A stretch of DNA of 64,000 bases from a virus (lineage: Duplodnaviria > Caudoviricetes): the IMG/VR virus record IMGVR_UViG_3300033463_000079, positions 15,491 to 79,490 of that record; one strand, 5' to 3'. The position numbers and the translations under genes are program-made. The stretch's first letter is position 1, and each line of letters begins with the position of its first letter. Below the pieces are notes generated by a model, which was not told the origin of the DNA, ran no database searches, and worked only from the letters and a program-made list of their open reading frames with translations. Below are positions 1 to 64,000 of the stretch, piece after piece.

Positions 1-558
1 TCTGGACTCATGGGCAAGTTCACTACAAAGGCAAAGGACAATGTTGCCGATGTAATCGACCAGTTCATCGCAAAACTGCACGTTGGTAACTGCGACAAGG
101 GTCTGGCGGCAGGCAACACCGCGATTACCAAGAACAACATTCTGGACGCAATCGACGAGGCATACCTCAAGTTACTGGAGAACAATGTTTCCAGAAGCAC
201 AAAGGTAACGCTGACTGCGCCACCGTGGTTCATTATGACCCTCAAGAGAGCCTATGTCGAACTCGACACCGATAATTCTGCCATGCTGAAGAACGGCAGA
301 GTCGGCAGATACGGCGGCATCATTCTCAAGGAGTCCAACAACGTATATCACGAAACTATCGACGTTAGTGGAACAGACAAGGAACTGTACCACATTCAGT
401 TGAAGACGGACGAGGCAATCGCGTTTGTAAACCCTTACACTCACATGGAAGGTTATCGTCCAGACCTCACATTCATTGATTGTGTAAAGGGCTACACTCT
501 GTTCGACGGCATGGTAGTTGCACCGAAGCAGGTCGTTGACCTCACGGTTTATAAGTAA
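1..558 (+). CDS. Major capsid protein, C-terminal part (HK97 fold, P22-coat-like); frame is open from position 1
   Basis: Segments PPWF..L, GRVGRYGGIILKESNN and VKGYTLFDGMVV typical of this coat family; precedes decoration and connector genes. Confidence 0.72.
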   Translation, partial: SGLMGKFTTKAKDNVADVIDQFIAKLHVGNCDKGLAAGNTAITKNNILDAIDEAYLKLLENNVSRSTKVTLTAPPWFIMTLKRAYVELDTDNSAMLKNGRVGRYGGIILKESNNVYHETIDVSGTDKELYHIQLKTDEAIAFVNPYTHMEGYRPDLTFIDCVKGYTLFDGMVVAPKQVVDLTVYK

Positions 559-571
559 GGGGGTGTAATTC

Positions 572-1018
572 ATGGCAGCAGTAAATATTCCAATTTACAG
601 ACAGGACTATGCTCTTTCTGGTGAATCACCATCACATCAGTACGCAGGCATCGAGCCAAACGTATTCTCTCCATCACTTTCTGGCGTTGCGCTGACATCT
701 TCAACGGACGCTAACTGGATTGGTGGACAGGACAACCCAACATACGGTGGAAGTGCTGACGCACCGCTTTATGGCGCGGACGACTTCAAAGACCACAAGA
801 CTCTGTTCATCTTCCAGAACACAGGCGTTGCCGCGAGCGTAACATTCGCGGCAGGGAACACCTATGCAGGCAGGGAAGTTAAGGACATGGTTATCGGCGC
901 AGGAGAAACTTGCGCAATCTGGCTCGACTCATCGAAGTTCGCTGACAAGACCGACGGCGTTATCAAGGTAACGGTAAACACGGCAAGTGTTAAGGCTTAC
1001 GGCGTAGAAATGAGATAG
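572..1018 (+). CDS. Probable capsid decoration / minor structural protein
   Basis: 148 aa, beta-rich, Gly/Ser/Ala-rich, directly after capsid with an SD. Confidence 0.45.
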   Translation: MAAVNIPIYRQDYALSGESPSHQYAGIEPNVFSPSLSGVALTSSTDANWIGGQDNPTYGGSADAPLYGADDFKDHKTLFIFQNTGVAASVTFAAGNTYAGREVKDMVIGAGETCAIWLDSSKFADKTDGVIKVTVNTASVKAYGVEMR

Positions 1019-1024
1019 TCTATC

Positions 1025-1056
1025 GGGGCAGGCTTACGGGTCTGCCCCTATTTTTT
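1025..1056 (+). terminator. Intrinsic terminator
   Basis: GGGGCAG...CTGCCCC stem followed by TATTTTTT. Confidence 0.8.
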
Positions 1057-1061
1057 CTATT

Positions 1062-2105
1062 ATGAAACTACAAATACTAATACCACAATACAAAGAAACA
1101 GACGAAGTGGCAAAGCCACTTCTGGACAGTATCGCGATTCAGCAGGGCGTGGACTTTAGTGATATTGGAGTCCTCATCTGCAACGACGGCTCGGACGTAT
1201 ATCTGTCTAACGACCTGTTGGGGTCTTATAAGTTCCACATAGAATACTGGCGTAACGAGCATAAAGGCGTGTCTGGCACAAGGAACGCACTTATGGACAT
1301 GGCAACCGCAGATTATATCATGTTCTGCGATGCAGATGATATGTTCGTTAGTGCCTGCGGTCTGTACCAAATCATGCTCGACATAGGGCAGGGATTCGAT
1401 GCACTCAATTCTGTGTTCATTGAAGAAGCCTGCCAAAAGGACGGCAAGATGGTTTACATCACGCACGACAACGACTCAACTTTTGTTCACGGCAAGGTGT
1501 ATCGCAGACAGTATCTAATCGACAATAACATTAGGTGGAACGATGCTTTAACGATACATGAGGACTCGTTCTTCAACGTCATCGCACTTAATATGACCGA
1601 CAAAGTTAGGATTTGCAAGAATCCGTTTTATCTTTGGAAATATCGCGAATCGTCCGTGTGCAGGCACGACTCAAAGTATATGCTCAAGACTTTCGACAAG
1701 TTCCTTGATTCCAACGATGCTCTGGTAGATGAAATGATTAAACGGGGCGCGATGGACAAGGCGATGTACTTCTGCACCCACATGGTATTTGACACTTACT
1801 ACACGATGAACAAGCCCGAATGGGTCAATCAAGAGAACCAAGAACACCGCGAGAGAGTGGAAAGACGGTTTGCCGAGTATTTTGCAAAGCACAGAGCATT
1901 GTGGGACGCAGTTCCTATGGCAGACAAGACTAATGTTTCCGCGACTGCAAGAGAGAAGAACTTGAAACAGGGTATGCTCCTTGAGGCGGTCACGGTGTTT
2001 GACTGGTTGAAAAGTGTAATGAACAAACGATTAAATTCAAACCTTATAGACTTGAGAATCACAGGAGAAGAACAATGTCTACAAGAAGACAAAGAGAAAG
2101 AATGA
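1062..2105 (+). CDS. Glycosyltransferase, GT-A fold (GT2-like)
   Basis: ILIPQYK start, NDGS, GVSGTRN, YIMFCDADD (DXD), VHGKVYRR and HED motifs. Confidence 0.88.
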   Translation: MKLQILIPQYKETDEVAKPLLDSIAIQQGVDFSDIGVLICNDGSDVYLSNDLLGSYKFHIEYWRNEHKGVSGTRNALMDMATADYIMFCDADDMFVSACGLYQIMLDIGQGFDALNSVFIEEACQKDGKMVYITHDNDSTFVHGKVYRRQYLIDNNIRWNDALTIHEDSFFNVIALNMTDKVRICKNPFYLWKYRESSVCRHDSKYMLKTFDKFLDSNDALVDEMIKRGAMDKAMYFCTHMVFDTYYTMNKPEWVNQENQEHRERVERRFAEYFAKHRALWDAVPMADKTNVSATAREKNLKQGMLLEAVTVFDWLKSVMNKRLNSNLIDLRITGEEQCLQEDKEKE

Positions 2106-2254
2106 GGCTTGAACGCATGGCGTTTGACGATGCCGTTGAAGCCGAAAGAAATCGCCGTGAGAGCGATTTAACGGAGCAGGAAAAGAAAGACCTTACTCCG
2201 AAGAAAAAACCCGCCAAATCGAAGAAATCAGCCCCACAGAGGGATAAGAAATGA
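2075..2254 (+). CDS. Small basic hypothetical protein (59 aa, not in track)
   Basis: AGGAG SD at ~2062, MSTRRQRERMRLER...KK, ATGA overlap with the next gene. Confidence 0.6.
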   Translation: MSTRRQRERMRLERMAFDDAVEAERNRRESDLTEQEKKDLTPKKKPAKSKKSAPQRDKK

Positions 2255-2895
2255 ACTACGGACAAATAAAGCAAAACTTAATCAGTCTGGGCTTTGCCGA
2301 AGAATCGGATTATGAAGAATTTGAAGAACTCGGCTATACCTATGACGCTATCAATAGAGCAATCAGTCAAATCGGCAATCAGTTTCCGTACATCGCAAAG
2401 TACGAGTTTGAGATAGACGACTCCGACACAGGAATCCTATATGTCGATATGACGGACAGAGCAGGATTTTTGGCACTCGCGCAGGAGACGCCTGTAGTGT
2501 TCGAGGCTAACGGCGATGAAGTGTTTAGGAAGTTTGGCGACTACCAAATCGAAATGGAACACACAATCGTAATGAAAGCCGACGACTACGCAGGCTCTTT
2601 TAGAGTGTATTACGACAAGGCGTGTACGACCATCACATCGGCAACGCCAGACTCTTTCGTGCCAGAACTGCCGACAAAGGTGCATCATTTGATTCCACTT
2701 CTGGCGGCGTACTATCTGTGGCTCGATGACGACGAGAGAAAAGCCGTCCAATACTACAATATGTACGAGACAGAACTTGCTCTGGTATTGCAGAAACAGA
2801 ACGCACCGAGAATGAGAGTCGTTACCGAGTGGGGCAATAACTGGCAAGGCACGAACCTTAACGTAAGCAAAGAAGAATGGGCGAGGTGGCACTAA
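2251..2895 (+). CDS. Head-tail adaptor protein
   Basis: Position after capsid; C-terminal PELP..VHHLIPLLAAYYLWLDDD..KA.QYYNMYE adaptor-like helices. Confidence 0.6.
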   Translation: MNYGQIKQNLISLGFAEESDYEEFEELGYTYDAINRAISQIGNQFPYIAKYEFEIDDSDTGILYVDMTDRAGFLALAQETPVVFEANGDEVFRKFGDYQIEMEHTIVMKADDYAGSFRVYYDKACTTITSATPDSFVPELPTKVHHLIPLLAAYYLWLDDDERKAVQYYNMYETELALVLQKQNAPRMRVVTEWGNNWQGTNLNVSKEEWARWH

Positions 2896-4190
2896 TGGCT
2901 ATTGAATTACCTGCCTCTCCAAAGGTCTATACAACCAAATATACAAACTTCAAGGGCGTAGACTTTACCAATGACCCTACGAATGTATGGTACAGAAGAA
3001 GTCCGTCTGGCGTGAATATGCTACCAGACGCAAGTGGCAGACCGTTCAAAAGACACGGTTGGAGTATTCTTTTATCAAACAACGATTTGTGCGATGCTCT
3101 TTCCCTTTTCGGTTATGAAGAAGTGACATTAACGGAAGACGAATTTAACGCAGACAAGACAAGGTATTTTGTTCTCGTCAGCACGGAGTATGTTCGTTGT
3201 ACCGATGCGAGTGTTTATGACGATGAAGAAACCTACTATATCCGTATCTATCCGCAGGGTGGCGATGACCCTTTGGGTGAACCGCCAATCATCACAAAAT
3301 GTTCGTACTTTGAATTAGCAGGAGTAGACCATATCGTGATATTCACGGATAAAGGCGTTATCTTCTACAACGGCGAAGTAACGGCGGTAAACACGGACTA
3401 CGATTGCTACACGGGATATGATAGGTCGTTCTTCTTTGAGGGCGATGGCACAAGTGCGTTTTATATATACGGCAACTTTAAGGTTTGGAGATACGAAAGT
3501 GATTTTATTCTCCATGATGCATCTTCGCAGGTCACCGTTCCAACTGTTTTGATTGGGGCAGAAGCAAACTGCGTTGGAACGATGCACGAGGGTTACAATC
3601 TTCTCGGCACGAGAGCAAGTGTAGAATATTGTGACAAGGATTTGTTTGCCTTTTGGGGAACGGATAAATTGTCGTTTGAGGTAGATAAAACCACATTCAC
3701 AACCGCACACGCCAAAAACTACTCGATGACATACACATATAAAACCGTGGGTGGAACGACAACGTGGTACGACACATCAAATACTGCGGTAACTTTATCA
3801 ACGCATGGCATCACGGTCTATACCGCGCCGAAAGTAGGCGACCAGATTTTCGTTGTCAATGCTCACGGCGTTTTATTTCCAAACAATGTTTCCATCGCAC
3901 AGTACGAAGAAGTGTCTATTTTCGGGACGAAGACAGACAAACAGTTTGGCTATGAAATGGAAACAATAAACACAGGAACGCCGTCAGTCGGTCAATGCCT
4001 GCTACACCCAGACACCATCACAGACAACAGAGAAAGACAGCAGGCATGGGTAGAGTTTAGTCCAAGTGAGTCGTTTACTTCGGTTGACGGCGAGGACTAC
4101 ATCAAGGCGATATTCCCGACAGTTACAGTAACAATCACGCCGTATGTGAATGAATCATACACAAGTTCGGCGAGTCTGGTAGGTGCATGA
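2895..4190 (+). CDS. Tail nozzle / DNA stabilisation protein, N-terminal half
   Basis: NFKGVDFT...GVNM...KRHG N-terminus matches the start of nozzle proteins (compare EFKGINRR at 40936); GAGGTGG SD and TAATG overlap favour start 2895. Confidence 0.55.
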   Translation: MAIELPASPKVYTTKYTNFKGVDFTNDPTNVWYRRSPSGVNMLPDASGRPFKRHGWSILLSNNDLCDALSLFGYEEVTLTEDEFNADKTRYFVLVSTEYVRCTDASVYDDEETYYIRIYPQGGDDPLGEPPIITKCSYFELAGVDHIVIFTDKGVIFYNGEVTAVNTDYDCYTGYDRSFFFEGDGTSAFYIYGNFKVWRYESDFILHDASSQVTVPTVLIGAEANCVGTMHEGYNLLGTRASVEYCDKDLFAFWGTDKLSFEVDKTTFTTAHAKNYSMTYTYKTVGGTTTWYDTSNTAVTLSTHGITVYTAPKVGDQIFVVNAHGVLFPNNVSIAQYEEVSIFGTKTDKQFGYEMETINTGTPSVGQCLLHPDTITDNRERQQAWVEFSPSESFTSVDGEDYIKAIFPTVTVTITPYVNESYTSSASLVGA

Positions 4191-4191
4191 T

Positions 4192-6693
4192 ATGGCAACA
4201 AGAGTATACGGCGGTACAGTAAAAGGGTATTGGCGAGTCTATTTAGACTACAATTGGTATCCTAATCATAGTGCCACACAAGCAAGAATAGAATGGTGGT
4301 ACGGCATTGAGTTCGTCAAAGCACCAAAAGGGAACGGCGATACCAACGGCAACTACCAATCCGAATATGACAGACCTACCTATGTGGCGTGTACGTCACA
4401 GACACAACAGAACAAATACCCAACCGCCAAGTTCACTACAACATGGTGGAATAATGGTGGTAGGCGGTATCAGTATGGGTCTGGCAACTTCTATTACACA
4501 AAGACAACTTCAACAAAGGCGGTAACATTAACTGCATACATAGCACATACCACAAGTTCAACTACTTATTCTGGTGCGTCAAGCAAATCAGTAGGGTTTA
4601 CCGTTCCTACACTTGCATCGTACACGGTTTCATATAACGCAAATGGTGGAAGTGGGCAACCTTCCAACCAAACGAAATGGTACGGGCAAACGCTGACGCT
4701 TTCTCCCACCAAGCCTACACGGACGGGATTCAATTTCAAGAATTGGAACACGGCATCTGGTGGCACGGGAACGGCATATAATTCTGGTGCGTCTTACACA
4801 ACTAACGCAGGGGCAACACTATATGCACAATGGACTCCTACAAACCCACCGACTTGTGATATTGGGAATTTGGAACTGTCCGTCAATGGCACTCCGCAAT
4901 CTTCAAGCGACATTATAAGAGGTTTTACGGACATATCGTGTAGCATTTCCAATATCGTTGTTCCAATAACGGGGAGAACACTTGACTCTATCAAAATGTC
5001 AATCGCAGGGGTAACGGCAAATGCAGTTATCTCGGACGATTCTGGCACGATAACGATGGACAACACACAGTTCAATTCATCGCATCAAGGAACATGGGCG
5101 GTAACGGTAACTACAAAAGATAGTGCAGGGGCAGAGAAAACATACAACCTCGGCAACATCAATATTGTCGCGCCTACATGGGAAGAAACCGTAACTATAA
5201 GCCAACCCGTTCCTGCGAAGGACTCAAACGGCTATGCGATGCTTGACTCGTTACAAATAGCAAGAACTCCCGTTGATATATCCGACCCAGACAATCTTGT
5301 GTGGGACACGGTTTCAAAAGACGGAATTTCTTTCATAGATAATGGCGATAATACATGGACGTTCACTTATGTGTTTGACGAGAACCATGTAAGTGATTCC
5401 ACCTCGTTGACTCCAGATACGGCAATACGGGCATCATATAAACACTATGATTCCAATGCCTCATTAGGCGGTCAATCGTTCTACACAACATCAAGAAACC
5501 AGAACTATTCCAACGGAATATACAATGTGATGTTCGTGGGCGGAGTGGATAACAAGAACTTCCCAGAATACACATCACGGGTATGGTGGTGCAAGATAAA
5601 CAATCCTCTTTACTTCCCAGACACTTCGTATATAGAAGTCGGTTCTAACGATACGGCGGTGCAGGGATTAACGAAAGTAGGGGATTACCTTGCGGTTGTA
5701 AAGCAATCAAAGACCACAGACACGGCGATATTCCTCTTATATCCAACATCGTTTGAGGAAGAAACGACCTATGCGGTCAAGCAGGGCGTACAAGGCGTTG
5801 GTGCGTTGGCAAGATATTCATTCAATATTCTTGGCGATGAAACATTGTTCCTCTCACCAAAGGGGGTCATGGCAATCGTTCCAACGCAGGACGAAGAACA
5901 CAAGGTACAGAACAGGTCGTATTTTGTTGACAAAAAACTTCTTGCAGAAGACGCAAAGGATTCCTATTCATTCGTACATGACGGCAAGTATTATCTGGCA
6001 ATCGGCAACGGACATTGTTATGTGCTTGACGGAAACCAGAGAAATTCATGGGGGAATGATAAGACCAACCTCGTTTATGAGTGTTACTATCTTGAGAATG
6101 TTCCTGCGAAGTGCTTTGTGAAATACCAAGACTCATTGGTATTCTCGGATAACGACAATGTTTGCATTTTCTCTGGTGGTTATGTAGATGCCTATGACGA
6201 TGACGGCAACGAAAATGTGCCTGTCAAGGCAGAGTGGTCAACCATATTTGATGATGACGGCTCTCTGCATTACTACAAGACGATGCAAAAGAAAGGCAAC
6301 CTCGTATCGGTTCTTCCGATAGAGAACGAGCGTCCATACGAAGAAGTTGCGATAGACGAGGACACATTCAACGATGACAAAGAACGGTACTTCATATTGG
6401 AAGACGGCAAGTTCGTACAATGCACGGAAAGTGATGTGTATGACCCAACGCAGACTTACTACATAGAGAACCGTCCTAACACAAGAATCTTCGTAAAGAA
6501 AGACAACAACGAACCCGTAGAGATACAGAGGAAGTTCGGTCTTTCCTCGGACATTCCAAGTGAAATGTTCCTCAATAAGAAGTTCAAGAAATACAAAAGG
6601 TTACAGTTCATTCTCACAAACGATGCAGAAGAAGACTTCGGCGTTGACGAGATAGTGAAGAATTATACCGTAGGGAATTACGCAAAGAAATGA
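4192..6693 (+). CDS. Fusion: adhesin-like N-terminus with InlB-B/Listeria-Bacteroides repeat plus C-terminal half of the nozzle beta-propeller
   Basis: YTVSYNANGGSG...PTRTGFNFKNWN repeat; C-terminal NNPLYFPDTSYIEVG, GALARYSF, LFLSPKGV propeller motifs. Confidence 0.6.
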   Translation: MATRVYGGTVKGYWRVYLDYNWYPNHSATQARIEWWYGIEFVKAPKGNGDTNGNYQSEYDRPTYVACTSQTQQNKYPTAKFTTTWWNNGGRRYQYGSGNFYYTKTTSTKAVTLTAYIAHTTSSTTYSGASSKSVGFTVPTLASYTVSYNANGGSGQPSNQTKWYGQTLTLSPTKPTRTGFNFKNWNTASGGTGTAYNSGASYTTNAGATLYAQWTPTNPPTCDIGNLELSVNGTPQSSSDIIRGFTDISCSISNIVVPITGRTLDSIKMSIAGVTANAVISDDSGTITMDNTQFNSSHQGTWAVTVTTKDSAGAEKTYNLGNINIVAPTWEETVTISQPVPAKDSNGYAMLDSLQIARTPVDISDPDNLVWDTVSKDGISFIDNGDNTWTFTYVFDENHVSDSTSLTPDTAIRASYKHYDSNASLGGQSFYTTSRNQNYSNGIYNVMFVGGVDNKNFPEYTSRVWWCKINNPLYFPDTSYIEVGSNDTAVQGLTKVGDYLAVVKQSKTTDTAIFLLYPTSFEEETTYAVKQGVQGVGALARYSFNILGDETLFLSPKGVMAIVPTQDEEHKVQNRSYFVDKKLLAEDAKDSYSFVHDGKYYLAIGNGHCYVLDGNQRNSWGNDKTNLVYECYYLENVPAKCFVKYQDSLVFSDNDNVCIFSGGYVDAYDDDGNENVPVKAEWSTIFDDDGSLHYYKTMQKKGNLVSVLPIENERPYEEVAIDEDTFNDDKERYFILEDGKFVQCTESDVYDPTQTYYIENRPNTRIFVKKDNNEPVEIQRKFGLSSDIPSEMFLNKKFKKYKRLQFILTNDAEEDFGVDEIVKNYTVGNYAKK

Positions 6694-7121
6694 CGAGATA
6701 TAACAGAGAAGACCCAAGAACGGTTCTACCACAACTTGAGAAAGAGTTTAACAACAAACTTGAGAAACCGTTGACCGTCGTTGACTCTCTTTTTTCTGTC
6801 CAAAAGGACGGGAGTGTAACTCTCAATGTCAAAGAAATCCCATTAACGGGGAGTCAATGCACTATTGGTGGCTACAACTGTGCGTACCAAATCGGCAACA
6901 TTGTATTCCTCTCTTTTAATTTCAACATTACAACGGCTACATCAAGTTACGATTACATTTCTGGGTTGCCGAAACCAATCCATAATTGGGCGTGTAGTGG
7001 TACAACTACGGGGTCTGCTAATCAAACAAGATGGTATGTTTCAAAAGATGGAACTTTGAGGGCTGATGGGGCAACCATAACGGGTTGGCAGAACGGTTCT
7101 GTAGTATATATCTGCGAATAA
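6690..7121 (+). CDS. Small tail fibre/tip protein
   Basis: C-terminal YQIGNIVFL...ISGLPKP...WYVSKDGTL beta domain common at fibre tips. Confidence 0.5.
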   Translation: MTRYNREDPRTVLPQLEKEFNNKLEKPLTVVDSLFSVQKDGSVTLNVKEIPLTGSQCTIGGYNCAYQIGNIVFLSFNFNITTATSSYDYISGLPKPIHNWACSGTTTGSANQTRWYVSKDGTLRADGATITGWQNGSVVYICE

Positions 7122-7131
7122 GGAGAAATAA

Positions 7132-7524
7132 ATGTTAAAGATAGACACAGAAAAAATGATGATATGCCTTACAAGGGGCGATACGGCAAATATCGTGTTT
7201 AGTGCGATACAAGATGACGGCACAACATACCACGCACAACCGAATGATGTTCTGCGTTTCGCCGTGGCAAAAAAGGTAGGCGCAGACCCAGTTTTTGAGC
7301 CAGAGCCAAACATCATGGGGAATGACCCAAGTGAAGAAGATGATTTTTGGACGGTCACGATTCAGCCTGCACACACAAATTCTCTCAAGTTTGGGGATTA
7401 TGTATTTGATGTGCAACTGACTCGTTATAACAATGGCGACCCTCAAGTAGACACAATCATCGGCACAACTGACGAGGTTCAGCCAATCTTTAGGGTATGG
7501 GGCGAAGTATCGCCAGAGGACTAA
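7132..7524 (+). CDS. BppU N-terminal-like tail structural protein
   Basis: LTRGDTANIVF...LRFAV...TIQPAHTNSLKFGDYVFDVQL pattern. Confidence 0.6.
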   Translation: MLKIDTEKMMICLTRGDTANIVFSAIQDDGTTYHAQPNDVLRFAVAKKVGADPVFEPEPNIMGNDPSEEDDFWTVTIQPAHTNSLKFGDYVFDVQLTRYNNGDPQVDTIIGTTDEVQPIFRVWGEVSPED

Positions 7525-7525
7525 C

Positions 7526-9820
7526 ATGGATATTCTCATTGGACAAATCGCCTCGGCGGTACAACTTCAAGGCTCTATATCTGGCGAGGAACAGTTAAAA
7601 GGTTCTTTTGATTTATTCAAGTTGCCAGAGCATCAGTACGAGGGTTCATACACGGTAACACCTACTGAATCCGAACAAGTCCTGCCGACTTCTGGCAGAA
7701 CGCCTTTATCCAACATTACAGTTTCGCCGATACCAAGTGAATATATCATTCCGTCTGGCACGGTCACAATCACGCAAAGTAGTGGTGCTGATGTGACACA
7801 ATACGCATCAGCCGATGTGCAGAGTGCTTCAATCCAAAAGAGTTACGAGGAAGAATTTTACACAAACGCAGGTGGCAATTATATGTTCCATCTTCAGCCT
7901 CATGTAGAAGTCCAATCGGCAGGTTGGACGGACACGGGAGAAAAGTACGGTTGGAATCATATCTACCGTGCTATGCCTTTTGGAGTAACGGTTACTCCAA
8001 GTGAGTCGGTACAGTATGTTGGATATAGCAACACCAACACGATGTTAGAGGGCAGAGTGACCGTAGACGCAATCCCTTCGGATTATGTTGGAACATCAAT
8101 CCCAAGACACGATTCTTCGGATATTTACCCAGATGCAGGGTACACGGTAGTTACGCCAAGTGGGTATTACGAATCCGATGGCGTGTTCCAAGTTCCTTAC
8201 GAAACGCACACCGCACCAAGCATATCTTACGATTCAAGTGGGCTAATCACGGCTATACATTATCAAGAATCCGAAAAACTCTGTATTGGGAGTGACCTCA
8301 CATCAAATACACTACAACTCCCAAGTGCATCTGTTAGTTCGTACTTCTCATACGGTTATAGTACTATAGGCGGTTCAAAGGCATGGACTATTGAGTGTGG
8401 CGAAAGCATTACTGACGGTTGGATTGGTGCTTCATCGTATTCCGATAGTTATTGGTTTGGCGTTGTTCCGTCTGGCACGGTCATCACTCCAACGGAGTCT
8501 TCGCAGACCGCAGGTCATGCTGATTACATGATGGAAGATGCAATAACAGTATCGCCAATACCATCGGAGTATGTCATTCCAAGTGGAACGATAGAGATAG
8601 AAAACGGTGGCGATACCGATGTAGCGGGCTATGAAACGGCAGATGTTCCGTATGGAAGTCTTTACGCAGGGTATGACAGCAGTTATGTGACCTCAAGTGG
8701 TGTTAAAAAATGGCGTGTTCGTGGAAACGCAACGGCGGTATCTGGTTGGCTTGATGGGCAACACGCATACGGAGAATACGATTACTACGATGTTGTTCCG
8801 TCTGGCACAACTGTAACACCAAGCACATCGTCACAGACAATCGGTGGAACAAACTACATGATGCAGAGTGCGGTTACTGTATCGCCAATCCCATCACAGT
8901 ATATAGTGCCAAGTGGAACAATATCCATTTCTTCAAATGGCACGGTTGATGTAACGCAATACGCATCGGCAAGTATAAGTGTTCCGTCTTCCGCACCGAA
9001 TTTGCAGAACAAGACATTTACAGTATCGGCATACGGCACGGCAAGTGTGTCGGCAGATGCAGGGTATGACGGACTATCAAAGGTAACAATCACAACGCCA
9101 AGTGGTACGGCGAAAGCACCAACCTCAATCAGCCAAACGGGTGCAACGATAACAACGGGAACAAACTCACTCATACTGACGAAGAACAATGTTTCCGTAA
9201 CACCGTCTGTATCGGCAGGATATATCTCAAGTGGAACGGCAACGAATGTAAGTATAACCTTGTCGGCTACCACAACAATTCAAGGTGCGTCAACATATTA
9301 TCCGTCCACGGCAGACCAGACTATTTCATCGTCAAGATACCTCACGGGTACGCAGACATTTAAGGGAGTAACTACTTCCAACCTCACGGCAGGCAACATA
9401 AAGTCTGGCGTAGTGGTGCAAGTTGGCGATTCCGCAGACTCCGACAGAATCCTATCCGTAACGGGAACTTACTCTGGCGGTGGCGGTGGCGATAAAAATG
9501 TTCAAATAGCACAAAGCACAACGAGAGCAACCTCGTCAACCTATGTAAAGTGTTGCGGAGATATTACCGTAGCAACGACTGGAACATACGATGTGTATTG
9601 GACTTATTTTAGGTCATCAACTTCTGGCACATGGGGTTCGCAACTTTACATCAACGATGTATCGCAAGGAACAACATATTCAACATTCACGAACCATGTA
9701 TGTAATGTCCATATATCCAATGTGTCGCTCACGGCAAATCAAAAGGTTTCCGTATATGCTCGGTCAAGAGGTTCTAACTACTACGGGTATATCGGACAGT
9801 TAGTAATAATAGAGAGTTAA
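7526..9820 (+). CDS. Tail fibre / receptor-binding protein, Ser/Thr-rich with internal repeats
   Basis: Three TVTP..S.Q...ITVSPIPS.Y.IPSGT repeats; C-terminal beta-sandwich tip shared with 49615..51435. Confidence 0.75.
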   Translation: MDILIGQIASAVQLQGSISGEEQLKGSFDLFKLPEHQYEGSYTVTPTESEQVLPTSGRTPLSNITVSPIPSEYIIPSGTVTITQSSGADVTQYASADVQSASIQKSYEEEFYTNAGGNYMFHLQPHVEVQSAGWTDTGEKYGWNHIYRAMPFGVTVTPSESVQYVGYSNTNTMLEGRVTVDAIPSDYVGTSIPRHDSSDIYPDAGYTVVTPSGYYESDGVFQVPYETHTAPSISYDSSGLITAIHYQESEKLCIGSDLTSNTLQLPSASVSSYFSYGYSTIGGSKAWTIECGESITDGWIGASSYSDSYWFGVVPSGTVITPTESSQTAGHADYMMEDAITVSPIPSEYVIPSGTIEIENGGDTDVAGYETADVPYGSLYAGYDSSYVTSSGVKKWRVRGNATAVSGWLDGQHAYGEYDYYDVVPSGTTVTPSTSSQTIGGTNYMMQSAVTVSPIPSQYIVPSGTISISSNGTVDVTQYASASISVPSSAPNLQNKTFTVSAYGTASVSADAGYDGLSKVTITTPSGTAKAPTSISQTGATITTGTNSLILTKNNVSVTPSVSAGYISSGTATNVSITLSATTTIQGASTYYPSTADQTISSSRYLTGTQTFKGVTTSNLTAGNIKSGVVVQVGDSADSDRILSVTGTYSGGGGGDKNVQIAQSTTRATSSTYVKCCGDITVATTGTYDVYWTYFRSSTSGTWGSQLYINDVSQGTTYSTFTNHVCNVHISNVSLTANQKVSVYARSRGSNYYGYIGQLVIIES

Positions 9821-9822
9821 TC

Positions 9823-10071
9823 ATGGCTTATTACGGAACGATAGTCGGCAAGAAAAGCACAACTGAAAACATGACGGGGAGAATCCACACTTGCCATGTT
9901 CATTACGAACCTTACCCAGAATACACGGGTACTTATGTGGCAACTCCGACTTCAAGTAAACAGTCTTTTCCTACCGCCGACAAAAAAATGAACGAAAACT
10001 TTAGAGTCAATGCGACTCCAATAAAGAAAGCATCAAATTCAGCAGGCGGTTACACAGTAACCATACTATAG
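9823..10071 (+). CDS. Small tail-associated protein
   Basis: 82 aa, YTG.Y..TP repeat unit, ends NSAGGYTVTIL. Confidence 0.55.
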   Translation: MAYYGTIVGKKSTTENMTGRIHTCHVHYEPYPEYTGTYVATPTSSKQSFPTADKKMNENFRVNATPIKKASNSAGGYTVTIL

Positions 10072-10080
10072 GAGAATATC

Positions 10081-10644
10081 ATGGCAGGAAATAATAAAAT
10101 TGTTTATGACGGCAGTACACTAATCGACCTTACTGGCGATACTGTAGTACAGAGTGCGGTTTTGAGTGGATATACGTTCCACTACAAAGACGGCTCAATC
10201 AAGACTGGCTCATGTTCCTATGACGCATATACGGGCGATGCTACGGCGACGCAGGGCGAGATACTTGCCACGAAGACTGCGTATGTCAACGGCTCAAAAG
10301 TCACGGGTTCAATGACGAATCAAGGCGGTATCTCTGGCACTATCACTTCACTTTCTCCGTACATCGTACCGAGTGGTTATCACGATGGAAGTGGGCAGGT
10401 CGCAGTAGACTCTACAAATATCGCCGCAGGGAACATCAAAAGTGGAGTCGTTATCTTGGGCATTGAGGGAACTTACACGGGTTCTTCAATCGTTACGCAG
10501 ACTGTAACGGTTACTCCTACCTCAAGTCAGCAGGTCATCACGGCGAGTGCAGGCTACGACTACTTGGCGCAGGTAACAGTACAGTCCGTACCGTACACTT
10601 CTGTTCTCAATAGTGCAGGCGGTTATACCGTTACGATTCTGTAG
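10081..10644 (+). CDS. Tail-associated protein
   Basis: NKIVYDGSTLIDLTGD start, NIKSGV.ILG repeat, ends NSAGGYTVTIL. Confidence 0.6.
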   Translation: MAGNNKIVYDGSTLIDLTGDTVVQSAVLSGYTFHYKDGSIKTGSCSYDAYTGDATATQGEILATKTAYVNGSKVTGSMTNQGGISGTITSLSPYIVPSGYHDGSGQVAVDSTNIAAGNIKSGVVILGIEGTYTGSSIVTQTVTVTPTSSQQVITASAGYDYLAQVTVQSVPYTSVLNSAGGYTVTIL

Positions 10645-10652
10645 GTAAAGAC

Positions 10653-11408
10653 ATGACTGAAAACAATAAAGTCGTTTATGACGGACAAACCTTAATAGAT
10701 TTAACGCAGGACGATGTCACGGCAAGTGATGTGCGTAACGGAGTATATTTCCATTCCGCAGACGGCGTAAGGGGGCAAGGAACATTGACTTCAACATCAA
10801 TACCAACGGCAGACACGATAGCAGAATGGGATTCAGACGCCCACATGAACTCGGAAGATATGAGTTCGGCAGATGTAACGAGTTTTGTTAATGGTCTTGC
10901 ATTTAATGGTCTTGCAAGTTTGATTGACATTTTTTATCCCGTTGGTAGTTACTATGAAACTTCCGATGCATCATTTGACCCAAATGTTGCGTGGGGTGGA
11001 ACTTGGTCATTAGAAGCATCTGGCAAAGTCCATGTGTCATCTGGTGGGGCATATTCTATCGGTGCAACGGGTGGTTCGGAAACTCATGTGCATACCACGG
11101 GCGGTCATACATTGACCACTTCGGAAATCCCTGCACATAACCATGTTCCTGCATCACCAAGTAACACAGATGCACATTTTGTTGCCTACAGAATTATAAG
11201 TGGCTCTTCTGGTAAATATTTTATTGGTTCAAGTTCAAGTGGTGCATCAAGATACACCTACGCATCATCAAGTTCGTATGACCACATTGGAAATTCAAGA
11301 GCAACGGCTAACACGGGTGGTGGTGGCTCACATAGCCACGGCAACACGGGTAGCACATCAAATATGCAACCGTATGTTGTTGTAAATCGTTGGCACAGAA
11401 CGGCATAG
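10653..11408 (+). CDS. Tail fibre/baseplate-type protein with HxH motifs
   Basis: YPVGSYY...P...WGGTW...HVH...AHNH...HSH...QPYVVVNRWHRTA short-fibre module. Confidence 0.65.
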   Translation: MTENNKVVYDGQTLIDLTQDDVTASDVRNGVYFHSADGVRGQGTLTSTSIPTADTIAEWDSDAHMNSEDMSSADVTSFVNGLAFNGLASLIDIFYPVGSYYETSDASFDPNVAWGGTWSLEASGKVHVSSGGAYSIGATGGSETHVHTTGGHTLTTSEIPAHNHVPASPSNTDAHFVAYRIISGSSGKYFIGSSSSGASRYTYASSSSYDHIGNSRATANTGGGGSHSHGNTGSTSNMQPYVVVNRWHRTA

Positions 11409-11417
11409 GAGAAATAA

Positions 11418-11813
11418 ATGAGTAGTGAAACAATAACAAGAAATGACCTCACGAACATACTTGACGAAATCGTGGCAATAGACGGCACGGATATGTCGGC
11501 GCAAGATATACAAGACTTTTGCGATTCTCTTAATATAAGTGGGGCGATGTACCCAAAGATTCAAGTCGGAGAAACTGCCGTAATAACCGTGTCGGCTAAT
11601 AGTTACTACGATGAAAATGTTACTTTTGACAGTTCGTATTCTTCGTATCCTGCGGTAGTCGCATCTTTCGTAACATCATCAACCGCAGGGGAATTTGGCA
11701 AATGTTGTGTTGCCGTACATACCAGAACCACTACGGGGTTTACTATTAGAGTGTTTAATGGCGATGCGACTACTCGTGCGCCCGTTATTCAATGGATAGC
11801 AATAGGAGTGTAA
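11418..11813 (+). CDS. Tail protein with H-type-lectin/gp53-like domain
   Basis: VTFDSSYSSYPAVVAS...TTTGFTIRVFN...IQWIAIG. Confidence 0.55.
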   Translation: MSSETITRNDLTNILDEIVAIDGTDMSAQDIQDFCDSLNISGAMYPKIQVGETAVITVSANSYYDENVTFDSSYSSYPAVVASFVTSSTAGEFGKCCVAVHTRTTTGFTIRVFNGDATTRAPVIQWIAIGV

Positions 11814-11814
11814 C

Positions 11815-12243
11815 ATGAGCAAACTTATAACCGAAAACGATTTAAGAGGAATACTTGACAAGGCACTACCGTTTGGAACAACTACAAAGGTGCTATGGTC
11901 TGGTGTGTTGTATATGTTTAGTGGGCAGACCGCCCCATTGTCCGAAAATGTTTCCGACCAGAAAAACGGCATTGTATTGGTCTGGAGTGCGTATTCAAGT
12001 GGTCAAGCACAGAACTACGATTGGAACTATCAATTTGTTCACAAAAACCATGTTGCCGTTGCGAGCGGTGCAGGCATTTGTCATGTCATGTCAAATGCTA
12101 ACTTTGCAAAGGTTGGGGCGAAATATGTTTATGTAAACAATGACAATATTGCAGGCAACGATTACAACGATGATACGGGAACGGCATCTGGCGTAACCTA
12201 TGCTAATAATTATTGGGTACTACGATATGTACTCGGTGTATAA
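11815..12243 (+). CDS. Tail tip protein (hypothetical)
   Basis: VLWSG...LSENVSDQKNGIVLVWS...WVLRYVLGV fibre C-terminal domain. Confidence 0.5.
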   Translation: MSKLITENDLRGILDKALPFGTTTKVLWSGVLYMFSGQTAPLSENVSDQKNGIVLVWSAYSSGQAQNYDWNYQFVHKNHVAVASGAGICHVMSNANFAKVGAKYVYVNNDNIAGNDYNDDTGTASGVTYANNYWVLRYVLGV

Positions 12244-12257
12244 AAAGGAGATAACAA

Positions 12258-12557
12258 ATGAATTTTGGAACAAAAGTAAGAACAATCTTGGCGATTGCAA
12301 CATCGCTAAACACGGCACTTCTTGCCACAGACATTACGGGTTTCAACAACGGAACGCTTGACTTGATTTACAAGATTTTCTCCGTTGCTTTGAACTTCGT
12401 CATCGTTGCGTGTTGTACTTGGTACAACAATGACTACACTCCAGAAGCCTGCGAAGCAACGGGCGAAATGAGAGCAAGGAAAGACGAAATCAAAAAAAAA
12501 GTCAATGGCGAGTGCTTTTATGATTACGAGGAGGTAGAGGACGATGACATTCAGTAA
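12258..12557 (+). CDS. Holin (SPP1-like)
   Basis: Two hydrophobic helices, TWYNNDYT..A motif, charged C-terminus, directly upstream of the lysin. Confidence 0.7.
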   Translation: MNFGTKVRTILAIATSLNTALLATDITGFNNGTLDLIYKIFSVALNFVIVACCTWYNNDYTPEACEATGEMRARKDEIKKKVNGECFYDYEEVEDDDIQ

Positions 12558-13362
12558 CCCAAAAATCTACAGACAAGCAGACTCCAGATGGGGTTCTCTG
12601 CCTTATCCAACAAAGGCTTACAAGTTCGGCTCTAACGGTTGCGGTTGTTGTTCTTGCCTGCACAACATCATTGAGATAGACAAGTACAAGAACTGGACAC
12701 CGAAAGACCTGCGACCTTACATGGTAGGGCAGGGATTCGCCACAAAGGGTCACGGCACTACATGGAACGGAATCACGAAGACACTTCAGCACTACGGATT
12801 CACGGTATCGCACCCAAGCATTTCAAAGTCTATGACTCCTGCATGGAATGTACTCAACAAGAAAGATGCCCCAAAGCAGGGCGTTCTTTTGTTTAGAGCA
12901 GGGGTCAGAAACGGATGCAGATGGACGAGTGGGGGTCACTATGTAGCCTTTTTGGACTACAAGGTTGTCAACGGAAAGCACTATTTCTACACAAAGGATT
13001 CTGGGGGCAGGAAACATGACGGTTGGTATTGCTATGAAACCTACATGAAAGGACTTCTGCCACAAATCTGGATTGTGACGAAGAAACCAAACACTCCTGC
13101 ACCTAAACCAACGCCGACTCCTGCGAAGAAGTATTCTGGCACTATCCCTGCACCGACAATCAAGAAAGGTTCAAAGGGAGATAAGGTAAGAAGTTTGCAA
13201 AAGTTCCTTAATTGGTACGGCAACTACGGACTCAAGGTAGACGGCGTATGCGGAAACAAGACAGTAGAAGCACTCAAGAAGTTCCAGAAAGCAAACGGAC
13301 TCACGGCAGACGGCATCTACGGTGCAAAGACACAAGCAAAGGCAAAGACATACAAGGGATAA
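12544..13362 (+). CDS. Endolysin: C39-like peptidase plus peptidoglycan-binding domain
   Basis: YRQADSRWG...GCG, GGHYV catalytic segments; IKKGSKGDKVRSLQKFL..DGVCG..T PG-binding-1 repeat. Confidence 0.8.
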   Translation: MTFSNPKIYRQADSRWGSLPYPTKAYKFGSNGCGCCSCLHNIIEIDKYKNWTPKDLRPYMVGQGFATKGHGTTWNGITKTLQHYGFTVSHPSISKSMTPAWNVLNKKDAPKQGVLLFRAGVRNGCRWTSGGHYVAFLDYKVVNGKHYFYTKDSGGRKHDGWYCYETYMKGLLPQIWIVTKKPNTPAPKPTPTPAKKYSGTIPAPTIKKGSKGDKVRSLQKFLNWYGNYGLKVDGVCGNKTVEALKKFQKANGLTADGIYGAKTQAKAKTYKG

Positions 13363-13366
13363 GACA

Positions 13367-13597
13367 ATGACAGAAGCAATTATTATCGCGTTCATCACGG
13401 GCGGTCTGGCAATCATCAGCAATCTCGTAATCGCGGCGACCAACAACTCAAAGACGATTTACCGTATTGAGCAACTCGAAAAGAAGATGGAAAAGCACAA
13501 CCAACTGATTGAGAGAGTCGCGTTACTGGAGCATGACGAGCAGACCCAATGGAAACGCATCGACGAATTACGGGAAGAAATAAATAATGGAAGATGA
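13367..13597 (+). CDS. Small membrane/coiled-coil protein (XhlA/holin-like)
   Basis: N-terminal TM helix, then YRIEQLEKKMEKHNQLIER. Confidence 0.55.
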   Translation: MTEAIIIAFITGGLAIISNLVIAATNNSKTIYRIEQLEKKMEKHNQLIERVALLEHDEQTQWKRIDELREEINNGR

Positions 13598-13850
13598 AAA
13601 AGCCTTGATTGAACTACTCAAGGATATGCTAAAACAGAAGCAGAAAGAGGCGAGGTATCTCTTTATCTCACTCGTTGTCATTGTTGTAATGAACGTATGC
13701 ACTATTGGAGCATTTCTTTGGTACGAAAGTCAAATGGAAACCGTCACGACAACAACCACGACCACTACAACGCAAGAAGTAGACGGCGAGAACAACGATA
13801 TTGTCAACGGCGACCAATACAACGACGAGTCACAGAACAGGAGTAACTAA
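13587..13850 (+). CDS. Membrane protein with Thr9 tract
   Basis: One TM helix followed by VTTTTTTTTTQEVDG. Confidence 0.6.
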   Translation: MEDEKALIELLKDMLKQKQKEARYLFISLVVIVVMNVCTIGAFLWYESQMETVTTTTTTTTTQEVDGENNDIVNGDQYNDESQNRSN

Positions 13851-14008
13851 TGTCAGCAAAACAAACAACAACGACTACTACCACGACTACGACTCGGAAG
13901 AAGAAAGAAAAGAAAAAGTCGGGCAAGACAGTCAAGGACGCATACACCGCAAAGGTCAAGAAGTCCAAAGAGAGAAAGGTCTGTCCGACTTGTGGGCGAC
14001 CACTATGA
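13850..14008 (+). CDS. Small basic protein with Thr10 tract and CPTC knuckle (52 aa, not in track)
   Basis: TAATG and ATGA overlaps with both neighbours; MSAKQT10RKKK...CPTCGRPL. Confidence 0.6.
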   Translation: MSAKQTTTTTTTTTTRKKKEKKKSGKTVKDAYTAKVKKSKERKVCPTCGRPL

Positions 14009-14235
14009 GTGAACACATCGAAACGAGGAAGAAGTTAAAGGAAATAGCGAGCGTGTCCTCTTTTACCTCCTTAATTAACTCGGCAACTCTCTCGCATACA
14101 GATAAGCAGATTCTCGTTCTTCATTACATAGATGGAAAAGACTTTAGATACATCGGGGACACGCTTGGCTATTCCGAATCGACAATTAAGAAACGGCATA
14201 AAAAGGCTCTAAAGAAATTGAGCCAACTCTTTTAA
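14005..14235 (+). CDS. Sigma-70 region-4/LuxR-type HTH regulator (76 aa)
   Basis: DKQILVLHYIDGKDFRYIGDTLGYSESTIKKRHKKALKKL; ATGA overlap sets the start at 14005. Confidence 0.75.
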   Translation: MSEHIETRKKLKEIASVSSFTSLINSATLSHTDKQILVLHYIDGKDFRYIGDTLGYSESTIKKRHKKALKKLSQLF

Positions 14236-14260
14236 GGTACTTCCGTTCACTTTCGGCGGT

Positions 14261-14293
14261 GCTTACGATAGAAAGTCTCTTGCTATCATAAGC
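14261..14293 (+). promoter_or_regulatory. Inverted repeat overlapping an extended -10 (TG-C-TATCAT) upstream of the accessory cassette
   Basis: GCTTACGATAG-N11-CTATCATAAGC (one mismatch). Confidence 0.5.
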
Positions 14294-14312
14294 ATGGAAA
14301 GGAAGTGAGCGT

Positions 14313-14525
14313 ATGAATTACAATAATGCAAAGGCTATGGTAGACATGATGCGCGGGGCGAGGAATCCGCAGGCTCTCCTACGGGAGTATGCAAGGACTA
14401 ACCAAAACGTCCGCGAGGTCATGGACTACATGGACAAATGCGGCGACCCAAGAACCGCGTTTTATCAAATGGCGAGCGCAAAAGGCGTTGACCCAGAGGC
14501 TATCCTTTCGATGATTAGAAAGTAA
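14313..14525 (+). CDS. Hypothetical small helical protein
   Basis: 70 aa, NPQALL...GDPRTAFYQMA..KGVDP; SD present. Confidence 0.6.
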   Translation: MNYNNAKAMVDMMRGARNPQALLREYARTNQNVREVMDYMDKCGDPRTAFYQMASAKGVDPEAILSMIRK

Positions 14526-14564
14526 TTGCAATTACATAAAAATCTTTAGAAAGGAGAACTGAAT

Positions 14565-15203
14565 ATGGAAAACGGACTTTCTGCGAGCGATGTCGCATTG
14601 ATGAACCGCGACACAGGCTTTGGCGGTGAGGCGTTCATGTGGATTTTCGCACTTCTGATTCTGGCAGGCGGTGGCTTCGGCGGTCTTGGCTATGGCGGTA
14701 ACGCCGTGACACAGGACGCGATGCAGAACGGATTTAACTTCAACGACCTGCAAGACCAGAACCGTGACATTATGAACGCTATCACAGGCGGTACTGCACA
14801 GTCTGTAGCGACGACCAACCAGACATTCCACGATTCTCTGTTTGCCCTCAACGATAAGTATTCGGAACTGGCAAGAGATATTAGTGGCGTGAATATGCAA
14901 CTGCAACAGGTTCTGTCAAACCAGAATGAATGTTGTTGCTCGACCAAAATGGAAATCGCCAACAACAGATATGAGGCGGCACTCAATACTGCCAAAATCA
15001 ATGAAACGACTGTAGCACAGAGCCAGAAGATTCTGGACGCTCTGGCACAGAACAAAATCGAAGCATTACAGGCACAGGTAAACGCTCTTGAACTGCAAAA
15101 CGCCGTGGCAGGGGTGGTAAGATACCCTAACTCATGGGTGTATGACGCAGGCAAAGCACCTTTCTGTACTTGTACCACAACTACGCCGACAACAGGCGCA
15201 TAA
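14565..15203 (+). CDS. Hypothetical protein: Gly-rich hydrophobic N-terminus, long coiled coil, CCC motif
   Basis: WIFALLILAGGGFGGLGYGG, QNECCCST, heptad region; AAGGAG SD. Confidence 0.7.
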   Translation: MENGLSASDVALMNRDTGFGGEAFMWIFALLILAGGGFGGLGYGGNAVTQDAMQNGFNFNDLQDQNRDIMNAITGGTAQSVATTNQTFHDSLFALNDKYSELARDISGVNMQLQQVLSNQNECCCSTKMEIANNRYEAALNTAKINETTVAQSQKILDALAQNKIEALQAQVNALELQNAVAGVVRYPNSWVYDAGKAPFCTCTTTTPTTGA

Positions 15204-15212
15204 GGAGAGACA

Positions 15213-15683
15213 ATGGAAGTTAGTGAAATTTTCGCGAGACTCAAGGCACACATGTTAGAGGGCATGGTATTCCATGACGGAATGGTACGCTACTACGGAT
15301 TCCTTAATTGCGATGAATGGAAAAACGAGCATGAATGGCATTACGCCGAGGAAACCGATGGCTACCGTCAATTATGCGACTACTACATGAACCACTACAA
15401 TGCGTTGATTCCAGTTGAACCGATGAACCGTCCAGACGTTATACCAGACTCTTGGTATCGTTACACAAGAGGCGACGTAGACGACGGGACGAGAAAGAAC
15501 GGCAAGGAAATCGGCATAAAAAAATGGGCTGAATGGGAACGCGAAACAAAAGATTTGTATCAAGATATGTGGAAAGAACTCGTAGCAATCAACGAAATCG
15601 CCGCCGCACAATTTATCTCTCGGTACATTCGTGCGGTTGACGAAGAACTGAAATGCGCGGAGAAGTACACTCTTGGTCTATAA
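15213..15683 (+). CDS. Probable ferritin-like four-helix protein
   Basis: Helical with HMLEG..FH, HEWHYAEE, WERETK.LY and VDEELK metal-ligand-like spacing. Confidence 0.5.
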   Translation: MEVSEIFARLKAHMLEGMVFHDGMVRYYGFLNCDEWKNEHEWHYAEETDGYRQLCDYYMNHYNALIPVEPMNRPDVIPDSWYRYTRGDVDDGTRKNGKEIGIKKWAEWERETKDLYQDMWKELVAINEIAAAQFISRYIRAVDEELKCAEKYTLGL

Positions 15684-15688
15684 GATTT

Positions 15689-15714
15689 AGCCACCTCGAA
15701 AGGGGTGGCTTTTT
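15689..15714 (+). terminator. Intrinsic terminator
   Basis: AGCCACCTC-GAAA-GGGGTGGCT then TTTT. Confidence 0.85.
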
Positions 15715-15736
15715 CGTGGATTAAAAGGAGACACAA

Positions 15737-16387
15737 ATGGCAGTTACATACACCGCCCCTGCGTATGATGAAAAGAAATATCGGCAAGGAATAGACACTT
15801 CTTTTTACCAGAACGCAATCAACAATTACACGGCACAAGCAAACAAAGAGAGACAGACACAACTCGGAGAAGCCCAGAAAACGCAACAGTCCGCATTAAA
15901 GCAGGCGTACATTCAAAGGGCGCAGAATCAGCAGAAACTCCAGAATAACCTCGCTCAAGCAGGTATTCGTGGTGGCATGACAGAAACCGCCAACCTTAAT
16001 TTAGCCAATCAGTACGGGCAGGCGAGAGCCGCGGCGAACACCGACTACGCCAATTCTGTGAACCAAATCAATCAGTCAACTGACAGAAACATCTTCGACT
16101 ATACGGCAGATATGCAGTCAAGGGCAGAAGAATACAAGCAGAACATGGCGCAGGCAAAGTGGCAGGCGGCGAGAGAGGATTCATTGAATCAGTACAACTC
16201 CGCACAGGAATATTGGAATAATTATTATCTTGATTACTACTCTGGCTACTCCAAGAAGAACGTCCAAAAGGCATTAAAGACGGCGGAAAAGAACTTGAAG
16301 AACGCCAAGACAGACGCGGAGAGAATTAGGATTCAGCAACAGATTAGAGGAATCCAAAACAGACTCGGAGTTATCGCCAATAAGTAA
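15737..16387 (+). CDS. Internal virion / DNA ejection protein
   Basis: Gln/Ala/Asn-rich helical protein immediately before the giant gene, as in podovirus ejectosome operons. Confidence 0.6.
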   Translation: MAVTYTAPAYDEKKYRQGIDTSFYQNAINNYTAQANKERQTQLGEAQKTQQSALKQAYIQRAQNQQKLQNNLAQAGIRGGMTETANLNLANQYGQARAAANTDYANSVNQINQSTDRNIFDYTADMQSRAEEYKQNMAQAKWQAAREDSLNQYNSAQEYWNNYYLDYYSGYSKKNVQKALKTAEKNLKNAKTDAERIRIQQQIRGIQNRLGVIANK

Positions 16388-16398
16388 GGGAGTTACTA

Positions 16399-19300
16399 AT
16401 GGCTGAACATAAAATTAGACAAAAGACAACAACGCCAAAAAAGAAGAAGCCAGAAGAAGACAGGTTCGGCAAAAAAGGAAAGCAACAGGCGAAAAAAGCA
16501 AAGGCTGAAAAGACTGGGGCAAGCAAACTGAACAAGACTGGCAATTCTCGTGCAGATGAAAGACGAGAGGGAGCGGTAAGGGCGAGGGAAAACCCTGTCA
16601 ACAAGACTCGTGGCGGTGCGCAGAACTATATCATCAAGGATAAGGTTCAACCAATTTTAACTGCACCAACAAAGACTGTATCTGGCGCATTGAAGAACGC
16701 ACAGAACACGGCAGGGCAGGCTCGCAACCAGCACAGAGGCGGTCATGTAACTAACGTAGTAGACAAAACCAACAGGTCGAAAACCCACGGTGCAAGCACG
16801 ACTGTTGTCACTACTCCACAGACAAAAAGAAACGACAGGCTTACCGCTAAAGGACAGGTAGAACGCGACAAAGCAATAAAGGCAAACGACCAGAAGATAC
16901 AAACGGTTGCCGACACAAAAGCAAAGAACGACAAAAACGGATATGCCTATGGTGGTAAGTTAATAAAGACTCTCGACAAGTATAATGAGAAAGTTGATAA
17001 GGCACTTGAAGAGGGCAAGAAGAAAGACCTCGAATATGCCGCAGAGTCTTTCTCCGACAAGAAAGTTGATATTCCGTTCTATACAAAGTATGCAAAAGGC
17101 AAAGCAGAAGCAGAGGCTAAAAAGGCATTAAAAGAGGGCGGAGTAACCCAGAAAAAAGGCAAAGAAAACGTCGACAATTGGATTACAGAGACAGAATCGA
17201 ATTGGGATAAAAGTGGGTTCAAGGTAACCGACGATACAGTTGTAACCGAAGACGGCAAAACTTGGGGGCAGATAAAGCAAGAGGCATACGACCAAGAGGC
17301 GGCTCGCATTAGATTTGAACGCAGTAAGTACATAAACCAATCCACTAACGGAGTTGGTCAACTGTCTGCGCAGGATATAGTCAAGGGCGGTATTGAAATG
17401 GGGTCGGAGTTCATTGACTACGGCGTTCCTTACATGGCTACCGCTAAAGGCTCTATCAAGGTTGCGGAAAAACTCATGGCGAAAGCCGCGAAAGCAGGCA
17501 AAACAGGCGCAAAAGTTGCACCAAAAACCGAAGCGGCTATCGGCAGGCTCGTGGCAGACGGCAAACTGACTCCGCAGGCGGCGAAGAAACTCAACACGCA
17601 GATTGCCATTAAGTCTGGCGCAAAGAGTTTCTCAAAGGAACTTGTTGCTAATGCTCTCCAAGATGCGACTATCGGTACGGCTATCGACCTCGGCAAAGGC
17701 ATTGAACAGGGTTTACAGGGCAAAGACCTTGAAAAGTACATGAAAGACAATGCTATTGCTAACCTCGCACTCGGTATTCCTATGAGTGGAATCGCGGGAA
17801 GAGCAGGTGCGAAAGAGGCTAAACAGGCTCTCGCAGAGGACATAGCAGGTAGCGTCAACAAGTTCACCAACCTCACAAGAGAAGAGGGATTTGAACTCGA
17901 CAACCTTATCAAGAAATCCAATGACAAGAACGCCACGCTCGGCAACTTCGAGGCGCAGAGACTGTCGGAACTGCAAGACAAGGCTCTTGGTGGAGATTCT
18001 GCCGTTGTCAATTCCAAAGGGAAAATCGAAGTAAACAAAGCGGAAACCACGGTAGAGGGATTGAGCCGTGAAGACGCTAAAGAATATATAAAGTTAAGGG
18101 CGAAAGCGGCGAGTGGACAAATACAACCGCACGAACTCGGCAACCTCGCGGGTCTTCAAAAGAAAGTCGAACAGGCTTATAAGCAGACAGAGGCTAAAGC
18201 GCAGAAGACTATCAACATTTCCAACAAGAGAATCACGAGCGCGATGCAAGAAGACGCTGAAATGGCAGTCCGTTTCTTTGAGCGAACTGGAGACAAGGCA
18301 AGACTCAAGCAGGCGAATGACGTTCTGGAAAGAGCAAAGAAAGCCACGGCAGAAAAGAACGCGGCTCTTGAAACCAACATCGACAAGATGAAAGACATCA
18401 CCAAAGGCAACTACCGTTGGGTTGATTCAAAGGAAATGGAGGCTCTTACAGGAGACGGAAGAATCGGTGGCTATTACGATGAGGCTACAGGAGAAATCGT
18501 AGTCAACAGGGATTCTCCGCAGGCTTATCAGACTATCATCGGTCACGAGACAATGCACATGTTGAAAGCGGCGAACCGAGAGGGATATGACAAACTTGCC
18601 AACATGCTCGCTGATTATGTTAAAGAACTCGATGAATACGACTCTCTCGTTGCAGAAGTAAAACAAGCATATCCAGAACTCGTTGCCAAAGGAGACGCTG
18701 ACGCTCTTGACGAAGAGTTGGTTTCTGAAATGCTCGGTCGGTATGTGTTTGGTGAAGACGACACGTTTATTAAAAAGTTGGCAGGCGAAGACCCTACAAC
18801 TCTCCAAAAAATAATCAACTACATTAAAAAGTTGTTTGCAAATAACGACAACGCCGAATTAAGGGAACAATTTGCCAAATTAGAGCAAACCGCATTGGAA
18901 CAAATACGCGATGCGCACCCAGAGGTTATCGCAAGAGAAAACGCGAGAAAGAAGTGGTCAAGAATTGTAGATAGTTCTGGCGAGCGAGTAGATGTGGCAG
19001 ACAGGCAAATATCGGCACGGGTTATAGACCAATGCTATCTTGACGCAGTAAAGTGCGGAGACCTTGACCTTGCGCAGAGGATAGTTGACCAACACTTGCT
19101 CTCTCAAGGGTTTGGAATCCCTGCGTTCCACGGGACTACGAGATTTGGGTTCACAACTGTTGACATGGGTAAACTCGACGATGGAGCGTCAATATTTGCC
19201 GCACGGTCGCCTGCCGTGGCACATACATATACTGGGTCGTATCGTAGTTCAAGACCAAACGTCAAGAAGATTGGGAATCCAAAAGAACCGTTAAAAAATA

Positions 19301-22300
19301 AAATTCAACACAAAACCAAATGGGATATAGACCATCTAAACGGTGTATCAAAAGAGTATCTCGGAATAGATTTAGAGATAGATAAATATCTCGACGATTT
19401 AACGGGCGTTGAAGCAACGATTAATGGTGAATTTGGCAGACCTCGTGACTTTTCCATTGATGATTATATGGAATGGGACAACCCAGTAACAGGCAAACAT
19501 AATGATAGTACGCCGATTGAACTGTTTGACTACGCAACAGGAGACGAAAGGGGTGACTTCGTAAAAGACTACTCCTTATATAACAAAATCAAGAATCACA
19601 TAAGGGACGAGTACAGATATGATAAATCTCTCGATGCGTATACAAAGAGAGATAACGAGTTTGAACTTCTTGACATTGACGAAAGGGACGAACTTCTTGA
19701 ACTCGCGAGAGATATAGACAACGAAGTTGTAAAAAGATTAACCGAATATTTTGGAACTGCGCGTTATGGCGAGAATGGCATTTACCAAGTCAGACTGAAA
19801 ATGAATAACCCTCTTATCGTGGACTGCGGCGGTAGTTGGTGGAACGACATAGATGGGTCTGCTTTCAAATATTCTGTCGAGGACAAAATCGCGATAGAAA
19901 ACTTCCATGCGTTTGAAGAAGAGTATAAGGAGTATGTTGAAGACGTTATAGAGGACAATATCACAGACGCGGACAATGTTTCCCTCAATGCGCTGTTGGA
20001 CGACGGGAAGTACGAAGAATATTATGAATTCAAAAACGATTTAGAAGATTACCTCATGGAAATTGGACAAATTGTTGATGAAGACGAGTTTGTCGGTAGA
20101 GGAATGTCAAAAGTCTTCAAGACAAACGATGAGTATGACGACGCATACGATGTATTTATTGAAAAGGGCAGAGCCGTTGACAATGATGACAAAACGTACA
20201 ATACGAGATATGTGTCACAGTACGCTCGCAACAATGGCTATGATGGCGTAATATTTAAGGACATTGTTGATACTGGAAACGGCAGATACATTGAAGACGA
20301 TGTATATATTGTTTTTAGCAACGAGCAGATGAAGTCAGCCGACCCCGTGACGTATGATGATAACGGAAATATAATCCCGCCGTCCCGTAGAGGACTTGGA
20401 GACAAGGTAGAGGCTGAAAAGTCACGCTCGTTTGAGAAAAAAGCCCTTGAAAACCACGTAGAAGTACAGTCGGACGGCGCGCTTATGGACGTTGATACTG
20501 GCGTAGTTCTGTATGACCCAAGAGACGGGTGGAAAGACTCTGACTTTGATTGGGAAAAAACGCACGGCATTAGCGAGAAAGAGTATGAAAATTGGCTCTC
20601 TTATAACAATCCACGAAGCAAAAGAGACATGCGCTATTCCAAGTTCGGCGTAAAAGGCGCGACTGGCGAACAAAAGGCTCTTGGCGAACAAGCCGAGCAG
20701 ATGTTCAAAGACGGCGTACCTGTAGACGAAATTTATTACAATACAGGTGGTTGGGTTGTGGATTCCGATGGAAAGGCGAAGATGCGCTTTTCCGACAAGG
20801 ACATGAAACTCAACATCAAAATGAAAAGTCTCAAACCTGCAAAATCCGTGTCGGATATTCAAAAAGCATCTGACGCGTGGGAGGCGGCAGAGGACGCATT
20901 TGACAAGGCAGTTGCAAGAAATGCAGACGATGCGGAACTCGGCAGGCTTCTCGGTAATATTCAAAAGGCAGAAGAGGCTCTCGACATCGCGCAGAATGGC
21001 GTAAAGGAGATTCCGCTCGGTGAACTTATTGAACATAATGAATTGTTCAAGAGATACCCAAAGTTCAAGGACGACATTACAGTCAAATTCACAACAAAAT
21101 CGTATATTGGCGGCGAGGGAATGTTGGTCGATACTGGCGGTGGAACATTCACCATATATGTAAGGCGGAACGGTTTAACGAAAGAAAAACTAAAAGAAAC
21201 ATTGGTGCATGAAGTCCAACACGCTATACAGGACACGGAAGGATTCGCTCGTGGAACAAGCCCAGAAGAGTGGCAACGAATTACGAAAAAAATACTCTCC
21301 GAAATGGACGATGTAGAAAACAGTCTCCCATCTGGATTCACGTTTGAAAAGGACGGTAGCAACTGGGTTATTAAGAATAGCAAAACTGGCTCGACGGCAT
21401 CTGCATCGAAACCAGAAAATGTACGATTTGACTTTTTCAAAGGAATTGACGCAAGAGAACTCCGCGCGAAGTTTAACGAATGGGTTGACCTAAAAAATGA
21501 CCTCGACGCTATGACAACACAAATATCAAACGCTCCAGATAACGTGAGAAGAGAAGTTGCAAAACAAGGCAAGTTCCAATACTCGAACACAAAGGGAGAG
21601 TTTGAATCGCGTAACGCCGAATACGAAATGAATGAGCCTTTAAGCAACATGCGAGGCTATGACGAAGTTGAGGCAAGAGAACGCACAAAAATGAATCGTG
21701 GTCAAAAACCAGATTCAGACGCGTTTGTAAACGAACACGAACTCAAAGTAGAAGACTACGAGAAAAAATACGGCGGCAAGAAAGCCTCCAAGTTCGCCAA
21801 AGAGACTCAAAACGCCAAGACTTCTCGCGAGACTGTAAACGCCACAAAGAAAGAAAAAAAGGCTCTCGAACAAAAACTCTCTGGCAAACTTTCAAAGGAC
21901 AAGAGGGCAGAGGTCGAAGACCAACTTGTTAAACTCGAAGAGCGTCTCGAAAAAGAGACTGCGTTTATGCACCAGTCCAACACCCCTATATACAAAAAAC
22001 GTATAGAGGAGAACCGAAAGGCTATCAAGGAACTTGAGAAAGAACTCAAGAAGACGAAAGACGCTGACGAGATTAAGAAAATCCAAAAGCAGATAACCAA
22101 CAAGGAGCGGTGGATTACCACAAACGAAAACTGGATTAACTGGAAACCAAAGCAGGTGGTTAGCGACGTTCCTGTCAAGGAACTCTCCGATGGCGAGTTG
22201 TCTAAAGAGTACAATTCAATCAACAAGGAACTCAAGAAAGAGCAGGAGTCTATAAGAACAAAGAGACTCCTCGAAGAACGTCGTGACGCTCTCTCAAAAG

Positions 22301-25300
22301 AGGCAGAGAAGAGAGACCTCGACCTGCGTGGCAACCTTGAGAAAGCCGATGAACTTATCAAGGAAAAGAGATTTGGCTATGAAGAAGCCGAAGAACTCAC
22401 CAAGAAGATAAGGGAAATCGACGAGCAGGTTGCGGAACTCGATGCCAAGAAAAAGACAACGGCACGAGTCCACAAAATTGACAGTCTTGAAGCAGAGAGA
22501 AAAAAACTGAATACAAGACTCTCTAACGTCATTGAGAACTCAAAGTCTGTTGTTCCAGAGGGCAAGACTGCGAAAGAAACATTCAACAAAGTCGTTGGCG
22601 GAAATACCCTAAAGGCAAAAGGCGAGGGTAAGATGCTCAACAAGTTCTCCGTACGGAAACTGCTTGACGAAAACGATGGCAGTAAGTGGGGAGCAACGAA
22701 AGACCTCGGCAGAGCGTTCCGCCGTAAGACTGAATCGTCTCTTATCGAGTATGAGTCCACAGGCAAACAACTTATCAAGGACGGTCACAAGGAACTCGGA
22801 CAGGCTCTATTAGACCAAGCAAACAACGTCACCGTTTACAAGAATAAGGCGGCGGCGGCGGTCGAGTCTGCGAGAGCAAGTGCTGACGGGACTAAAATAG
22901 GCAAGTCCCTCAATGATGTCTTCAAGGTAGAGGACAAGAACGGCAAAATCGTCGACCTCTTGTTAGAAGAAAATGCAGAAATGAGACAAGACCTCTCAAA
23001 CTATTTATTCTGCAAACACTCTTTTGCAAGAGAAGAGCAAGGGAAGAAAGTCTTTGGTGTCATCGACGAAGACGGAAAGCCGAAGTGGACAAACGCAAGT
23101 ACCGAGCAGTACATGAAAGAGATAGAAAAAGAATACGGAAAGAAAACCGTCAAGGCATTTGAACGGGAAATCCGCGATTTCATAGACTATCTCAACGAGT
23201 ACAGGCTCGATACGGGCTTAATGAGCAAGGAACTCCTTGACAAATTAAACGACATCTATCCTTATTATATTCCTACCAACAGGGCGGTCGTGAATAAGCC
23301 TCCAAAGGAATACGAACTCCCGAAGAATGTCGCGGAAGTAGAAAACGGAATCAAGAGAGCCGTCGGCGGGGACGCTCCGTTGGAAGACCTCTATACACAG
23401 TTAGTCAAGATGACGATGGCAACTATCCGTTCTGGTGAGCAGAACAAACTGTTAGCCATGTACGCAAAGGCGCACAACATAGAACCGACAAGACTTCCAA
23501 AGGACACTACGGCAGATGATGTGCTTGAGAGTTCTGTAGAAGCGTTTGATTCCGACCATAGAGGCAATTATAAAATACGTTTCTATGACAACGGAGAAGC
23601 AGTCACGATTCCTGTCAACAAGCATGCGGCAAAGGGAATCCGAGAGTTCAACGGACAGGACTACGCGACGCTTATTGAAGTGTCCGCGAAACTTGGAAAA
23701 CTCCTGCACATGCGTGAGTATAAAGGACTCATTACAGACTGGAACTTGGTGTTCGGTGTTCGTAACGGAATGAGAGACGCTCAACAGGCTCTCGTAAACT
23801 CTAAAGATTCTCGTTACTTCACGGCATCAATCCCTCGCGCGAGGGCGGCGGTCGCAAACGAGAACAATGCCTTTAGAGTTCTCTACGACGCAAACGGCGG
23901 AAGATACTCAACTCTGCAACAAATAAACAGGCTCGATGAAATCGGTGCGCTCAATAAAAAGGGTGGCACGGTCGCCAAAGGACTTGAAAAAATCGAGGAC
24001 ATCAACGGCGCAATCGAAATGATGCCTCGTATGTGCGAGTTCATCGGCACTATCCAAAAAGAGGCTGACAATATCCTCGGAAGTAAAGGTATCAAGGAAC
24101 TCAAGCGTGAAATCGAGGCAGAGGCTTCGGCTATCCCAGAGGCAGAGCGGACTGCGTGGATTGAAAATGAGTACGCGCAGAGAATCGTTGACCTTATTAA
24201 AAAGGAAAAGCCAGACATCATCGCAACTGCGATTAGAAACTCTGCTGACGTAACTGTAAACTTCTCAAGAAGTGGCGTTGTGACAAAGGCGTTCAACGCA
24301 GGCTTTGTCCCTTACCTCAATCCATCGGTACAGGGTCTTTCAAAGATGATGCGTATGTTCACGGAGTCAAAGGCTCAAGGATTCGGCAAACTCGCATGTT
24401 TCGGCGCAAAGTTAAGTGTTCTCACGATTGCCCCTGCGATGCTCAACGAGATTCTGTGTAAGGATAATGAGGCTTACCAGAGCATCAATTCAAGAGACAA
24501 AGACAATGCGTTCTTTATCCCGATGTCCCTGTTTGGTGGTGAACCAGACAAGTTCATCAAGATTCCAAAGCCAAGAGAAAACGCGGTATTGGCAGAGCCG
24601 TTTGAATATGGTTTGAGATACTTCATGGACAAGGCGCAGTACGGAACTCTTGACGAATTCAAGCAGATGTTTCTTTCTGCAGAGGCTAATGTCGGTATCG
24701 TGAATGTGTGGGAAGACAATATCGCGTCTCCAATTCTTAATACCATGATGAATAAGACATGGTACGGCGGCGACATTCTTTCCAAACAGGAACTCAAGAA
24801 CGTAGAAAATGACGAGGCTTGGAAGAATTACGACGAGACGACATCTTGGTTCGCGAAAAAGATGGGCAAACTTGCCAACATTTCCCCAAAGAAAGTGGAC
24901 AACATTTTAGATTCGTATACAGGTCTCATTTATGACTTCGGAATCTCGCAGACCTCACAAAAGAATCTAAACGACGTATATTCATCGCCAAAGAACTTCG
25001 TCAAGAACAATCCGTTTGTTCAGCAATTTATGAAAGACGCGGTGTTCTCAAATAAATATGCTACGAAATTCTGGGATAAGGCTGACGAACTCAATGAGGG
25101 GCATAATGGCGACAAAGACACGATAGAATACCGTGAGTACATGGCTAAATATGGCTACGATACATTCACCTACGATTCTGCGATAGCAGGAGTAGATAAC
25201 GACAAGAATATTCCAAAGGAAGAAAAAGTCGAAATCAAACGCGAACTTCGCAAGTGCAAGAACCAACTTCTGCAACGCGCATTAAATGGCGAGGAAGTCA

Positions 25301-26370
25301 AGTATGACCCGATGCAGAGGATAATCAATATCTATAAGCGTCACGGAATCGAAAACGCAACAGATATATGTCTTTCATCGTATGCAGAGGGCGACCATGC
25401 GGACGCGTATAAACACCTTAAACAGTCAAAGGAATACAGGGACGCGACAGACGCAGAAAAGTTAGAACTGCAACGGAAGTTCCTCAAGACCTATAAGGGC
25501 GTAAAGAGAATCGCGAGATTCACAGGAGATAGCGACAAGTTCGTCAATTACTCTACAGTTGAATATGTGTGCGCGAAGAACGGCTATACAGGCGGTCTTA
25601 TTGCCAACATGTACGCGTGGAAGTCTAAAGAGTATGCGGTCGAAAAAGGCTTGAAAGACATGAAGAGGTATATCGACGCGGGATATACTGAAAAGAACTT
25701 CAAGGTCACAATGAGAGCCATGAATCGCGGTGCTGAAAAGTTGGGAGACCCCGACAAGCCTTATGCTTCTAAACTTGAAGATTATAATAAGGCGATGATT
25801 AACGCAGAGAATGGCTATCGTGACGGTGCATATCTCGTTGCTTCTCCGTACATAAAAGACTCGCAAATGAACGCGGCTCGTTGTCTAACAGAGGGACACT
25901 CTGGCGAAGACTTCAAGTGGACTAATAAGCGTGTAAACAAGTTCTGCAAGAAATACGAAATATACGCTGATAAGAACTACAAGTATGACAACGAACAAGT
26001 TGCAAATGCCGTCAAGAAAGAATACGGAGATAAAACGCCAGAAGAACAGGCGGCGGTCTACGTGCTTATAACAGGCGACACAGAGGGTAATCCGTTCGGA
26101 GAAATCGGCGATTATTCCCACAAGAATGATTCTGGACTTCTTGAAGACGAAGAGAAGAAAGGAAAAGGCGGTCGCGGAAGAGGAAGAGGTCGTCGCGGAG
26201 GCGGTGGCGGAGGCAAAGGCTCAAAAGGAACTATGCCGTCAACATCGTCTGGCGCAATCAACGGCAAAGTAACCGACGTATTCGCAGGCTCTAACGGTTC
26301 AAAGGCATCGACACTCAATGATGCATATAGAAAAAAGGTTAGGAAACTGCGCGAACAAATGTATAAATAA
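16399..26370 (+). CDS. Giant polyvalent ejection protein (3323 aa): zincin MPTase, ART-PolyVal, LPD23-like with second HExxH, coiled coil, LPD38-like
   Basis: GHETMH (~18541), FHGT..NPL..GYDG..VFSNEQMKS (19129-20340), HEVQHAIQ..EGFARG (~21208), IKIPKP...NKTWYG..I (24560-24780). Confidence 0.8.
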   Translation: MAEHKIRQKTTTPKKKKPEEDRFGKKGKQQAKKAKAEKTGASKLNKTGNSRADERREGAVRARENPVNKTRGGAQNYIIKDKVQPILTAPTKTVSGALKNAQNTAGQARNQHRGGHVTNVVDKTNRSKTHGASTTVVTTPQTKRNDRLTAKGQVERDKAIKANDQKIQTVADTKAKNDKNGYAYGGKLIKTLDKYNEKVDKALEEGKKKDLEYAAESFSDKKVDIPFYTKYAKGKAEAEAKKALKEGGVTQKKGKENVDNWITETESNWDKSGFKVTDDTVVTEDGKTWGQIKQEAYDQEAARIRFERSKYINQSTNGVGQLSAQDIVKGGIEMGSEFIDYGVPYMATAKGSIKVAEKLMAKAAKAGKTGAKVAPKTEAAIGRLVADGKLTPQAAKKLNTQIAIKSGAKSFSKELVANALQDATIGTAIDLGKGIEQGLQGKDLEKYMKDNAIANLALGIPMSGIAGRAGAKEAKQALAEDIAGSVNKFTNLTREEGFELDNLIKKSNDKNATLGNFEAQRLSELQDKALGGDSAVVNSKGKIEVNKAETTVEGLSREDAKEYIKLRAKAASGQIQPHELGNLAGLQKKVEQAYKQTEAKAQKTINISNKRITSAMQEDAEMAVRFFERTGDKARLKQANDVLERAKKATAEKNAALETNIDKMKDITKGNYRWVDSKEMEALTGDGRIGGYYDEATGEIVVNRDSPQAYQTIIGHETMHMLKAANREGYDKLANMLADYVKELDEYDSLVAEVKQAYPELVAKGDADALDEELVSEMLGRYVFGEDDTFIKKLAGEDPTTLQKIINYIKKLFANNDNAELREQFAKLEQTALEQIRDAHPEVIARENARKKWSRIVDSSGERVDVADRQISARVIDQCYLDAVKCGDLDLAQRIVDQHLLSQGFGIPAFHGTTRFGFTTVDMGKLDDGASIFAARSPAVAHTYTGSYRSSRPNVKKIGNPKEPLKNKIQHKTKWDIDHLNGVSKEYLGIDLEIDKYLDDLTGVEATINGEFGRPRDFSIDDYMEWDNPVTGKHNDSTPIELFDYATGDERGDFVKDYSLYNKIKNHIRDEYRYDKSLDAYTKRDNEFELLDIDERDELLELARDIDNEVVKRLTEYFGTARYGENGIYQVRLKMNNPLIVDCGGSWWNDIDGSAFKYSVEDKIAIENFHAFEEEYKEYVEDVIEDNITDADNVSLNALLDDGKYEEYYEFKNDLEDYLMEIGQIVDEDEFVGRGMSKVFKTNDEYDDAYDVFIEKGRAVDNDDKTYNTRYVSQYARNNGYDGVIFKDIVDTGNGRYIEDDVYIVFSNEQMKSADPVTYDDNGNIIPPSRRGLGDKVEAEKSRSFEKKALENHVEVQSDGALMDVDTGVVLYDPRDGWKDSDFDWEKTHGISEKEYENWLSYNNPRSKRDMRYSKFGVKGATGEQKALGEQAEQMFKDGVPVDEIYYNTGGWVVDSDGKAKMRFSDKDMKLNIKMKSLKPAKSVSDIQKASDAWEAAEDAFDKAVARNADDAELGRLLGNIQKAEEALDIAQNGVKEIPLGELIEHNELFKRYPKFKDDITVKFTTKSYIGGEGMLVDTGGGTFTIYVRRNGLTKEKLKETLVHEVQHAIQDTEGFARGTSPEEWQRITKKILSEMDDVENSLPSGFTFEKDGSNWVIKNSKTGSTASASKPENVRFDFFKGIDARELRAKFNEWVDLKNDLDAMTTQISNAPDNVRREVAKQGKFQYSNTKGEFESRNAEYEMNEPLSNMRGYDEVEARERTKMNRGQKPDSDAFVNEHELKVEDYEKKYGGKKASKFAKETQNAKTSRETVNATKKEKKALEQKLSGKLSKDKRAEVEDQLVKLEERLEKETAFMHQSNTPIYKKRIEENRKAIKELEKELKKTKDADEIKKIQKQITNKERWITTNENWINWKPKQVVSDVPVKELSDGELSKEYNSINKELKKEQESIRTKRLLEERRDALSKEAEKRDLDLRGNLEKADELIKEKRFGYEEAEELTKKIREIDEQVAELDAKKKTTARVHKIDSLEAERKKLNTRLSNVIENSKSVVPEGKTAKETFNKVVGGNTLKAKGEGKMLNKFSVRKLLDENDGSKWGATKDLGRAFRRKTESSLIEYESTGKQLIKDGHKELGQALLDQANNVTVYKNKAAAAVESARASADGTKIGKSLNDVFKVEDKNGKIVDLLLEENAEMRQDLSNYLFCKHSFAREEQGKKVFGVIDEDGKPKWTNASTEQYMKEIEKEYGKKTVKAFEREIRDFIDYLNEYRLDTGLMSKELLDKLNDIYPYYIPTNRAVVNKPPKEYELPKNVAEVENGIKRAVGGDAPLEDLYTQLVKMTMATIRSGEQNKLLAMYAKAHNIEPTRLPKDTTADDVLESSVEAFDSDHRGNYKIRFYDNGEAVTIPVNKHAAKGIREFNGQDYATLIEVSAKLGKLLHMREYKGLITDWNLVFGVRNGMRDAQQALVNSKDSRYFTASIPRARAAVANENNAFRVLYDANGGRYSTLQQINRLDEIGALNKKGGTVAKGLEKIEDINGAIEMMPRMCEFIGTIQKEADNILGSKGIKELKREIEAEASAIPEAERTAWIENEYAQRIVDLIKKEKPDIIATAIRNSADVTVNFSRSGVVTKAFNAGFVPYLNPSVQGLSKMMRMFTESKAQGFGKLACFGAKLSVLTIAPAMLNEILCKDNEAYQSINSRDKDNAFFIPMSLFGGEPDKFIKIPKPRENAVLAEPFEYGLRYFMDKAQYGTLDEFKQMFLSAEANVGIVNVWEDNIASPILNTMMNKTWYGGDILSKQELKNVENDEAWKNYDETTSWFAKKMGKLANISPKKVDNILDSYTGLIYDFGISQTSQKNLNDVYSSPKNFVKNNPFVQQFMKDAVFSNKYATKFWDKADELNEGHNGDKDTIEYREYMAKYGYDTFTYDSAIAGVDNDKNIPKEEKVEIKRELRKCKNQLLQRALNGEEVKYDPMQRIINIYKRHGIENATDICLSSYAEGDHADAYKHLKQSKEYRDATDAEKLELQRKFLKTYKGVKRIARFTGDSDKFVNYSTVEYVCAKNGYTGGLIANMYAWKSKEYAVEKGLKDMKRYIDAGYTEKNFKVTMRAMNRGAEKLGDPDKPYASKLEDYNKAMINAENGYRDGAYLVASPYIKDSQMNAARCLTEGHSGEDFKWTNKRVNKFCKKYEIYADKNYKYDNEQVANAVKKEYGDKTPEEQAAVYVLITGDTEGNPFGEIGDYSHKNDSGLLEDEEKKGKGGRGRGRGRRGGGGGGKGSKGTMPSTSSGAINGKVTDVFAGSNGSKASTLNDAYRKKVRKLREQMYK

Positions 26371-26376
26371 TATGTA

Positions 26377-26413
26377 AGAACCCTCGGCTTCGGTCGGGGG
26401 TTCTTATTTTTTT
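26377..26413 (+). terminator. Intrinsic terminator ending the late region
   Basis: AAGAACCCTCGGC-TTCG-GTCGGGGGTTCTT then ATTTTTTT. Confidence 0.9.
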
Positions 26414-26434
26414 GAAAAAAATTAAATTTAGGGG

Positions 26435-26463
26435 TTGCATTGTATGCAATTGTGTGTTATAAT
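26435..26463 (+). promoter_or_regulatory. SigA-type early promoter with overlapping palindromic operator
   Basis: TTGCAT-N17-TATAAT with TG extension; TTGCAT-TGT-ATGCAA palindrome at 26435-26449. Confidence 0.85.
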
Positions 26464-26486
26464 GAGTTCGCAAAGGAGGTGAGGAT

Positions 26487-26624
26487 ATGACAAAAGAACG
26501 GCTTGCCGTAACGATTGACAAAGAACTTTACCGAAGAATCGTCGAGCAGGCAAAAGCGGAGAACAGGAATTTATCCAACTACGTAGAGACGCTTTTATAC
26601 CAAGTTCTCGGCAAAGAAAAATAG
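26487..26624 (+). CDS. Ribbon-helix-helix (Arc/CopG-like) repressor, 45 aa (not in track)
   Basis: AAGGAGGTG SD; MTKERLAVTIDKELYRRIVEQAKAENRNLSNYVETLL RHH pattern. Confidence 0.8.
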   Translation: MTKERLAVTIDKELYRRIVEQAKAENRNLSNYVETLLYQVLGKEK

Positions 26625-26706
26625 GTGGGTTTACGGGTAATTATTCCGATAATCATAATTTTGGAATAACCGCAAACACCACCAAAAGAAAGGGTGGTGT
26701 TTTTTA
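26624..26706 (+). promoter_or_regulatory. Attenuator-like element: terminator with competing antiterminator
   Basis: Terminator AAACACCACC(26674-83)/GGTGGTGTTT(26693-702)+T run; alternative long stem from 26624-26647 with 26663-26683. Confidence 0.6.
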
Positions 26707-26994
26707 TTGAGAGTGAAAATCGTTGTAGGTACTGATTACGCAGACTTACAAAACCAGTTGAACGATTACCTTGAAAAATTAGACAGAACCCCTGCAACGG
26801 TTAGATACGAATTGGACAAACTAATCGCAATAGTAGAACACGAAGAGAAGAAGATTGTAAGCAGATGTTGCGATTGCCAGTTCTACGACGCGGGCGGAGA
26901 CTCGCGGGGAGCGTGGGGACTGTGCCACAGAAAGGGCATAAGGACAAAGTTCAACAAAGAGAAGTGTGAATTATTTATGGACATTAGAGTTTAA
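26707..26994 (+). CDS. Hypothetical early protein with C-terminal Cys cluster
   Basis: CCDCQFY...GLC...C. Confidence 0.55.
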   Translation: MRVKIVVGTDYADLQNQLNDYLEKLDRTPATVRYELDKLIAIVEHEEKKIVSRCCDCQFYDAGGDSRGAWGLCHRKGIRTKFNKEKCELFMDIRV

Positions 26995-27000
26995 GGAGGA

Positions 27001-27252
27001 ATGAGAATGAAGATTTTGAAGAACGTAGAAATGCCAACTAACATCGGAAGAAACAGACTCGGAGAATCATCGCTTGCGTTGATGGACTTCTACGAGAACG
27101 GAGACAAGAACATCAAGTTCGAGTGCGAGTCAAAGAAAGAGGCTAACGCAGTTTACTCCACGATATTCGGCACGGCGAAGAGATACGGACTCGATGTAAA
27201 AATCGTAAGAAGTATGAACGACATCTATGTAGTTCGCAAGGAGAGCGAGTAA
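27001..27252 (+). CDS. Hypothetical early protein
   Basis: 83 aa, SD, TAATG overlap with the next gene. Confidence 0.55.
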   Translation: MRMKILKNVEMPTNIGRNRLGESSLALMDFYENGDKNIKFECESKKEANAVYSTIFGTAKRYGLDVKIVRSMNDIYVVRKESE

Positions 27253-27449
27253 TGCTCTCGGCATGGCAGAAAAAGGTCAAGTGCGAAATGATAATGAGAG
27301 ACATGGAGTGTGAAGACCTTGCCAAAGCGGTAGGGAGCAAAAGCGGATATATAAGACAGTTGCTTTGCGCAACGTACGCAGATATTCCGCAGAGCAATCC
27401 CACCAAGAAGAGAATCAGTAAGTTTTTAGGATTGGAGGCGATAGAATGA
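27252..27449 (+). CDS. Cro/XRE-like HTH protein
   Basis: EDLAKAVGSKSGYIRQLL...KRISKFLG. Confidence 0.65.
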   Translation: MLSAWQKKVKCEMIMRDMECEDLAKAVGSKSGYIRQLLCATYADIPQSNPTKKRISKFLGLEAIE

Positions 27450-28003
27450 ACTATTTTGAGAAACTGAACTCAATCAACGTAAATGACCACGTTGAAAAAA
27501 AGAACGGTCTCACCTATCTGTCGTGGGCATGGGCATGGTCGGAAGTAAAGAAAGCATATCCGACCGCCAACTACACAGTCTACGAGAACGCAGACGGTTG
27601 GTGCTATCACACAGACGGAAAGACCGCTTGGGTAAAGACTGGCGTAACCATTGAGGGAATCGAACACATTGAAATGCTCCCTGTGATGGACTACAGAAAC
27701 AAGTCTATCCCTGTAGATAATATCACAAGTTTCGACGTAAATAAAGCGATTCAGCGCAGTCTTACAAAGGCGTGTGCAAGGCACGGACTCGGACTTTATA
27801 TCTACGCAGGGGAAGACCTGCCAGAAGATGCAACGGCTAACGTAGAGTTCACAAGAAAGGAACTCTTGGATAAGGTCGATGCGTTAATGGAAGTTAAAGG
27901 TGTTAGTTATGACGAGGTTCTTGAACTCGGCAACGCGAACAGTCTCGGAGACTTTGACGATGCGAGACTCAAGAAACTGATTGAATGGTTGGAGGGCAAG
28001 TAA
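27446..28003 (+). CDS. Single-strand annealing protein, DUF1071/Sak family
   Basis: VEKKNGLTYLSWAWAW...LPVMDYRNK...NKAIQRSLTKACARHGLGLYIYAGEDLP. Confidence 0.85.
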   Translation: MNYFEKLNSINVNDHVEKKNGLTYLSWAWAWSEVKKAYPTANYTVYENADGWCYHTDGKTAWVKTGVTIEGIEHIEMLPVMDYRNKSIPVDNITSFDVNKAIQRSLTKACARHGLGLYIYAGEDLPEDATANVEFTRKELLDKVDALMEVKGVSYDEVLELGNANSLGDFDDARLKKLIEWLEGK

Positions 28004-28227
28004 TGTGCAGAGATTGTGAATATGGAAACTACAGAGATTTCGATAACCCCGAAACTGCATACGAAATCATAGACAACGCCATGAGCCGTAAGGACATAAG
28101 AGACTCCATCAAAGAGGGGTACAGACAATGGCTCGAAGATACGGCGAGAGAATATTTCTGCGATGTCGGAGATTGGAACGATGAGTGGAAAGACGCTTGG
28201 CGAGAAGTGGTGTGGGAAATCATATGA
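28003..28227 (+). CDS. Hypothetical protein
   Basis: TAATG/ATGA overlaps; MCRDCEY start. Confidence 0.5.
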   Translation: MCRDCEYGNYRDFDNPETAYEIIDNAMSRKDIRDSIKEGYRQWLEDTAREYFCDVGDWNDEWKDAWREVVWEII

Positions 28228-29075
28228 TTTCTAATACAGACAGAGCGTATTGGTTCGGGGCGAGTGATTCATACAAAGTCATAAACCCCAACCACAACAC
28301 GCAGACTTGGCAAAAGTGGTGGAGAGTCAAATGCGGAACAGAAGCCCCCGACTTTACAGGGAACATCTATACAGAGGCAGGGACGAAGTTTGAACACCCA
28401 ATCCTTGAAGCATTTGACAAAGACATCAATATGGACAGGCAGTTGGTTATAGAGGATTTGAGACTGCGCGTCAACTACGACGGAGACAAGGACGGAATGA
28501 TATTTGAGGTCAAGACTCACAAAGCGGATAAGCCGTTTGAAATTACTCCGTACATCGAGGCGCAGGTGCAGACCGAAATGTATGTTTGGCAGGAGTGCCG
28601 AGACGACTTCAAGGGATTATATATCCTGTCTTATGGACTCACAGAGCATGACTATCTAACAGACGAACCTGTGGTAGACAAAAGCCGAATCAAAGTCCAC
28701 AAAGTCAAGTATAAGAAAGGCGAAGTAAAGAAGTTCCTAAAGTGCCTCAAACCTTTAGTAGAGGAGTTAGACAGTATGAGGAAACCATCAATAATGCAGG
28801 ACGAGAAGAAGTGCTATCTCACAGGATATGAGGGAGACGGACTTGATTGTCACCACATATACTTCGGGACGGCAAACAGACGAGTCAGCGACGAGAATGG
28901 ATTTTGGTGTTGGCTACGGCATGATATGCACATAGAAAATTCGCCAAACGCAACACCACATAACGACAAAGAGGTAGACCTCTACTTGAAACAGGAGTGT
29001 CAAAAGAAGTTTGAGGAGACACATTCAAGGGAACGATTCATGGAGTTGATAGGGAGAAATTATTTAGATGATTGA
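28224..29075 (+). CDS. YqaJ-like exonuclease fused to an HNH-like domain
   Basis: FGASD..., YDG...FEVKT..., AQVQ; then CYLTG...CHHIYFG..NR..SDENGF.C.L..H. Confidence 0.7.
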   Translation: MISNTDRAYWFGASDSYKVINPNHNTQTWQKWWRVKCGTEAPDFTGNIYTEAGTKFEHPILEAFDKDINMDRQLVIEDLRLRVNYDGDKDGMIFEVKTHKADKPFEITPYIEAQVQTEMYVWQECRDDFKGLYILSYGLTEHDYLTDEPVVDKSRIKVHKVKYKKGEVKKFLKCLKPLVEELDSMRKPSIMQDEKKCYLTGYEGDGLDCHHIYFGTANRRVSDENGFWCWLRHDMHIENSPNATPHNDKEVDLYLKQECQKKFEETHSRERFMELIGRNYLDD

Positions 29076-29604
29076 GGTAGGAGTTAAAAAGTGTTGGGTT
29101 AAGTTTAAACCACCTGCGCCTCCATTGGTAGGGTTTCAAGTTGACCGCGAGGCTCTTGATGAGTTCAAAGACGTTCTCGGCAAAGACCTTAATGGATATG
29201 TAATAACCCTCAAGAAACCAAAGCAGAAGTCAAGAGATATGCACAACTATATGTGGGCATTGTGCGATGCAATCGCAAAGAAAAGGCATGGTTTCATGTC
29301 GCTCACAAAGGAAGACATATACAGACTTGCAGTTAGGGACGTTGGGTTGTGGAATGATGTCAAAGTTCCAAATGAAAGCACAAAGGAACTAATAGAAGAC
29401 TGGCAGAGAAATGGAATTGGTTGGTTTGCGGAGACAGTATTCCGTGGAGACGAAGAAACAACCATAAGGCTTTACAGAGGCGCAAGCGTGTACGATGCAG
29501 AGCAATTATATAGACTCACAAATTACGTCGTACAGATGGCAAATGATGTTGGAATAAACACAATAACTAAAAGTGAAATGGAACAGTTAAAGGAGAAATG
29601 GTAA
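29068..29604 (+). CDS. NinB/Orf-like recombination mediator
   Basis: SRDMHNYMWALCDAIA...GAS.YD...L...V.QMA..GI. Confidence 0.65.
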   Translation: MIEVGVKKCWVKFKPPAPPLVGFQVDREALDEFKDVLGKDLNGYVITLKKPKQKSRDMHNYMWALCDAIAKKRHGFMSLTKEDIYRLAVRDVGLWNDVKVPNESTKELIEDWQRNGIGWFAETVFRGDEETTIRLYRGASVYDAEQLYRLTNYVVQMANDVGINTITKSEMEQLKEKW

Positions 29605-30344
29605 TGGCAGAACGGAGAATGTTTGCAAAGACAATAGTAACGAGCGACGCGTTTCTCGACATGCCAATGAGTGCAAGGTGTCTGTACTTTACGCTCGGCA
29701 TGTTCGCGGACGACGATGGGTTTGTCAATTCCCCGAAGTCTATTATGAGGCAGGTCGGTGCTACACAGGACGACATGCAGATTCTAATAGCAAAGAAGTT
29801 CGTTCTCCTGTTCGATAGTGGAGTAATAGTAATCAAGCATTGGCGGATAAACAATTATCTCCGCTCCGACAGATATAAGGAGACAACTTACATCGAGGAA
29901 AAGGCGGAGTTGACGGTAGAAGACAATGGTGCTTACACGAAAAATAATGATGGTATACCAACTGGTATACCAATGGTAGACCATTGTGAAACCCATAATA
30001 GTATAGGTAAGGATAGTATAGATAAGAATATATACGGCGAGTTCAAGAACGTGAGACTCAAAGAAGAAGAGTTCACCAAACTCAAGGAGAAGTTCCCAAA
30101 GGACTACAAAGACAGGATAGAGGCTCTGTCGGTATATATGCGGTCAAAGGGTAAGACCTACAAAGACCACTACGCGACCATACTATCGTGGGCAAGGAAA
30201 GAAGAGCGCGAGAAACCAAAGGTCATAGAGCCTAAAAAGTATAAAGAGTTCGTTAAAGAGGATTATGAGAGGGACGATTTCAAGGCAGAGCAGATGCCAC
30301 AGGAATTGAGAGAAAGGTTAGGAGGTATGTTCAATGCAGGTTAG
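29598..30344 (+). CDS. Replication initiator / replisome organizer
   Basis: AERRMFAKTIVTSDAFLDMPMSARCLYFTLGMFADDDGFV; C-terminal YKDHYATILSW. Confidence 0.85.
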   Translation: MVMAERRMFAKTIVTSDAFLDMPMSARCLYFTLGMFADDDGFVNSPKSIMRQVGATQDDMQILIAKKFVLLFDSGVIVIKHWRINNYLRSDRYKETTYIEEKAELTVEDNGAYTKNNDGIPTGIPMVDHCETHNSIGKDSIDKNIYGEFKNVRLKEEEFTKLKEKFPKDYKDRIEALSVYMRSKGKTYKDHYATILSWARKEEREKPKVIEPKKYKEFVKEDYERDDFKAEQMPQELRERLGGMFNAG

Positions 30345-30660
30345 TGGACAGGCAACAGTATTCCGCAACGAGCATGACGGAATGAATGGTAAGTGGTATT
30401 CATACGCAGTCGGCGTATCAAGCAAAAAGCAGGACGGAACGTGGGTAAGTTCATACTTACCTACAAAGTTCCGCAAGGGTATCGAGGTAGACAACAAGGC
30501 GAGAATCGACATTAAAGATGGGTTCTTGACTGCGAGAGAATACGAGTCCAACGGAGAAAAAAAGAAAGTCATCGAATTGATGGTTCTTGAGTTCTACATG
30601 ATAGATGAGAAGAACGACACAGGATTCACGGCTCTTACGGACGATGACGTTCCGTTTTAA
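30334..30660 (+). CDS. ssb: Single-stranded DNA-binding protein (OB fold)
   Basis: OB-like strands and acidic tail ending DDDVPF. Confidence 0.75.
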   Translation: MQVSGQATVFRNEHDGMNGKWYSYAVGVSSKKQDGTWVSSYLPTKFRKGIEVDNKARIDIKDGFLTAREYESNGEKKKVIELMVLEFYMIDEKNDTGFTALTDDDVPF

Positions 30661-30662
30661 GA

Positions 30663-31019
30663 ATGATTAGGGATTGGGCAGAGAAAGAACTTAATATGGA
30701 TTACTCCAACATCGGAGTCGTGTGTAGTGACATAGACTTGTTCCACGTTACTCCCGCAGGGTTCTTGATTCTCGGTGAGATAAAGAATCTCAAAGGTGAG
30801 TTTAAGCAGGGGCAGAAAGCACTTTTATCCAAGATTGTCGATGCGCACAAATACGGCGGTACAGTCTTATTCATTACACACGACAAAGATGTCCATTCGG
30901 GAGACAAGGTTGTAGATGTGGCGGATTGCCTCGTTGAAGAATACTACTGGAATGGAGAGTGGATAACCCCATATAGGTTTATAACAGTTAAAGATGCTAT
31001 GAGAAAGTTAGAGAGGTAA
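30663..31019 (+). CDS. PD-(D/E)XK nuclease-like protein
   Basis: SDID.F...ILGEIK...GQ. Confidence 0.5.
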   Translation: MIRDWAEKELNMDYSNIGVVCSDIDLFHVTPAGFLILGEIKNLKGEFKQGQKALLSKIVDAHKYGGTVLFITHDKDVHSGDKVVDVADCLVEEYYWNGEWITPYRFITVKDAMRKLER

Positions 31020-31024
31020 AGAGA

Positions 31025-31798
31025 ATGAAAGAGACTGGTTACAACATTTATGAGACAACCAACTACTCTATGTTCAAGAGCATGGAGGGCAACAGAGCCG
31101 TTACAGACGGCAGAGTAAGCAAAATCGTTGAGTCCATCAACAAGGTTGGATATGTCCTGTCGCCGATTCTCGTCAACGAGAAGATGGAAGTCATTGACGG
31201 ACAGGGCAGACTGTCGGCATTAGAGAGACTGCGCCTACCTGTGCATTATATGATACAGGACGGCATAGGAATCAACGAGTGTATTCAGATGAATATTCAT
31301 CAGAGCAATTGGGGTCTCACAGACTTCGTAAAATCCTACGCGATACGAGGCAACGAGAACTACCAGAGACTGCAGAGTCTATTGGATATTTACAAAGAGT
31401 TACCGACAGGCACAGTAATCATGTGCGCTACAGGAAACAACTACACGCATAGTGGGTGGTTGAACGCGAGACTAAAGAATGGAAAGGTGGAAGTCTCGGA
31501 GAAAGATTATGAACGCGCAAGATGGGAACTTGACTACTGCCTAAAGACACGGCAGGCGGCGAAGACCATCGGTGGGAAGAAAGAGCCGTTCTACGGCGCG
31601 GTGGTATACGCATATAGAAATCTCTCTTCCGAGGGCAGAAACAGAATGGAAGACATAATAAGACAGCATGCTTATGACTTTCCAAGCCTTACGAAACCTG
31701 TGGAATACCTCAAGAGGTTTGATGGTTTCTACAACGCAGGAGTGACAAAGGCAAAGAGAATCAAACTCGCGGTACAATGGGAAATTGACACGATGTAA
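31025..31798 (+). CDS. ParB/Srx-like domain protein
   Basis: GNRAV...SPILVNEKMEVIDGQGRL.A. Confidence 0.75.
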   Translation: MKETGYNIYETTNYSMFKSMEGNRAVTDGRVSKIVESINKVGYVLSPILVNEKMEVIDGQGRLSALERLRLPVHYMIQDGIGINECIQMNIHQSNWGLTDFVKSYAIRGNENYQRLQSLLDIYKELPTGTVIMCATGNNYTHSGWLNARLKNGKVEVSEKDYERARWELDYCLKTRQAAKTIGGKKEPFYGAVVYAYRNLSSEGRNRMEDIIRQHAYDFPSLTKPVEYLKRFDGFYNAGVTKAKRIKLAVQWEIDTM

Positions 31799-31806
31799 CT
31801 AATTGT

Positions 31807-31838
31807 GAGGGGTTGTATGAAAAACCATATAACCCCTC
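31807..31838. other. 13-bp stem-loop without a U-tail
   Basis: GAGGGGTTGTATG-AAAAAC-CATATAACCCCTC. Confidence 0.6.
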
Positions 31839-31858
31839 GAAAGAAAAGGAGAAAAGAA

Positions 31859-32080
31859 ATGAATTGGAGAGAATATTTGAAGAAGATAATAAACGAGGCG
31901 GTAGACAGTCAGTATGACAAAGGATATATCGCGGGGTACAATGCCCACAAGATAGAAGACAAGAATGAGCGTGACCACAACCTGTTAGACCTTTACAGAA
32001 GAGGGTATCAGCAGGGCTACGCAGACGCGCAGGCAGAGATTGGCGAGATAACCATTGATGATTTGGGGGCGATGGAGTGA
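31859..32080 (+). CDS. Hypothetical protein (GYxxGY repeats)
   Basis: AAGGAG SD; YDKGYIAGY..GYQQGYAD. Confidence 0.55.
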   Translation: MNWREYLKKIINEAVDSQYDKGYIAGYNAHKIEDKNERDHNLLDLYRRGYQQGYADAQAEIGEITIDDLGAME

Positions 32081-32400
32081 CAGACTTAATATCAAGAGCC
32101 GATGCGATAGAGGCGGTGTGCCGTGAAATATGCGATACAAGGCGTGATAAATGTGAAACAATGGCAGACGGAAATTGCGGAATTATACAACGATTAGAGG
32201 CACTACCATCAGCCGATGCCGTACATGGTGAGTGGGAACATTGGGGAAGTCCGTTCAGCGATGAGAGCGAAGTCATAGACACCATTGTGTGTTCAGTATG
32301 TGGAGCAAGATTCATTGAGCCGAAAGACGAGCCAAAAGGGGAGTACAACTATTGTCCATCGTGCGGAGCGAGAATGTACAAAGGCGGTGATGATGAATGA
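32077..32400 (+). CDS. Zinc-ribbon accessory protein
   Basis: LPSADAVHGEW...CSVCG...NYCPSCGARM. Confidence 0.7.
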   Translation: MTDLISRADAIEAVCREICDTRRDKCETMADGNCGIIQRLEALPSADAVHGEWEHWGSPFSDESEVIDTIVCSVCGARFIEPKDEPKGEYNYCPSCGARMYKGGDDE

Positions 32401-32609
32401 TTGTTGTTTGCCACGAAGATGATTATTTTGAGAAAACACCAATAGAAAAGCAAAGAGTGTGTTGCAACTGTCGCAACCGCAAAACAAGCGAAATAGTAAG
32501 CAAGTGTATGATAGACGGACACTACATTGGATATGTTCAATGCTTCACTAATTGGTGCAGACATTGGGCAACGGACGAATTGAAATGGATAGGCGGTGAT
32601 TCAGAATGA
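32397..32609 (+). CDS. Small Cys-rich protein
   Basis: CCNCRN..C...C...C; ATGA overlaps. Confidence 0.55.
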   Translation: MIVVCHEDDYFEKTPIEKQRVCCNCRNRKTSEIVSKCMIDGHYIGYVQCFTNWCRHWATDELKWIGGDSE

Positions 32610-32824
32610 GATTACCACAAGATAGGATACTACATATAGATACAGAACTTGCTGGAGATGAAGTGCGAGTTGTGGCAGAGTGTCAAGGCGAATTGGTGCG
32701 GTGTAAGGATTGCCGACACTATCTTATAGATGAATTTACTGCTACAACGGGGTGGTGTTATGAGATAAAGAATAGCGTAAATGAAGACGATTTCTGTTCA
32801 TACGGAGAAAGGAGAAAGCCATGA
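32606..32824 (+). CDS. Small Cys-rich protein
   Basis: LVRCKDCRHY...C...DDFCSYGERR. Confidence 0.6.
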   Translation: MRLPQDRILHIDTELAGDEVRVVAECQGELVRCKDCRHYLIDEFTATTGWCYEIKNSVNEDDFCSYGERRKP

Positions 32825-32988
32825 TTTGCTACCAAGATAAAACATTCTGCATAAGGGATTGTGCCAATATGAAGTGCAGTATCAACAAGAAGAACATCAA
32901 CAAACCGAAAGACCTTGAATGGATGCCAATATCATACTCTGACTTCAAGGACTGCGATAGGTACAAGGCAGAAAGGAGAGAGCCATGA
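32821..32988 (+). CDS. Small Cys-rich protein (55 aa, not in track)
   Basis: MICYQDKTFC..DC.N.KC...DC.RY; ATGA overlaps on both sides. Confidence 0.55.
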   Translation: MICYQDKTFCIRDCANMKCSINKKNINKPKDLEWMPISYSDFKDCDRYKAERREP

Positions 32989-33191
32989 CAATAGCATTAG
33001 CATTGTGGTGCATTGCAATATGTGAAGCAATAAGACTTTTACAGAATACGTTGCAGCTCATCATGTCCCAGAAAGACCTTAATGCAAGGTTATTATCCAA
33101 CAGACGTTATATCGACGGACTTAATGAGCTTGATAAGATGTTGAATGAAATAAGGGAGAATGAGGATCATGAAACTATTAATCACAATTGA
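32985..33191 (+). CDS. Small membrane-anchored hypothetical protein
   Basis: Hydrophobic N-terminus; GAAAGGAG SD. Confidence 0.5.
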   Translation: MTIALALWCIAICEAIRLLQNTLQLIMSQKDLNARLLSNRRYIDGLNELDKMLNEIRENEDHETINHN

Positions 33192-33342
33192 CGGAGAACC
33201 AAAAGAAGTAGCACAGTTTCTGAAGGAAATTGGTAAGGAAGAGAAGAGAGTCACAAACATTTCCACAGGAACGGAAGGAAAACATCCTGGTGCATCGACT
33301 TCATACACATACCTGCAAGGCGCAGGAGAACCGAGATATTAA
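33169..33342 (+). CDS. Hypothetical protein
   Basis: MKLLITIDGEPKEVAQFLKEI; GAGG SD. Confidence 0.5.
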   Translation: MKLLITIDGEPKEVAQFLKEIGKEEKRVTNISTGTEGKHPGASTSYTYLQGAGEPRY

Positions 33343-33377
33343 GTGTGGGAGAAAAAGAGAGTCTCCTTTGTTATCGT
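33343..33377 (+). promoter_or_regulatory. Putative late promoter (motif copy 1) upstream of terS
   Basis: GTGTGGGAGAAA-N17-TATCGT. Confidence 0.65.
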
Positions 33378-33402
33378 AAAAGGTGCAAAGGAGATTTTTA
33401 TT

Positions 33403-33930
33403 GTGGCGAGGAAAGGAAGAGAACAATACGACTGGGAAGCAATACGGCACGAGTATGTTTCATCCGAGATGACTACGAAGGAACTGGCGGAGAAACACGG
33501 CATTCGTGTGCGTACTGTAGAGGACAGATGTGCGAAGGAAGGATGGGTTCAGCAGCGTAAGGACTTCGTCGCAAGGGTGGCGGAAAGGACGACCATTAAG
33601 GCGACGGAAAAAATCGCAGAGAGTCAGTCCGAGGTTTTAGCAAAGGTTCTGACGTGTGTGGATGTTGGAGCAGACAAGGCGCTGCAGCTCCTGGAAGGCG
33701 ACGTCAGTGCAGCAGCATTGGAGCACATCATCAATTCACTTCAGGGTATCGAGAACATGGCACGGAGCATCCAGAGGATCCTCACGTTGCAGCAGGAACA
33801 CAAGATGTATATCGAGAACGAGCGACTGAAGATGGATCAGCAGAGAGCGGAAGCATTTAATCCGGACAGCGAGATCGTGATCCGGATAGAAGGTGCGAAA
33901 GCATCCGACGTTGAGGAGTGGGCAAAGTGA
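33403..33930 (+). CDS. terS: Terminase small subunit
   Basis: DWEAIRHEYV...KELAEKHGI..RTV..RCAKEGW HTH; directly before terL; GTG start after AAGGAG. Confidence 0.75.
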   Translation: MARKGREQYDWEAIRHEYVSSEMTTKELAEKHGIRVRTVEDRCAKEGWVQQRKDFVARVAERTTIKATEKIAESQSEVLAKVLTCVDVGADKALQLLEGDVSAAALEHIINSLQGIENMARSIQRILTLQQEHKMYIENERLKMDQQRAEAFNPDSEIVIRIEGAKASDVEEWAK

Positions 33931-35330
33931 TCAAGACCATTCCGAAACCAAATCCGAAGCAGGTGCAGTTTCTACAGGCACATCAGAAGTACGTGGGATA
34001 CGGTGGTGCGAGAGGAGGCGGCAAGTCCTGGGCAGTCAGAACGAAGGCCATGCTGCTCGCAGCAAACTATCCTGGGATCAAGATGCTCATCGTGAGAAGG
34101 ACTTATCCGGAGCTTGAAGGTAACCACATCGCAATACTGCGGAGTCTTACGGTCGGCATAGCACACTACAATTCAACGAACAAGGAACTGCGATTCGTGA
34201 ATGGATCCACCATCAAGTTCATGTACTGTGCGAAGGATGCGGATCTGGACAAGCTGCAAGGACTTGAGTACGACGTGATCTTCATCGATGAAGCGACGCA
34301 TCTGTCCGAGTATCAGATGAAGGCCATCACTGCATGCTGCAGAGGAGTCAACAACTTTCCGAAGAGGATCTACTACACGACCAATCCAGGCGGACAAGGT
34401 CATGCGTACATGAAGCGGATCTTCGTGGATCGACGGTTCAATGCGAGAGAGAATCCGGACGACTACATCTTCATCCAGGCGCTCGTAGATGACAACACGG
34501 CACTGATGACATATCAGCCGGAGTACGTCGAGCAGCTCGAAGCATTGCCGGAGAAGCTGCGGAAGGCATGGCGAGAAGGCCGGTGGGATGTCTTTGAAGG
34601 GCAGGTGTTTGGAGAGTTCCGAGACGAAGAGAGCGGATACAAGAACCAGAGATGGTCGCACGTGATAGATCCGTTTCCTATTCCGGAGTCCTGGCAGATC
34701 TACAGAGGATTCGACTGGGGATATGCGAAGCCGTTCTCTGTCGGATGGTATGCATGCAGCCACAAGGGAGTCCTCTATAGGATCCGTGAACTGTACGGAT
34801 GCACAGGCGAGGCCGACGTAGGTGTGGAATGGACTGCAGCGGAAGTCGGGCAGAAGATCTACGAGATCGAGCACACGGATCAGCAGCTCATCGGAAGGAA
34901 TATACACGGCATAGCAGATCCTGCCATATTCGCAGCGGATGGTGGCGAGAGTATCGCAGAGTCTTTGGAGAAGTGCCAGGTGTACTTCGACAAGGGAGAT
35001 CATCAGAGGCTGCCGGGCAAGATGCAGTGCCACTATAGACTCGCATTTGATGAGAAGGGAAAGTCGATGTTCTACGTGTTCAAGACGTGTCCGAACTTTA
35101 TCCGGACGATACCGGCACTCATCTATTCAGAGACAGATCCGGAAGACGTGGACACGCACATGGAAGATCACATCTACGACGAGTGGAGATACGTGTGCAT
35201 GTCACGGCCTATAGCTCCGAGGAAGAAGATCATCAAGAACGTACCGAGACCAGGCAGCGTGGAAGATCCACTGAACATGGTCAAGGACGAGTGGGAGAAA
35301 GAGAACTATTTCAACATAGAATTGTTTTAA
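33927..35330 (+). CDS. terL: Terminase large subunit (PBSX-like)
   Basis: GGARGGGKS Walker A, VIFIDEA Walker B, TNPGG, RGFDWGY nuclease, DHIYDEWRY. Confidence 0.95.
   Translation: MIKTIPKPNPKQVQFLQAHQKYVGYGGARGGGKSWAVRTKAMLLAANYPGIKMLIVRRTYPELEGNHIAILRSLTVGIAHYNSTNKELRFVNGSTIKFMYCAKDADLDKLQGLEYDVIFIDEATHLSEYQMKAITACCRGVNNFPKRIYYTTNPGGQGHAYMKRIFVDRRFNARENPDDYIFIQALVDDNTALMTYQPEYVEQLEALPEKLRKAWREGRWDVFEGQVFGEFRDEESGYKNQRWSHVIDPFPIPESWQIYRGFDWGYAKPFSVGWYACSHKGVLYRIRELYGCTGEADVGVEWTAAEVGQKIYEIEHTDQQLIGRNIHGIADPAIFAADGGESIAESLEKCQVYFDKGDHQRLPGKMQCHYRLAFDEKGKSMFYVFKTCPNFIRTIPALIYSETDPEDVDTHMEDHIYDEWRYVCMSRPIAPRKKIIKNVPRPGSVEDPLNMVKDEWEKENYFNIELF
35289..35322 (+). promoter_or_regulatory. Possible late promoter (degenerate copy) upstream of portal
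   Basis: GAGTGGGAGAAA-N16-TAGAAT inside the terL 3' end. Confidence 0.4.
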
Positions 35331-35341
35331 GGAGATAGCAA

Positions 35342-37204
35342 ATGGATTTAGAAAAGACGACAGTGATCGGCAGAGACGAGATTCTTGAGGCCGATGAGAT
35401 CCTGAAGAAGTACAAGTCAGGCAAGGAGAGCATCGATGCCAAGGTCACAGAGAACCAGGAGTGGTGGCGGCAGCGACACTGGGAACAGATCAAGAAGGGC
35501 GACACGACGGTAAGGGATGAGTCGAGGCCTGTATCCGCCTGGATGTTCAACAGTATCATCAACAAGCATGCGGACATCATGGACAACTATCCGAAGCCGA
35601 ACATCCTTCCGAGATCAGAAGAGGACGCAGAGTATGCGGAGAGACTGACGGACATCATTCCGGTCACGCTGACGAGATGCCACTACAAACAGGTATACTC
35701 GAAGGCCGGTTACGACATCCAGATCGAAGGCGGACGTGCGACCGGTGTGTTCTGGGATCAGACTCTGGACAATGGCATGGGCGGCAACGTGGTCAAGAAC
35801 TGCGACGTGCATAACCTATTCTGGGAGCCAGGTGTCGAGGATATCCAGGACTCTGCGAACTTCTTCAACGTGACGCTGATGGACGTTGACGACATGAAGG
35901 TCATGTATCCGGAACATGCGGAAGAGCTGAAGCCGCTCGATGCAGGAACCGTCGCCAAGTACGTACATGACGACAACATTGATACGACAAATAGCTGCGA
36001 GGTAGTGGACTGGTATTACAAGAAGGTAGTCATGGTGGAAGGCATCACGGACGAGATGGGCAGAAGTCTGTACACGTCTCCGAAGACCGTGCTGCATTAC
36101 GTCAAATACTGCGGCGACGTGGTTCTATATGCATCAGAGGACGATCCGGCATGTGCGGAAGGTTACTACCATCACGGACTGTATCCATTCGTCATCAAGC
36201 CGCTGTTCCCGGTCAAGGATACTCCTTGGGGATTCGGTTACGTTGACGTCATGAAGAGTCCGCAGAAGTACATCGACGTGGTAGACGAAGCCATCCTGAA
36301 GAATGCCAGGATGAAGACGACTCCGAGATACTTCGTGAAGAAGTCGGCGGAGATAGATCTCAACACGTTTGCGGACTGGTCAAAGCTCATCATCCCGGTA
36401 TCCGGATCGGATCTGGACGACGTGCTGAAACCGGTGGACGTGGACTCGATACCACATGCGGTAATGGCATATCAGCAGAACAAGATCGACGAACTGAAGG
36501 AGACGTCCGGAAACAGAGATTTCTCACAGGGATCCACAGCAGCAGGAGTCACGGCAGCATCCGCAATCGCATCACTGCAGGAAGCCGGATCCAAGTTAGC
36601 ACGAGATCTGAATGCGATCCTCTATGATGCACATCAGGAAGAAGTCTACATGATGGTCGAGAACCTTCGTCAGTTTGCTGACAGGCCGCAGTCGTATCGT
36701 GTGGACGACGGTGCAGGCGGATTCAGATTCGTGGAGCTTGACACATCTCTGATCCAGGATTCAGTGTTCGACGTTGAGATCGTGGCGGAGAAGCAGAGTC
36801 CGTTCTCAAGAGCAGCGCAGAACGAGACTGCAAAGGAGATGTACTCGATGGGTATGTTTGCTCCGGAGAATGCGCTCGCTACACTGGCATGCCTGGACAT
36901 GATGCAGTTTGAAGGGATTGAGGAAGTGAAGCAGAACGTAATGCAGAATTCAGAGTTCCTTCAGCAGTTCCAACAGATGCAGGCGCTCATACTTGAAGCG
37001 GATGCGTATCTTCCTGGACTTGCTATGCAGGCAGGACTCATTGATCCGCAGCAGGTACAGATGGCAGCGCAGGAAGAACAGGAACGTGGGATGCTTGGCA
37101 AGAACGGCATGACAGCAAATGAGAGAGCTGCCAGGACGGACACTGACACGACACTTATGGCAAAGGCGAGAGTGAAGGCCGCAAATCAGGCCTCGATAGG
37201 ATAA
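35342..37204 (+). CDS. Portal protein (P22-like)
   Basis: 620 aa after terL; IDELKETSGNRDFSQG..AGVTAASAI..LQE portal motifs. Confidence 0.85.
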   Translation: MDLEKTTVIGRDEILEADEILKKYKSGKESIDAKVTENQEWWRQRHWEQIKKGDTTVRDESRPVSAWMFNSIINKHADIMDNYPKPNILPRSEEDAEYAERLTDIIPVTLTRCHYKQVYSKAGYDIQIEGGRATGVFWDQTLDNGMGGNVVKNCDVHNLFWEPGVEDIQDSANFFNVTLMDVDDMKVMYPEHAEELKPLDAGTVAKYVHDDNIDTTNSCEVVDWYYKKVVMVEGITDEMGRSLYTSPKTVLHYVKYCGDVVLYASEDDPACAEGYYHHGLYPFVIKPLFPVKDTPWGFGYVDVMKSPQKYIDVVDEAILKNARMKTTPRYFVKKSAEIDLNTFADWSKLIIPVSGSDLDDVLKPVDVDSIPHAVMAYQQNKIDELKETSGNRDFSQGSTAAGVTAASAIASLQEAGSKLARDLNAILYDAHQEEVYMMVENLRQFADRPQSYRVDDGAGGFRFVELDTSLIQDSVFDVEIVAEKQSPFSRAAQNETAKEMYSMGMFAPENALATLACLDMMQFEGIEEVKQNVMQNSEFLQQFQQMQALILEADAYLPGLAMQAGLIDPQQVQMAAQEEQERGMLGKNGMTANERAARTDTDTTLMAKARVKAANQASIG

Positions 37205-37488
37205 TGACAAAGATAATCATCAGCGCCGGAGACGACGGTGGATCCTTCTTCTTCGACTGCGAGAACCATTCCGGAGATCACGACGTCTGCACGATAGCAT
37301 CGACGCTGTGCAATGTAGTGGTACAGAGATGCATGGACATGGGGTTCGAGATCGACACATACGAACCTGGACACGTGCGGATCTGCGGAGACAAATGCGA
37401 CGAAGGAACGAACGTCGTTCTGCGTACAGTTCTCAAGGTATTCGAGGAGATGGAGCGTCAGAATCCGGACAACGTGAAAGTTTATTAA
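37204..37488 (+). CDS. prp: Prp-family (ribosomal L27-processing) cysteine protease
   Basis: NHSG..DVC..ASTL His/Cys motif, ~94 aa, ends QNPDNVKV; lies between portal and scaffold. Confidence 0.7.
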   Translation: MTKIIISAGDDGGSFFFDCENHSGDHDVCTIASTLCNVVVQRCMDMGFEIDTYEPGHVRICGDKCDEGTNVVLRTVLKVFEEMERQNPDNVKVY

Positions 37489-37490
37489 AA

Positions 37491-37525
37491 GTGTGGGAGA
37501 AATCCGCTTCACTTTTGATTATATT
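37491..37525 (+). promoter_or_regulatory. Putative late promoter (motif copy 2) upstream of scaffold/capsid
   Basis: GTGTGGGAGAAA-N17-TATATT. Confidence 0.7.
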
Positions 37526-37579
37526 AGACTCATCAATTCAGAGGTCGCATCTCTATAAAAATGCAGAGAGGAGAATTGA

Positions 37580-38506
37580 ATGAATAATTTAAGAATGCGT
37601 TTCGATCTGTTCGACGATGGCGGAGACGGAATCGGAACGGCAGCCAGTGAATTCGCATCATCCTTGGGGATCGATGTGAGTGATCTTACTTCGCAGCCAG
37701 ACGATACTGCACCACAGGTGGTATATGGCAAGGACGGAGAAGATAGTCCAGTCGGCTCGGACGAACCGGAACAGGAACCGGCATCAAATCCTGAAGAAGA
37801 GTTCGCTAAACTGATAGGCAAAGGCGGAAAGTACGAAGAGGCATATGCCAACCGTGTGCAGGAGACGATCCAGAATCGTTTCAAGAATGCGACAGACTGG
37901 GAAGGTGTGACGAGTGCATACGAGCAGGCGACAGCTCCATTGTACATGAAGTACGGCCTGGAAGTAGGCGACGTGGAAGGACTGCAGAAGGCAATCGAGA
38001 CGGACGACGATCTGTACGCAAGACTTGCCGAGCAGGACGGTGTAACGACAGACAAATACAGAGAGAACGTCAAGCTGCGGCTCGATGCACAACGTGGCAG
38101 AGAAATGCAGGAAGAGTTCGCAAAAGAGAGACAGAGACGTCAGATGTACGAGAAGTGGGATGCTGAAGCGGAAGAGCTGAAAGAGGCATTCCCGAACTTT
38201 GATCTCATGGCAGAACTACAGAATCCGCAGTTCGCAGCGCTCCTGGATACCGGCAACTTCGGTGTGAAGGATGCGTTCATGGCATGTCACGTCAACGACA
38301 TTCTCGAAGGTAACCAGGAGTACACCAGGAAGCAGACAAGGGAAGACGTAGCACAGAAGCTCGCATCGAATGCCAGAAGGCCGGTGGAGAATGCGATGTC
38401 GCACAATCCTGCGGTCGTAAGGAAAGCAGATCCATCCAAACTAACCGATGAAGACATGGACAAGATCTTCGAGATCGTCCGGAACGGCGGCACGGTTTCG
38501 TTCTAA
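37580..38506 (+). CDS. Capsid scaffolding protein
   Basis: Acidic coiled coil directly before the capsid; L27-like leader MRFDLF. Confidence 0.75.
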   Translation: MNNLRMRFDLFDDGGDGIGTAASEFASSLGIDVSDLTSQPDDTAPQVVYGKDGEDSPVGSDEPEQEPASNPEEEFAKLIGKGGKYEEAYANRVQETIQNRFKNATDWEGVTSAYEQATAPLYMKYGLEVGDVEGLQKAIETDDDLYARLAEQDGVTTDKYRENVKLRLDAQRGREMQEEFAKERQRRQMYEKWDAEAEELKEAFPNFDLMAELQNPQFAALLDTGNFGVKDAFMACHVNDILEGNQEYTRKQTREDVAQKLASNARRPVENAMSHNPAVVRKADPSKLTDEDMDKIFEIVRNGGTVSF

Positions 38507-38541
38507 AGCTCTCTTGTCCATAGGATGAAGGGAGAATAGAC

Positions 38542-39609
38542 ATGAATGATTTCATCATGAATTTCCATCTGTTTGACGACGATGGCAGAGGCACAAGTCC
38601 TCTCAATGTAAACTGGACAGGTCAGACAGGCGCAGGCCAGGATCTGTCTCCGGAAATGAAGACGTTCTATGACAGAGCGCTTCTGAAATGTGCAGAACCA
38701 AACCTGATCCATGATCAGTTTGGACAGAAGAGGCCAATCCCAAAGGGAAGCGGCAAGACGATTGAGTTCCGTAAGTTCTCATCACTGCCGAAGGCTCTCA
38801 CTCCACTGACTGAAGGTGTAACTCCGATCGGTCAGAAATACAGCGTAACAGCCATCACTGCCACTGTACAGCAGTATGGTGCTTACATCGCAGTATCCGA
38901 CATGCTGCAGCTCACTGCATTCGATAACAACATGGCAGAGATCACAAGAATCCTTGGATCCCAGGCCGGCAGAACTTCCGACACTATCACGAGAGAAGTC
39001 CTGGCAGCAGGAACCAATGTATTCTACATCGGCACGAGTGCAGACGAACCATCAGACATCGGAGCTAACGACGTACTGACTGTGGACGCTATCAAGAAGG
39101 CCGTCACTTTCCTGAAGAGAAACAATGCGACTCCGATCCAGGGCGGCGACTTCGTTGCAATCGTACATCCTGATACCGTATACGATCTGTGGAACGATCA
39201 GAAGTGGGAAGAAGCATCCAAGTATGCCGGATCCACACAGATCTTCAACGGCGAGGTAGGCAGACTGTACGGATGCAGATTTGTTGAAACCACTGAAGCC
39301 AAGATCTGGCCTGCCAATGATGCACACGGCAACACTGTTGACGACTACGGCACACTGGTACTGGCGGCAGACGCATTCGGTGTAACATCCATCAACAACG
39401 GCGGAATCGAGACCATCACGAAGCAGCTTGGCAGTGGCGGTACAGCAGATCCGCTCAACCAGAGAGCTACCATCGGATGGAAACTGAACAAGGTAGCAAA
39501 GATCCTTGCCAATGAGTTCATGGTAAGAATCGAGCACACGACCAAGTTCGCAAGTCCGATCGAAGAGGAAGGCGGATCATCCGGCGGATCCTCAAGCTCA
39601 AGCTCATAG
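38542..39609 (+). CDS. Major capsid protein, N4-gp56 family, with C-terminal GGSSGGSSSSSS tail
   Basis: EMKTFYDRALL..AEPNLIHDQFGQKRPIP..GKTIEFRKF..LTEGVTP; DPLNQRATIGWK. Confidence 0.9.
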   Translation: MNDFIMNFHLFDDDGRGTSPLNVNWTGQTGAGQDLSPEMKTFYDRALLKCAEPNLIHDQFGQKRPIPKGSGKTIEFRKFSSLPKALTPLTEGVTPIGQKYSVTAITATVQQYGAYIAVSDMLQLTAFDNNMAEITRILGSQAGRTSDTITREVLAAGTNVFYIGTSADEPSDIGANDVLTVDAIKKAVTFLKRNNATPIQGGDFVAIVHPDTVYDLWNDQKWEEASKYAGSTQIFNGEVGRLYGCRFVETTEAKIWPANDAHGNTVDDYGTLVLAADAFGVTSINNGGIETITKQLGSGGTADPLNQRATIGWKLNKVAKILANEFMVRIEHTTKFASPIEEEGGSSGGSSSSSS

Positions 39610-39614
39610 TTCAT

Positions 39615-40214
39615 ATGAAAATACTGATTGCAGTTCCAACTTTTGAAAACATCCAACCGGAAGTGTTCAAAGCAATTTATGACCAGGACAAGTGTGGTCA
39701 TGATGTGGACTTTGATTTCATGAAGGGGTACGACGTCGCATGGGCGAGGAGCAAGATTGCGAAGAAAGCGGTGGAGTGCGGATACGACTACGTTATGATG
39801 GTCGATTCCGACACAGTGATACCGGCAGACACGTTGACGAACTTCCTCGATCCAGAGGCCGACATCGTGCTTGGATGTTGTCCGAGGAAGAACAGCAAGA
39901 CCAGAATGTCCGCACTGTGTACACTGAAGGACAATCCTACAGGCACAGGCTATCACGTCAGTTTGAGCTATGATGCGCTGCAAGGCGAGGAGCGGATCAA
40001 ACTGGTGGTAGGCGGATTCGCATGTGCATTGATCGACACGGACGTGTTCCGGAACATGAAGTATCCGTATTTCAGGTACGTGCAGTACGGAAACGGCTCG
40101 ATACTTTCAGAGGACTTCTACTTCTGTGAGCAGGCAGGACTGGCAGGATACGATGTGTGGGCGGATCCGAGAGTCAAGTGCGGACATCTGGCACGGTATT
40201 ATCAGTATGAGTAA
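39615..40214 (+). CDS. Glycosyltransferase, short GT-A fold
   Basis: ILIAVPT, ARSKIA, YDYVMMVDSD (DXD), GFACALI, SEDFYFC, DPRVKCGH. Confidence 0.82.
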   Translation: MKILIAVPTFENIQPEVFKAIYDQDKCGHDVDFDFMKGYDVAWARSKIAKKAVECGYDYVMMVDSDTVIPADTLTNFLDPEADIVLGCCPRKNSKTRMSALCTLKDNPTGTGYHVSLSYDALQGEERIKLVVGGFACALIDTDVFRNMKYPYFRYVQYGNGSILSEDFYFCEQAGLAGYDVWADPRVKCGHLARYYQYE

Positions 40215-40220
40215 AGGAGA

Positions 40221-40472
40221 ATGAACATGGCAACAAAAAAGAAGGCTGCGAAGAAGCCACAAAAGAAGACAGTGACGGTGTACATTCCGTTCGTAGAAGG
40301 CGAGGAAGACGAGCTGACGATCGGGATCAACGGAGTAATGTACAAAGTGAAACGAGGCGAGGAAGTAGAAGTTCCGAGAGCGGTGGCAGTCGTCATCCGG
40401 AATTCAAACCTTCAGGCCAAGGTCGCAAAGGAATACTGTGAATCCGTCAGAAACGTGGCTATTGCAGAGTAA
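40221..40472 (+). CDS. Small head-associated protein
   Basis: IGINGVMYKVKRGEEVEVP motif typical downstream of N4-gp56 capsids. Confidence 0.6.
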   Translation: MNMATKKKAAKKPQKKTVTVYIPFVEGEEDELTIGINGVMYKVKRGEEVEVPRAVAVVIRNSNLQAKVAKEYCESVRNVAIAE

Positions 40473-40479
40473 CAAAGAA

Positions 40480-40516
40480 TGCGGAAGGTGGTGGACACAC
40501 TGTCTTCCGCAGTTTT
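40480..40516 (+). terminator. Intrinsic terminator
   Basis: GCGGAAG...CTTCCGC stem then AGTTTTT. Confidence 0.7.
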
Positions 40517-40529
40517 TAAGAGGAATGAA

Positions 40530-40931
40530 ATGACACTGCTTGAACTAATAAACAAAGTGAATACGGAGAAACCGAATTCCTTCTCAAACGCATATCTGAT
40601 GAACCTGGTCAACGAGGTCGAGGCACAAGTCTACGACTATCTGGAAACACCAGACAACATGAGAATCTACCATGTGCTGTCAGAGATCGAGACTGTAGAA
40701 GATCCGGAAGATACCGGCCTGGATGGAGAGCTTCTCATACCGGATCCATATTCCACAGCGTATGAGTCCTATCTCCGTGCAAGGCTTGACTATGCAAACG
40801 AAGAGTTCGATCTGTACGCAAACGACACGGAACAGTTCAATTCGGATATGGAGTCATGGAAGGCATACGCAATGCGGCATGGACAAGTAGACACGTCTGA
40901 TCTTCCGACCAAGATTACGAACTGGTGGTGA
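40530..40931 (+). CDS. Head-tail adaptor
   Basis: LLIPDPYS..YESYL.A.LDYANEE..LY.N..EQFN. Confidence 0.65.
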   Translation: MTLLELINKVNTEKPNSFSNAYLMNLVNEVEAQVYDYLETPDNMRIYHVLSEIETVEDPEDTGLDGELLIPDPYSTAYESYLRARLDYANEEFDLYANDTEQFNSDMESWKAYAMRHGQVDTSDLPTKITNWW

Positions 40932-40935
40932 TCAT

Positions 40936-43662
40936 ATGTTAGTAACACCAGTAAGAAGAGTGACTCCGCAGGAAGAGAGAGTCATCGAATTCAAAGGGAT
41001 CAACAGACGTCCTATGATCGAGGACGGAGAGATGCGGCAGGCATACAATCTCGGCACGGAAGACTATCCGAACCTGTCACAGAGACGATCGAGAGAGGAC
41101 TTCAATTCAAACTACGTCGAACCGGTGCAGATGCTCGTGAAGGACGAGAAGCTCGCTGTGATCGACAGAGTCAGTCCGAGCCGGTACGTGTTCTACTACA
41201 ACGGAGAGCTGTGCGACTCGCTGTCCTGGGCAAGTGAACCAAAGATGGTGGCAATCGGCAGTAAGATCTGTTTCTTCTGCGGAGAGCAGCACAATTGGTA
41301 TCAGGTCAAGACTGCAGACGGTGTGACGCAGGGAACGACAGGTGCGCTCGGTGTGGATATCGACATCACGTCGGCGCTCGGTGTCTGGATCGGAGAGGAC
41401 GAGCTTGAGATCTCATCCGGCAAACAGTACATGTACGAGTATCTGTCATCCGTAAAGGAATCCACTACGGAAGGCATGGGTGCTATCGTTAGCCAACTTA
41501 CTGCTGTTGACGGATCTTCGACTCTTGACGTGTACGTCGGACAGAGAACGGACGACACAACACAGGTCAAGGTAAAAGTCGAAGGTACGTATACGGACAT
41601 CAAGTTCGTGACGTTTGAGGTCGGAGCGCAGCCAATCACTGCCGGCACTTACGAATGGAGATATGCCGGGTACACTGTGCCAGGCGGCGGAGCATTGTTT
41701 GCGACAGACTATATCGATCTTCGTGGCTACGTCTACGAGAACGGCATCAGCATCAGAGTGAGATGTTTCTCTGAAACCGGCAACGTGTACACGAAGACGG
41801 TGGACATGGACGACTACGGATGGACGGACGACACGTTCGCATTGCTCAATGCAGTTCCGAGGCTTGAGGATCTGTTCAAGGTAGACGACGTTGTAGACAT
41901 CAAAGGCAAGGAGACATCCGAAGAGTACGTCGGAGACATGACTGAAGCGGAGTACAACATACTTGCAGCAAAGCTCGACGTGTCGACAGGAACCGGCACG
42001 GTGGATATGTCTATCACTCCGGCAGAGTATAACGAACTTGCTGCGATGCTCGGCCTGGATACAGAAGTATCTACAGAAGTGGACACTACCATCACGGCAA
42101 AGGAGTCCACCAAGCTCGCACGGACAATCGGCCTTTCTGTGGCTCGTGAGGATGCCGAGGTGGGAGATATGGACACGTCGTCTGTGATCGCAATCGTGAC
42201 AGAAAACGATATCGTGTTTGCGGACAAGCCGTTTTTAATGGCAGACAGTTCCGCTGCAACGGACGAACCGATCACTTCAGACAGCAGCTCAAAGGTGGTC
42301 AACGTGTCGCCTCTGGACTTCCCGAAGCCGACGCTGTGGTACGCACTCCGGTCAAAGGATAACGAAGGCAAGGTCACTGTGCTGTGGACGGTAGAGTGTG
42401 CGACTGCGATCTCCGGTACGAGAGACGGCACGACATATCTGATCCAGGCGCAGGAAGACGGTACGGACGAACCTTGGCAGACGGTGCTGACAATGAACAG
42501 CACAAAGGGAAACCTTCCGAGCGTCGTGGCAAACGGAAAGAGCTTCTTTGCGATGGACGTGCAGGTGCCGTCAATGAGTACGGTGTACAACTTCCGTGTG
42601 ATCGCAACGAATGCGACAGCCAGGACGACCGGAACGGCTATGTCAGGAACACCATCGTCCGGTTATCCGCAGTGCATGGGAAAACATTCAGTGTATACGA
42701 CGCTTGGTTCACTCAAACTTGAGAGAAACTGTCCTGATCTGGACTTTGTCTGTGAGTATAACAACAGACTGTGGGGATGCAACAGCACGACGAACGAGAT
42801 CCTGGCATGTAAGCTCGGAGATCCGACGAACTGGCATTATTTCCAGGCGACGTCTATGGACTCGTTTGCAGCGTCTCAAGGCACGGACGGAAAGTGGACA
42901 GGATGCGGAGTCTACTCGAACCATCTGCTGTTCTTTAAAGAAGAGTGCATCCACAAGGTGTACGGATCTTCTCCATCAACGTATCAGATCCAGGCGCAGA
43001 AGGCCAATGGTGTGAAGGAAGGATCGGACAGATCCGTCGTGATCATAGACGATCTGGTCATCTACCATTCAAAGATCGGATGGATGGCCTATACCGGCGG
43101 CACTCCGGAACTGATGTCATCAAAGCTCGGAGAAGTCAATTATTCCGATGTGGCAGCAGGTGCTGACGGAAAGAAATATTACTGCAGCGCATACAACACA
43201 CAGACAGGACTCTACGATGTTCTCGTCTTCGACACGGAAACCGGCTACTGGCTCCAGGAAGACAACGTCCACATGCTTGATCTGTGCGTGTATGAAGGAC
43301 TGCTGATGTATATAGATGCCGACAATGCAAAGATCGTGAAGATCGGTGCAGGCGACGAGCAAGACATCGAATGGTATGCGGTGTTTGGCGAGTTCGACGA
43401 AGTGATCGAGGATAAGAAGGTCATTTCAAAACTGAAGATGCGACTGACGATGACGGAAGGTGCGACACTGGATGTCTACGTGAAGATCGACAGCGGAGAA
43501 TGGGAACCTGTCACTCACTTCCCACATGACACAGAACGTGCGGTAGTAGTGCCGATCGTGCCGAGAAGGTGCGACAGATACTCCGTCAAGCTCGCAGGAA
43601 CCGGGAGATGCCGGATCGAGTCAATGCTGCGTATGTATAGACAGACTACAGGGAGACTGTGA
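40936..43662 (+). CDS. Tail nozzle / DNA stabilisation protein with a large central insertion
   Basis: EFKGIN...NL..EDYP.LSQR; CPDLDFVCEYNNRLWGC..KLGDPTNW..F; LLFFKE..IHKVYG. Confidence 0.75.
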   Translation: MLVTPVRRVTPQEERVIEFKGINRRPMIEDGEMRQAYNLGTEDYPNLSQRRSREDFNSNYVEPVQMLVKDEKLAVIDRVSPSRYVFYYNGELCDSLSWASEPKMVAIGSKICFFCGEQHNWYQVKTADGVTQGTTGALGVDIDITSALGVWIGEDELEISSGKQYMYEYLSSVKESTTEGMGAIVSQLTAVDGSSTLDVYVGQRTDDTTQVKVKVEGTYTDIKFVTFEVGAQPITAGTYEWRYAGYTVPGGGALFATDYIDLRGYVYENGISIRVRCFSETGNVYTKTVDMDDYGWTDDTFALLNAVPRLEDLFKVDDVVDIKGKETSEEYVGDMTEAEYNILAAKLDVSTGTGTVDMSITPAEYNELAAMLGLDTEVSTEVDTTITAKESTKLARTIGLSVAREDAEVGDMDTSSVIAIVTENDIVFADKPFLMADSSAATDEPITSDSSSKVVNVSPLDFPKPTLWYALRSKDNEGKVTVLWTVECATAISGTRDGTTYLIQAQEDGTDEPWQTVLTMNSTKGNLPSVVANGKSFFAMDVQVPSMSTVYNFRVIATNATARTTGTAMSGTPSSGYPQCMGKHSVYTTLGSLKLERNCPDLDFVCEYNNRLWGCNSTTNEILACKLGDPTNWHYFQATSMDSFAASQGTDGKWTGCGVYSNHLLFFKEECIHKVYGSSPSTYQIQAQKANGVKEGSDRSVVIIDDLVIYHSKIGWMAYTGGTPELMSSKLGEVNYSDVAAGADGKKYYCSAYNTQTGLYDVLVFDTETGYWLQEDNVHMLDLCVYEGLLMYIDADNAKIVKIGAGDEQDIEWYAVFGEFDEVIEDKKVISKLKMRLTMTEGATLDVYVKIDSGEWEPVTHFPHDTERAVVVPIVPRRCDRYSVKLAGTGRCRIESMLRMYRQTTGRL

Positions 43663-45449
43663 TGATCGTTGATTACAACAGAAGTCCAAACATAACAGAA
43701 GAAGAGAGACTGGCATCCTTGCAGGAGTCGGTGCAGAGAGCACTGGACGAACTGATGCAGATGGTATCAGGGATCGAGACTCCGGAGAAGAGCGGACTTG
43801 TTGAGAAGGTCGAGGTCGTCACACAGAAGACTGCCAGTACGAGGCAGAGAGCTGTCCATGCCCAGGGACTTGCAGAAGAAGCGCAGACAATGGCGGACGA
43901 GGCAGGAAAGGCTGCACAGACGGCATGGGAATACGCAGACGATGCAAAGGACGCAGCGGACGCAGCACAGGATTCTGCGGATGCAGCACAAGGTTCTGCT
44001 AATACTGCGAACAGAGCTGCGAATGCAGCGCTCGATCAACTTGGTGTGGTTCAGGATGTCGTTGGTGTTCTTGACTGGGCATCGTCACACGGAACATTTG
44101 AACTGACGTCCGACGTGACCGTCCAGGAAGGAAAGGTATATTTCGTTTACGACTCCGTCACAGGGGATTATTCTCCGGTGGTGGATCCAAAGGACGAGGA
44201 GCTGTCGACGTATTATGAGCTGTCCATGACAGAGGCCATGCAGACATTCATCATGGCACATCTGGCAGTGACGCAGAGAGGACTCTGGGTTCTTCCGAGT
44301 GGTGTAGGAAGCGGCACGACTCCGGCACAGGGAGAGACGCAGGCAGACTCCGACGCAAGGCAAGGCAGCAACTACAAGGCGCTTCTGTCGAACAGCGGCC
44401 TTCTGATATACGACGGAAACGGACAGCTCGTCAGCACGTTTGGAGAATCTATCGTATTCAGTTCGTCCAGGCAGCAAGTGATCGGCGGACAGAGCAACTA
44501 CATTCTGTTTGATCCGACGGACGGCAGCATCCTTATAAACGGAAACGACGTTCGGATAGGGGATACCGGCAAGAAGCTCGACGAAGTCCTCACGGACATC
44601 GACATCTCTACGGAGCAGACAGCGACCGGTGCGGAGATCACGATTGCCGGGCAGACTGTTGAACTGTTAAATGGACAAGACGGACAAGACGGACAAGATG
44701 GGCAAGATGGACAAGACGGTGCTCCAGGATATACACCATACATTCAAAGTGGATACTGGTACATCAATGGAACGTCAACAGGTGTCAAAGCACAGGGCGA
44801 GGATGGAACGACGACGCTATGGTATTACGGCGACACAATCACAGGAACATCTACAACACCAACCGTTTTCGTTGACAGTGACGTCACAAACGCAGTGATC
44901 GGAGATATCTATCTCAACACGGATACAGCGTATGTTTACCAGTGTACACTTGGCGGAGCTGCATCTGTGGCGGAATGGGTTTATGCCGGGAGCATCGCAG
45001 ACGGTGTGATGGAAAACCTTGACGTGTACACCAAGGACGAGATCGACGAGATAAACATAACAACAGGAGAAACGATTGACTCGATAAATGAAGGCATATC
45101 AGAATTGGCGGATGCGATTGCAGATCAGGGCGACGACGTTGAAGGACTAAAGGTCGACGTGGCAGACAGCGCAGAGGCCATCTCAAATCTCGGTACGTTT
45201 GTAGATGAGTATCTTGGAACGGACGGATACATAAAAATCAACAACGGCACGTTGGAGCTTGGGAAGGGATCGTTCAAGACGGTCATCACTTCGACGGAAC
45301 TGGGATTCTATGACGGAAATCAAAAGGTCGCATACGTATCTAATGAAGAACTGGTCATCAGTAGGACGAAGGTAAGCCAGGAGATGCGTATGGGCAATTT
45401 CGTCTGGACTGTAAAGGAAGACGGAAAACTAATTCTGAAGCACATATAG
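43659..45449 (+). CDS. Tail spike/fibre protein with coiled coil and collagen-like repeat
   Basis: DAA.AA coiled coil, (GQD)5, C-terminal ITSTELGFYDGNQKVAYVSNEEL. Confidence 0.65.
   Translation: MMIVDYNRSPNITEEERLASLQESVQRALDELMQMVSGIETPEKSGLVEKVEVVTQKTASTRQRAVHAQGLAEEAQTMADEAGKAAQTAWEYADDAKDAADAAQDSADAAQGSANTANRAANAALDQLGVVQDVVGVLDWASSHGTFELTSDVTVQEGKVYFVYDSVTGDYSPVVDPKDEELSTYYELSMTEAMQTFIMAHLAVTQRGLWVLPSGVGSGTTPAQGETQADSDARQGSNYKALLSNSGLLIYDGNGQLVSTFGESIVFSSSRQQVIGGQSNYILFDPTDGSILINGNDVRIGDTGKKLDEVLTDIDISTEQTATGAEITIAGQTVELLNGQDGQDGQDGQDGQDGAPGYTPYIQSGYWYINGTSTGVKAQGEDGTTTLWYYGDTITGTSTTPTVFVDSDVTNAVIGDIYLNTDTAYVYQCTLGGAASVAEWVYAGSIADGVMENLDVYTKDEIDEINITTGETIDSINEGISELADAIADQGDDVEGLKVDVADSAEAISNLGTFVDEYLGTDGYIKINNGTLELGKGSFKTVITSTELGFYDGNQKVAYVSNEELVISRTKVSQEMRMGNFVWTVKEDGKLILKHI
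44673..44720 (+). repeat. 9-bp tandem repeat (collagen-like GQD x5)
   Basis: GGACAAGAC-type units repeated five times. Confidence 0.85.
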
Positions 45450-45458
45450 GAGCGGACA

Positions 45459-46649
45459 ATGGCGACAACAGTTTACGGTGCATGGCAAGGTGCAGCCGCT
45501 ACAGGAAAGGTAACGCACAGAGCTTATCTGACATATACGGTAACAGTCAACAGCGCAGACACGTACACAATAAATGTGTCTGCGTCCGGTATTGATCCGT
45601 GGAACAGCACGTGGAGCGGTGTAACAGTAGACTATACGTGGGGTGCAACAGGTGTTACCACAGGAACCGGACAGAGATCTGTTACGGTTTCATCAAGTGA
45701 TCCGTATGCGCTCGTCGGCTCACGTAATTACACGTATTCTAAAACACATGCGGCACAGTCAAAGACCGTCTTTGCAACCACAACACTGAATCACGTTGTA
45801 TCATCGGCAGGCGGCTCATCTGTAAACGGAAAGACAAGTACGGCGAGCGTGACGTTCAGTGTGCCTGCAAGGACAAGCTATTCCGTAACCTTCAATGCAA
45901 ACGGTGGATCCGGTGCTCCGGGAGCGCAGACAAAATGGTACAACGAAGCGCTCGCACTATCATCGACAAGGCCTACACGAGCAAATTACACGTTCAAAGG
46001 ATGGGCGACGTCAGAGGCAAGAGCTACATCTAAATATGTTGATTATGCGGCAGGCGGAACAGTAGCTGCAGGGACGAACAGTGCGCTGTCTCTGTGGGCA
46101 GTATGGGATGAAATATACGTACCGGCAAGTGTTACAAACCTTGTTGCATTTAGAACAGCGGACGAAACAACGACTCCTGCAGAAGAGGACGACGAAGGAA
46201 CGTATCTGTACGTCGGTTTTGACTACATATGCGGACACTACCAGGGAGATACGTTGCCGGAACCTGCTACGACATGCACGATAACACTTGACGGAACGAC
46301 GCTTGACACGCTGCAGTTCAGCGACTCGGATTCCTTTGACAACGAAAGCAGCAGATACTCTGTTTCCGCATTTAGCACAGGGATATCACATTCTCTCATC
46401 GTTACACTGTCGAACAGTGTTGGAACGGTCACGTATACATACACAGTGCCGTCGACGAAGTATCCGATCGAGATCGAGGCCGATGCGTCTATTATGGCGC
46501 TTGGCACTCCAATAAGACTCAAAAGAGACATGTATATGGATATCGACGAGGCTGCAGCGTCAGGCATGGATTATCAAATGAGAACCGCACTGACTGCCCT
46601 TGGATGGTGGAAGCCGATATCACAGGGCGGAGTGTTAATGGACGAGTAA
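45459..46649 (+). CDS. Tail protein with InlB-B/Listeria-Bacteroides repeat
   Basis: SYSVTFNANGGSGAP..QTKWY...PTRANYTFKGWAT; homologous to the N-terminus of 4192..6693. Confidence 0.65.
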   Translation: MATTVYGAWQGAAATGKVTHRAYLTYTVTVNSADTYTINVSASGIDPWNSTWSGVTVDYTWGATGVTTGTGQRSVTVSSSDPYALVGSRNYTYSKTHAAQSKTVFATTTLNHVVSSAGGSSVNGKTSTASVTFSVPARTSYSVTFNANGGSGAPGAQTKWYNEALALSSTRPTRANYTFKGWATSEARATSKYVDYAAGGTVAAGTNSALSLWAVWDEIYVPASVTNLVAFRTADETTTPAEEDDEGTYLYVGFDYICGHYQGDTLPEPATTCTITLDGTTLDTLQFSDSDSFDNESSRYSVSAFSTGISHSLIVTLSNSVGTVTYTYTVPSTKYPIEIEADASIMALGTPIRLKRDMYMDIDEAAASGMDYQMRTALTALGWWKPISQGGVLMDE

Positions 46650-46661
46650 AGGAGAAACGAC

Positions 46662-46877
46662 ATGTATATTATTTTGGAATTACAGACAAACGACGGAGCG
46701 GCTACAGTAGTCACTCCGATCCAGACGGCACAGACATTAAACGAAGCAATGAGTAGGTATCACGGCATTCTGGCAGCCGCTGCGATAAGCTCGGTCGAGT
46801 GCCACAGTGCGATCATGCTCAATGAACGAGGAGACTACGTCGCAAAAGAATCTTATGAACATCCGAAAGAGGACTAA
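46662..46877 (+). CDS. Small tail-region hypothetical protein
   Basis: MYIILELQT...A.S.YH.ILAAAA.S.V..HS. Confidence 0.55.
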   Translation: MYIILELQTNDGAATVVTPIQTAQTLNEAMSRYHGILAAAAISSVECHSAIMLNERGDYVAKESYEHPKED

Positions 46878-46880
46878 CAA

Positions 46881-47249
46881 ATGAAAGAGATCAGCTTGAG
46901 AGCGCTGCTGAACAAAATGCTCTTCCGTGAATCGTATGAGATTTGGGTGGGAGACTATACAGCCAGAGCGCAACAAATTAACTCGTCACTGACGTCGAGC
47001 AGCGGAACGGACGCATGGATGACTGCCGTGCTCAAGGCAATCTGTGCAGATTATCCAGACAATGCCCATAAGATATTTAGAGGGAAATTCACTCCGAATT
47101 CTGTGGTTTTCTTCGAGGTAATGATTTACAACACGAGTACAGTAAGCAATGGACTGCCACAGTATTGTTTTGGCACTCTTCGTCAGTGGCAGAGCTTGTT
47201 CTGGATCATATCAACGAACAACTATAGTTTTTCATATACTGCAAAATAA
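46881..47249 (+). CDS. Hypothetical tail-region protein
   Basis: 122 aa ORF with SD. Confidence 0.5.
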   Translation: MKEISLRALLNKMLFRESYEIWVGDYTARAQQINSSLTSSSGTDAWMTAVLKAICADYPDNAHKIFRGKFTPNSVVFFEVMIYNTSTVSNGLPQYCFGTLRQWQSLFWIISTNNYSFSYTAK

Positions 47250-47259
47250 GGAGAACATC

Positions 47260-47514
47260 ATGAATACATTCTGGAAGGCAACAGGGATCAGATGTATCAG
47301 AACATTTCTGACGACCATCCTGGGAGTGTGGACAGCAGGTACGTTGATTACCGACGTAGACTGGAAAACCACACTGATCAGTGCGGTATCGGCAACGGTG
47401 TACATTTTCATCGTGTGTGTCGTTGGCGGACTGCCGGAAGTGAAATACAAGAACCATCTGTATCAGTATTACGACGAACCTGCAGACAGTGAGGTAACAG
47501 AAGATGATGAATAA
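47260..47514 (+). CDS. Holin (r1t-like)
   Basis: FWKATGIRCIRTF...VDW..LIS...GLPEV. Confidence 0.75.
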   Translation: MNTFWKATGIRCIRTFLTTILGVWTAGTLITDVDWKTTLISAVSATVYIFIVCVVGGLPEVKYKNHLYQYYDEPADSEVTEDDE

Positions 47515-48727
47515 CAGAGAACTACTTGCTGTAGCTATTAGTCAGCTCGGCAACACAGGCGGAAAGTATCGGTCATACGTGGGAGAACCGGGATCCTGGT
47601 GCGACATGTTCGTGTACTGGCTCTTTCATGCGAACGGATGCGGAGAGCTTCTGAACTGGACGACGAAGGCAGAGAAGATAGGATGTCCGTCCTCGATCAA
47701 GTGGTGCGAGAAAAACCTGGCAGAGATTCCGCCGTATTTGGCTATGGCCTGTGATCTGGTGTACTACGACTGGGATAAGAACCGTGTGCCGAACCATATC
47801 GGTATCGTGGAAAGCCACTGGACGAACGACAAAATCCATGCGATCGAAGGCAACACGTCCGGCGGCAAGGTGGACAGGAAAGACCGGCAGAAATACATCC
47901 AGGCAGTGTTCCGGCCTCACTTTGCACCTACCAATCTGAAGAAGGACACAAAGCTCGCAGAGGACAGCATTTGCGGATACAACACTATCGCAGCTATGGA
48001 GAAGTGGCTTGGCCTTCCGCAGACTGGCATCCTCACGAGAGAGGTCGTCATCGCGCTCCAGAAGAAGGTGGGAGCGGATCCGGATGCGGCATGGGGGAAA
48101 CAGACCAGTAAAAAGCTGCAGAAGGTCATCGGTGCCAGTCAGGACGGCGACTTCTATAAAAACTCCGTGTTGAAACTGCAGCAGTATCTGAACAAGACTC
48201 TCGGCTATACGAAGGCAGCGCCAAAGAAGGCGGAGACAAAGCAACCGACGAAACATTCCTACAGGATCGAGGTCGATCTTACGAACCAGATCACGACAGT
48301 ATACGACAATGGCAAGGCAGTCATGAGTGAGTTCGTTTCAACAGCTCGAAAGGGCAAAACGACTCCGGTCGGCAGCTTCAAGATCCAGGGTGCAAAGAAC
48401 CTGAAGGCAAAATACAGAACAGCCAAGCTGTCCGGCGGCAAGTCTTACGCAGAGTTCCTTGTACGGTTCAAGGGTGCTAAATGTATGCACACTGTTCCAT
48501 ACAGCAAAAGGAACACTAAAGGCTACGTCAACAAGAACGAGTTCAATAAGCTCGGCACTCCAAGATCTGCCGGGTGCGTGAGAATGCCGTACAAGATGGC
48601 AAAATTCATTTACAACAACTGTCCTATCGGTACTCCGGTCAAGGTTTTTCGTGGAACTGCAGGATCGTATCCGATGGGGAAACCGAAGAAGTACACAGCC
48701 ACAAGCAACGTGGATCCGACGAAATGA
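47504..48727 (+). CDS. Endolysin: CHAP-like domain, PG-binding region and C-terminal L,D-transpeptidase (YkuD) domain
   Basis: WCDMFV..NHIGIVE..IEGNT; IEVDLTNQ..TPVGSFKI..MHTVP..SAGCVRM..IY..CPIGTPV. Confidence 0.78.
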   Translation: MMNNRELLAVAISQLGNTGGKYRSYVGEPGSWCDMFVYWLFHANGCGELLNWTTKAEKIGCPSSIKWCEKNLAEIPPYLAMACDLVYYDWDKNRVPNHIGIVESHWTNDKIHAIEGNTSGGKVDRKDRQKYIQAVFRPHFAPTNLKKDTKLAEDSICGYNTIAAMEKWLGLPQTGILTREVVIALQKKVGADPDAAWGKQTSKKLQKVIGASQDGDFYKNSVLKLQQYLNKTLGYTKAAPKKAETKQPTKHSYRIEVDLTNQITTVYDNGKAVMSEFVSTARKGKTTPVGSFKIQGAKNLKAKYRTAKLSGGKSYAEFLVRFKGAKCMHTVPYSKRNTKGYVNKNEFNKLGTPRSAGCVRMPYKMAKFIYNNCPIGTPVKVFRGTAGSYPMGKPKKYTATSNVDPTK

Positions 48728-48825
48728 TGAAGATTGTATTAGCAGCCGGGATAGTAGGCGGCCTCGGCTTTATATATTTCGCAATTGCGGAAATCGACTA
48801 CAGAAAGAAATATAGGAGAAGGTGA
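48724..48825 (+). CDS. Small membrane peptide (33 aa), possible lysis accessory
   Basis: Single TM helix plus basic tail YRKKYRRR; overlaps the lysin stop. Confidence 0.4.
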   Translation: MMKIVLAAGIVGGLGFIYFAIAEIDYRKKYRRR

Positions 48826-48829
48826 TCAC

Positions 48830-49288
48830 ATGAGATTATTCACACTATTAGACAAACTGACGGAGACTGTGATGAACGGTGTATATCCGGTCGGTTCAGT
48901 TCTGATTACAACAAATTCTGCGAATCCTGGAACGTATCTTCCTGGCACGTGGGTAGCATACGCAACAGGCAAGACGCTGATCGGTGTTAATCCGGAAGAT
49001 ACAGATTTCAATGCTGCAGGAAAGACCGGCGGAACGAAAGACGCTATCGTTGTATCACATACGCACACGATGCAGGCAGCCGGATCTCACTCGCACACAG
49101 GTTACAGATCTTCGTTCAAGGAATCCGGCAGCGGCACACAGCATTATTCCGCATCCGGATCATCTACGTGGAATGCGACGGCAGCAGCCGGATCTCACTC
49201 ACACACGATCAATGCGTCAGGATCGTCAGGCAGCAAGGCAAATCTTCCGCCGTATATTACGGCATACATGTGGAGAAGAACCGAGTAA
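48830..49288 (+). CDS. Short fibre/baseplate-type protein with HxH motifs
   Basis: YPVGSV...NP.TY.PGTW...HTH..HSH..HSH..LPPYIT.YMWRRT; duplicated GCAGCCGGATCTCACTC segment. Confidence 0.7.
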   Translation: MRLFTLLDKLTETVMNGVYPVGSVLITTNSANPGTYLPGTWVAYATGKTLIGVNPEDTDFNAAGKTGGTKDAIVVSHTHTMQAAGSHSHTGYRSSFKESGSGTQHYSASGSSTWNATAAAGSHSHTINASGSSGSKANLPPYITAYMWRRTE

Positions 49289-49300
49289 AGGAGAGAAACT

Positions 49301-49618
49301 ATGTACACTGGAACAACACCAACACATTCATTTAAGCTGCCGTTTGATACGAGTACGTTGAAGGCCATCCAGGTCATCTACAAGCAGGGCGGCATGAAGA
49401 TGACGAAGCTGTACAAGAACAACAAACTGCCAAGCGGCATGTCAATTGACGGTGCGTATGTTTACGTTAGACTGACGGAGATGGAGACGAATGCGTTCAG
49501 TCCGGATAGTCTGGCACTGTGCCAGATCCGTGTACGCACGGAAGAGGACAATGTTATACCGTCCAAGATAAAACAGATCAAAGTGTACGATTCACTTGAT
49601 ACAGAGGTACTGATATGA
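49301..49618 (+). CDS. BppU N-terminal-like tail protein
   Basis: GTTPTHSFKLPFD...YKQG...LTEMET..F....QIRV. Confidence 0.6.
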   Translation: MYTGTTPTHSFKLPFDTSTLKAIQVIYKQGGMKMTKLYKNNKLPSGMSIDGAYVYVRLTEMETNAFSPDSLALCQIRVRTEEDNVIPSKIKQIKVYDSLDTEVLI

Positions 49619-51435
49619 CACAGGAATTTGACGTAGTATTCAGCGAGATAAATGAATCGTTCGACTGCACGTTTGAGTCCGGAGACGAGACGTTCGTCAT
49701 GGAGATGGGCAGCGAGTTCAGGCCGGATCAGTACGAAGGATACACGGAGATCACTCCGTCAGAGCAGACACAGGTTCTCTACACGTCAGAGAAGTATGTT
49801 AAAAACAACATCGTCGTGAAGCCTGTGCCCGGCGGATACATTCTGCCGGAAGGAACAAAAGAGATCGACGAGAACGGCACATACGATATCAAACGGTATG
49901 CAGAGGTCGATGTAGATGTTCCGATTCCGCCTGGCTATATCATTCCGTCCGGGACGCTTGAGATCACAGAGAACGACGACTACGACATAACCGAATATGC
50001 AGGAGTGTCAGTCGATGTTCCGATTCCACCAGGGTATATCGTGCCGAGTGGCACAAAACAGATCACGTCGATCGGCACAGGCATAGACGTAACCGAGTAT
50101 GCGGACGTGGACGTTGCGATACCGGACGCTGTCATCGGACAGGCCGAGTTATCCGTGTCGCCACAGACTCCGACCATCAACAGTTCGACCGGACTCGTCA
50201 CTGCTAATGTAGGAACGACGACCGGAGAGATCAAACCGATCACGACTGCAGGATACGTCACTCCGACTACAGCAATACCGTACAAGAGGACAGGTGGATC
50301 CAAAACGCTGCAGCTCGATACGCAGGCCGGAGCGACCATCACTCCAACCACATCGCAGCAGACAGCGGTAGCAGCAGGAAAGTATACTCTGGGCGACGTC
50401 AAGGTCGGTGCGATACCAAGTCAGTATATCGTACCATCCGGCACGAAGCAGATCACAGCCAATGGAACTAACATCGACGTGAAGCAGTACGAATACGCAG
50501 ACGTTGCGGTGCCTGCTTCAACACCTACGCTGCAGACGAAGAGCAAGACATATACTCCGACCACGTCGCAGCAGACGGAAACCGTGCAGGCCGACAGCGG
50601 CTACGACGGACTGGAAAAGGTCAACGTCACTGTCAGTGCTGTGGCAACCGGAACGGCAGGTACACCAACAGCTTCAAAAGGAACTGTCAGTAACCATGCC
50701 ATAGCTGTCACTCCGTCGGTAACCAACACGACAGGATATATCACTGGTGGTACGAAGACCGGCACGGCAGTAAGCGTATCCGCAAGTGAAGTGGTAAGCG
50801 GAACGTATACGGTCAGTTCAAGTGGTACGAAGGATGTAACCAACTATGCGAGTGCATCCATCCAGGCAGGAACTGCAGGAACACCTGCTCTCACAGTAAG
50901 TGCGGTAGAAAACCATTCCAAAACCATAAGGTCGTCAGTAATCAATTCAACAGGGTGGATCACAGGCGGAACGGTTTCTGGAGCATCTACCACTGTATCG
51001 GCAAGTGATTTGGTAAGTGGCACTCTGTCGATCACGTCAAACGGAACTGGTATCGACGTTACGAACTACGAGAAGGTAGACGTCGCTGTGCCGGGTGGTG
51101 GTACATCAAAGAACGTACAGATCGCACAGAGCACAACGAGAGCGACGTCATCGACATATGTAAAAGTGTGCGGAGATATTACTGTATCAAAGGCAGGAAC
51201 TTACGATATCTACTGGACGTACTTCAGATCGAGTACATCCGGAACGTGGGGTTCGCAGCTTTATAAGAACGGTGTGGCACAGGGTTCTGCACAGTCTACG
51301 TTCACGAACCATGTATGCAACGTCCATCTGTCGAATGTATCTCTCGCAGCAAACGACACGGTATCCGTGTATGCACGGTCAAGAGGATCCAACTACTACG
51401 GATATGTCGGACAGCTTACCATCATAGAGGCATAA
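49615..51435 (+). CDS. Tail fibre / receptor-binding protein
   Basis: P.GYI.PSGT..IT.N..YD.TEYA.V.V repeats; C-terminal tip 83% identical to 9494..9820. Confidence 0.78.
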   Translation: MTQEFDVVFSEINESFDCTFESGDETFVMEMGSEFRPDQYEGYTEITPSEQTQVLYTSEKYVKNNIVVKPVPGGYILPEGTKEIDENGTYDIKRYAEVDVDVPIPPGYIIPSGTLEITENDDYDITEYAGVSVDVPIPPGYIVPSGTKQITSIGTGIDVTEYADVDVAIPDAVIGQAELSVSPQTPTINSSTGLVTANVGTTTGEIKPITTAGYVTPTTAIPYKRTGGSKTLQLDTQAGATITPTTSQQTAVAAGKYTLGDVKVGAIPSQYIVPSGTKQITANGTNIDVKQYEYADVAVPASTPTLQTKSKTYTPTTSQQTETVQADSGYDGLEKVNVTVSAVATGTAGTPTASKGTVSNHAIAVTPSVTNTTGYITGGTKTGTAVSVSASEVVSGTYTVSSSGTKDVTNYASASIQAGTAGTPALTVSAVENHSKTIRSSVINSTGWITGGTVSGASTTVSASDLVSGTLSITSNGTGIDVTNYEKVDVAVPGGGTSKNVQIAQSTTRATSSTYVKVCGDITVSKAGTYDIYWTYFRSSTSGTWGSQLYKNGVAQGSAQSTFTNHVCNVHLSNVSLAANDTVSVYARSRGSNYYGYVGQLTIIEA

Positions 51436-51437
51436 AA

Positions 51438-51472
51438 GTGTGGGAGAAAGAACTTCTCCCATTTTCTATAAT
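51438..51472 (+). promoter_or_regulatory. Putative late promoter (motif copy 3) with overlapping hairpin, upstream of the ejection operon
   Basis: GTGTGGGAGAAA-N17-TATAAT; TGGGAGAA/TTCTCCCA stem then TTTT. Confidence 0.75.
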
Positions 51473-51499
51473 TCTCTTATCGAAAGGAGAGAGATCATC

Positions 51500-52363
51500 A
51501 TGGCAAATCCACTGAAATACGTTGACGTACCAACAGCAAAAGCGCCGGCGGCATACGTTGCTCCGGTCAATAACGTGAAGTACGTCCAACCTACATATAC
51601 ATCCAGGTACGGAGATCAACTTGATTCCGCACTAAACAACGTAACCAACTTTCAGTACGATCCACTGAAGGACGCATCATATCAGGCACTTGCAAAGGTT
51701 TACTCAAAACGAGGAGAGCAAGCAGCCAAGAACACGATGGCAGACGCAGCCATGCTAAACGGCGGACTGTCTACATCCTATGCGGCATCCGCAGCGCAGC
51801 AGCAGAGAAACGACTATAACGCAGAACTGGCGACACTGATTCCTGATCTTGAAGAGAGAGCATACAACAGAAACGTGCAGACACTTGCAGCTCTTGGGGA
51901 TGCAGAGGACAGAGACTACGGAAGATACAGGGATACCGTTGGAGACGCACAATGGAAGTACGGTGTCGATTATCAGGCCTACAGAGACAAGGTGGCAGAC
52001 TCGCAGTGGAAGTATGGACAAGATTATCAGGCATACAGAGACACAGTCGCAGACTCACAGTGGGCGAGAAACTACAACCTTGACATCTACGGACTGAAGA
52101 AGTCAGGATCCGGTGGTGGTGGCGGCGGACGTCGTGGTGGCGGCGGAGGCGGCGGATATGCCGGCAGCGGATCGACCGGTGGCGGAAGCGTATACAATAC
52201 AGCCGCAAAGGTCGCAGCAGGCGCCATAAGTGCATCGAAGACGAAACTGAATGTTCTGAATAAGGCGACCAACAAACAGAAAAAACAGGCTGTCAAAAGC
52301 TCCAACAAAAAGAAAACGACCACAAAGAAGATCGCAGGCGGCGGCGGACACGCAGTCAAATAA
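51500..52363 (+). CDS. Internal virion / DNA ejection protein
   Basis: AAGGAG SD; YRD.V.D.QW repeats, Gly-rich and Lys-rich tail; precedes the giant gene. Confidence 0.65.
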   Translation: MANPLKYVDVPTAKAPAAYVAPVNNVKYVQPTYTSRYGDQLDSALNNVTNFQYDPLKDASYQALAKVYSKRGEQAAKNTMADAAMLNGGLSTSYAASAAQQQRNDYNAELATLIPDLEERAYNRNVQTLAALGDAEDRDYGRYRDTVGDAQWKYGVDYQAYRDKVADSQWKYGQDYQAYRDTVADSQWARNYNLDIYGLKKSGSGGGGGGRRGGGGGGGYAGSGSTGGGSVYNTAAKVAAGAISASKTKLNVLNKATNKQKKQAVKSSNKKKTTTKKIAGGGGHAVK

Positions 52364-52370
52364 GAAGGAC

Positions 52371-52400
52371 AGAAGGGGAATGCCGCAAGGTGTTCCTCTT
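52371..52400 (+). other. GNRA-capped hairpin between ejection genes
   Basis: AAGGGGAATGCC-GCAA-GGTGTTCCTCTT. Confidence 0.55.
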
Positions 52401-52418
52401 ATAACATAGGAGATAAAT

Positions 52419-55400
52419 ATGAGCACAAAGACACAAGCACAGAAAGCGTACAACAGATACAAGCAGGCACAGGCCAACCAGAAAAAAAAGAAGGTCGTCA
52501 ACACGCAGACACGGCAGCAGCAGAAAATCAACAAGGCCGTAACGAAAAGAGCGACCGGCAACTACAGTGCGTTCAAGGGTGTCAATCCTGGAAGGACTTC
52601 TGAAGGATCTGTTCAGAACACGACGGTCAAGAGATACACGCAGACTGAAGCTCCGGCAAGACGGAATCAGCAGGAGATCCAGAGACAGAGAAGGGAGCAT
52701 CAGACGCAGACGACCGGGCAGAGGATGAACCAGGAAGATCAGAGCAGATTCAAGAACCTTACCGTAGGCGCTCTAGAACAGTCGGTAGGATCTGCTCGTA
52801 AAGCGTTCTCCGGGTTCATGTCAGGTGTCACGGACACAAGAGCAAAGTCTGACACCTACGGCGGAGTCCAGGCGCATCGTAATGGTACGCAGCAGTACAT
52901 GACACGTCGTGAGGACAGACTGTCTCCGGAACAACTGCAGTCAAAAGAGTCCGGGATTCAGAAGAGCAAGGCCACATCAAAGGCGCTCTCTGAAGCACAG
53001 GACTATTATACAAAACAGGAAAGCAAGGCCGCATCCAAACAGATCGCACGAGGCACAGAGAAGATCGAGAAGGGTAAAGAAGGACTCGGCGCTGTCGGCA
53101 GATTTGGTGCGGATCTATATACAGGTGCAGTGCAGCTCGGTGCGGATATCGGCATCGGTGCATTGACAGGATCAGCTCTGCTTCCAATGGGAGTCAGAGC
53201 TTTTGGTGGTGCGGTCGATGAGGCGGAACAGGCCGGTGCATCGTGGAAGAAACAGATGATGTACGGTGCGACTACAGCAGGCATCGAGCTTGGATCAGAG
53301 AAACTGTTCAACGTAGGCGCTGCACTGAATAAGGCATACGGTGCAGGTGTTGGAGATAAGCTCGTCGAGAAGCTAACGAAGAAGGTCGGCAAGTCTGCAC
53401 TCAAGGGCGGATTGTCTGAAGTCGGTGCTGCGGCGCTCACGGAAGGACTTGAGGAAATGGTGGCTGAAGGACTTGAACCTATGGTGGCAAATGCGATCTA
53501 TGCAAATGCTATCGGTGGGGATGCGGTACAGACATCACTGCTCAATGATCCGACGCAGGCAGGACTCAACATACTCCGGGCAGGTGGCATCGGTGCGGCG
53601 CTCGGTGCTCCTCTTGGCGGTGCAGGTGTCGTCATGCAGAACCGGCAAGGCAAGAAGATTTCCGAGAATGCACAGAACATCTACGGCGAGGACGGAGTCA
53701 AAGAGATGGCACGTCAGGCCAGAGAGTCCGAGGACGAAGAAGACGCTGCGTTCGCACAGGCCGTGTACAATGCGATCAACGAAGGCAAGGGTGTGGCTAA
53801 CATCCAGGTGGCGAGGCTCCAGGGAGTTCTGAATTCACAGAAGGAGAGAGATGCCAAGAGGACTGCAGAAGCATATAACGTAGCAGAGAAGACCATAGCA
53901 GATAACAACTACAGCATTCCGAGACAGGCGGCAAACGCTAAAGCATCGGAGTCTGTTGACGTGGCAAGACGTGCGATCGCAGAACAGATCCCGGCAGATG
54001 TTGAGATGTCCGAAGCAGAGGCGGATAAGATCGTCACGACTGCAGCGAGAATCGGATCCGGTATTGCCGGAGAGAGCGACATCCGTGAGGCACTGTCGTC
54101 CGCAGAGTCCATCACAGTAATGGAAGCAGTGACCGGCCTCGATCTGGGCGGCAAGAGCAAGTCCGTGCAGCACGACATGCTGATCCAGTATGCAGCGCAG
54201 CAGTATGTTGACGCAGCGCAGAGACAGACAGAGTACGACAACAGCACACTGCGGAATGCGTACAAGACAATCAAGGAGAAGGATCTGGGTGTCGGCGGAC
54301 AGACTGCATTCGATAAGATTTTTGAGGGCGAGGATGTGCGTGGCCTTGCCGACGGATCCACAGATTTCAGAGGCGACGACATCAACGACGTACATAACAA
54401 GATGTATACGTTCGAGGCATTTTACCGGGCAGGAACTGCGGACATGACTCTTGAGGAGATCCGGCAGAAAGATAATCCGGTGTTTGCATCTCTGACTCCA
54501 AGACAGCAGGAAGACGCATACATCGCAGGACGTAACGATGCACTGGCGGAACAGAATGCTGCATATCTGAAGGACGTGCAGGTCGGACGCAAATCACAGA
54601 AGGCCAAGACGAAAGTCCGTCCAGGACATGTATCACTCGCAAGATTGAGCGACGAGAACAAACAGATCCTCACGCAGAGCAGACCACTGTTCGAGGCACT
54701 GGCTAAAGCTCTCGGCATCGAGATCGAGTTCCGGGATGAGATCACAAACGTAAATGGAGAGGTCATCGAGGAAGGTGTCAACGGACACTACCAGGATGGC
54801 AAGATCACGATCTCAATGGACAACGACAAGGCGGACATGGAAAAAGTTCCTCTCGCCGCTATTGCGTATGTCTTTGAACACGAAGTGACACACCACATGA
54901 AGGTGTTTGCTCCGGCGGAGTTCTTCAGATTCAAACAGTTCGTGAAGAATAAGATGATGACGATGGAGTCCTCTGACGGCAACTTCGCAAACAGATACGA
55001 AGAGGAGATCGCAAAGAAGAGAAGACAGTACGGCAACGAGGACGAAGGCCTTCTCTTTGAAGAGATCCTGGCGGATGCGAGTATCGAGTTCATCCAGGAC
55101 GAAGAGTTCTGCAAGGAGATCTGCGAGCAGGATGCAGACACGGCACATGCGATCATCAAGGCGCTGCGTAATCTCATGGACAAGATCCGTGAGATCATGG
55201 CAAACATAGTCCTCACAGATTCACAGAGACAGACACTGTTCTCTGAACTTGACATACTCAAGGACGCAGAGCAGATGTGGCTTGCCGGTATCCGTGTGGC
55301 TGCGGAGAGACGGAATGCTGTAGGCGAGACAAGTAACCGTGCATCACTTTCCATCAAGTCGATACCGTCAATGGATAATAAACTCGTTGTCGTGGTGGAC

Positions 55401-58400
55401 ACAGATCAACATATCTTTGACGGTGTAGACGAAAGAGACTATGCAAAGGTCGCAAAAGCATACATGAAAAAGAGGTTCCAGGGCAAGGTCGTTGGAACGG
55501 TCAATCCTGCTTATTTCAATTCCAATAGTGTTGGAGAGTATGCATATCCTGCAAAAGACAATCCACCAGACATAGACAGAGCAAAGATGAAAGCTGCTCC
55601 GGAATTAGAGAACATGCTTGACATCGCAGGGAAACCAGAACACATACACTATGATAAGAATAATCCTGATCCAAATCATCCAGACAGGTATAAAGGCGAT
55701 TATACAGAAGACTGGGATATTTATTCCGGTGTTACATTCGTCCTTGACGACAGATTTTTTGAGGGAACGATTAACCTTCAGTACAACAAAATTGGAAGGC
55801 TCTTCAAAGATTTAACACAAATAAAAGATATCACTGACAGCTTGCTGGATGCCAGCGGCAATACGCCTCTGCTCCAGACCGTCAGTGATTTCTCTACAGA
55901 TATTGTAGAGGATTCCGACGCAGAAGTCAAGAAGTCTATGAAGGAATTGGTCACATTATCTGATCAGAGAATCGACAATCTGATCGACGAGTATGCGATT
56001 CCAGGGAACACGACATCGAACTATACACAGGCATGGATCACGTCTATCAATCCGAGAGATTTTCTCAAACTGACTATATCAGACGAGGCGCTTGCAAGAT
56101 GGTATGAACCAGAAGCTGCAAACAATGATCAACCAGTCAGAGAACTTGAACCGGAAGATCTCAAGGCCAAGGGGAAGTATGATCCACTGATGCCTTATCT
56201 TCGCATACAGACACGAGACTCGCATAGTGTTGTCGGACATGAAGGCAGACACAGAATGAAAGCGCTCATGGATGCAGGATTCGAGGACGTGCCTGTCGTT
56301 GTCGTGGACTGGAACGAAGCCACAAAGAACACGAAACAGATGGAGGACGAGATGGATCTGTGGTCTCAGGATCACGGCAACGGCCCGGTCAATTCAGATA
56401 ACGACATCGGTTACCGTGTTGACGTATATGATCTCATTCCTATCAATGAGAAGAACCGTGCAGAGATAGAGAGGATGTACGGTGGGGATACACAGGTTCA
56501 GTTCTCTCGCAAATATACTCCGGAAGAACAGCAGGAACACAGAGACGCACTCCTGGAGACTTGTAAGGAACTGTATGGATCAGAGACCACAGAGAACTAT
56601 CACGAGTCCGGATACATTCTGCCAGACGGCAAGATGCCGAAGATGGGCGACATGGGCATCCGAGGAGAAGACCATCTCGTGGCTGCGGTCGGATATGGAA
56701 TGGAGTTCGATGGCATTGATATGTTCATGCGTGAAGGAAACATCAGACTCGTTCCGGAGACGAATGGATTCCAGATCACGACAGAACCTACGAAGGAACA
56801 GTACGATACTATCGGCAAGGTCGTAGACAGCATGTACGACGGTGTATATTCTCCGTTCACTGAAATCAGAATAGACTTCACGGATGACGACGGATTCGTC
56901 AGAGATACGATGGCATTCAACGGAACGGACAGTGATGCGATTGTCGGATCCATTAAGGCACACTTCGCAGGCGGAACGGTTACTCCTATGAGACAGTTCC
57001 TGTCACGTAAAGACAGTGAAGGAAGATATCTGTCAGAAGGCCAGATGGAATACTTCAAGGATTCAAAGGCCAGGGATGCATACGGACATCTGATTCCGGT
57101 ATATCACAGTTCAGATGCGGAGTTCACGGAGTTCGACGAGGATATGCGTGGCGAGAATACTGGATCACTTAATACTGCATACGGATTCTTCACTTCTCCA
57201 AACGAGGAGTTTTCAAAACAGTTCGGCAAGAACACAAAGAAGATGTATGCGAACATCACGAATCCTTTGATCCATCCGTCGAACTGTCATCTGAAGTATC
57301 CTGGCAGAGAGGATGAAATCACGAAGACGTGGTTTGAAACTGTTGATCCATACCAGATTCCATTCCTTGAGGAGATCGTAGAGAGTGGAGACTATGACAG
57401 TCTATATGATGCGTACATGGGTGCGTTTATGTGGGAAGCATTCGACTACGCAGATGATGAGAGAGAGACGGTCGAGAATGCCGGATTTGACGGAATGGAA
57501 ATCATCGAAGGGGAGAGAGACTACGTGGATGGCGTACAGATTAAACCGTATGCGATTTCGTCGTTTGTCGTGTTCAATTCCAATCAATTGAAGGACGTAG
57601 ACAATCTCGATCCGACTGACAATCCGGACATTCTGTTATCCAGGAAGGACTCCGAAGGGAACGAACTGTCTGAAGGACAAGCAGAATACTTCAAGGATTC
57701 CAAAGTCAGAGACGAGGACGGAAACCTTCTCCGCATGTATCACGGAACGGACGAGGAGTTCACTGTATTCAAACCGAATAAATATGTGGAAGAACGGAAC
57801 GGACTGTCCAGAATCAAGGGATACTTTTCAACGAGTGAAGACTATTCCGGCATATATGGAGAGACGTCTGCATACTATCTCAACATAGAGAATCCTCTGT
57901 TCATTCCGGACGAAGGCAAGACGTTGGCAGAATGGCAGACATGGTTTGCGGAACAAGGTGTGGACGGTGTCGTGTTTGATTCAGGAATCGAGGAAGACAC
58001 TGTCAAGGGATATGTTAAGGAAGACGGCACAAGACTCTATTCCTTATGGGAACTGTTTGATGCCGGATCATATTGGCATGGAGACGGAAATCTTACAGAA
58101 AAGATCGAGAATGCAGGACATGACGGCATCTATTGGGAAGAAGGCGAGGACTGGAATCTTGGTGGCGGCAGATCCGTTGAAGGGAGACAACTGGCATACA
58201 TGCCATTCAATGAGAATGCCATCAAGAGATTAGACAATCTGAATCCTTCTAGCAGCAATGACATTAGATATTCCATGAAGGAAGTCAGAGGCAACAAGAC
58301 GCAGCAGAAGAGAGATCGTGGAGAAAAACTGACAAAGAGTCAGTTCTATAGGATCTATTCTGTTCACAAGCTCAACCTTCGTGGACTTGATAATCTTCAG

Positions 58401-61400
58401 GAACAGATCGAGAACATAAAGGAAGAAGGATTCAAGGGCGACGGTGGTTTTGGAAACAATGTCGTTCCGGCATCTATCAATAATGTCTCACGGTACACGG
58501 AAGATGAAATGCGTGAGTGGGGTGTCAGCGAGGAAGAGATAGAACGGAGAAAACAGAGCGACGAGTGGAGAGACGGCGCCTGGTTCCCACAGATGAACAT
58601 AGTCGAAAGCAGATACGGTGGTAGAAAAGGCGACACTGTCATGTTTGTATCCGATGCGGATCTGGATAAAACGAAAGACACAGAGAAGGTCAAGATGGGA
58701 TACAAACCGTTTGACTACGAGATCGTTACTGTTGAGAGAGACTTCCAACCATACTACGAACTGTACGACAAGGCATACGACAGAGCAGAAGAGGAGAACC
58801 GGAAGGAACTTGAGGATGCAGGACTGTTCATGTCTGAAGGCGGATCCGTTTCGATGCTGTCCAGGAAGTCCTGGGAAGAAACCGACAAGAAGAAACTGAA
58901 GGGCAGACTCCTCAAGGCAGGATTCACAGAAGAAGAGATAGATTCCTGGATGAAGGAGATCGACTCTGTTGCGGCTATCATTGGAGAGGACGCAGCACGT
59001 CTTGACTACATAGCAGCAAGACAGCACTCATTCAAAAAACCGGACGGAGACTACTACAAATATACGCTTGATGCATCGACTCTTTGTGCGAAGAGACTGC
59101 TGTATCAAGGAACTTATGATGCCATCATGCACGTCCTTAAAGATGTTCCTCTTATGGAGAACGACGTCATCAGGATCCGCCAGATGATGGCAGAGAGGAT
59201 GCATGAAGTTCCATGCGGTATCTGCTATGTAGAATCACAGAGAAAGACTCTGGGCAGATACGCATCCGAATGGTTAGACGGATATAAGGGAGAATACGTT
59301 CCGAGTCTTGACGAGGTCGTATCGACAGACGGACTTGAATGGCTGCGGACTGAACATCCTCAAACATATGAGGACTTCACAAAGGCAATGGCTGCGAAGG
59401 GCGTATCATCTCCGAAGGTAGTGCAGCTCCGTACAGACTACAGAGAAGATCTCGTGAGGATGACAGAGAACACTGTGGAATATCTGAACATGATTGGTGG
59501 ACTGCGGTGGAATTCATTCTCTGACTTCGAGACTCCGCATCTTATCGACTTCATGCAGGCGACTCTTGATATGTCCGCAAAAGGACTCATGGGCATGGCC
59601 TATACGAAAGTGCCGAATCTGGTCAAAGTATTCGGTGCGACCGGAGTCAAGTTCAATCTGTCACTCATTCCAAAGGTAGACGAGAATGGAAACGTCGAAC
59701 ACGATGCAGACGGACGTATTGTTTTTGACGGTGTAGAAGGAATGCCTATCGAGGACGCTATGGAACTTCGTGACAAGTATCCGGACAACGTGGCGACTAT
59801 ACTCGTTGCAAAAGATAAAGGACATATGCTCGAAGCCATGAATGATGATCGAGTGGACTTCATCATTCCGTTCCACAGATCCAAGTGGACTATGGCAGAG
59901 TTCGAGAAACTTGGACTGCGTGGATACGAGGACTTCGCAACAGGAGACCAGGAGAATCCTATATTCCCATCAGAGTATTGGGATTATTCCATCACGCAGA
60001 AGAAGGGCGGCGGCAGAAAGAATGCAGAGACATATCTGAAACTGTGCGCTGAACGTGGCGAGAAACCTGCCTTCTCAAAGCTGCTCGTGGATAATGGAGA
60101 TGGATTCTTCAGTCTTCCGAAGGGCAATTCCGAAGAGGCAAAGACCATCCGCAACGGATACTACAAGCTGATCATCGAAGGCAAGATGTTCAACCACAAG
60201 ACCGGAAAAGGTTCTCCGCAGCAGAAGGTAAAGATGAACATAGACATGGACGCAGCGAGACAAGTCCTCGCAGAGTATGACGGAGATCCGAATGCGCTTC
60301 CTGTTGCCGAAGATGTCGTCAGAGACTTCGTGAAGGAGAAGACCGGACATGAAGTCGAAGGTTCTCTGAAGTTCTCACGGAAGACAGACTCTGAAGGCAG
60401 AGCATTATCTGAAGGACAGGAACAGTTCTTTGCAGACTCGCAGGCGAGAGATGAAGACGGCAATCTCATGGCCATGTATCACGGCACTCCGGATGCTGAC
60501 TTTGACGTGTTCAAGAAGGTGTGGATAAAAGACCATGATGGGTTCTTCTTCACGTCATCGAGAGAAGCTGCGGAGACATACATGCGTGGAGATAATGCAG
60601 AGCCTGGTGCCGGAGTAAAGGAAGTATATCTCAACCTTATCAATCCACTGATTATCGATGCAAAAGGACAAGGTGGATATGACATCAGAGCGTTCACTTC
60701 ACTCGAAGCACAGAGACGTGCGGAAGAAATCGAGGAGAGACTTGATGAGATAAGAGACTCATGGAGAAACGGAACAGACAACGGAGAGTATGAGAGACTC
60801 CAGGAAGAGTACGAAGACCTTGACGAGAACGAATGGATTGCAGGAGATACAGATTCTTGGGTTAAATATGCGGTGGAAGCAGGTCATGACGGTTTAATCA
60901 TCTACAACGTATATGACGCAGCGCCGTATGGAGACTATGAGGAAGTCGGTTCGTTTACGGAGATGATTGCGTTTGCATCGGAACAGATCAAGGACGTAGC
61001 GAATCTTAATCCAACATCAAACGAGAACATCTACTTCTCAAAGAAGGCACCAGAACCAGTCGACGAAGACGAAGTATCCGACATCATGGCGTCTGATCCA
61101 ACTATAGTAGACACTATGTACGGATGGGGTATGGCGACTCCGGAAGGACAGAATCTGCACGAGCAGACGAAGGACGAACTGATTGCAAAGATCGAGAAAC
61201 TCAAACAGGACATGACCATCACAGAAGGAAAGATCCTTGATGAGAAGTCCGTCCGTGAAGAGATGAATAAGCTCGTCGTGGCTATGGGCGCAGAGGAAGA
61301 CAGATGGACAGGGCAGATGCTTGGCGAGGTCAAAATGAACAAGACCAACAGAGGATTAGTCGAAGATCTCGTGCAGACTGCGAAGACCATCTGGAAGGAA

Positions 61401-64000
61401 CTGCAGAATGGAAACTATGAAGCGGCTGCTATCAGTGCAATGAACGTGTCCGAGCATGTAGTGGATAATCTTCTGCTCACAGAGGACTCCATGTACAAAC
61501 AGTACAAGGAACTTGTCGACTATTTGAAGAACACCAAGTGGGAACTGAATCCTATCTATCACGGAGATTTCGCAGGTGGATTCACGGAGTTCAAGAAGGA
61601 ATATAGAGGAAAGCTGCGTATCGTGAAGAGCGGTGGAAGATCTCCGGACGAACTGTGGGGAGAGATGTGCGAACTGTGGCCTGAATTCTTCACAGAGGAC
61701 ATCACGCATCCTGCGGACATGATGAAGCGGATGGCAGAGGTCAGAGACTCACTCGATCCATACGACATGATGCTGTCCGAATACAACCAGCAGCTCGTGT
61801 TGAGAGACGCAGCAGCGGACATCCTGGAGATCGTATCCAATGGTAAGCCGATTGAAACCTGGGCGGACAAGAGAGAGAACTACTACAGAGAGAAGATTGC
61901 GAAACTGAAGGCACGTCAGCAGGAAGCCATCAGAGACATAAAGGAAAAGCAGAACTTCAAGGATGCCGAGAAGAAACTTGCTACGCAGATGGCGGAAGGC
62001 AAGAAGAAGGCAAAGGAACAGAGAACAAAGCAGGAGAGCAAAGAGAAGAAGGCCGACGACAAGGGCAAGAGACAGACGATTGCCAAGATCTCAAAGCAGC
62101 TTGATTGGCTGTCCGGCAGACTCCTCAAACCGTCCGACGACAAACATCTTCCGGAAGGATATCGTAACGTCGTGGCACAGATGCTCGCTGCAATAGATCC
62201 ACAGACAGAGAGATCCAAAGCGCTTGAAGAGAAGTACGGTGTCAGCAAGAAGAGATTCAAGTGGCTGCAGCTCCGCAGTGAGTACGAGAAGATTGCATCC
62301 GGAGAGTCCTATGGATTCATCCTGGACGACCAGATCATGGCGGACATGCAGGAACTGTCAGACGTCCTGGGCGACGGAGACTTTGCACTTGCCAACATGA
62401 CATACGACGAGCTGCAGAAGGTGTACAGAATCGTGAGATCCATCCGTCATGGGATCCAGATGCAGAACAAGATGTTCTCTGACGAACTGAAAGCAACGGC
62501 AGAGGATTACGGACGGAATGCGATCGAGACTGCAGAGATGTATATCGATAAGCACGGCACGAATCGCAAGGGAGTGTCCGGTATGATCCAGGGTTCTGGT
62601 ATGCCACTGCTTGACGAAGGTATGCTGACTCCGAGAGATTACTTTGAGTACATTGGTGGCGGACTGAACGATGCGTTCCTTGCTATGCGTAAAGGACAGG
62701 ACGAACAGATACAGAAGATCAACTACATGCGTAGCTTCTTCGAGTCCATCTTCAGAGACTACGGCAAGACAACCAAAATCAGACACAGAGCAAAACCTGG
62801 CAGTGAACTTGAAGCGTGGAGAGACGGAAAGAACACGAAGTCCTTCCAGTGCGAAGGTGGCACGATCGAGCTGACACCATCACAGGTCATGTCTCTCTAC
62901 TGTCTGATGAAGAGAGAACAGGCACAAGGTCACATCCTCGGATCCGGCATCAAGGCATCCGTCGTCAATAAGAAGAACTTACTCCTGGGAGAAAATCTGA
63001 AGGAGTTCTTCGCAGGCAAGGGCGACAAAAAAACGAGAGGCCGCAGAGTCAATGTGACTGCGGAAGATATATTAAATATAGTAGGAACTTTGACAGAGGA
63101 ACAGAGAGACATCGCAGACAAGATGCAGACTCTGATGAGCACGGTCATGTCCGACTGGGGTAACGAAGCGTCGATGAAGATGTTCGGTTACCGGAAGTTC
63201 ACAGAAGAGAACTACTTCCCGATCGAGTGCGAGAGTACATATCTGGCGACAGACTTTGATGTGAGACAGACTGCAGAGAGAGTGAAGAATCCAAACTTTG
63301 CGAAGTCCACACAGAAGGGTGCTAACAATCCGGTGGTCATCGATGACATCTTCAGTGTATGTGCGGATCACTGCAACAGGATGGCAATGTACAGTTCCTA
63401 TGCTCCTGCGATTGCAGACTTCCAGAGAGTGTACAACTTCGTGGATCGAGATCCGGAGACCGGACTGCAGAATGGATCCGTAAAGGAATCACTCCAGGCG
63501 GCATACGGAGACAGAGCCATCAAGTACATCGAGAGATTCATGACGGATCTGAACGGCACGACACCTACATCGCACGACGACTTGAACAGATTCGTTGCCA
63601 AGTCTCTCGCAAACTATAAGAAGGCAGCAATCGGCGGAAACCTGCGAGTCGCAGTACAGCAGCCGACAGCCATGATAAGAGCGCTGCTCTACATCAGTCC
63701 GAAGTATTTTGCAGGCAAGATGACCAATCCTGCGAAGGAGATCAAGGAGATGAAACAGCACTGTCCGATTGCACTGTGGAAGTCCTGGGGATTCTCACAG
63801 GTGGACATGGCGAGAGATCTTGAGGACATCATGATGAACCAGGAATGGTCACGGTTCGATATGATGACAATGGAGATCTACAACTTCCTCGATCTCGTAA
63901 CCTGGGGACAGATTTGGAGAGCTGTAAAGAATGAAGTGAAGGCGGAGCACAAGGATGTAGAGGTCGGATCAGACGAGTTCTTCAGACTGTGCAACGAGAG
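52419..64000 (+). CDS. Giant polyvalent ejection protein, partial (>3860 aa, runs off the window; absent from the ORF track)
   Basis: Manual translation from the ATG after a TAGGAG SD found no stop to the end. Contains HEVTH zincin (~54879), LPD3/MuF-C-like (55340-55930), ParB-like HEGRHR (~56238), three ART-PolyVal domains (57000, 57640, 60380) and a CxxCY module (58860-60380). Confidence 0.88.
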   Translation, partial: MSTKTQAQKAYNRYKQAQANQKKKKVVNTQTRQQQKINKAVTKRATGNYSAFKGVNPGRTSEGSVQNTTVKRYTQTEAPARRNQQEIQRQRREHQTQTTGQRMNQEDQSRFKNLTVGALEQSVGSARKAFSGFMSGVTDTRAKSDTYGGVQAHRNGTQQYMTRREDRLSPEQLQSKESGIQKSKATSKALSEAQDYYTKQESKAASKQIARGTEKIEKGKEGLGAVGRFGADLYTGAVQLGADIGIGALTGSALLPMGVRAFGGAVDEAEQAGASWKKQMMYGATTAGIELGSEKLFNVGAALNKAYGAGVGDKLVEKLTKKVGKSALKGGLSEVGAAALTEGLEEMVAEGLEPMVANAIYANAIGGDAVQTSLLNDPTQAGLNILRAGGIGAALGAPLGGAGVVMQNRQGKKISENAQNIYGEDGVKEMARQARESEDEEDAAFAQAVYNAINEGKGVANIQVARLQGVLNSQKERDAKRTAEAYNVAEKTIADNNYSIPRQAANAKASESVDVARRAIAEQIPADVEMSEAEADKIVTTAARIGSGIAGESDIREALSSAESITVMEAVTGLDLGGKSKSVQHDMLIQYAAQQYVDAAQRQTEYDNSTLRNAYKTIKEKDLGVGGQTAFDKIFEGEDVRGLADGSTDFRGDDINDVHNKMYTFEAFYRAGTADMTLEEIRQKDNPVFASLTPRQQEDAYIAGRNDALAEQNAAYLKDVQVGRKSQKAKTKVRPGHVSLARLSDENKQILTQSRPLFEALAKALGIEIEFRDEITNVNGEVIEEGVNGHYQDGKITISMDNDKADMEKVPLAAIAYVFEHEVTHHMKVFAPAEFFRFKQFVKNKMMTMESSDGNFANRYEEEIAKKRRQYGNEDEGLLFEEILADASIEFIQDEEFCKEICEQDADTAHAIIKALRNLMDKIREIMANIVLTDSQRQTLFSELDILKDAEQMWLAGIRVAAERRNAVGETSNRASLSIKSIPSMDNKLVVVVDTDQHIFDGVDERDYAKVAKAYMKKRFQGKVVGTVNPAYFNSNSVGEYAYPAKDNPPDIDRAKMKAAPELENMLDIAGKPEHIHYDKNNPDPNHPDRYKGDYTEDWDIYSGVTFVLDDRFFEGTINLQYNKIGRLFKDLTQIKDITDSLLDASGNTPLLQTVSDFSTDIVEDSDAEVKKSMKELVTLSDQRIDNLIDEYAIPGNTTSNYTQAWITSINPRDFLKLTISDEALARWYEPEAANNDQPVRELEPEDLKAKGKYDPLMPYLRIQTRDSHSVVGHEGRHRMKALMDAGFEDVPVVVVDWNEATKNTKQMEDEMDLWSQDHGNGPVNSDNDIGYRVDVYDLIPINEKNRAEIERMYGGDTQVQFSRKYTPEEQQEHRDALLETCKELYGSETTENYHESGYILPDGKMPKMGDMGIRGEDHLVAAVGYGMEFDGIDMFMREGNIRLVPETNGFQITTEPTKEQYDTIGKVVDSMYDGVYSPFTEIRIDFTDDDGFVRDTMAFNGTDSDAIVGSIKAHFAGGTVTPMRQFLSRKDSEGRYLSEGQMEYFKDSKARDAYGHLIPVYHSSDAEFTEFDEDMRGENTGSLNTAYGFFTSPNEEFSKQFGKNTKKMYANITNPLIHPSNCHLKYPGREDEITKTWFETVDPYQIPFLEEIVESGDYDSLYDAYMGAFMWEAFDYADDERETVENAGFDGMEIIEGERDYVDGVQIKPYAISSFVVFNSNQLKDVDNLDPTDNPDILLSRKDSEGNELSEGQAEYFKDSKVRDEDGNLLRMYHGTDEEFTVFKPNKYVEERNGLSRIKGYFSTSEDYSGIYGETSAYYLNIENPLFIPDEGKTLAEWQTWFAEQGVDGVVFDSGIEEDTVKGYVKEDGTRLYSLWELFDAGSYWHGDGNLTEKIENAGHDGIYWEEGEDWNLGGGRSVEGRQLAYMPFNENAIKRLDNLNPSSSNDIRYSMKEVRGNKTQQKRDRGEKLTKSQFYRIYSVHKLNLRGLDNLQEQIENIKEEGFKGDGGFGNNVVPASINNVSRYTEDEMREWGVSEEEIERRKQSDEWRDGAWFPQMNIVESRYGGRKGDTVMFVSDADLDKTKDTEKVKMGYKPFDYEIVTVERDFQPYYELYDKAYDRAEEENRKELEDAGLFMSEGGSVSMLSRKSWEETDKKKLKGRLLKAGFTEEEIDSWMKEIDSVAAIIGEDAARLDYIAARQHSFKKPDGDYYKYTLDASTLCAKRLLYQGTYDAIMHVLKDVPLMENDVIRIRQMMAERMHEVPCGICYVESQRKTLGRYASEWLDGYKGEYVPSLDEVVSTDGLEWLRTEHPQTYEDFTKAMAAKGVSSPKVVQLRTDYREDLVRMTENTVEYLNMIGGLRWNSFSDFETPHLIDFMQATLDMSAKGLMGMAYTKVPNLVKVFGATGVKFNLSLIPKVDENGNVEHDADGRIVFDGVEGMPIEDAMELRDKYPDNVATILVAKDKGHMLEAMNDDRVDFIIPFHRSKWTMAEFEKLGLRGYEDFATGDQENPIFPSEYWDYSITQKKGGGRKNAETYLKLCAERGEKPAFSKLLVDNGDGFFSLPKGNSEEAKTIRNGYYKLIIEGKMFNHKTGKGSPQQKVKMNIDMDAARQVLAEYDGDPNALPVAEDVVRDFVKEKTGHEVEGSLKFSRKTDSEGRALSEGQEQFFADSQARDEDGNLMAMYHGTPDADFDVFKKVWIKDHDGFFFTSSREAAETYMRGDNAEPGAGVKEVYLNLINPLIIDAKGQGGYDIRAFTSLEAQRRAEEIEERLDEIRDSWRNGTDNGEYERLQEEYEDLDENEWIAGDTDSWVKYAVEAGHDGLIIYNVYDAAPYGDYEEVGSFTEMIAFASEQIKDVANLNPTSNENIYFSKKAPEPVDEDEVSDIMASDPTIVDTMYGWGMATPEGQNLHEQTKDELIAKIEKLKQDMTITEGKILDEKSVREEMNKLVVAMGAEEDRWTGQMLGEVKMNKTNRGLVEDLVQTAKTIWKELQNGNYEAAAISAMNVSEHVVDNLLLTEDSMYKQYKELVDYLKNTKWELNPIYHGDFAGGFTEFKKEYRGKLRIVKSGGRSPDELWGEMCELWPEFFTEDITHPADMMKRMAEVRDSLDPYDMMLSEYNQQLVLRDAAADILEIVSNGKPIETWADKRENYYREKIAKLKARQQEAIRDIKEKQNFKDAEKKLATQMAEGKKKAKEQRTKQESKEKKADDKGKRQTIAKISKQLDWLSGRLLKPSDDKHLPEGYRNVVAQMLAAIDPQTERSKALEEKYGVSKKRFKWLQLRSEYEKIASGESYGFILDDQIMADMQELSDVLGDGDFALANMTYDELQKVYRIVRSIRHGIQMQNKMFSDELKATAEDYGRNAIETAEMYIDKHGTNRKGVSGMIQGSGMPLLDEGMLTPRDYFEYIGGGLNDAFLAMRKGQDEQIQKINYMRSFFESIFRDYGKTTKIRHRAKPGSELEAWRDGKNTKSFQCEGGTIELTPSQVMSLYCLMKREQAQGHILGSGIKASVVNKKNLLLGENLKEFFAGKGDKKTRGRRVNVTAEDILNIVGTLTEEQRDIADKMQTLMSTVMSDWGNEASMKMFGYRKFTEENYFPIECESTYLATDFDVRQTAERVKNPNFAKSTQKGANNPVVIDDIFSVCADHCNRMAMYSSYAPAIADFQRVYNFVDRDPETGLQNGSVKESLQAAYGDRAIKYIERFMTDLNGTTPTSHDDLNRFVAKSLANYKKAAIGGNLRVAVQQPTAMIRALLYISPKYFAGKMTNPAKEIKEMKQHCPIALWKSWGFSQVDMARDLEDIMMNQEWSRFDMMTMEIYNFLDLVTWGQIWRAVKNEVKAEHKDVEVGSDEFFRLCNE

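Follow-up and report, generated by a model that had tools for sequence, protein, structure and literature searches.

We propose that the phage studied here probably glycosylates its own capsid, and that its capsid gene and the glycosyltransferase gene immediately downstream form a "tag plus transferase" cassette. A first-pass annotation of the same DNA had suggested capsid glycosylation on a dedicated serine tail, and this suggestion is now supported by comparison, in that tail and enzyme appear to have arrived as a joint insert, similar tags are found in 44 of 82 loci bearing the enzyme family and in none of 160 loci lacking it, and the chemistry of the tags seems to match the clade of the enzyme.

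The capsid gene and its neighbour

The window, by which we mean the whole 64,000-nucleotide stretch of DNA that was analysed, belongs to a gut-type uncultured podophage whose host, judging only from its relatives, is probably a member of the Firmicutes. The source record of 79.5 kb looks like two phages joined at about 32-33 kb of the window, and the replication module of the window phage is absent from it. The capsid unit reads, from 5′ to 3′, scaffold-position gene, capsid gene, enzyme gene and p83 (Table 1), and a consensus scan found no terminator within it before the end of p83, the gene after the enzyme. A homologue of the scaffold-position gene lies at the same offset 5′ of the capsid gene in 75 relatives.

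Table 1. Features of the capsid transcription unit, with positions in the window
Feature	Position	Strand	Basis
Putative scaffolding-position gene, 308 aa, first in the capsid transcription unit	37580..38506	+	phrog_13908, E 2.6e-54
Major capsid protein, N4-gp56 family, 355 aa	38542..39609	+	TIGR04387, phrog_1357, fold match 9e99
C-terminal GGSSGGSSSSSS tail, residues 344-355, proposed O-glycosylation acceptor	39571..39606	+	sequence, model, relatives
5-nt gap ttcat, capsid stop to enzyme start, without Shine-Dalgarno motif	39610..39614	+	sequence
Minimal GT-A glycosyltransferase, 199 aa, phrog_1574 family	39615..40214	+	phrog_1574, model pLDDT 93.9, GT-A structural matches
DxD motif D64-S65-D66, expected metal and nucleotide-sugar site	39804..39812	+	conservation in 76 homologues
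Invariant E166-D167 pair, candidate catalytic base region	40110..40115	+	invariant alignment columns
H191	40185..40187	+	also invariant in enzyme alignment
83-aa gene (p83)	40221..40472	+	phrog_15239; directly 3′ of capsid gene in enzyme-less relatives
Terminator-like hairpin, 14-bp stem then T run, closing the scaffold-capsid-enzyme-p83 unit	40480..40511	+	consensus scan only

The capsid protein was correctly assigned at first reading to the N4-gp56 family, with a Ser-rich C-terminal tail. Over residues 33-332 it scores 290.8 bits (E 1.4e-86) with the NCBIfam profile TIGR04387, "N4-gp56 family major capsid protein", whose curated equivalog cutoff is 60, and it matches phrog_1357 with an E value of 3.8e-83. 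Its model (pLDDT 76.8) has an HK97-type fold, with the phage N4 capsid as the nearest and best PDB match (Foldseek, E 9e-14). The serine tail is positioned past the end of the TIGR04387 profile, within a lineage-specific extension that starts at about residue 340 (PIEEE...). The capsid ORF closes with ...VRIEHTTKFASPIEEEGGSSGGSSSSSS and a TAG stop codon; residues 334-355 are modelled without secondary structure, at a pLDDT of about 46. The mixture of serine codons had also been taken as a sign of selection at the protein level. The codons are indeed mixed (among the eight tail serines, tca four times, tcc twice and agc twice), but the tail DNA is internally repetitive (ggcggatcatcc / ggcggatcctca, then agctca agctca, that is, 6- and 12-nt repeats), so slippage could have made the tail and mixed codons alone are no proof of selection. 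We therefore dropped this argument and relied on comparison instead.

The gene that follows was described from the outset as a GT-A gene with a DXD motif and without a Shine-Dalgarno sequence of its own, and both points hold. Its ATG, 5 nt past the capsid stop, opens the start MKILIAVPTFE shared by homologues, there is no in-frame start upstream of it, and no Shine-Dalgarno motif lies within 20 nt, whereas 16 of the 20 genes in that half of the window have one. The alignment of 76 enzyme homologues shows D64 and D66 without exception and S65 in at least 90%, and general knowledge of GT-A enzymes suggests a catalytic role for the E166-D167 pair. The protein matches phrog_1574 (E 1.6e-16, residues 55-194), a family labelled "unknown function" in PHROGs. 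It falls below the gathering thresholds of the Pfam GT2-type families and of PF03407 (for instance, 17.5 bits against 27 for PF13632 and 19.1 against 22 for PF03407), some of its homologues bear precomputed PF00535 or PF13641 matches, and neither an NCBIfam search nor a PDB sequence search with the enzyme profile returned a match. The closest copies are P0248 (96.5% identity), P0251 and P0247; among genome and metagenome contigs, from which near-identical records may be missing, a scan with the enzyme turned up only distant homologues, none above 34% identity. The family comprises 243 clusters at 50% identity with E <= 1e-30 and 4,403 with E <= 1e-10, and it is found across many gut and rumen phage lineages.

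The AlphaFold model of the enzyme adopts a GT-A fold, and 107 PDB representatives match it at Z >= 8 in VIA-align, the top matches listed, like those of Foldseek, being GT-A enzymes. The best of these is A197 of Sulfolobus turreted icosahedral virus (STIV; PDB 2c0n; Z 19.2, rmsd 2.0 A over 161 residues; Foldseek E 1e-8). Enzymes that glycosylate proteins, namely COLGALT1, LH3 and GalNAc-transferases, rank high in Foldseek (E 5e-9 to 1e-5), with COLGALT1 as the top PDB match (E 5e-9). Given that TarP and TarS (Z about 14) and polysaccharide synthases are also neighbours, the acceptor is not fixed by the fold.

Joint gain of tail and enzyme, and tags in other phages

About 200 relatives of the capsid stop some 10 residues past the motif VRIEH, mostly with "AN" (104 of the 119 nearest homologues), and lack the serine tail, with the exception of P0123/P0242. 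In a co-occurrence check set beforehand, homologous capsids without the enzyme did not retain the tail: all 81 relatives with readable flanks had neither enzyme nor tail, and 117 of the 119 closest database homologues were untailed. The only other tailed capsid, P0123/P0242, is the closest relative of ours (92% identity) and carries a G/S tail, GGGSGGSGGSSGSSS, of similar length and different order, which suggests that the composition of the tail is conserved and its sequence is not. This capsid is found on ENA contigs of 4113 and 4302 bp, and an enzyme 84% identical to ours is found on contigs of the same two sizes; from the matching sizes only, the two genes appear to share a contig. Relatives at 88-89% identity have a different extension, ...GDGQYS.

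The homologue of p83 begins a median of about 58 nt past the capsid stop in 56 relatives and 612 nt past it in the window. Tail and enzyme together thus look like a single insert of about 0.6 kb, placed after the capsid core and before the conserved p83, with gene order otherwise kept. The window can be regarded as a clean natural experiment, with one insertion in an otherwise syntenic backbone.

Outside this lineage, a C-terminal tag rich in Gly, Ser and Thr was found in 44 of 82 loci bearing the enzyme family and in 0 of 160 enzyme-less loci, as raw counts that ignore kinship and with genes called on the plus strand; among the 1,730 ORFs of these 160 related control loci, none had a comparable tail. 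Counting genes from the enzyme, tags fall at -1 or -2 and from +4 to +6. They occur on major head proteins (phrog_10, 544, 909, 29 and 212) and major tail proteins (phrog_117 and phrog_885), and the enzyme family is found beside the major capsid or tail-tube gene in eight or more tagged families. Siphophage relatives of the cassette have tags on both the capsid and the tail tube. A second family, with a tagged HK97-type capsid, shows the contrast again, in that 79 relatives have neither tag nor enzyme. The tag chemistry seems to follow the enzyme clade: the clade of the window's enzyme comprises six Ser-tagged, no Thr-tagged and nine untagged loci, and its sister clade 37 Thr-tagged (Gly-x-Thr), one Ser-tagged and 17 untagged loci. 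Because several loci of the window's own clade, such as L084, have no obvious tag at the threshold used, short or internal sites, or a different acceptor, may serve the enzyme as well.

In other phages, the genes next to the enzyme gene include GT8 and TagB/F-type glycerophosphotransferase (PF04464) genes, and the enzyme is also found fused to GT8, GT1, GT2 or methyltransferase domains. We looked among these fusions for a structural protein, which would have been "Rosetta stone" evidence, and the partners are only other sugar or methyl transferases. A reading of the Gly-x-Thr tails as collagen triple helices is disfavoured, as they hold only three to six triplets and the window tail is not Gly-X-Y.

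Proposed modification and competing readings

Sequence, fold, insertion and the shared occurrence of tag and enzyme across phages are established, whereas the covalent modification described next, with its donor sugar, is inferred. The enzyme would be made from the late, highly expressed capsid transcript, its translation probably starting by re-initiation past the capsid stop codon. In the cytoplasm, with its DSD motif holding a divalent metal, it would draw on a nucleotide-sugar of the host, and the serines of the disordered tail would be O-glycosylated on each capsid subunit. If the tail is exposed outward, the finished head would bear a dense sugar coat, which could serve for shielding, stability or adhesion.

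An unlikely alternative casts the enzyme as a moron for modifying the host surface, with wall teichoic acid or a polysaccharide as its acceptor (compare prophage TarP), so that superinfection is blocked or receptors are altered; the serine tail would then be an unrelated hydrophilic or flexible extension. TarP, TarS, RmlT and polysaccharide synthases are in fact among its structural neighbours, at Z 13-14, and both the TagB/F-type genes that it adjoins in other phages and the enzyme-bearing loci without a clear tag would fit such a role. Nevertheless, this explanation does not account for tags that occur only where the enzyme is present, nor for a tag chemistry that follows the enzyme clade, and the gene lies inside a late capsid unit, without a promoter or Shine-Dalgarno motif of its own. 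Furthermore, TarP and TarS (312-558 residues) have additional domains for acceptor binding or oligomerisation that are missing from the 199-residue enzyme, and only about 200 of their residues align with it.

We consider it quite unlikely that the tail arose neutrally, from the insertion or from microsatellite slippage at the 3′ end of the capsid gene, and is no substrate at all, in which case the true acceptor would be an internal site or some other protein of the virion or phage. The repeats in the tail DNA, the different extension in the 88-89% relatives and clade members such as L084 without long tags would agree with this. Against it, the G/S tail is kept, although rearranged, in the 92% relative, tails of this kind evolved separately in eight or more unrelated families of head or tail protein, always beside the enzyme, and such a tail is missing from every control ORF. 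Although phage glycosyltransferases often act on DNA, as stated in general terms (PMC12619734), glycosylation of hypermodified bases to evade restriction is very improbable here, given that the gene lies within the structural module, beside capsid or tail genes and not with nucleotide-metabolism genes, at 82 of 82 loci, that its neighbours and fusion partners are sugar enzymes or methyltransferases, and that complete relatives of about 42 kb lack the enzyme; base-modification genes may still exist in this phage, given that the record lacks its replication module.

Glycosylation of the capsid on its own tail is thus the reading we prefer, and we lean, with less confidence, towards a broader one, in which the window holds one member of a family of horizontally mobile cassettes, each a portable acceptor tag plus a minimal GT-A enzyme. 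Enzyme clades would be matched to tag chemistry (Ser-rich in the window's clade, (Gly-Ala/Glu-Thr)n in its sister), and gut and rumen phages would have acquired such cassettes in separate events on no fewer than six families of head protein and two of tail tube, in some cases together with further GT8, TagF-like or methyltransferase enzymes. If this is true, virion glycosylation would be common well beyond actinobacteriophages, and what the enzyme recognises would be a short C-terminal tag that can be transferred between proteins. Were the chemistry confirmed, glycosylation of the particle would count as a general trait of phages, bearing on how they persist, on adhesion to mucus or fibre and on their immunogenicity in animal guts; in addition, a large PHROG of unknown function would gain an annotation, and a compact pair of enzyme and peptide tag would be open to study.

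Comparison with known systems

The closest viral enzyme in structure, STIV A197, is likewise virus-encoded, of nearly the same length (197 and 199 residues) and without extra domains. The major capsid protein of STIV, B345, is glycosylated, and A197 has been proposed as the enzyme (PMC10551542). In contrast to the window's case, A197 (19% identity) comes from an archaeal, non-tailed virus and has no described C-terminal tag logic. COLGALT1/GLT25D1 (GT25), the GT domain of LH3 and the polypeptide GalNAc-transferases are alike in acting on hydroxyls in repetitive, disordered or Gly-X-Y segments, but they are eukaryotic, multi-domain proteins with 10-15% identity to our enzyme. TarP of S. aureus is, like it, a phage-borne GT-A enzyme of Firmicutes (Z 14.0), but its chain is longer (312 residues) and multi-domain, its acceptor is a polymer of the cell wall, and it is expressed from a lysogenic-conversion locus, whereas the window gene lies in a late capsid unit and is linked to protein tags.

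Sugar coats have been demonstrated chemically on phage particles only for mycobacteriophages, in which they blunt antibody recognition (PMC12363180, PMC11256854). The work on Che8, Corndog and Myrna (Freeman et al. 2023, Cell Host Microbe 31:1216) is relayed in PMC12619734, PMC12363180 and PMC11256854, and, as the first two of these outline it, phage-encoded glycosyltransferases modify the subunits of capsid and tail tube with glycans at their C-termini. Tagging of both capsid and tail tube at the C-terminus is common to these phages and to the siphophage relatives of our cassette; the window phage, as a podophage, has no tail tube, and its serines lie at the capsid C-terminus in a disordered tail. 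In Che8, the capsid and the tail tube each terminate with a short ...GS, where the window has a long G/S run. Che8 gp108 has a sugar methyltransferase domain, as do fused forms of the window's enzyme family, and gp110 is a Pfam GT25 member; GT25 (PF01755) is not among the matches of our enzyme at E <= 0.01, and hhalign against gp110, a single-sequence template, gives a probability of 0.1%, although COLGALT1, also of GT25, is the enzyme's top PDB match in Foldseek. Because no similarity to Che8 gp108, gp109 or gp110 is detectable in sequence (BLASTP E 28; hhalign probability <=2%), the comparison is an analogy of function. The arrangement also differs: in Che8, some 50 kb separate the capsid gene from the enzyme genes at the extreme right of the genome, whereas in the window a single minimal enzyme abuts the tagged gene. 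Thus, while mycobacteriophage glycans have been shown chemically, the window adds the predicted case of a Ser-tagged podophage with a probable Firmicutes host, in which a different and very small enzyme family would follow a mycobacteriophage-like logic: a C-terminal tag on the most abundant virion proteins, with the enzyme encoded alongside.

The capsid, its serine tail and the adjoining gene

With NCBIfam TIGR04387 ("N4-gp56 family major capsid protein"), the capsid protein scores 290.8 bits, where the cutoff is 60; its match to phrog_1357 has E 3.8e-83, and the nearest PDB fold to its AlphaFold model is the phage N4 capsid (9e99, E 9e-14). The first-pass annotation had reported a serine tail on this protein, and the sequence indeed ends in ...VRIEHTTKFASPIEEEGGSSGGSSSSSS, beyond the TIGR04387 profile, which stops at residue 332; residues 334-355 are modelled without secondary structure, at a pLDDT of about 46. 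Selection at the protein level had been proposed from the mixed serine codons. The eight tail serines do use mixed codons (tca four times, tcc and agc twice each), but short repeats (ggcggatcatcc / ggcggatcctca; agctca agctca) make up the tail DNA, so the codons alone are no proof of selection.

The junction is likewise as first described, with the capsid stop TAG, five nucleotides and then the ATG of the enzyme, and a motif scan found no Shine-Dalgarno-like motif within 20 nt of this start, while 16 of the 20 genes in the same window half have one; translation of the two genes may be coupled. Since the first terminator-like hairpin comes only after the 83-residue gene that follows the enzyme (p83), the scaffold gene, capsid, enzyme and p83 look like one late transcription unit.

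Features of the window and composition of its two parts
Feature	Position	Strand	Details
Fibre-like protein	7526-9820		C-terminal domain 9494-9820
212-aa protein	14565-15203	+	Thr-rich C-terminus
Giant ORF	16399-26370		3,323 aa
Putative scaffolding-position gene	37580-38506	+
Major capsid protein, N4-gp56 family	38542-39609	+	355 aa; TIGR04387, phrog_1357, N4 capsid fold
Minimal GT-A glycosyltransferase	39615-40214	+	199 aa; phrog_1574, fold model
p83	40221-40472	+	83 aa
Terminator-like hairpin	40480-40511		14-bp stem and T run, 3' of p83
Fibre-like protein	49615-51435		C-terminal domain 51109-51435
Giant ORF	52419-64000		>3,860 aa, open at record end
First window part	1-33000		GATC 0, AGCT 0, CCGG 0, GGCC 0; GC 45.2%
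Second window part	33001-64000		GATC 281, AGCT 97, CCGG 163, GGCC 60; GC 50.2%

We compared this locus with 81 others, 80 from IMG/VR and one on a GenBank contig, whose capsids are 50-75% identical to that of the window. None of the 81 has the enzyme within 4 kb of the capsid, and the capsid of each stops some 10-12 residues past VRIE[HST], almost invariably with ...AN. A serine tail kept without a glycosyltransferase, which the first-pass annotation had named as one of the cases against its proposal, was therefore not seen, all 81 enzyme-less relatives being tailless. Gene order is kept on both sides of the tail and enzyme, and the p83 homologue starts a median of about 58 nt after the capsid stop in 56 enzyme-less relatives, as against 612 nt in the window, which shows, at the level of gene order and spacing, that the tail and enzyme form one insertion of about 0.6 kb in a syntenic backbone.

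Among the 119 best capsid homologues in a collection of 5.8 billion proteins, 104 also have the "AN" end, and this terminal pair, asparagine last, was lost in the enzyme-bearing lineage. Only two of the 119 carry a G/S tail, P0123 (92% identity), in which the order differs (...FASPIEGGGSGGSGGSSGSSS), and P0242 (identical in the tail). Their ENA contigs measure 4,113 and 4,302 bp, and since enzyme copies P0253 and P0004 (84% identity) come from ENA contigs of the same two sizes, these capsids and enzymes very probably share contigs. Relatives at 88-89% identity have another short extension, ...ASPF..GDGQYS, which resembles the tail-tube end of mycobacteriophage Che8 (...YSDGS). The enzymes of the P0002 cluster (P0248, P0246, P0251), 94-96.5% identical to that of the window, come from contigs 44.5 and 38.3 kb long, sizes reported for none of the 120 best capsid homologues; as a weak inference from these sizes, the enzyme may recently have passed between phages that differ in their capsids.

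The window covers bases 15491-79490 of an IMG/VR record of 79,490 bp. This record probably joins two phages, as a chimeric assembly or a recombinant, judging from its composition, the separate structural module in each part and the contigs of about 41-44 kb found for relatives of the capsid's phage. One of the joined phages strongly avoids four 4-bp palindromes. Such a joining leaves the local capsid-enzyme finding unaffected. The only strong similarity between the halves is the C-terminal domain of about 109 residues of the two fibre-like proteins (83% amino-acid and 77% DNA identity), which suggests a shared receptor or host. Each half also has one giant ORF. In the half without the N4-gp56 capsid, the 212-residue protein ends in ...CTCTTTTPTTGA, and no homologue of the window's enzyme family to accompany it was found in the record.

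The enzyme and the tags found beside it

For the enzyme, Pfam gave only sub-threshold matches (PF03407, 19.1 bits; PF13632, 17.5 bits), NCBIfam gave none, and the PHROGs family, phrog_1574, is labelled "unknown function". Its model, built with 76 homologues (pLDDT 93.9), is a plain GT-A fold. The top VIA-align match is STIV A197 (Z 19.2, rmsd 2.0 A over 161 residues, 19% identity), followed by Mnn9 (Z 17.0), Mimivirus R699 (16.9) and LH3/ColGalT1 (16.8) and, lower down, TarP, TarS and SpsA (about 14), while Foldseek placed the GT25 collagen galactosyltransferase COLGALT1 (E 5e-9) ahead of A197 (E 1e-8). D64 and D66 of the DSD motif, E166, D167 and H191 are invariant in the 76 homologues. The family numbers 243 representatives at 50% identity for E <= 1e-30 and 4,403 for E <= 1e-10; its fused forms include GT8, GT2 and GT1 domains and methyltransferase domains, FkbM-type among others, and no structural protein.

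A profile scan of IMG/VR gave 80 further loci with the enzyme family (40-62% identity). In many of them, a head protein with a C-terminal tag is encoded before the enzyme, by a gene whose end lies 2-15 nt upstream or by the gene preceding that one; examples of such tags are GATGATGATGA, GETGETGET, GGTTGGTT and ASGGSGSGSAS. In loci of siphophage type, a similar tag, such as SSSSSSSSSSSGGN or SASGGSSASS, is found on the major tail protein, whose gene is 4-6 genes downstream. The tagged proteins belong to diverse families (heads: phrog_10/PF05065, phrog_544, phrog_909, phrog_29/Phage_cap_E and phrog_212; tails: phrog_117 and phrog_885). The first-pass annotation had suggested looking, among N4-gp56 phages, for S/T-rich capsid tails that co-occur with an adjacent glycosyltransferase, and across phages such tags and the enzyme family do go together. 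Counting as a tag any C-terminus whose final 12 residues include three or more S/T and 11 or more G/S/T/A/E/Q, we found at least one in 44 of the 82 enzyme-bearing loci (55/972 ORFs), as against 0 of 160 enzyme-less controls (0/1,730 ORFs; Fisher p 8e-26, relatedness ignored). Similarly, neither tag nor enzyme occurs in 79 relatives (49-68% identity) of one tagged HK97-type capsid (locus L147).

Some loci have, next to the enzyme, a GT8 gene or one for a TagB/F-like CDP-glycerol glycerophosphotransferase (PF04464, E 2.8e-28), partners that the window lacks. In many loci of the enzyme clade that goes with Thr tags (L107:4054-5004, L159:2140-2835 and similar), the enzyme overlaps the PF04464 or GT8 (PF01501) gene at ATGA, a hint that the tags bear glycans that are teichoic-acid-like or longer. 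Among isolate and curated phage records, the best match comes from Methanobacteriales virus vir323 (BK063679.1, 4992-7131; 41% identity), a predicted archaeal virus in which two collagen-like GDTGEKG-repeat proteins annotated as tail proteins lie 3' of the enzyme.

Proposed modification and its alternatives

We consider it fairly likely that the enzyme, made together with the capsid protein, O-glycosylates the serines of the disordered tail. It would draw on a host nucleotide-sugar and a metal held by the DSD motif, and the head would thereby become sugar-coated, with the tail presumably facing outwards and the coat benefiting the phage. The enzyme could, less probably, modify the host surface instead, and its fold does also resemble those of wall-teichoic-acid and polysaccharide enzymes; tags were nevertheless confined to enzyme-bearing loci in the 82 versus 160 comparison. 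Another alternative is a neutral tail beside an enzyme with a different acceptor. A complication here is that, in the enzyme clade to which the window belongs, some loci (L084, for instance) have no tag by our definition and in others the Ser/Thr ends are very short. Of the 15 loci in this clade, which is supported in a quick maximum-likelihood tree, 6 carry Ser tags, none Thr tags and 9 no tag; the sister clade of 55 has 1, 37 and 17, respectively. The nearest neighbour of the window enzyme (L085) lies behind an unrelated HK97-type capsid with a Ser-tag end. Tag chemistry thus follows the enzyme clade, as expected if tags are substrates. Glycosylation of DNA is the third alternative, and the least likely.

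Comparison with known systems

STIV A197, the nearest solved structure to the window enzyme, also offers a conceptual parallel: this viral GT-A enzyme is essential, the capsid protein of its virus is glycosylated, and the acceptor of A197 is unproven (PMC10551542). According to Freeman et al. (2023), as relayed in PMC12619734, PMC12363180 and PMC11256854, the mycobacteriophages Che8, Corndog and Myrna use their own enzymes to glycosylate capsid and tail-tube C-termini, and the glycans shield the particle from antibodies. In Che8 (NC_004680), the major capsid protein (5051-5872; ...NKTGS) and the major tail protein (7613-8422; ...QYSDGS) both end in ...GS. Its three enzymes, gp108 (GT2 plus methyltransferase), gp109 (GT2-like) and gp110 (Pfam GT25), have no detectable sequence similarity to that of the window, and tblastn matched 104 phage records, none of them from a Mycobacterium phage. 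Furthermore, the Che8 enzymes lie at the far right end of the genome, whereas the window enzyme abuts the tagged gene. Thus, by analogy, the candidate system of the window, a Ser-tag case in an N4-gp56 podophage, is of the same kind as the mycobacteriophage one in its logic, with a different, minimal enzyme.
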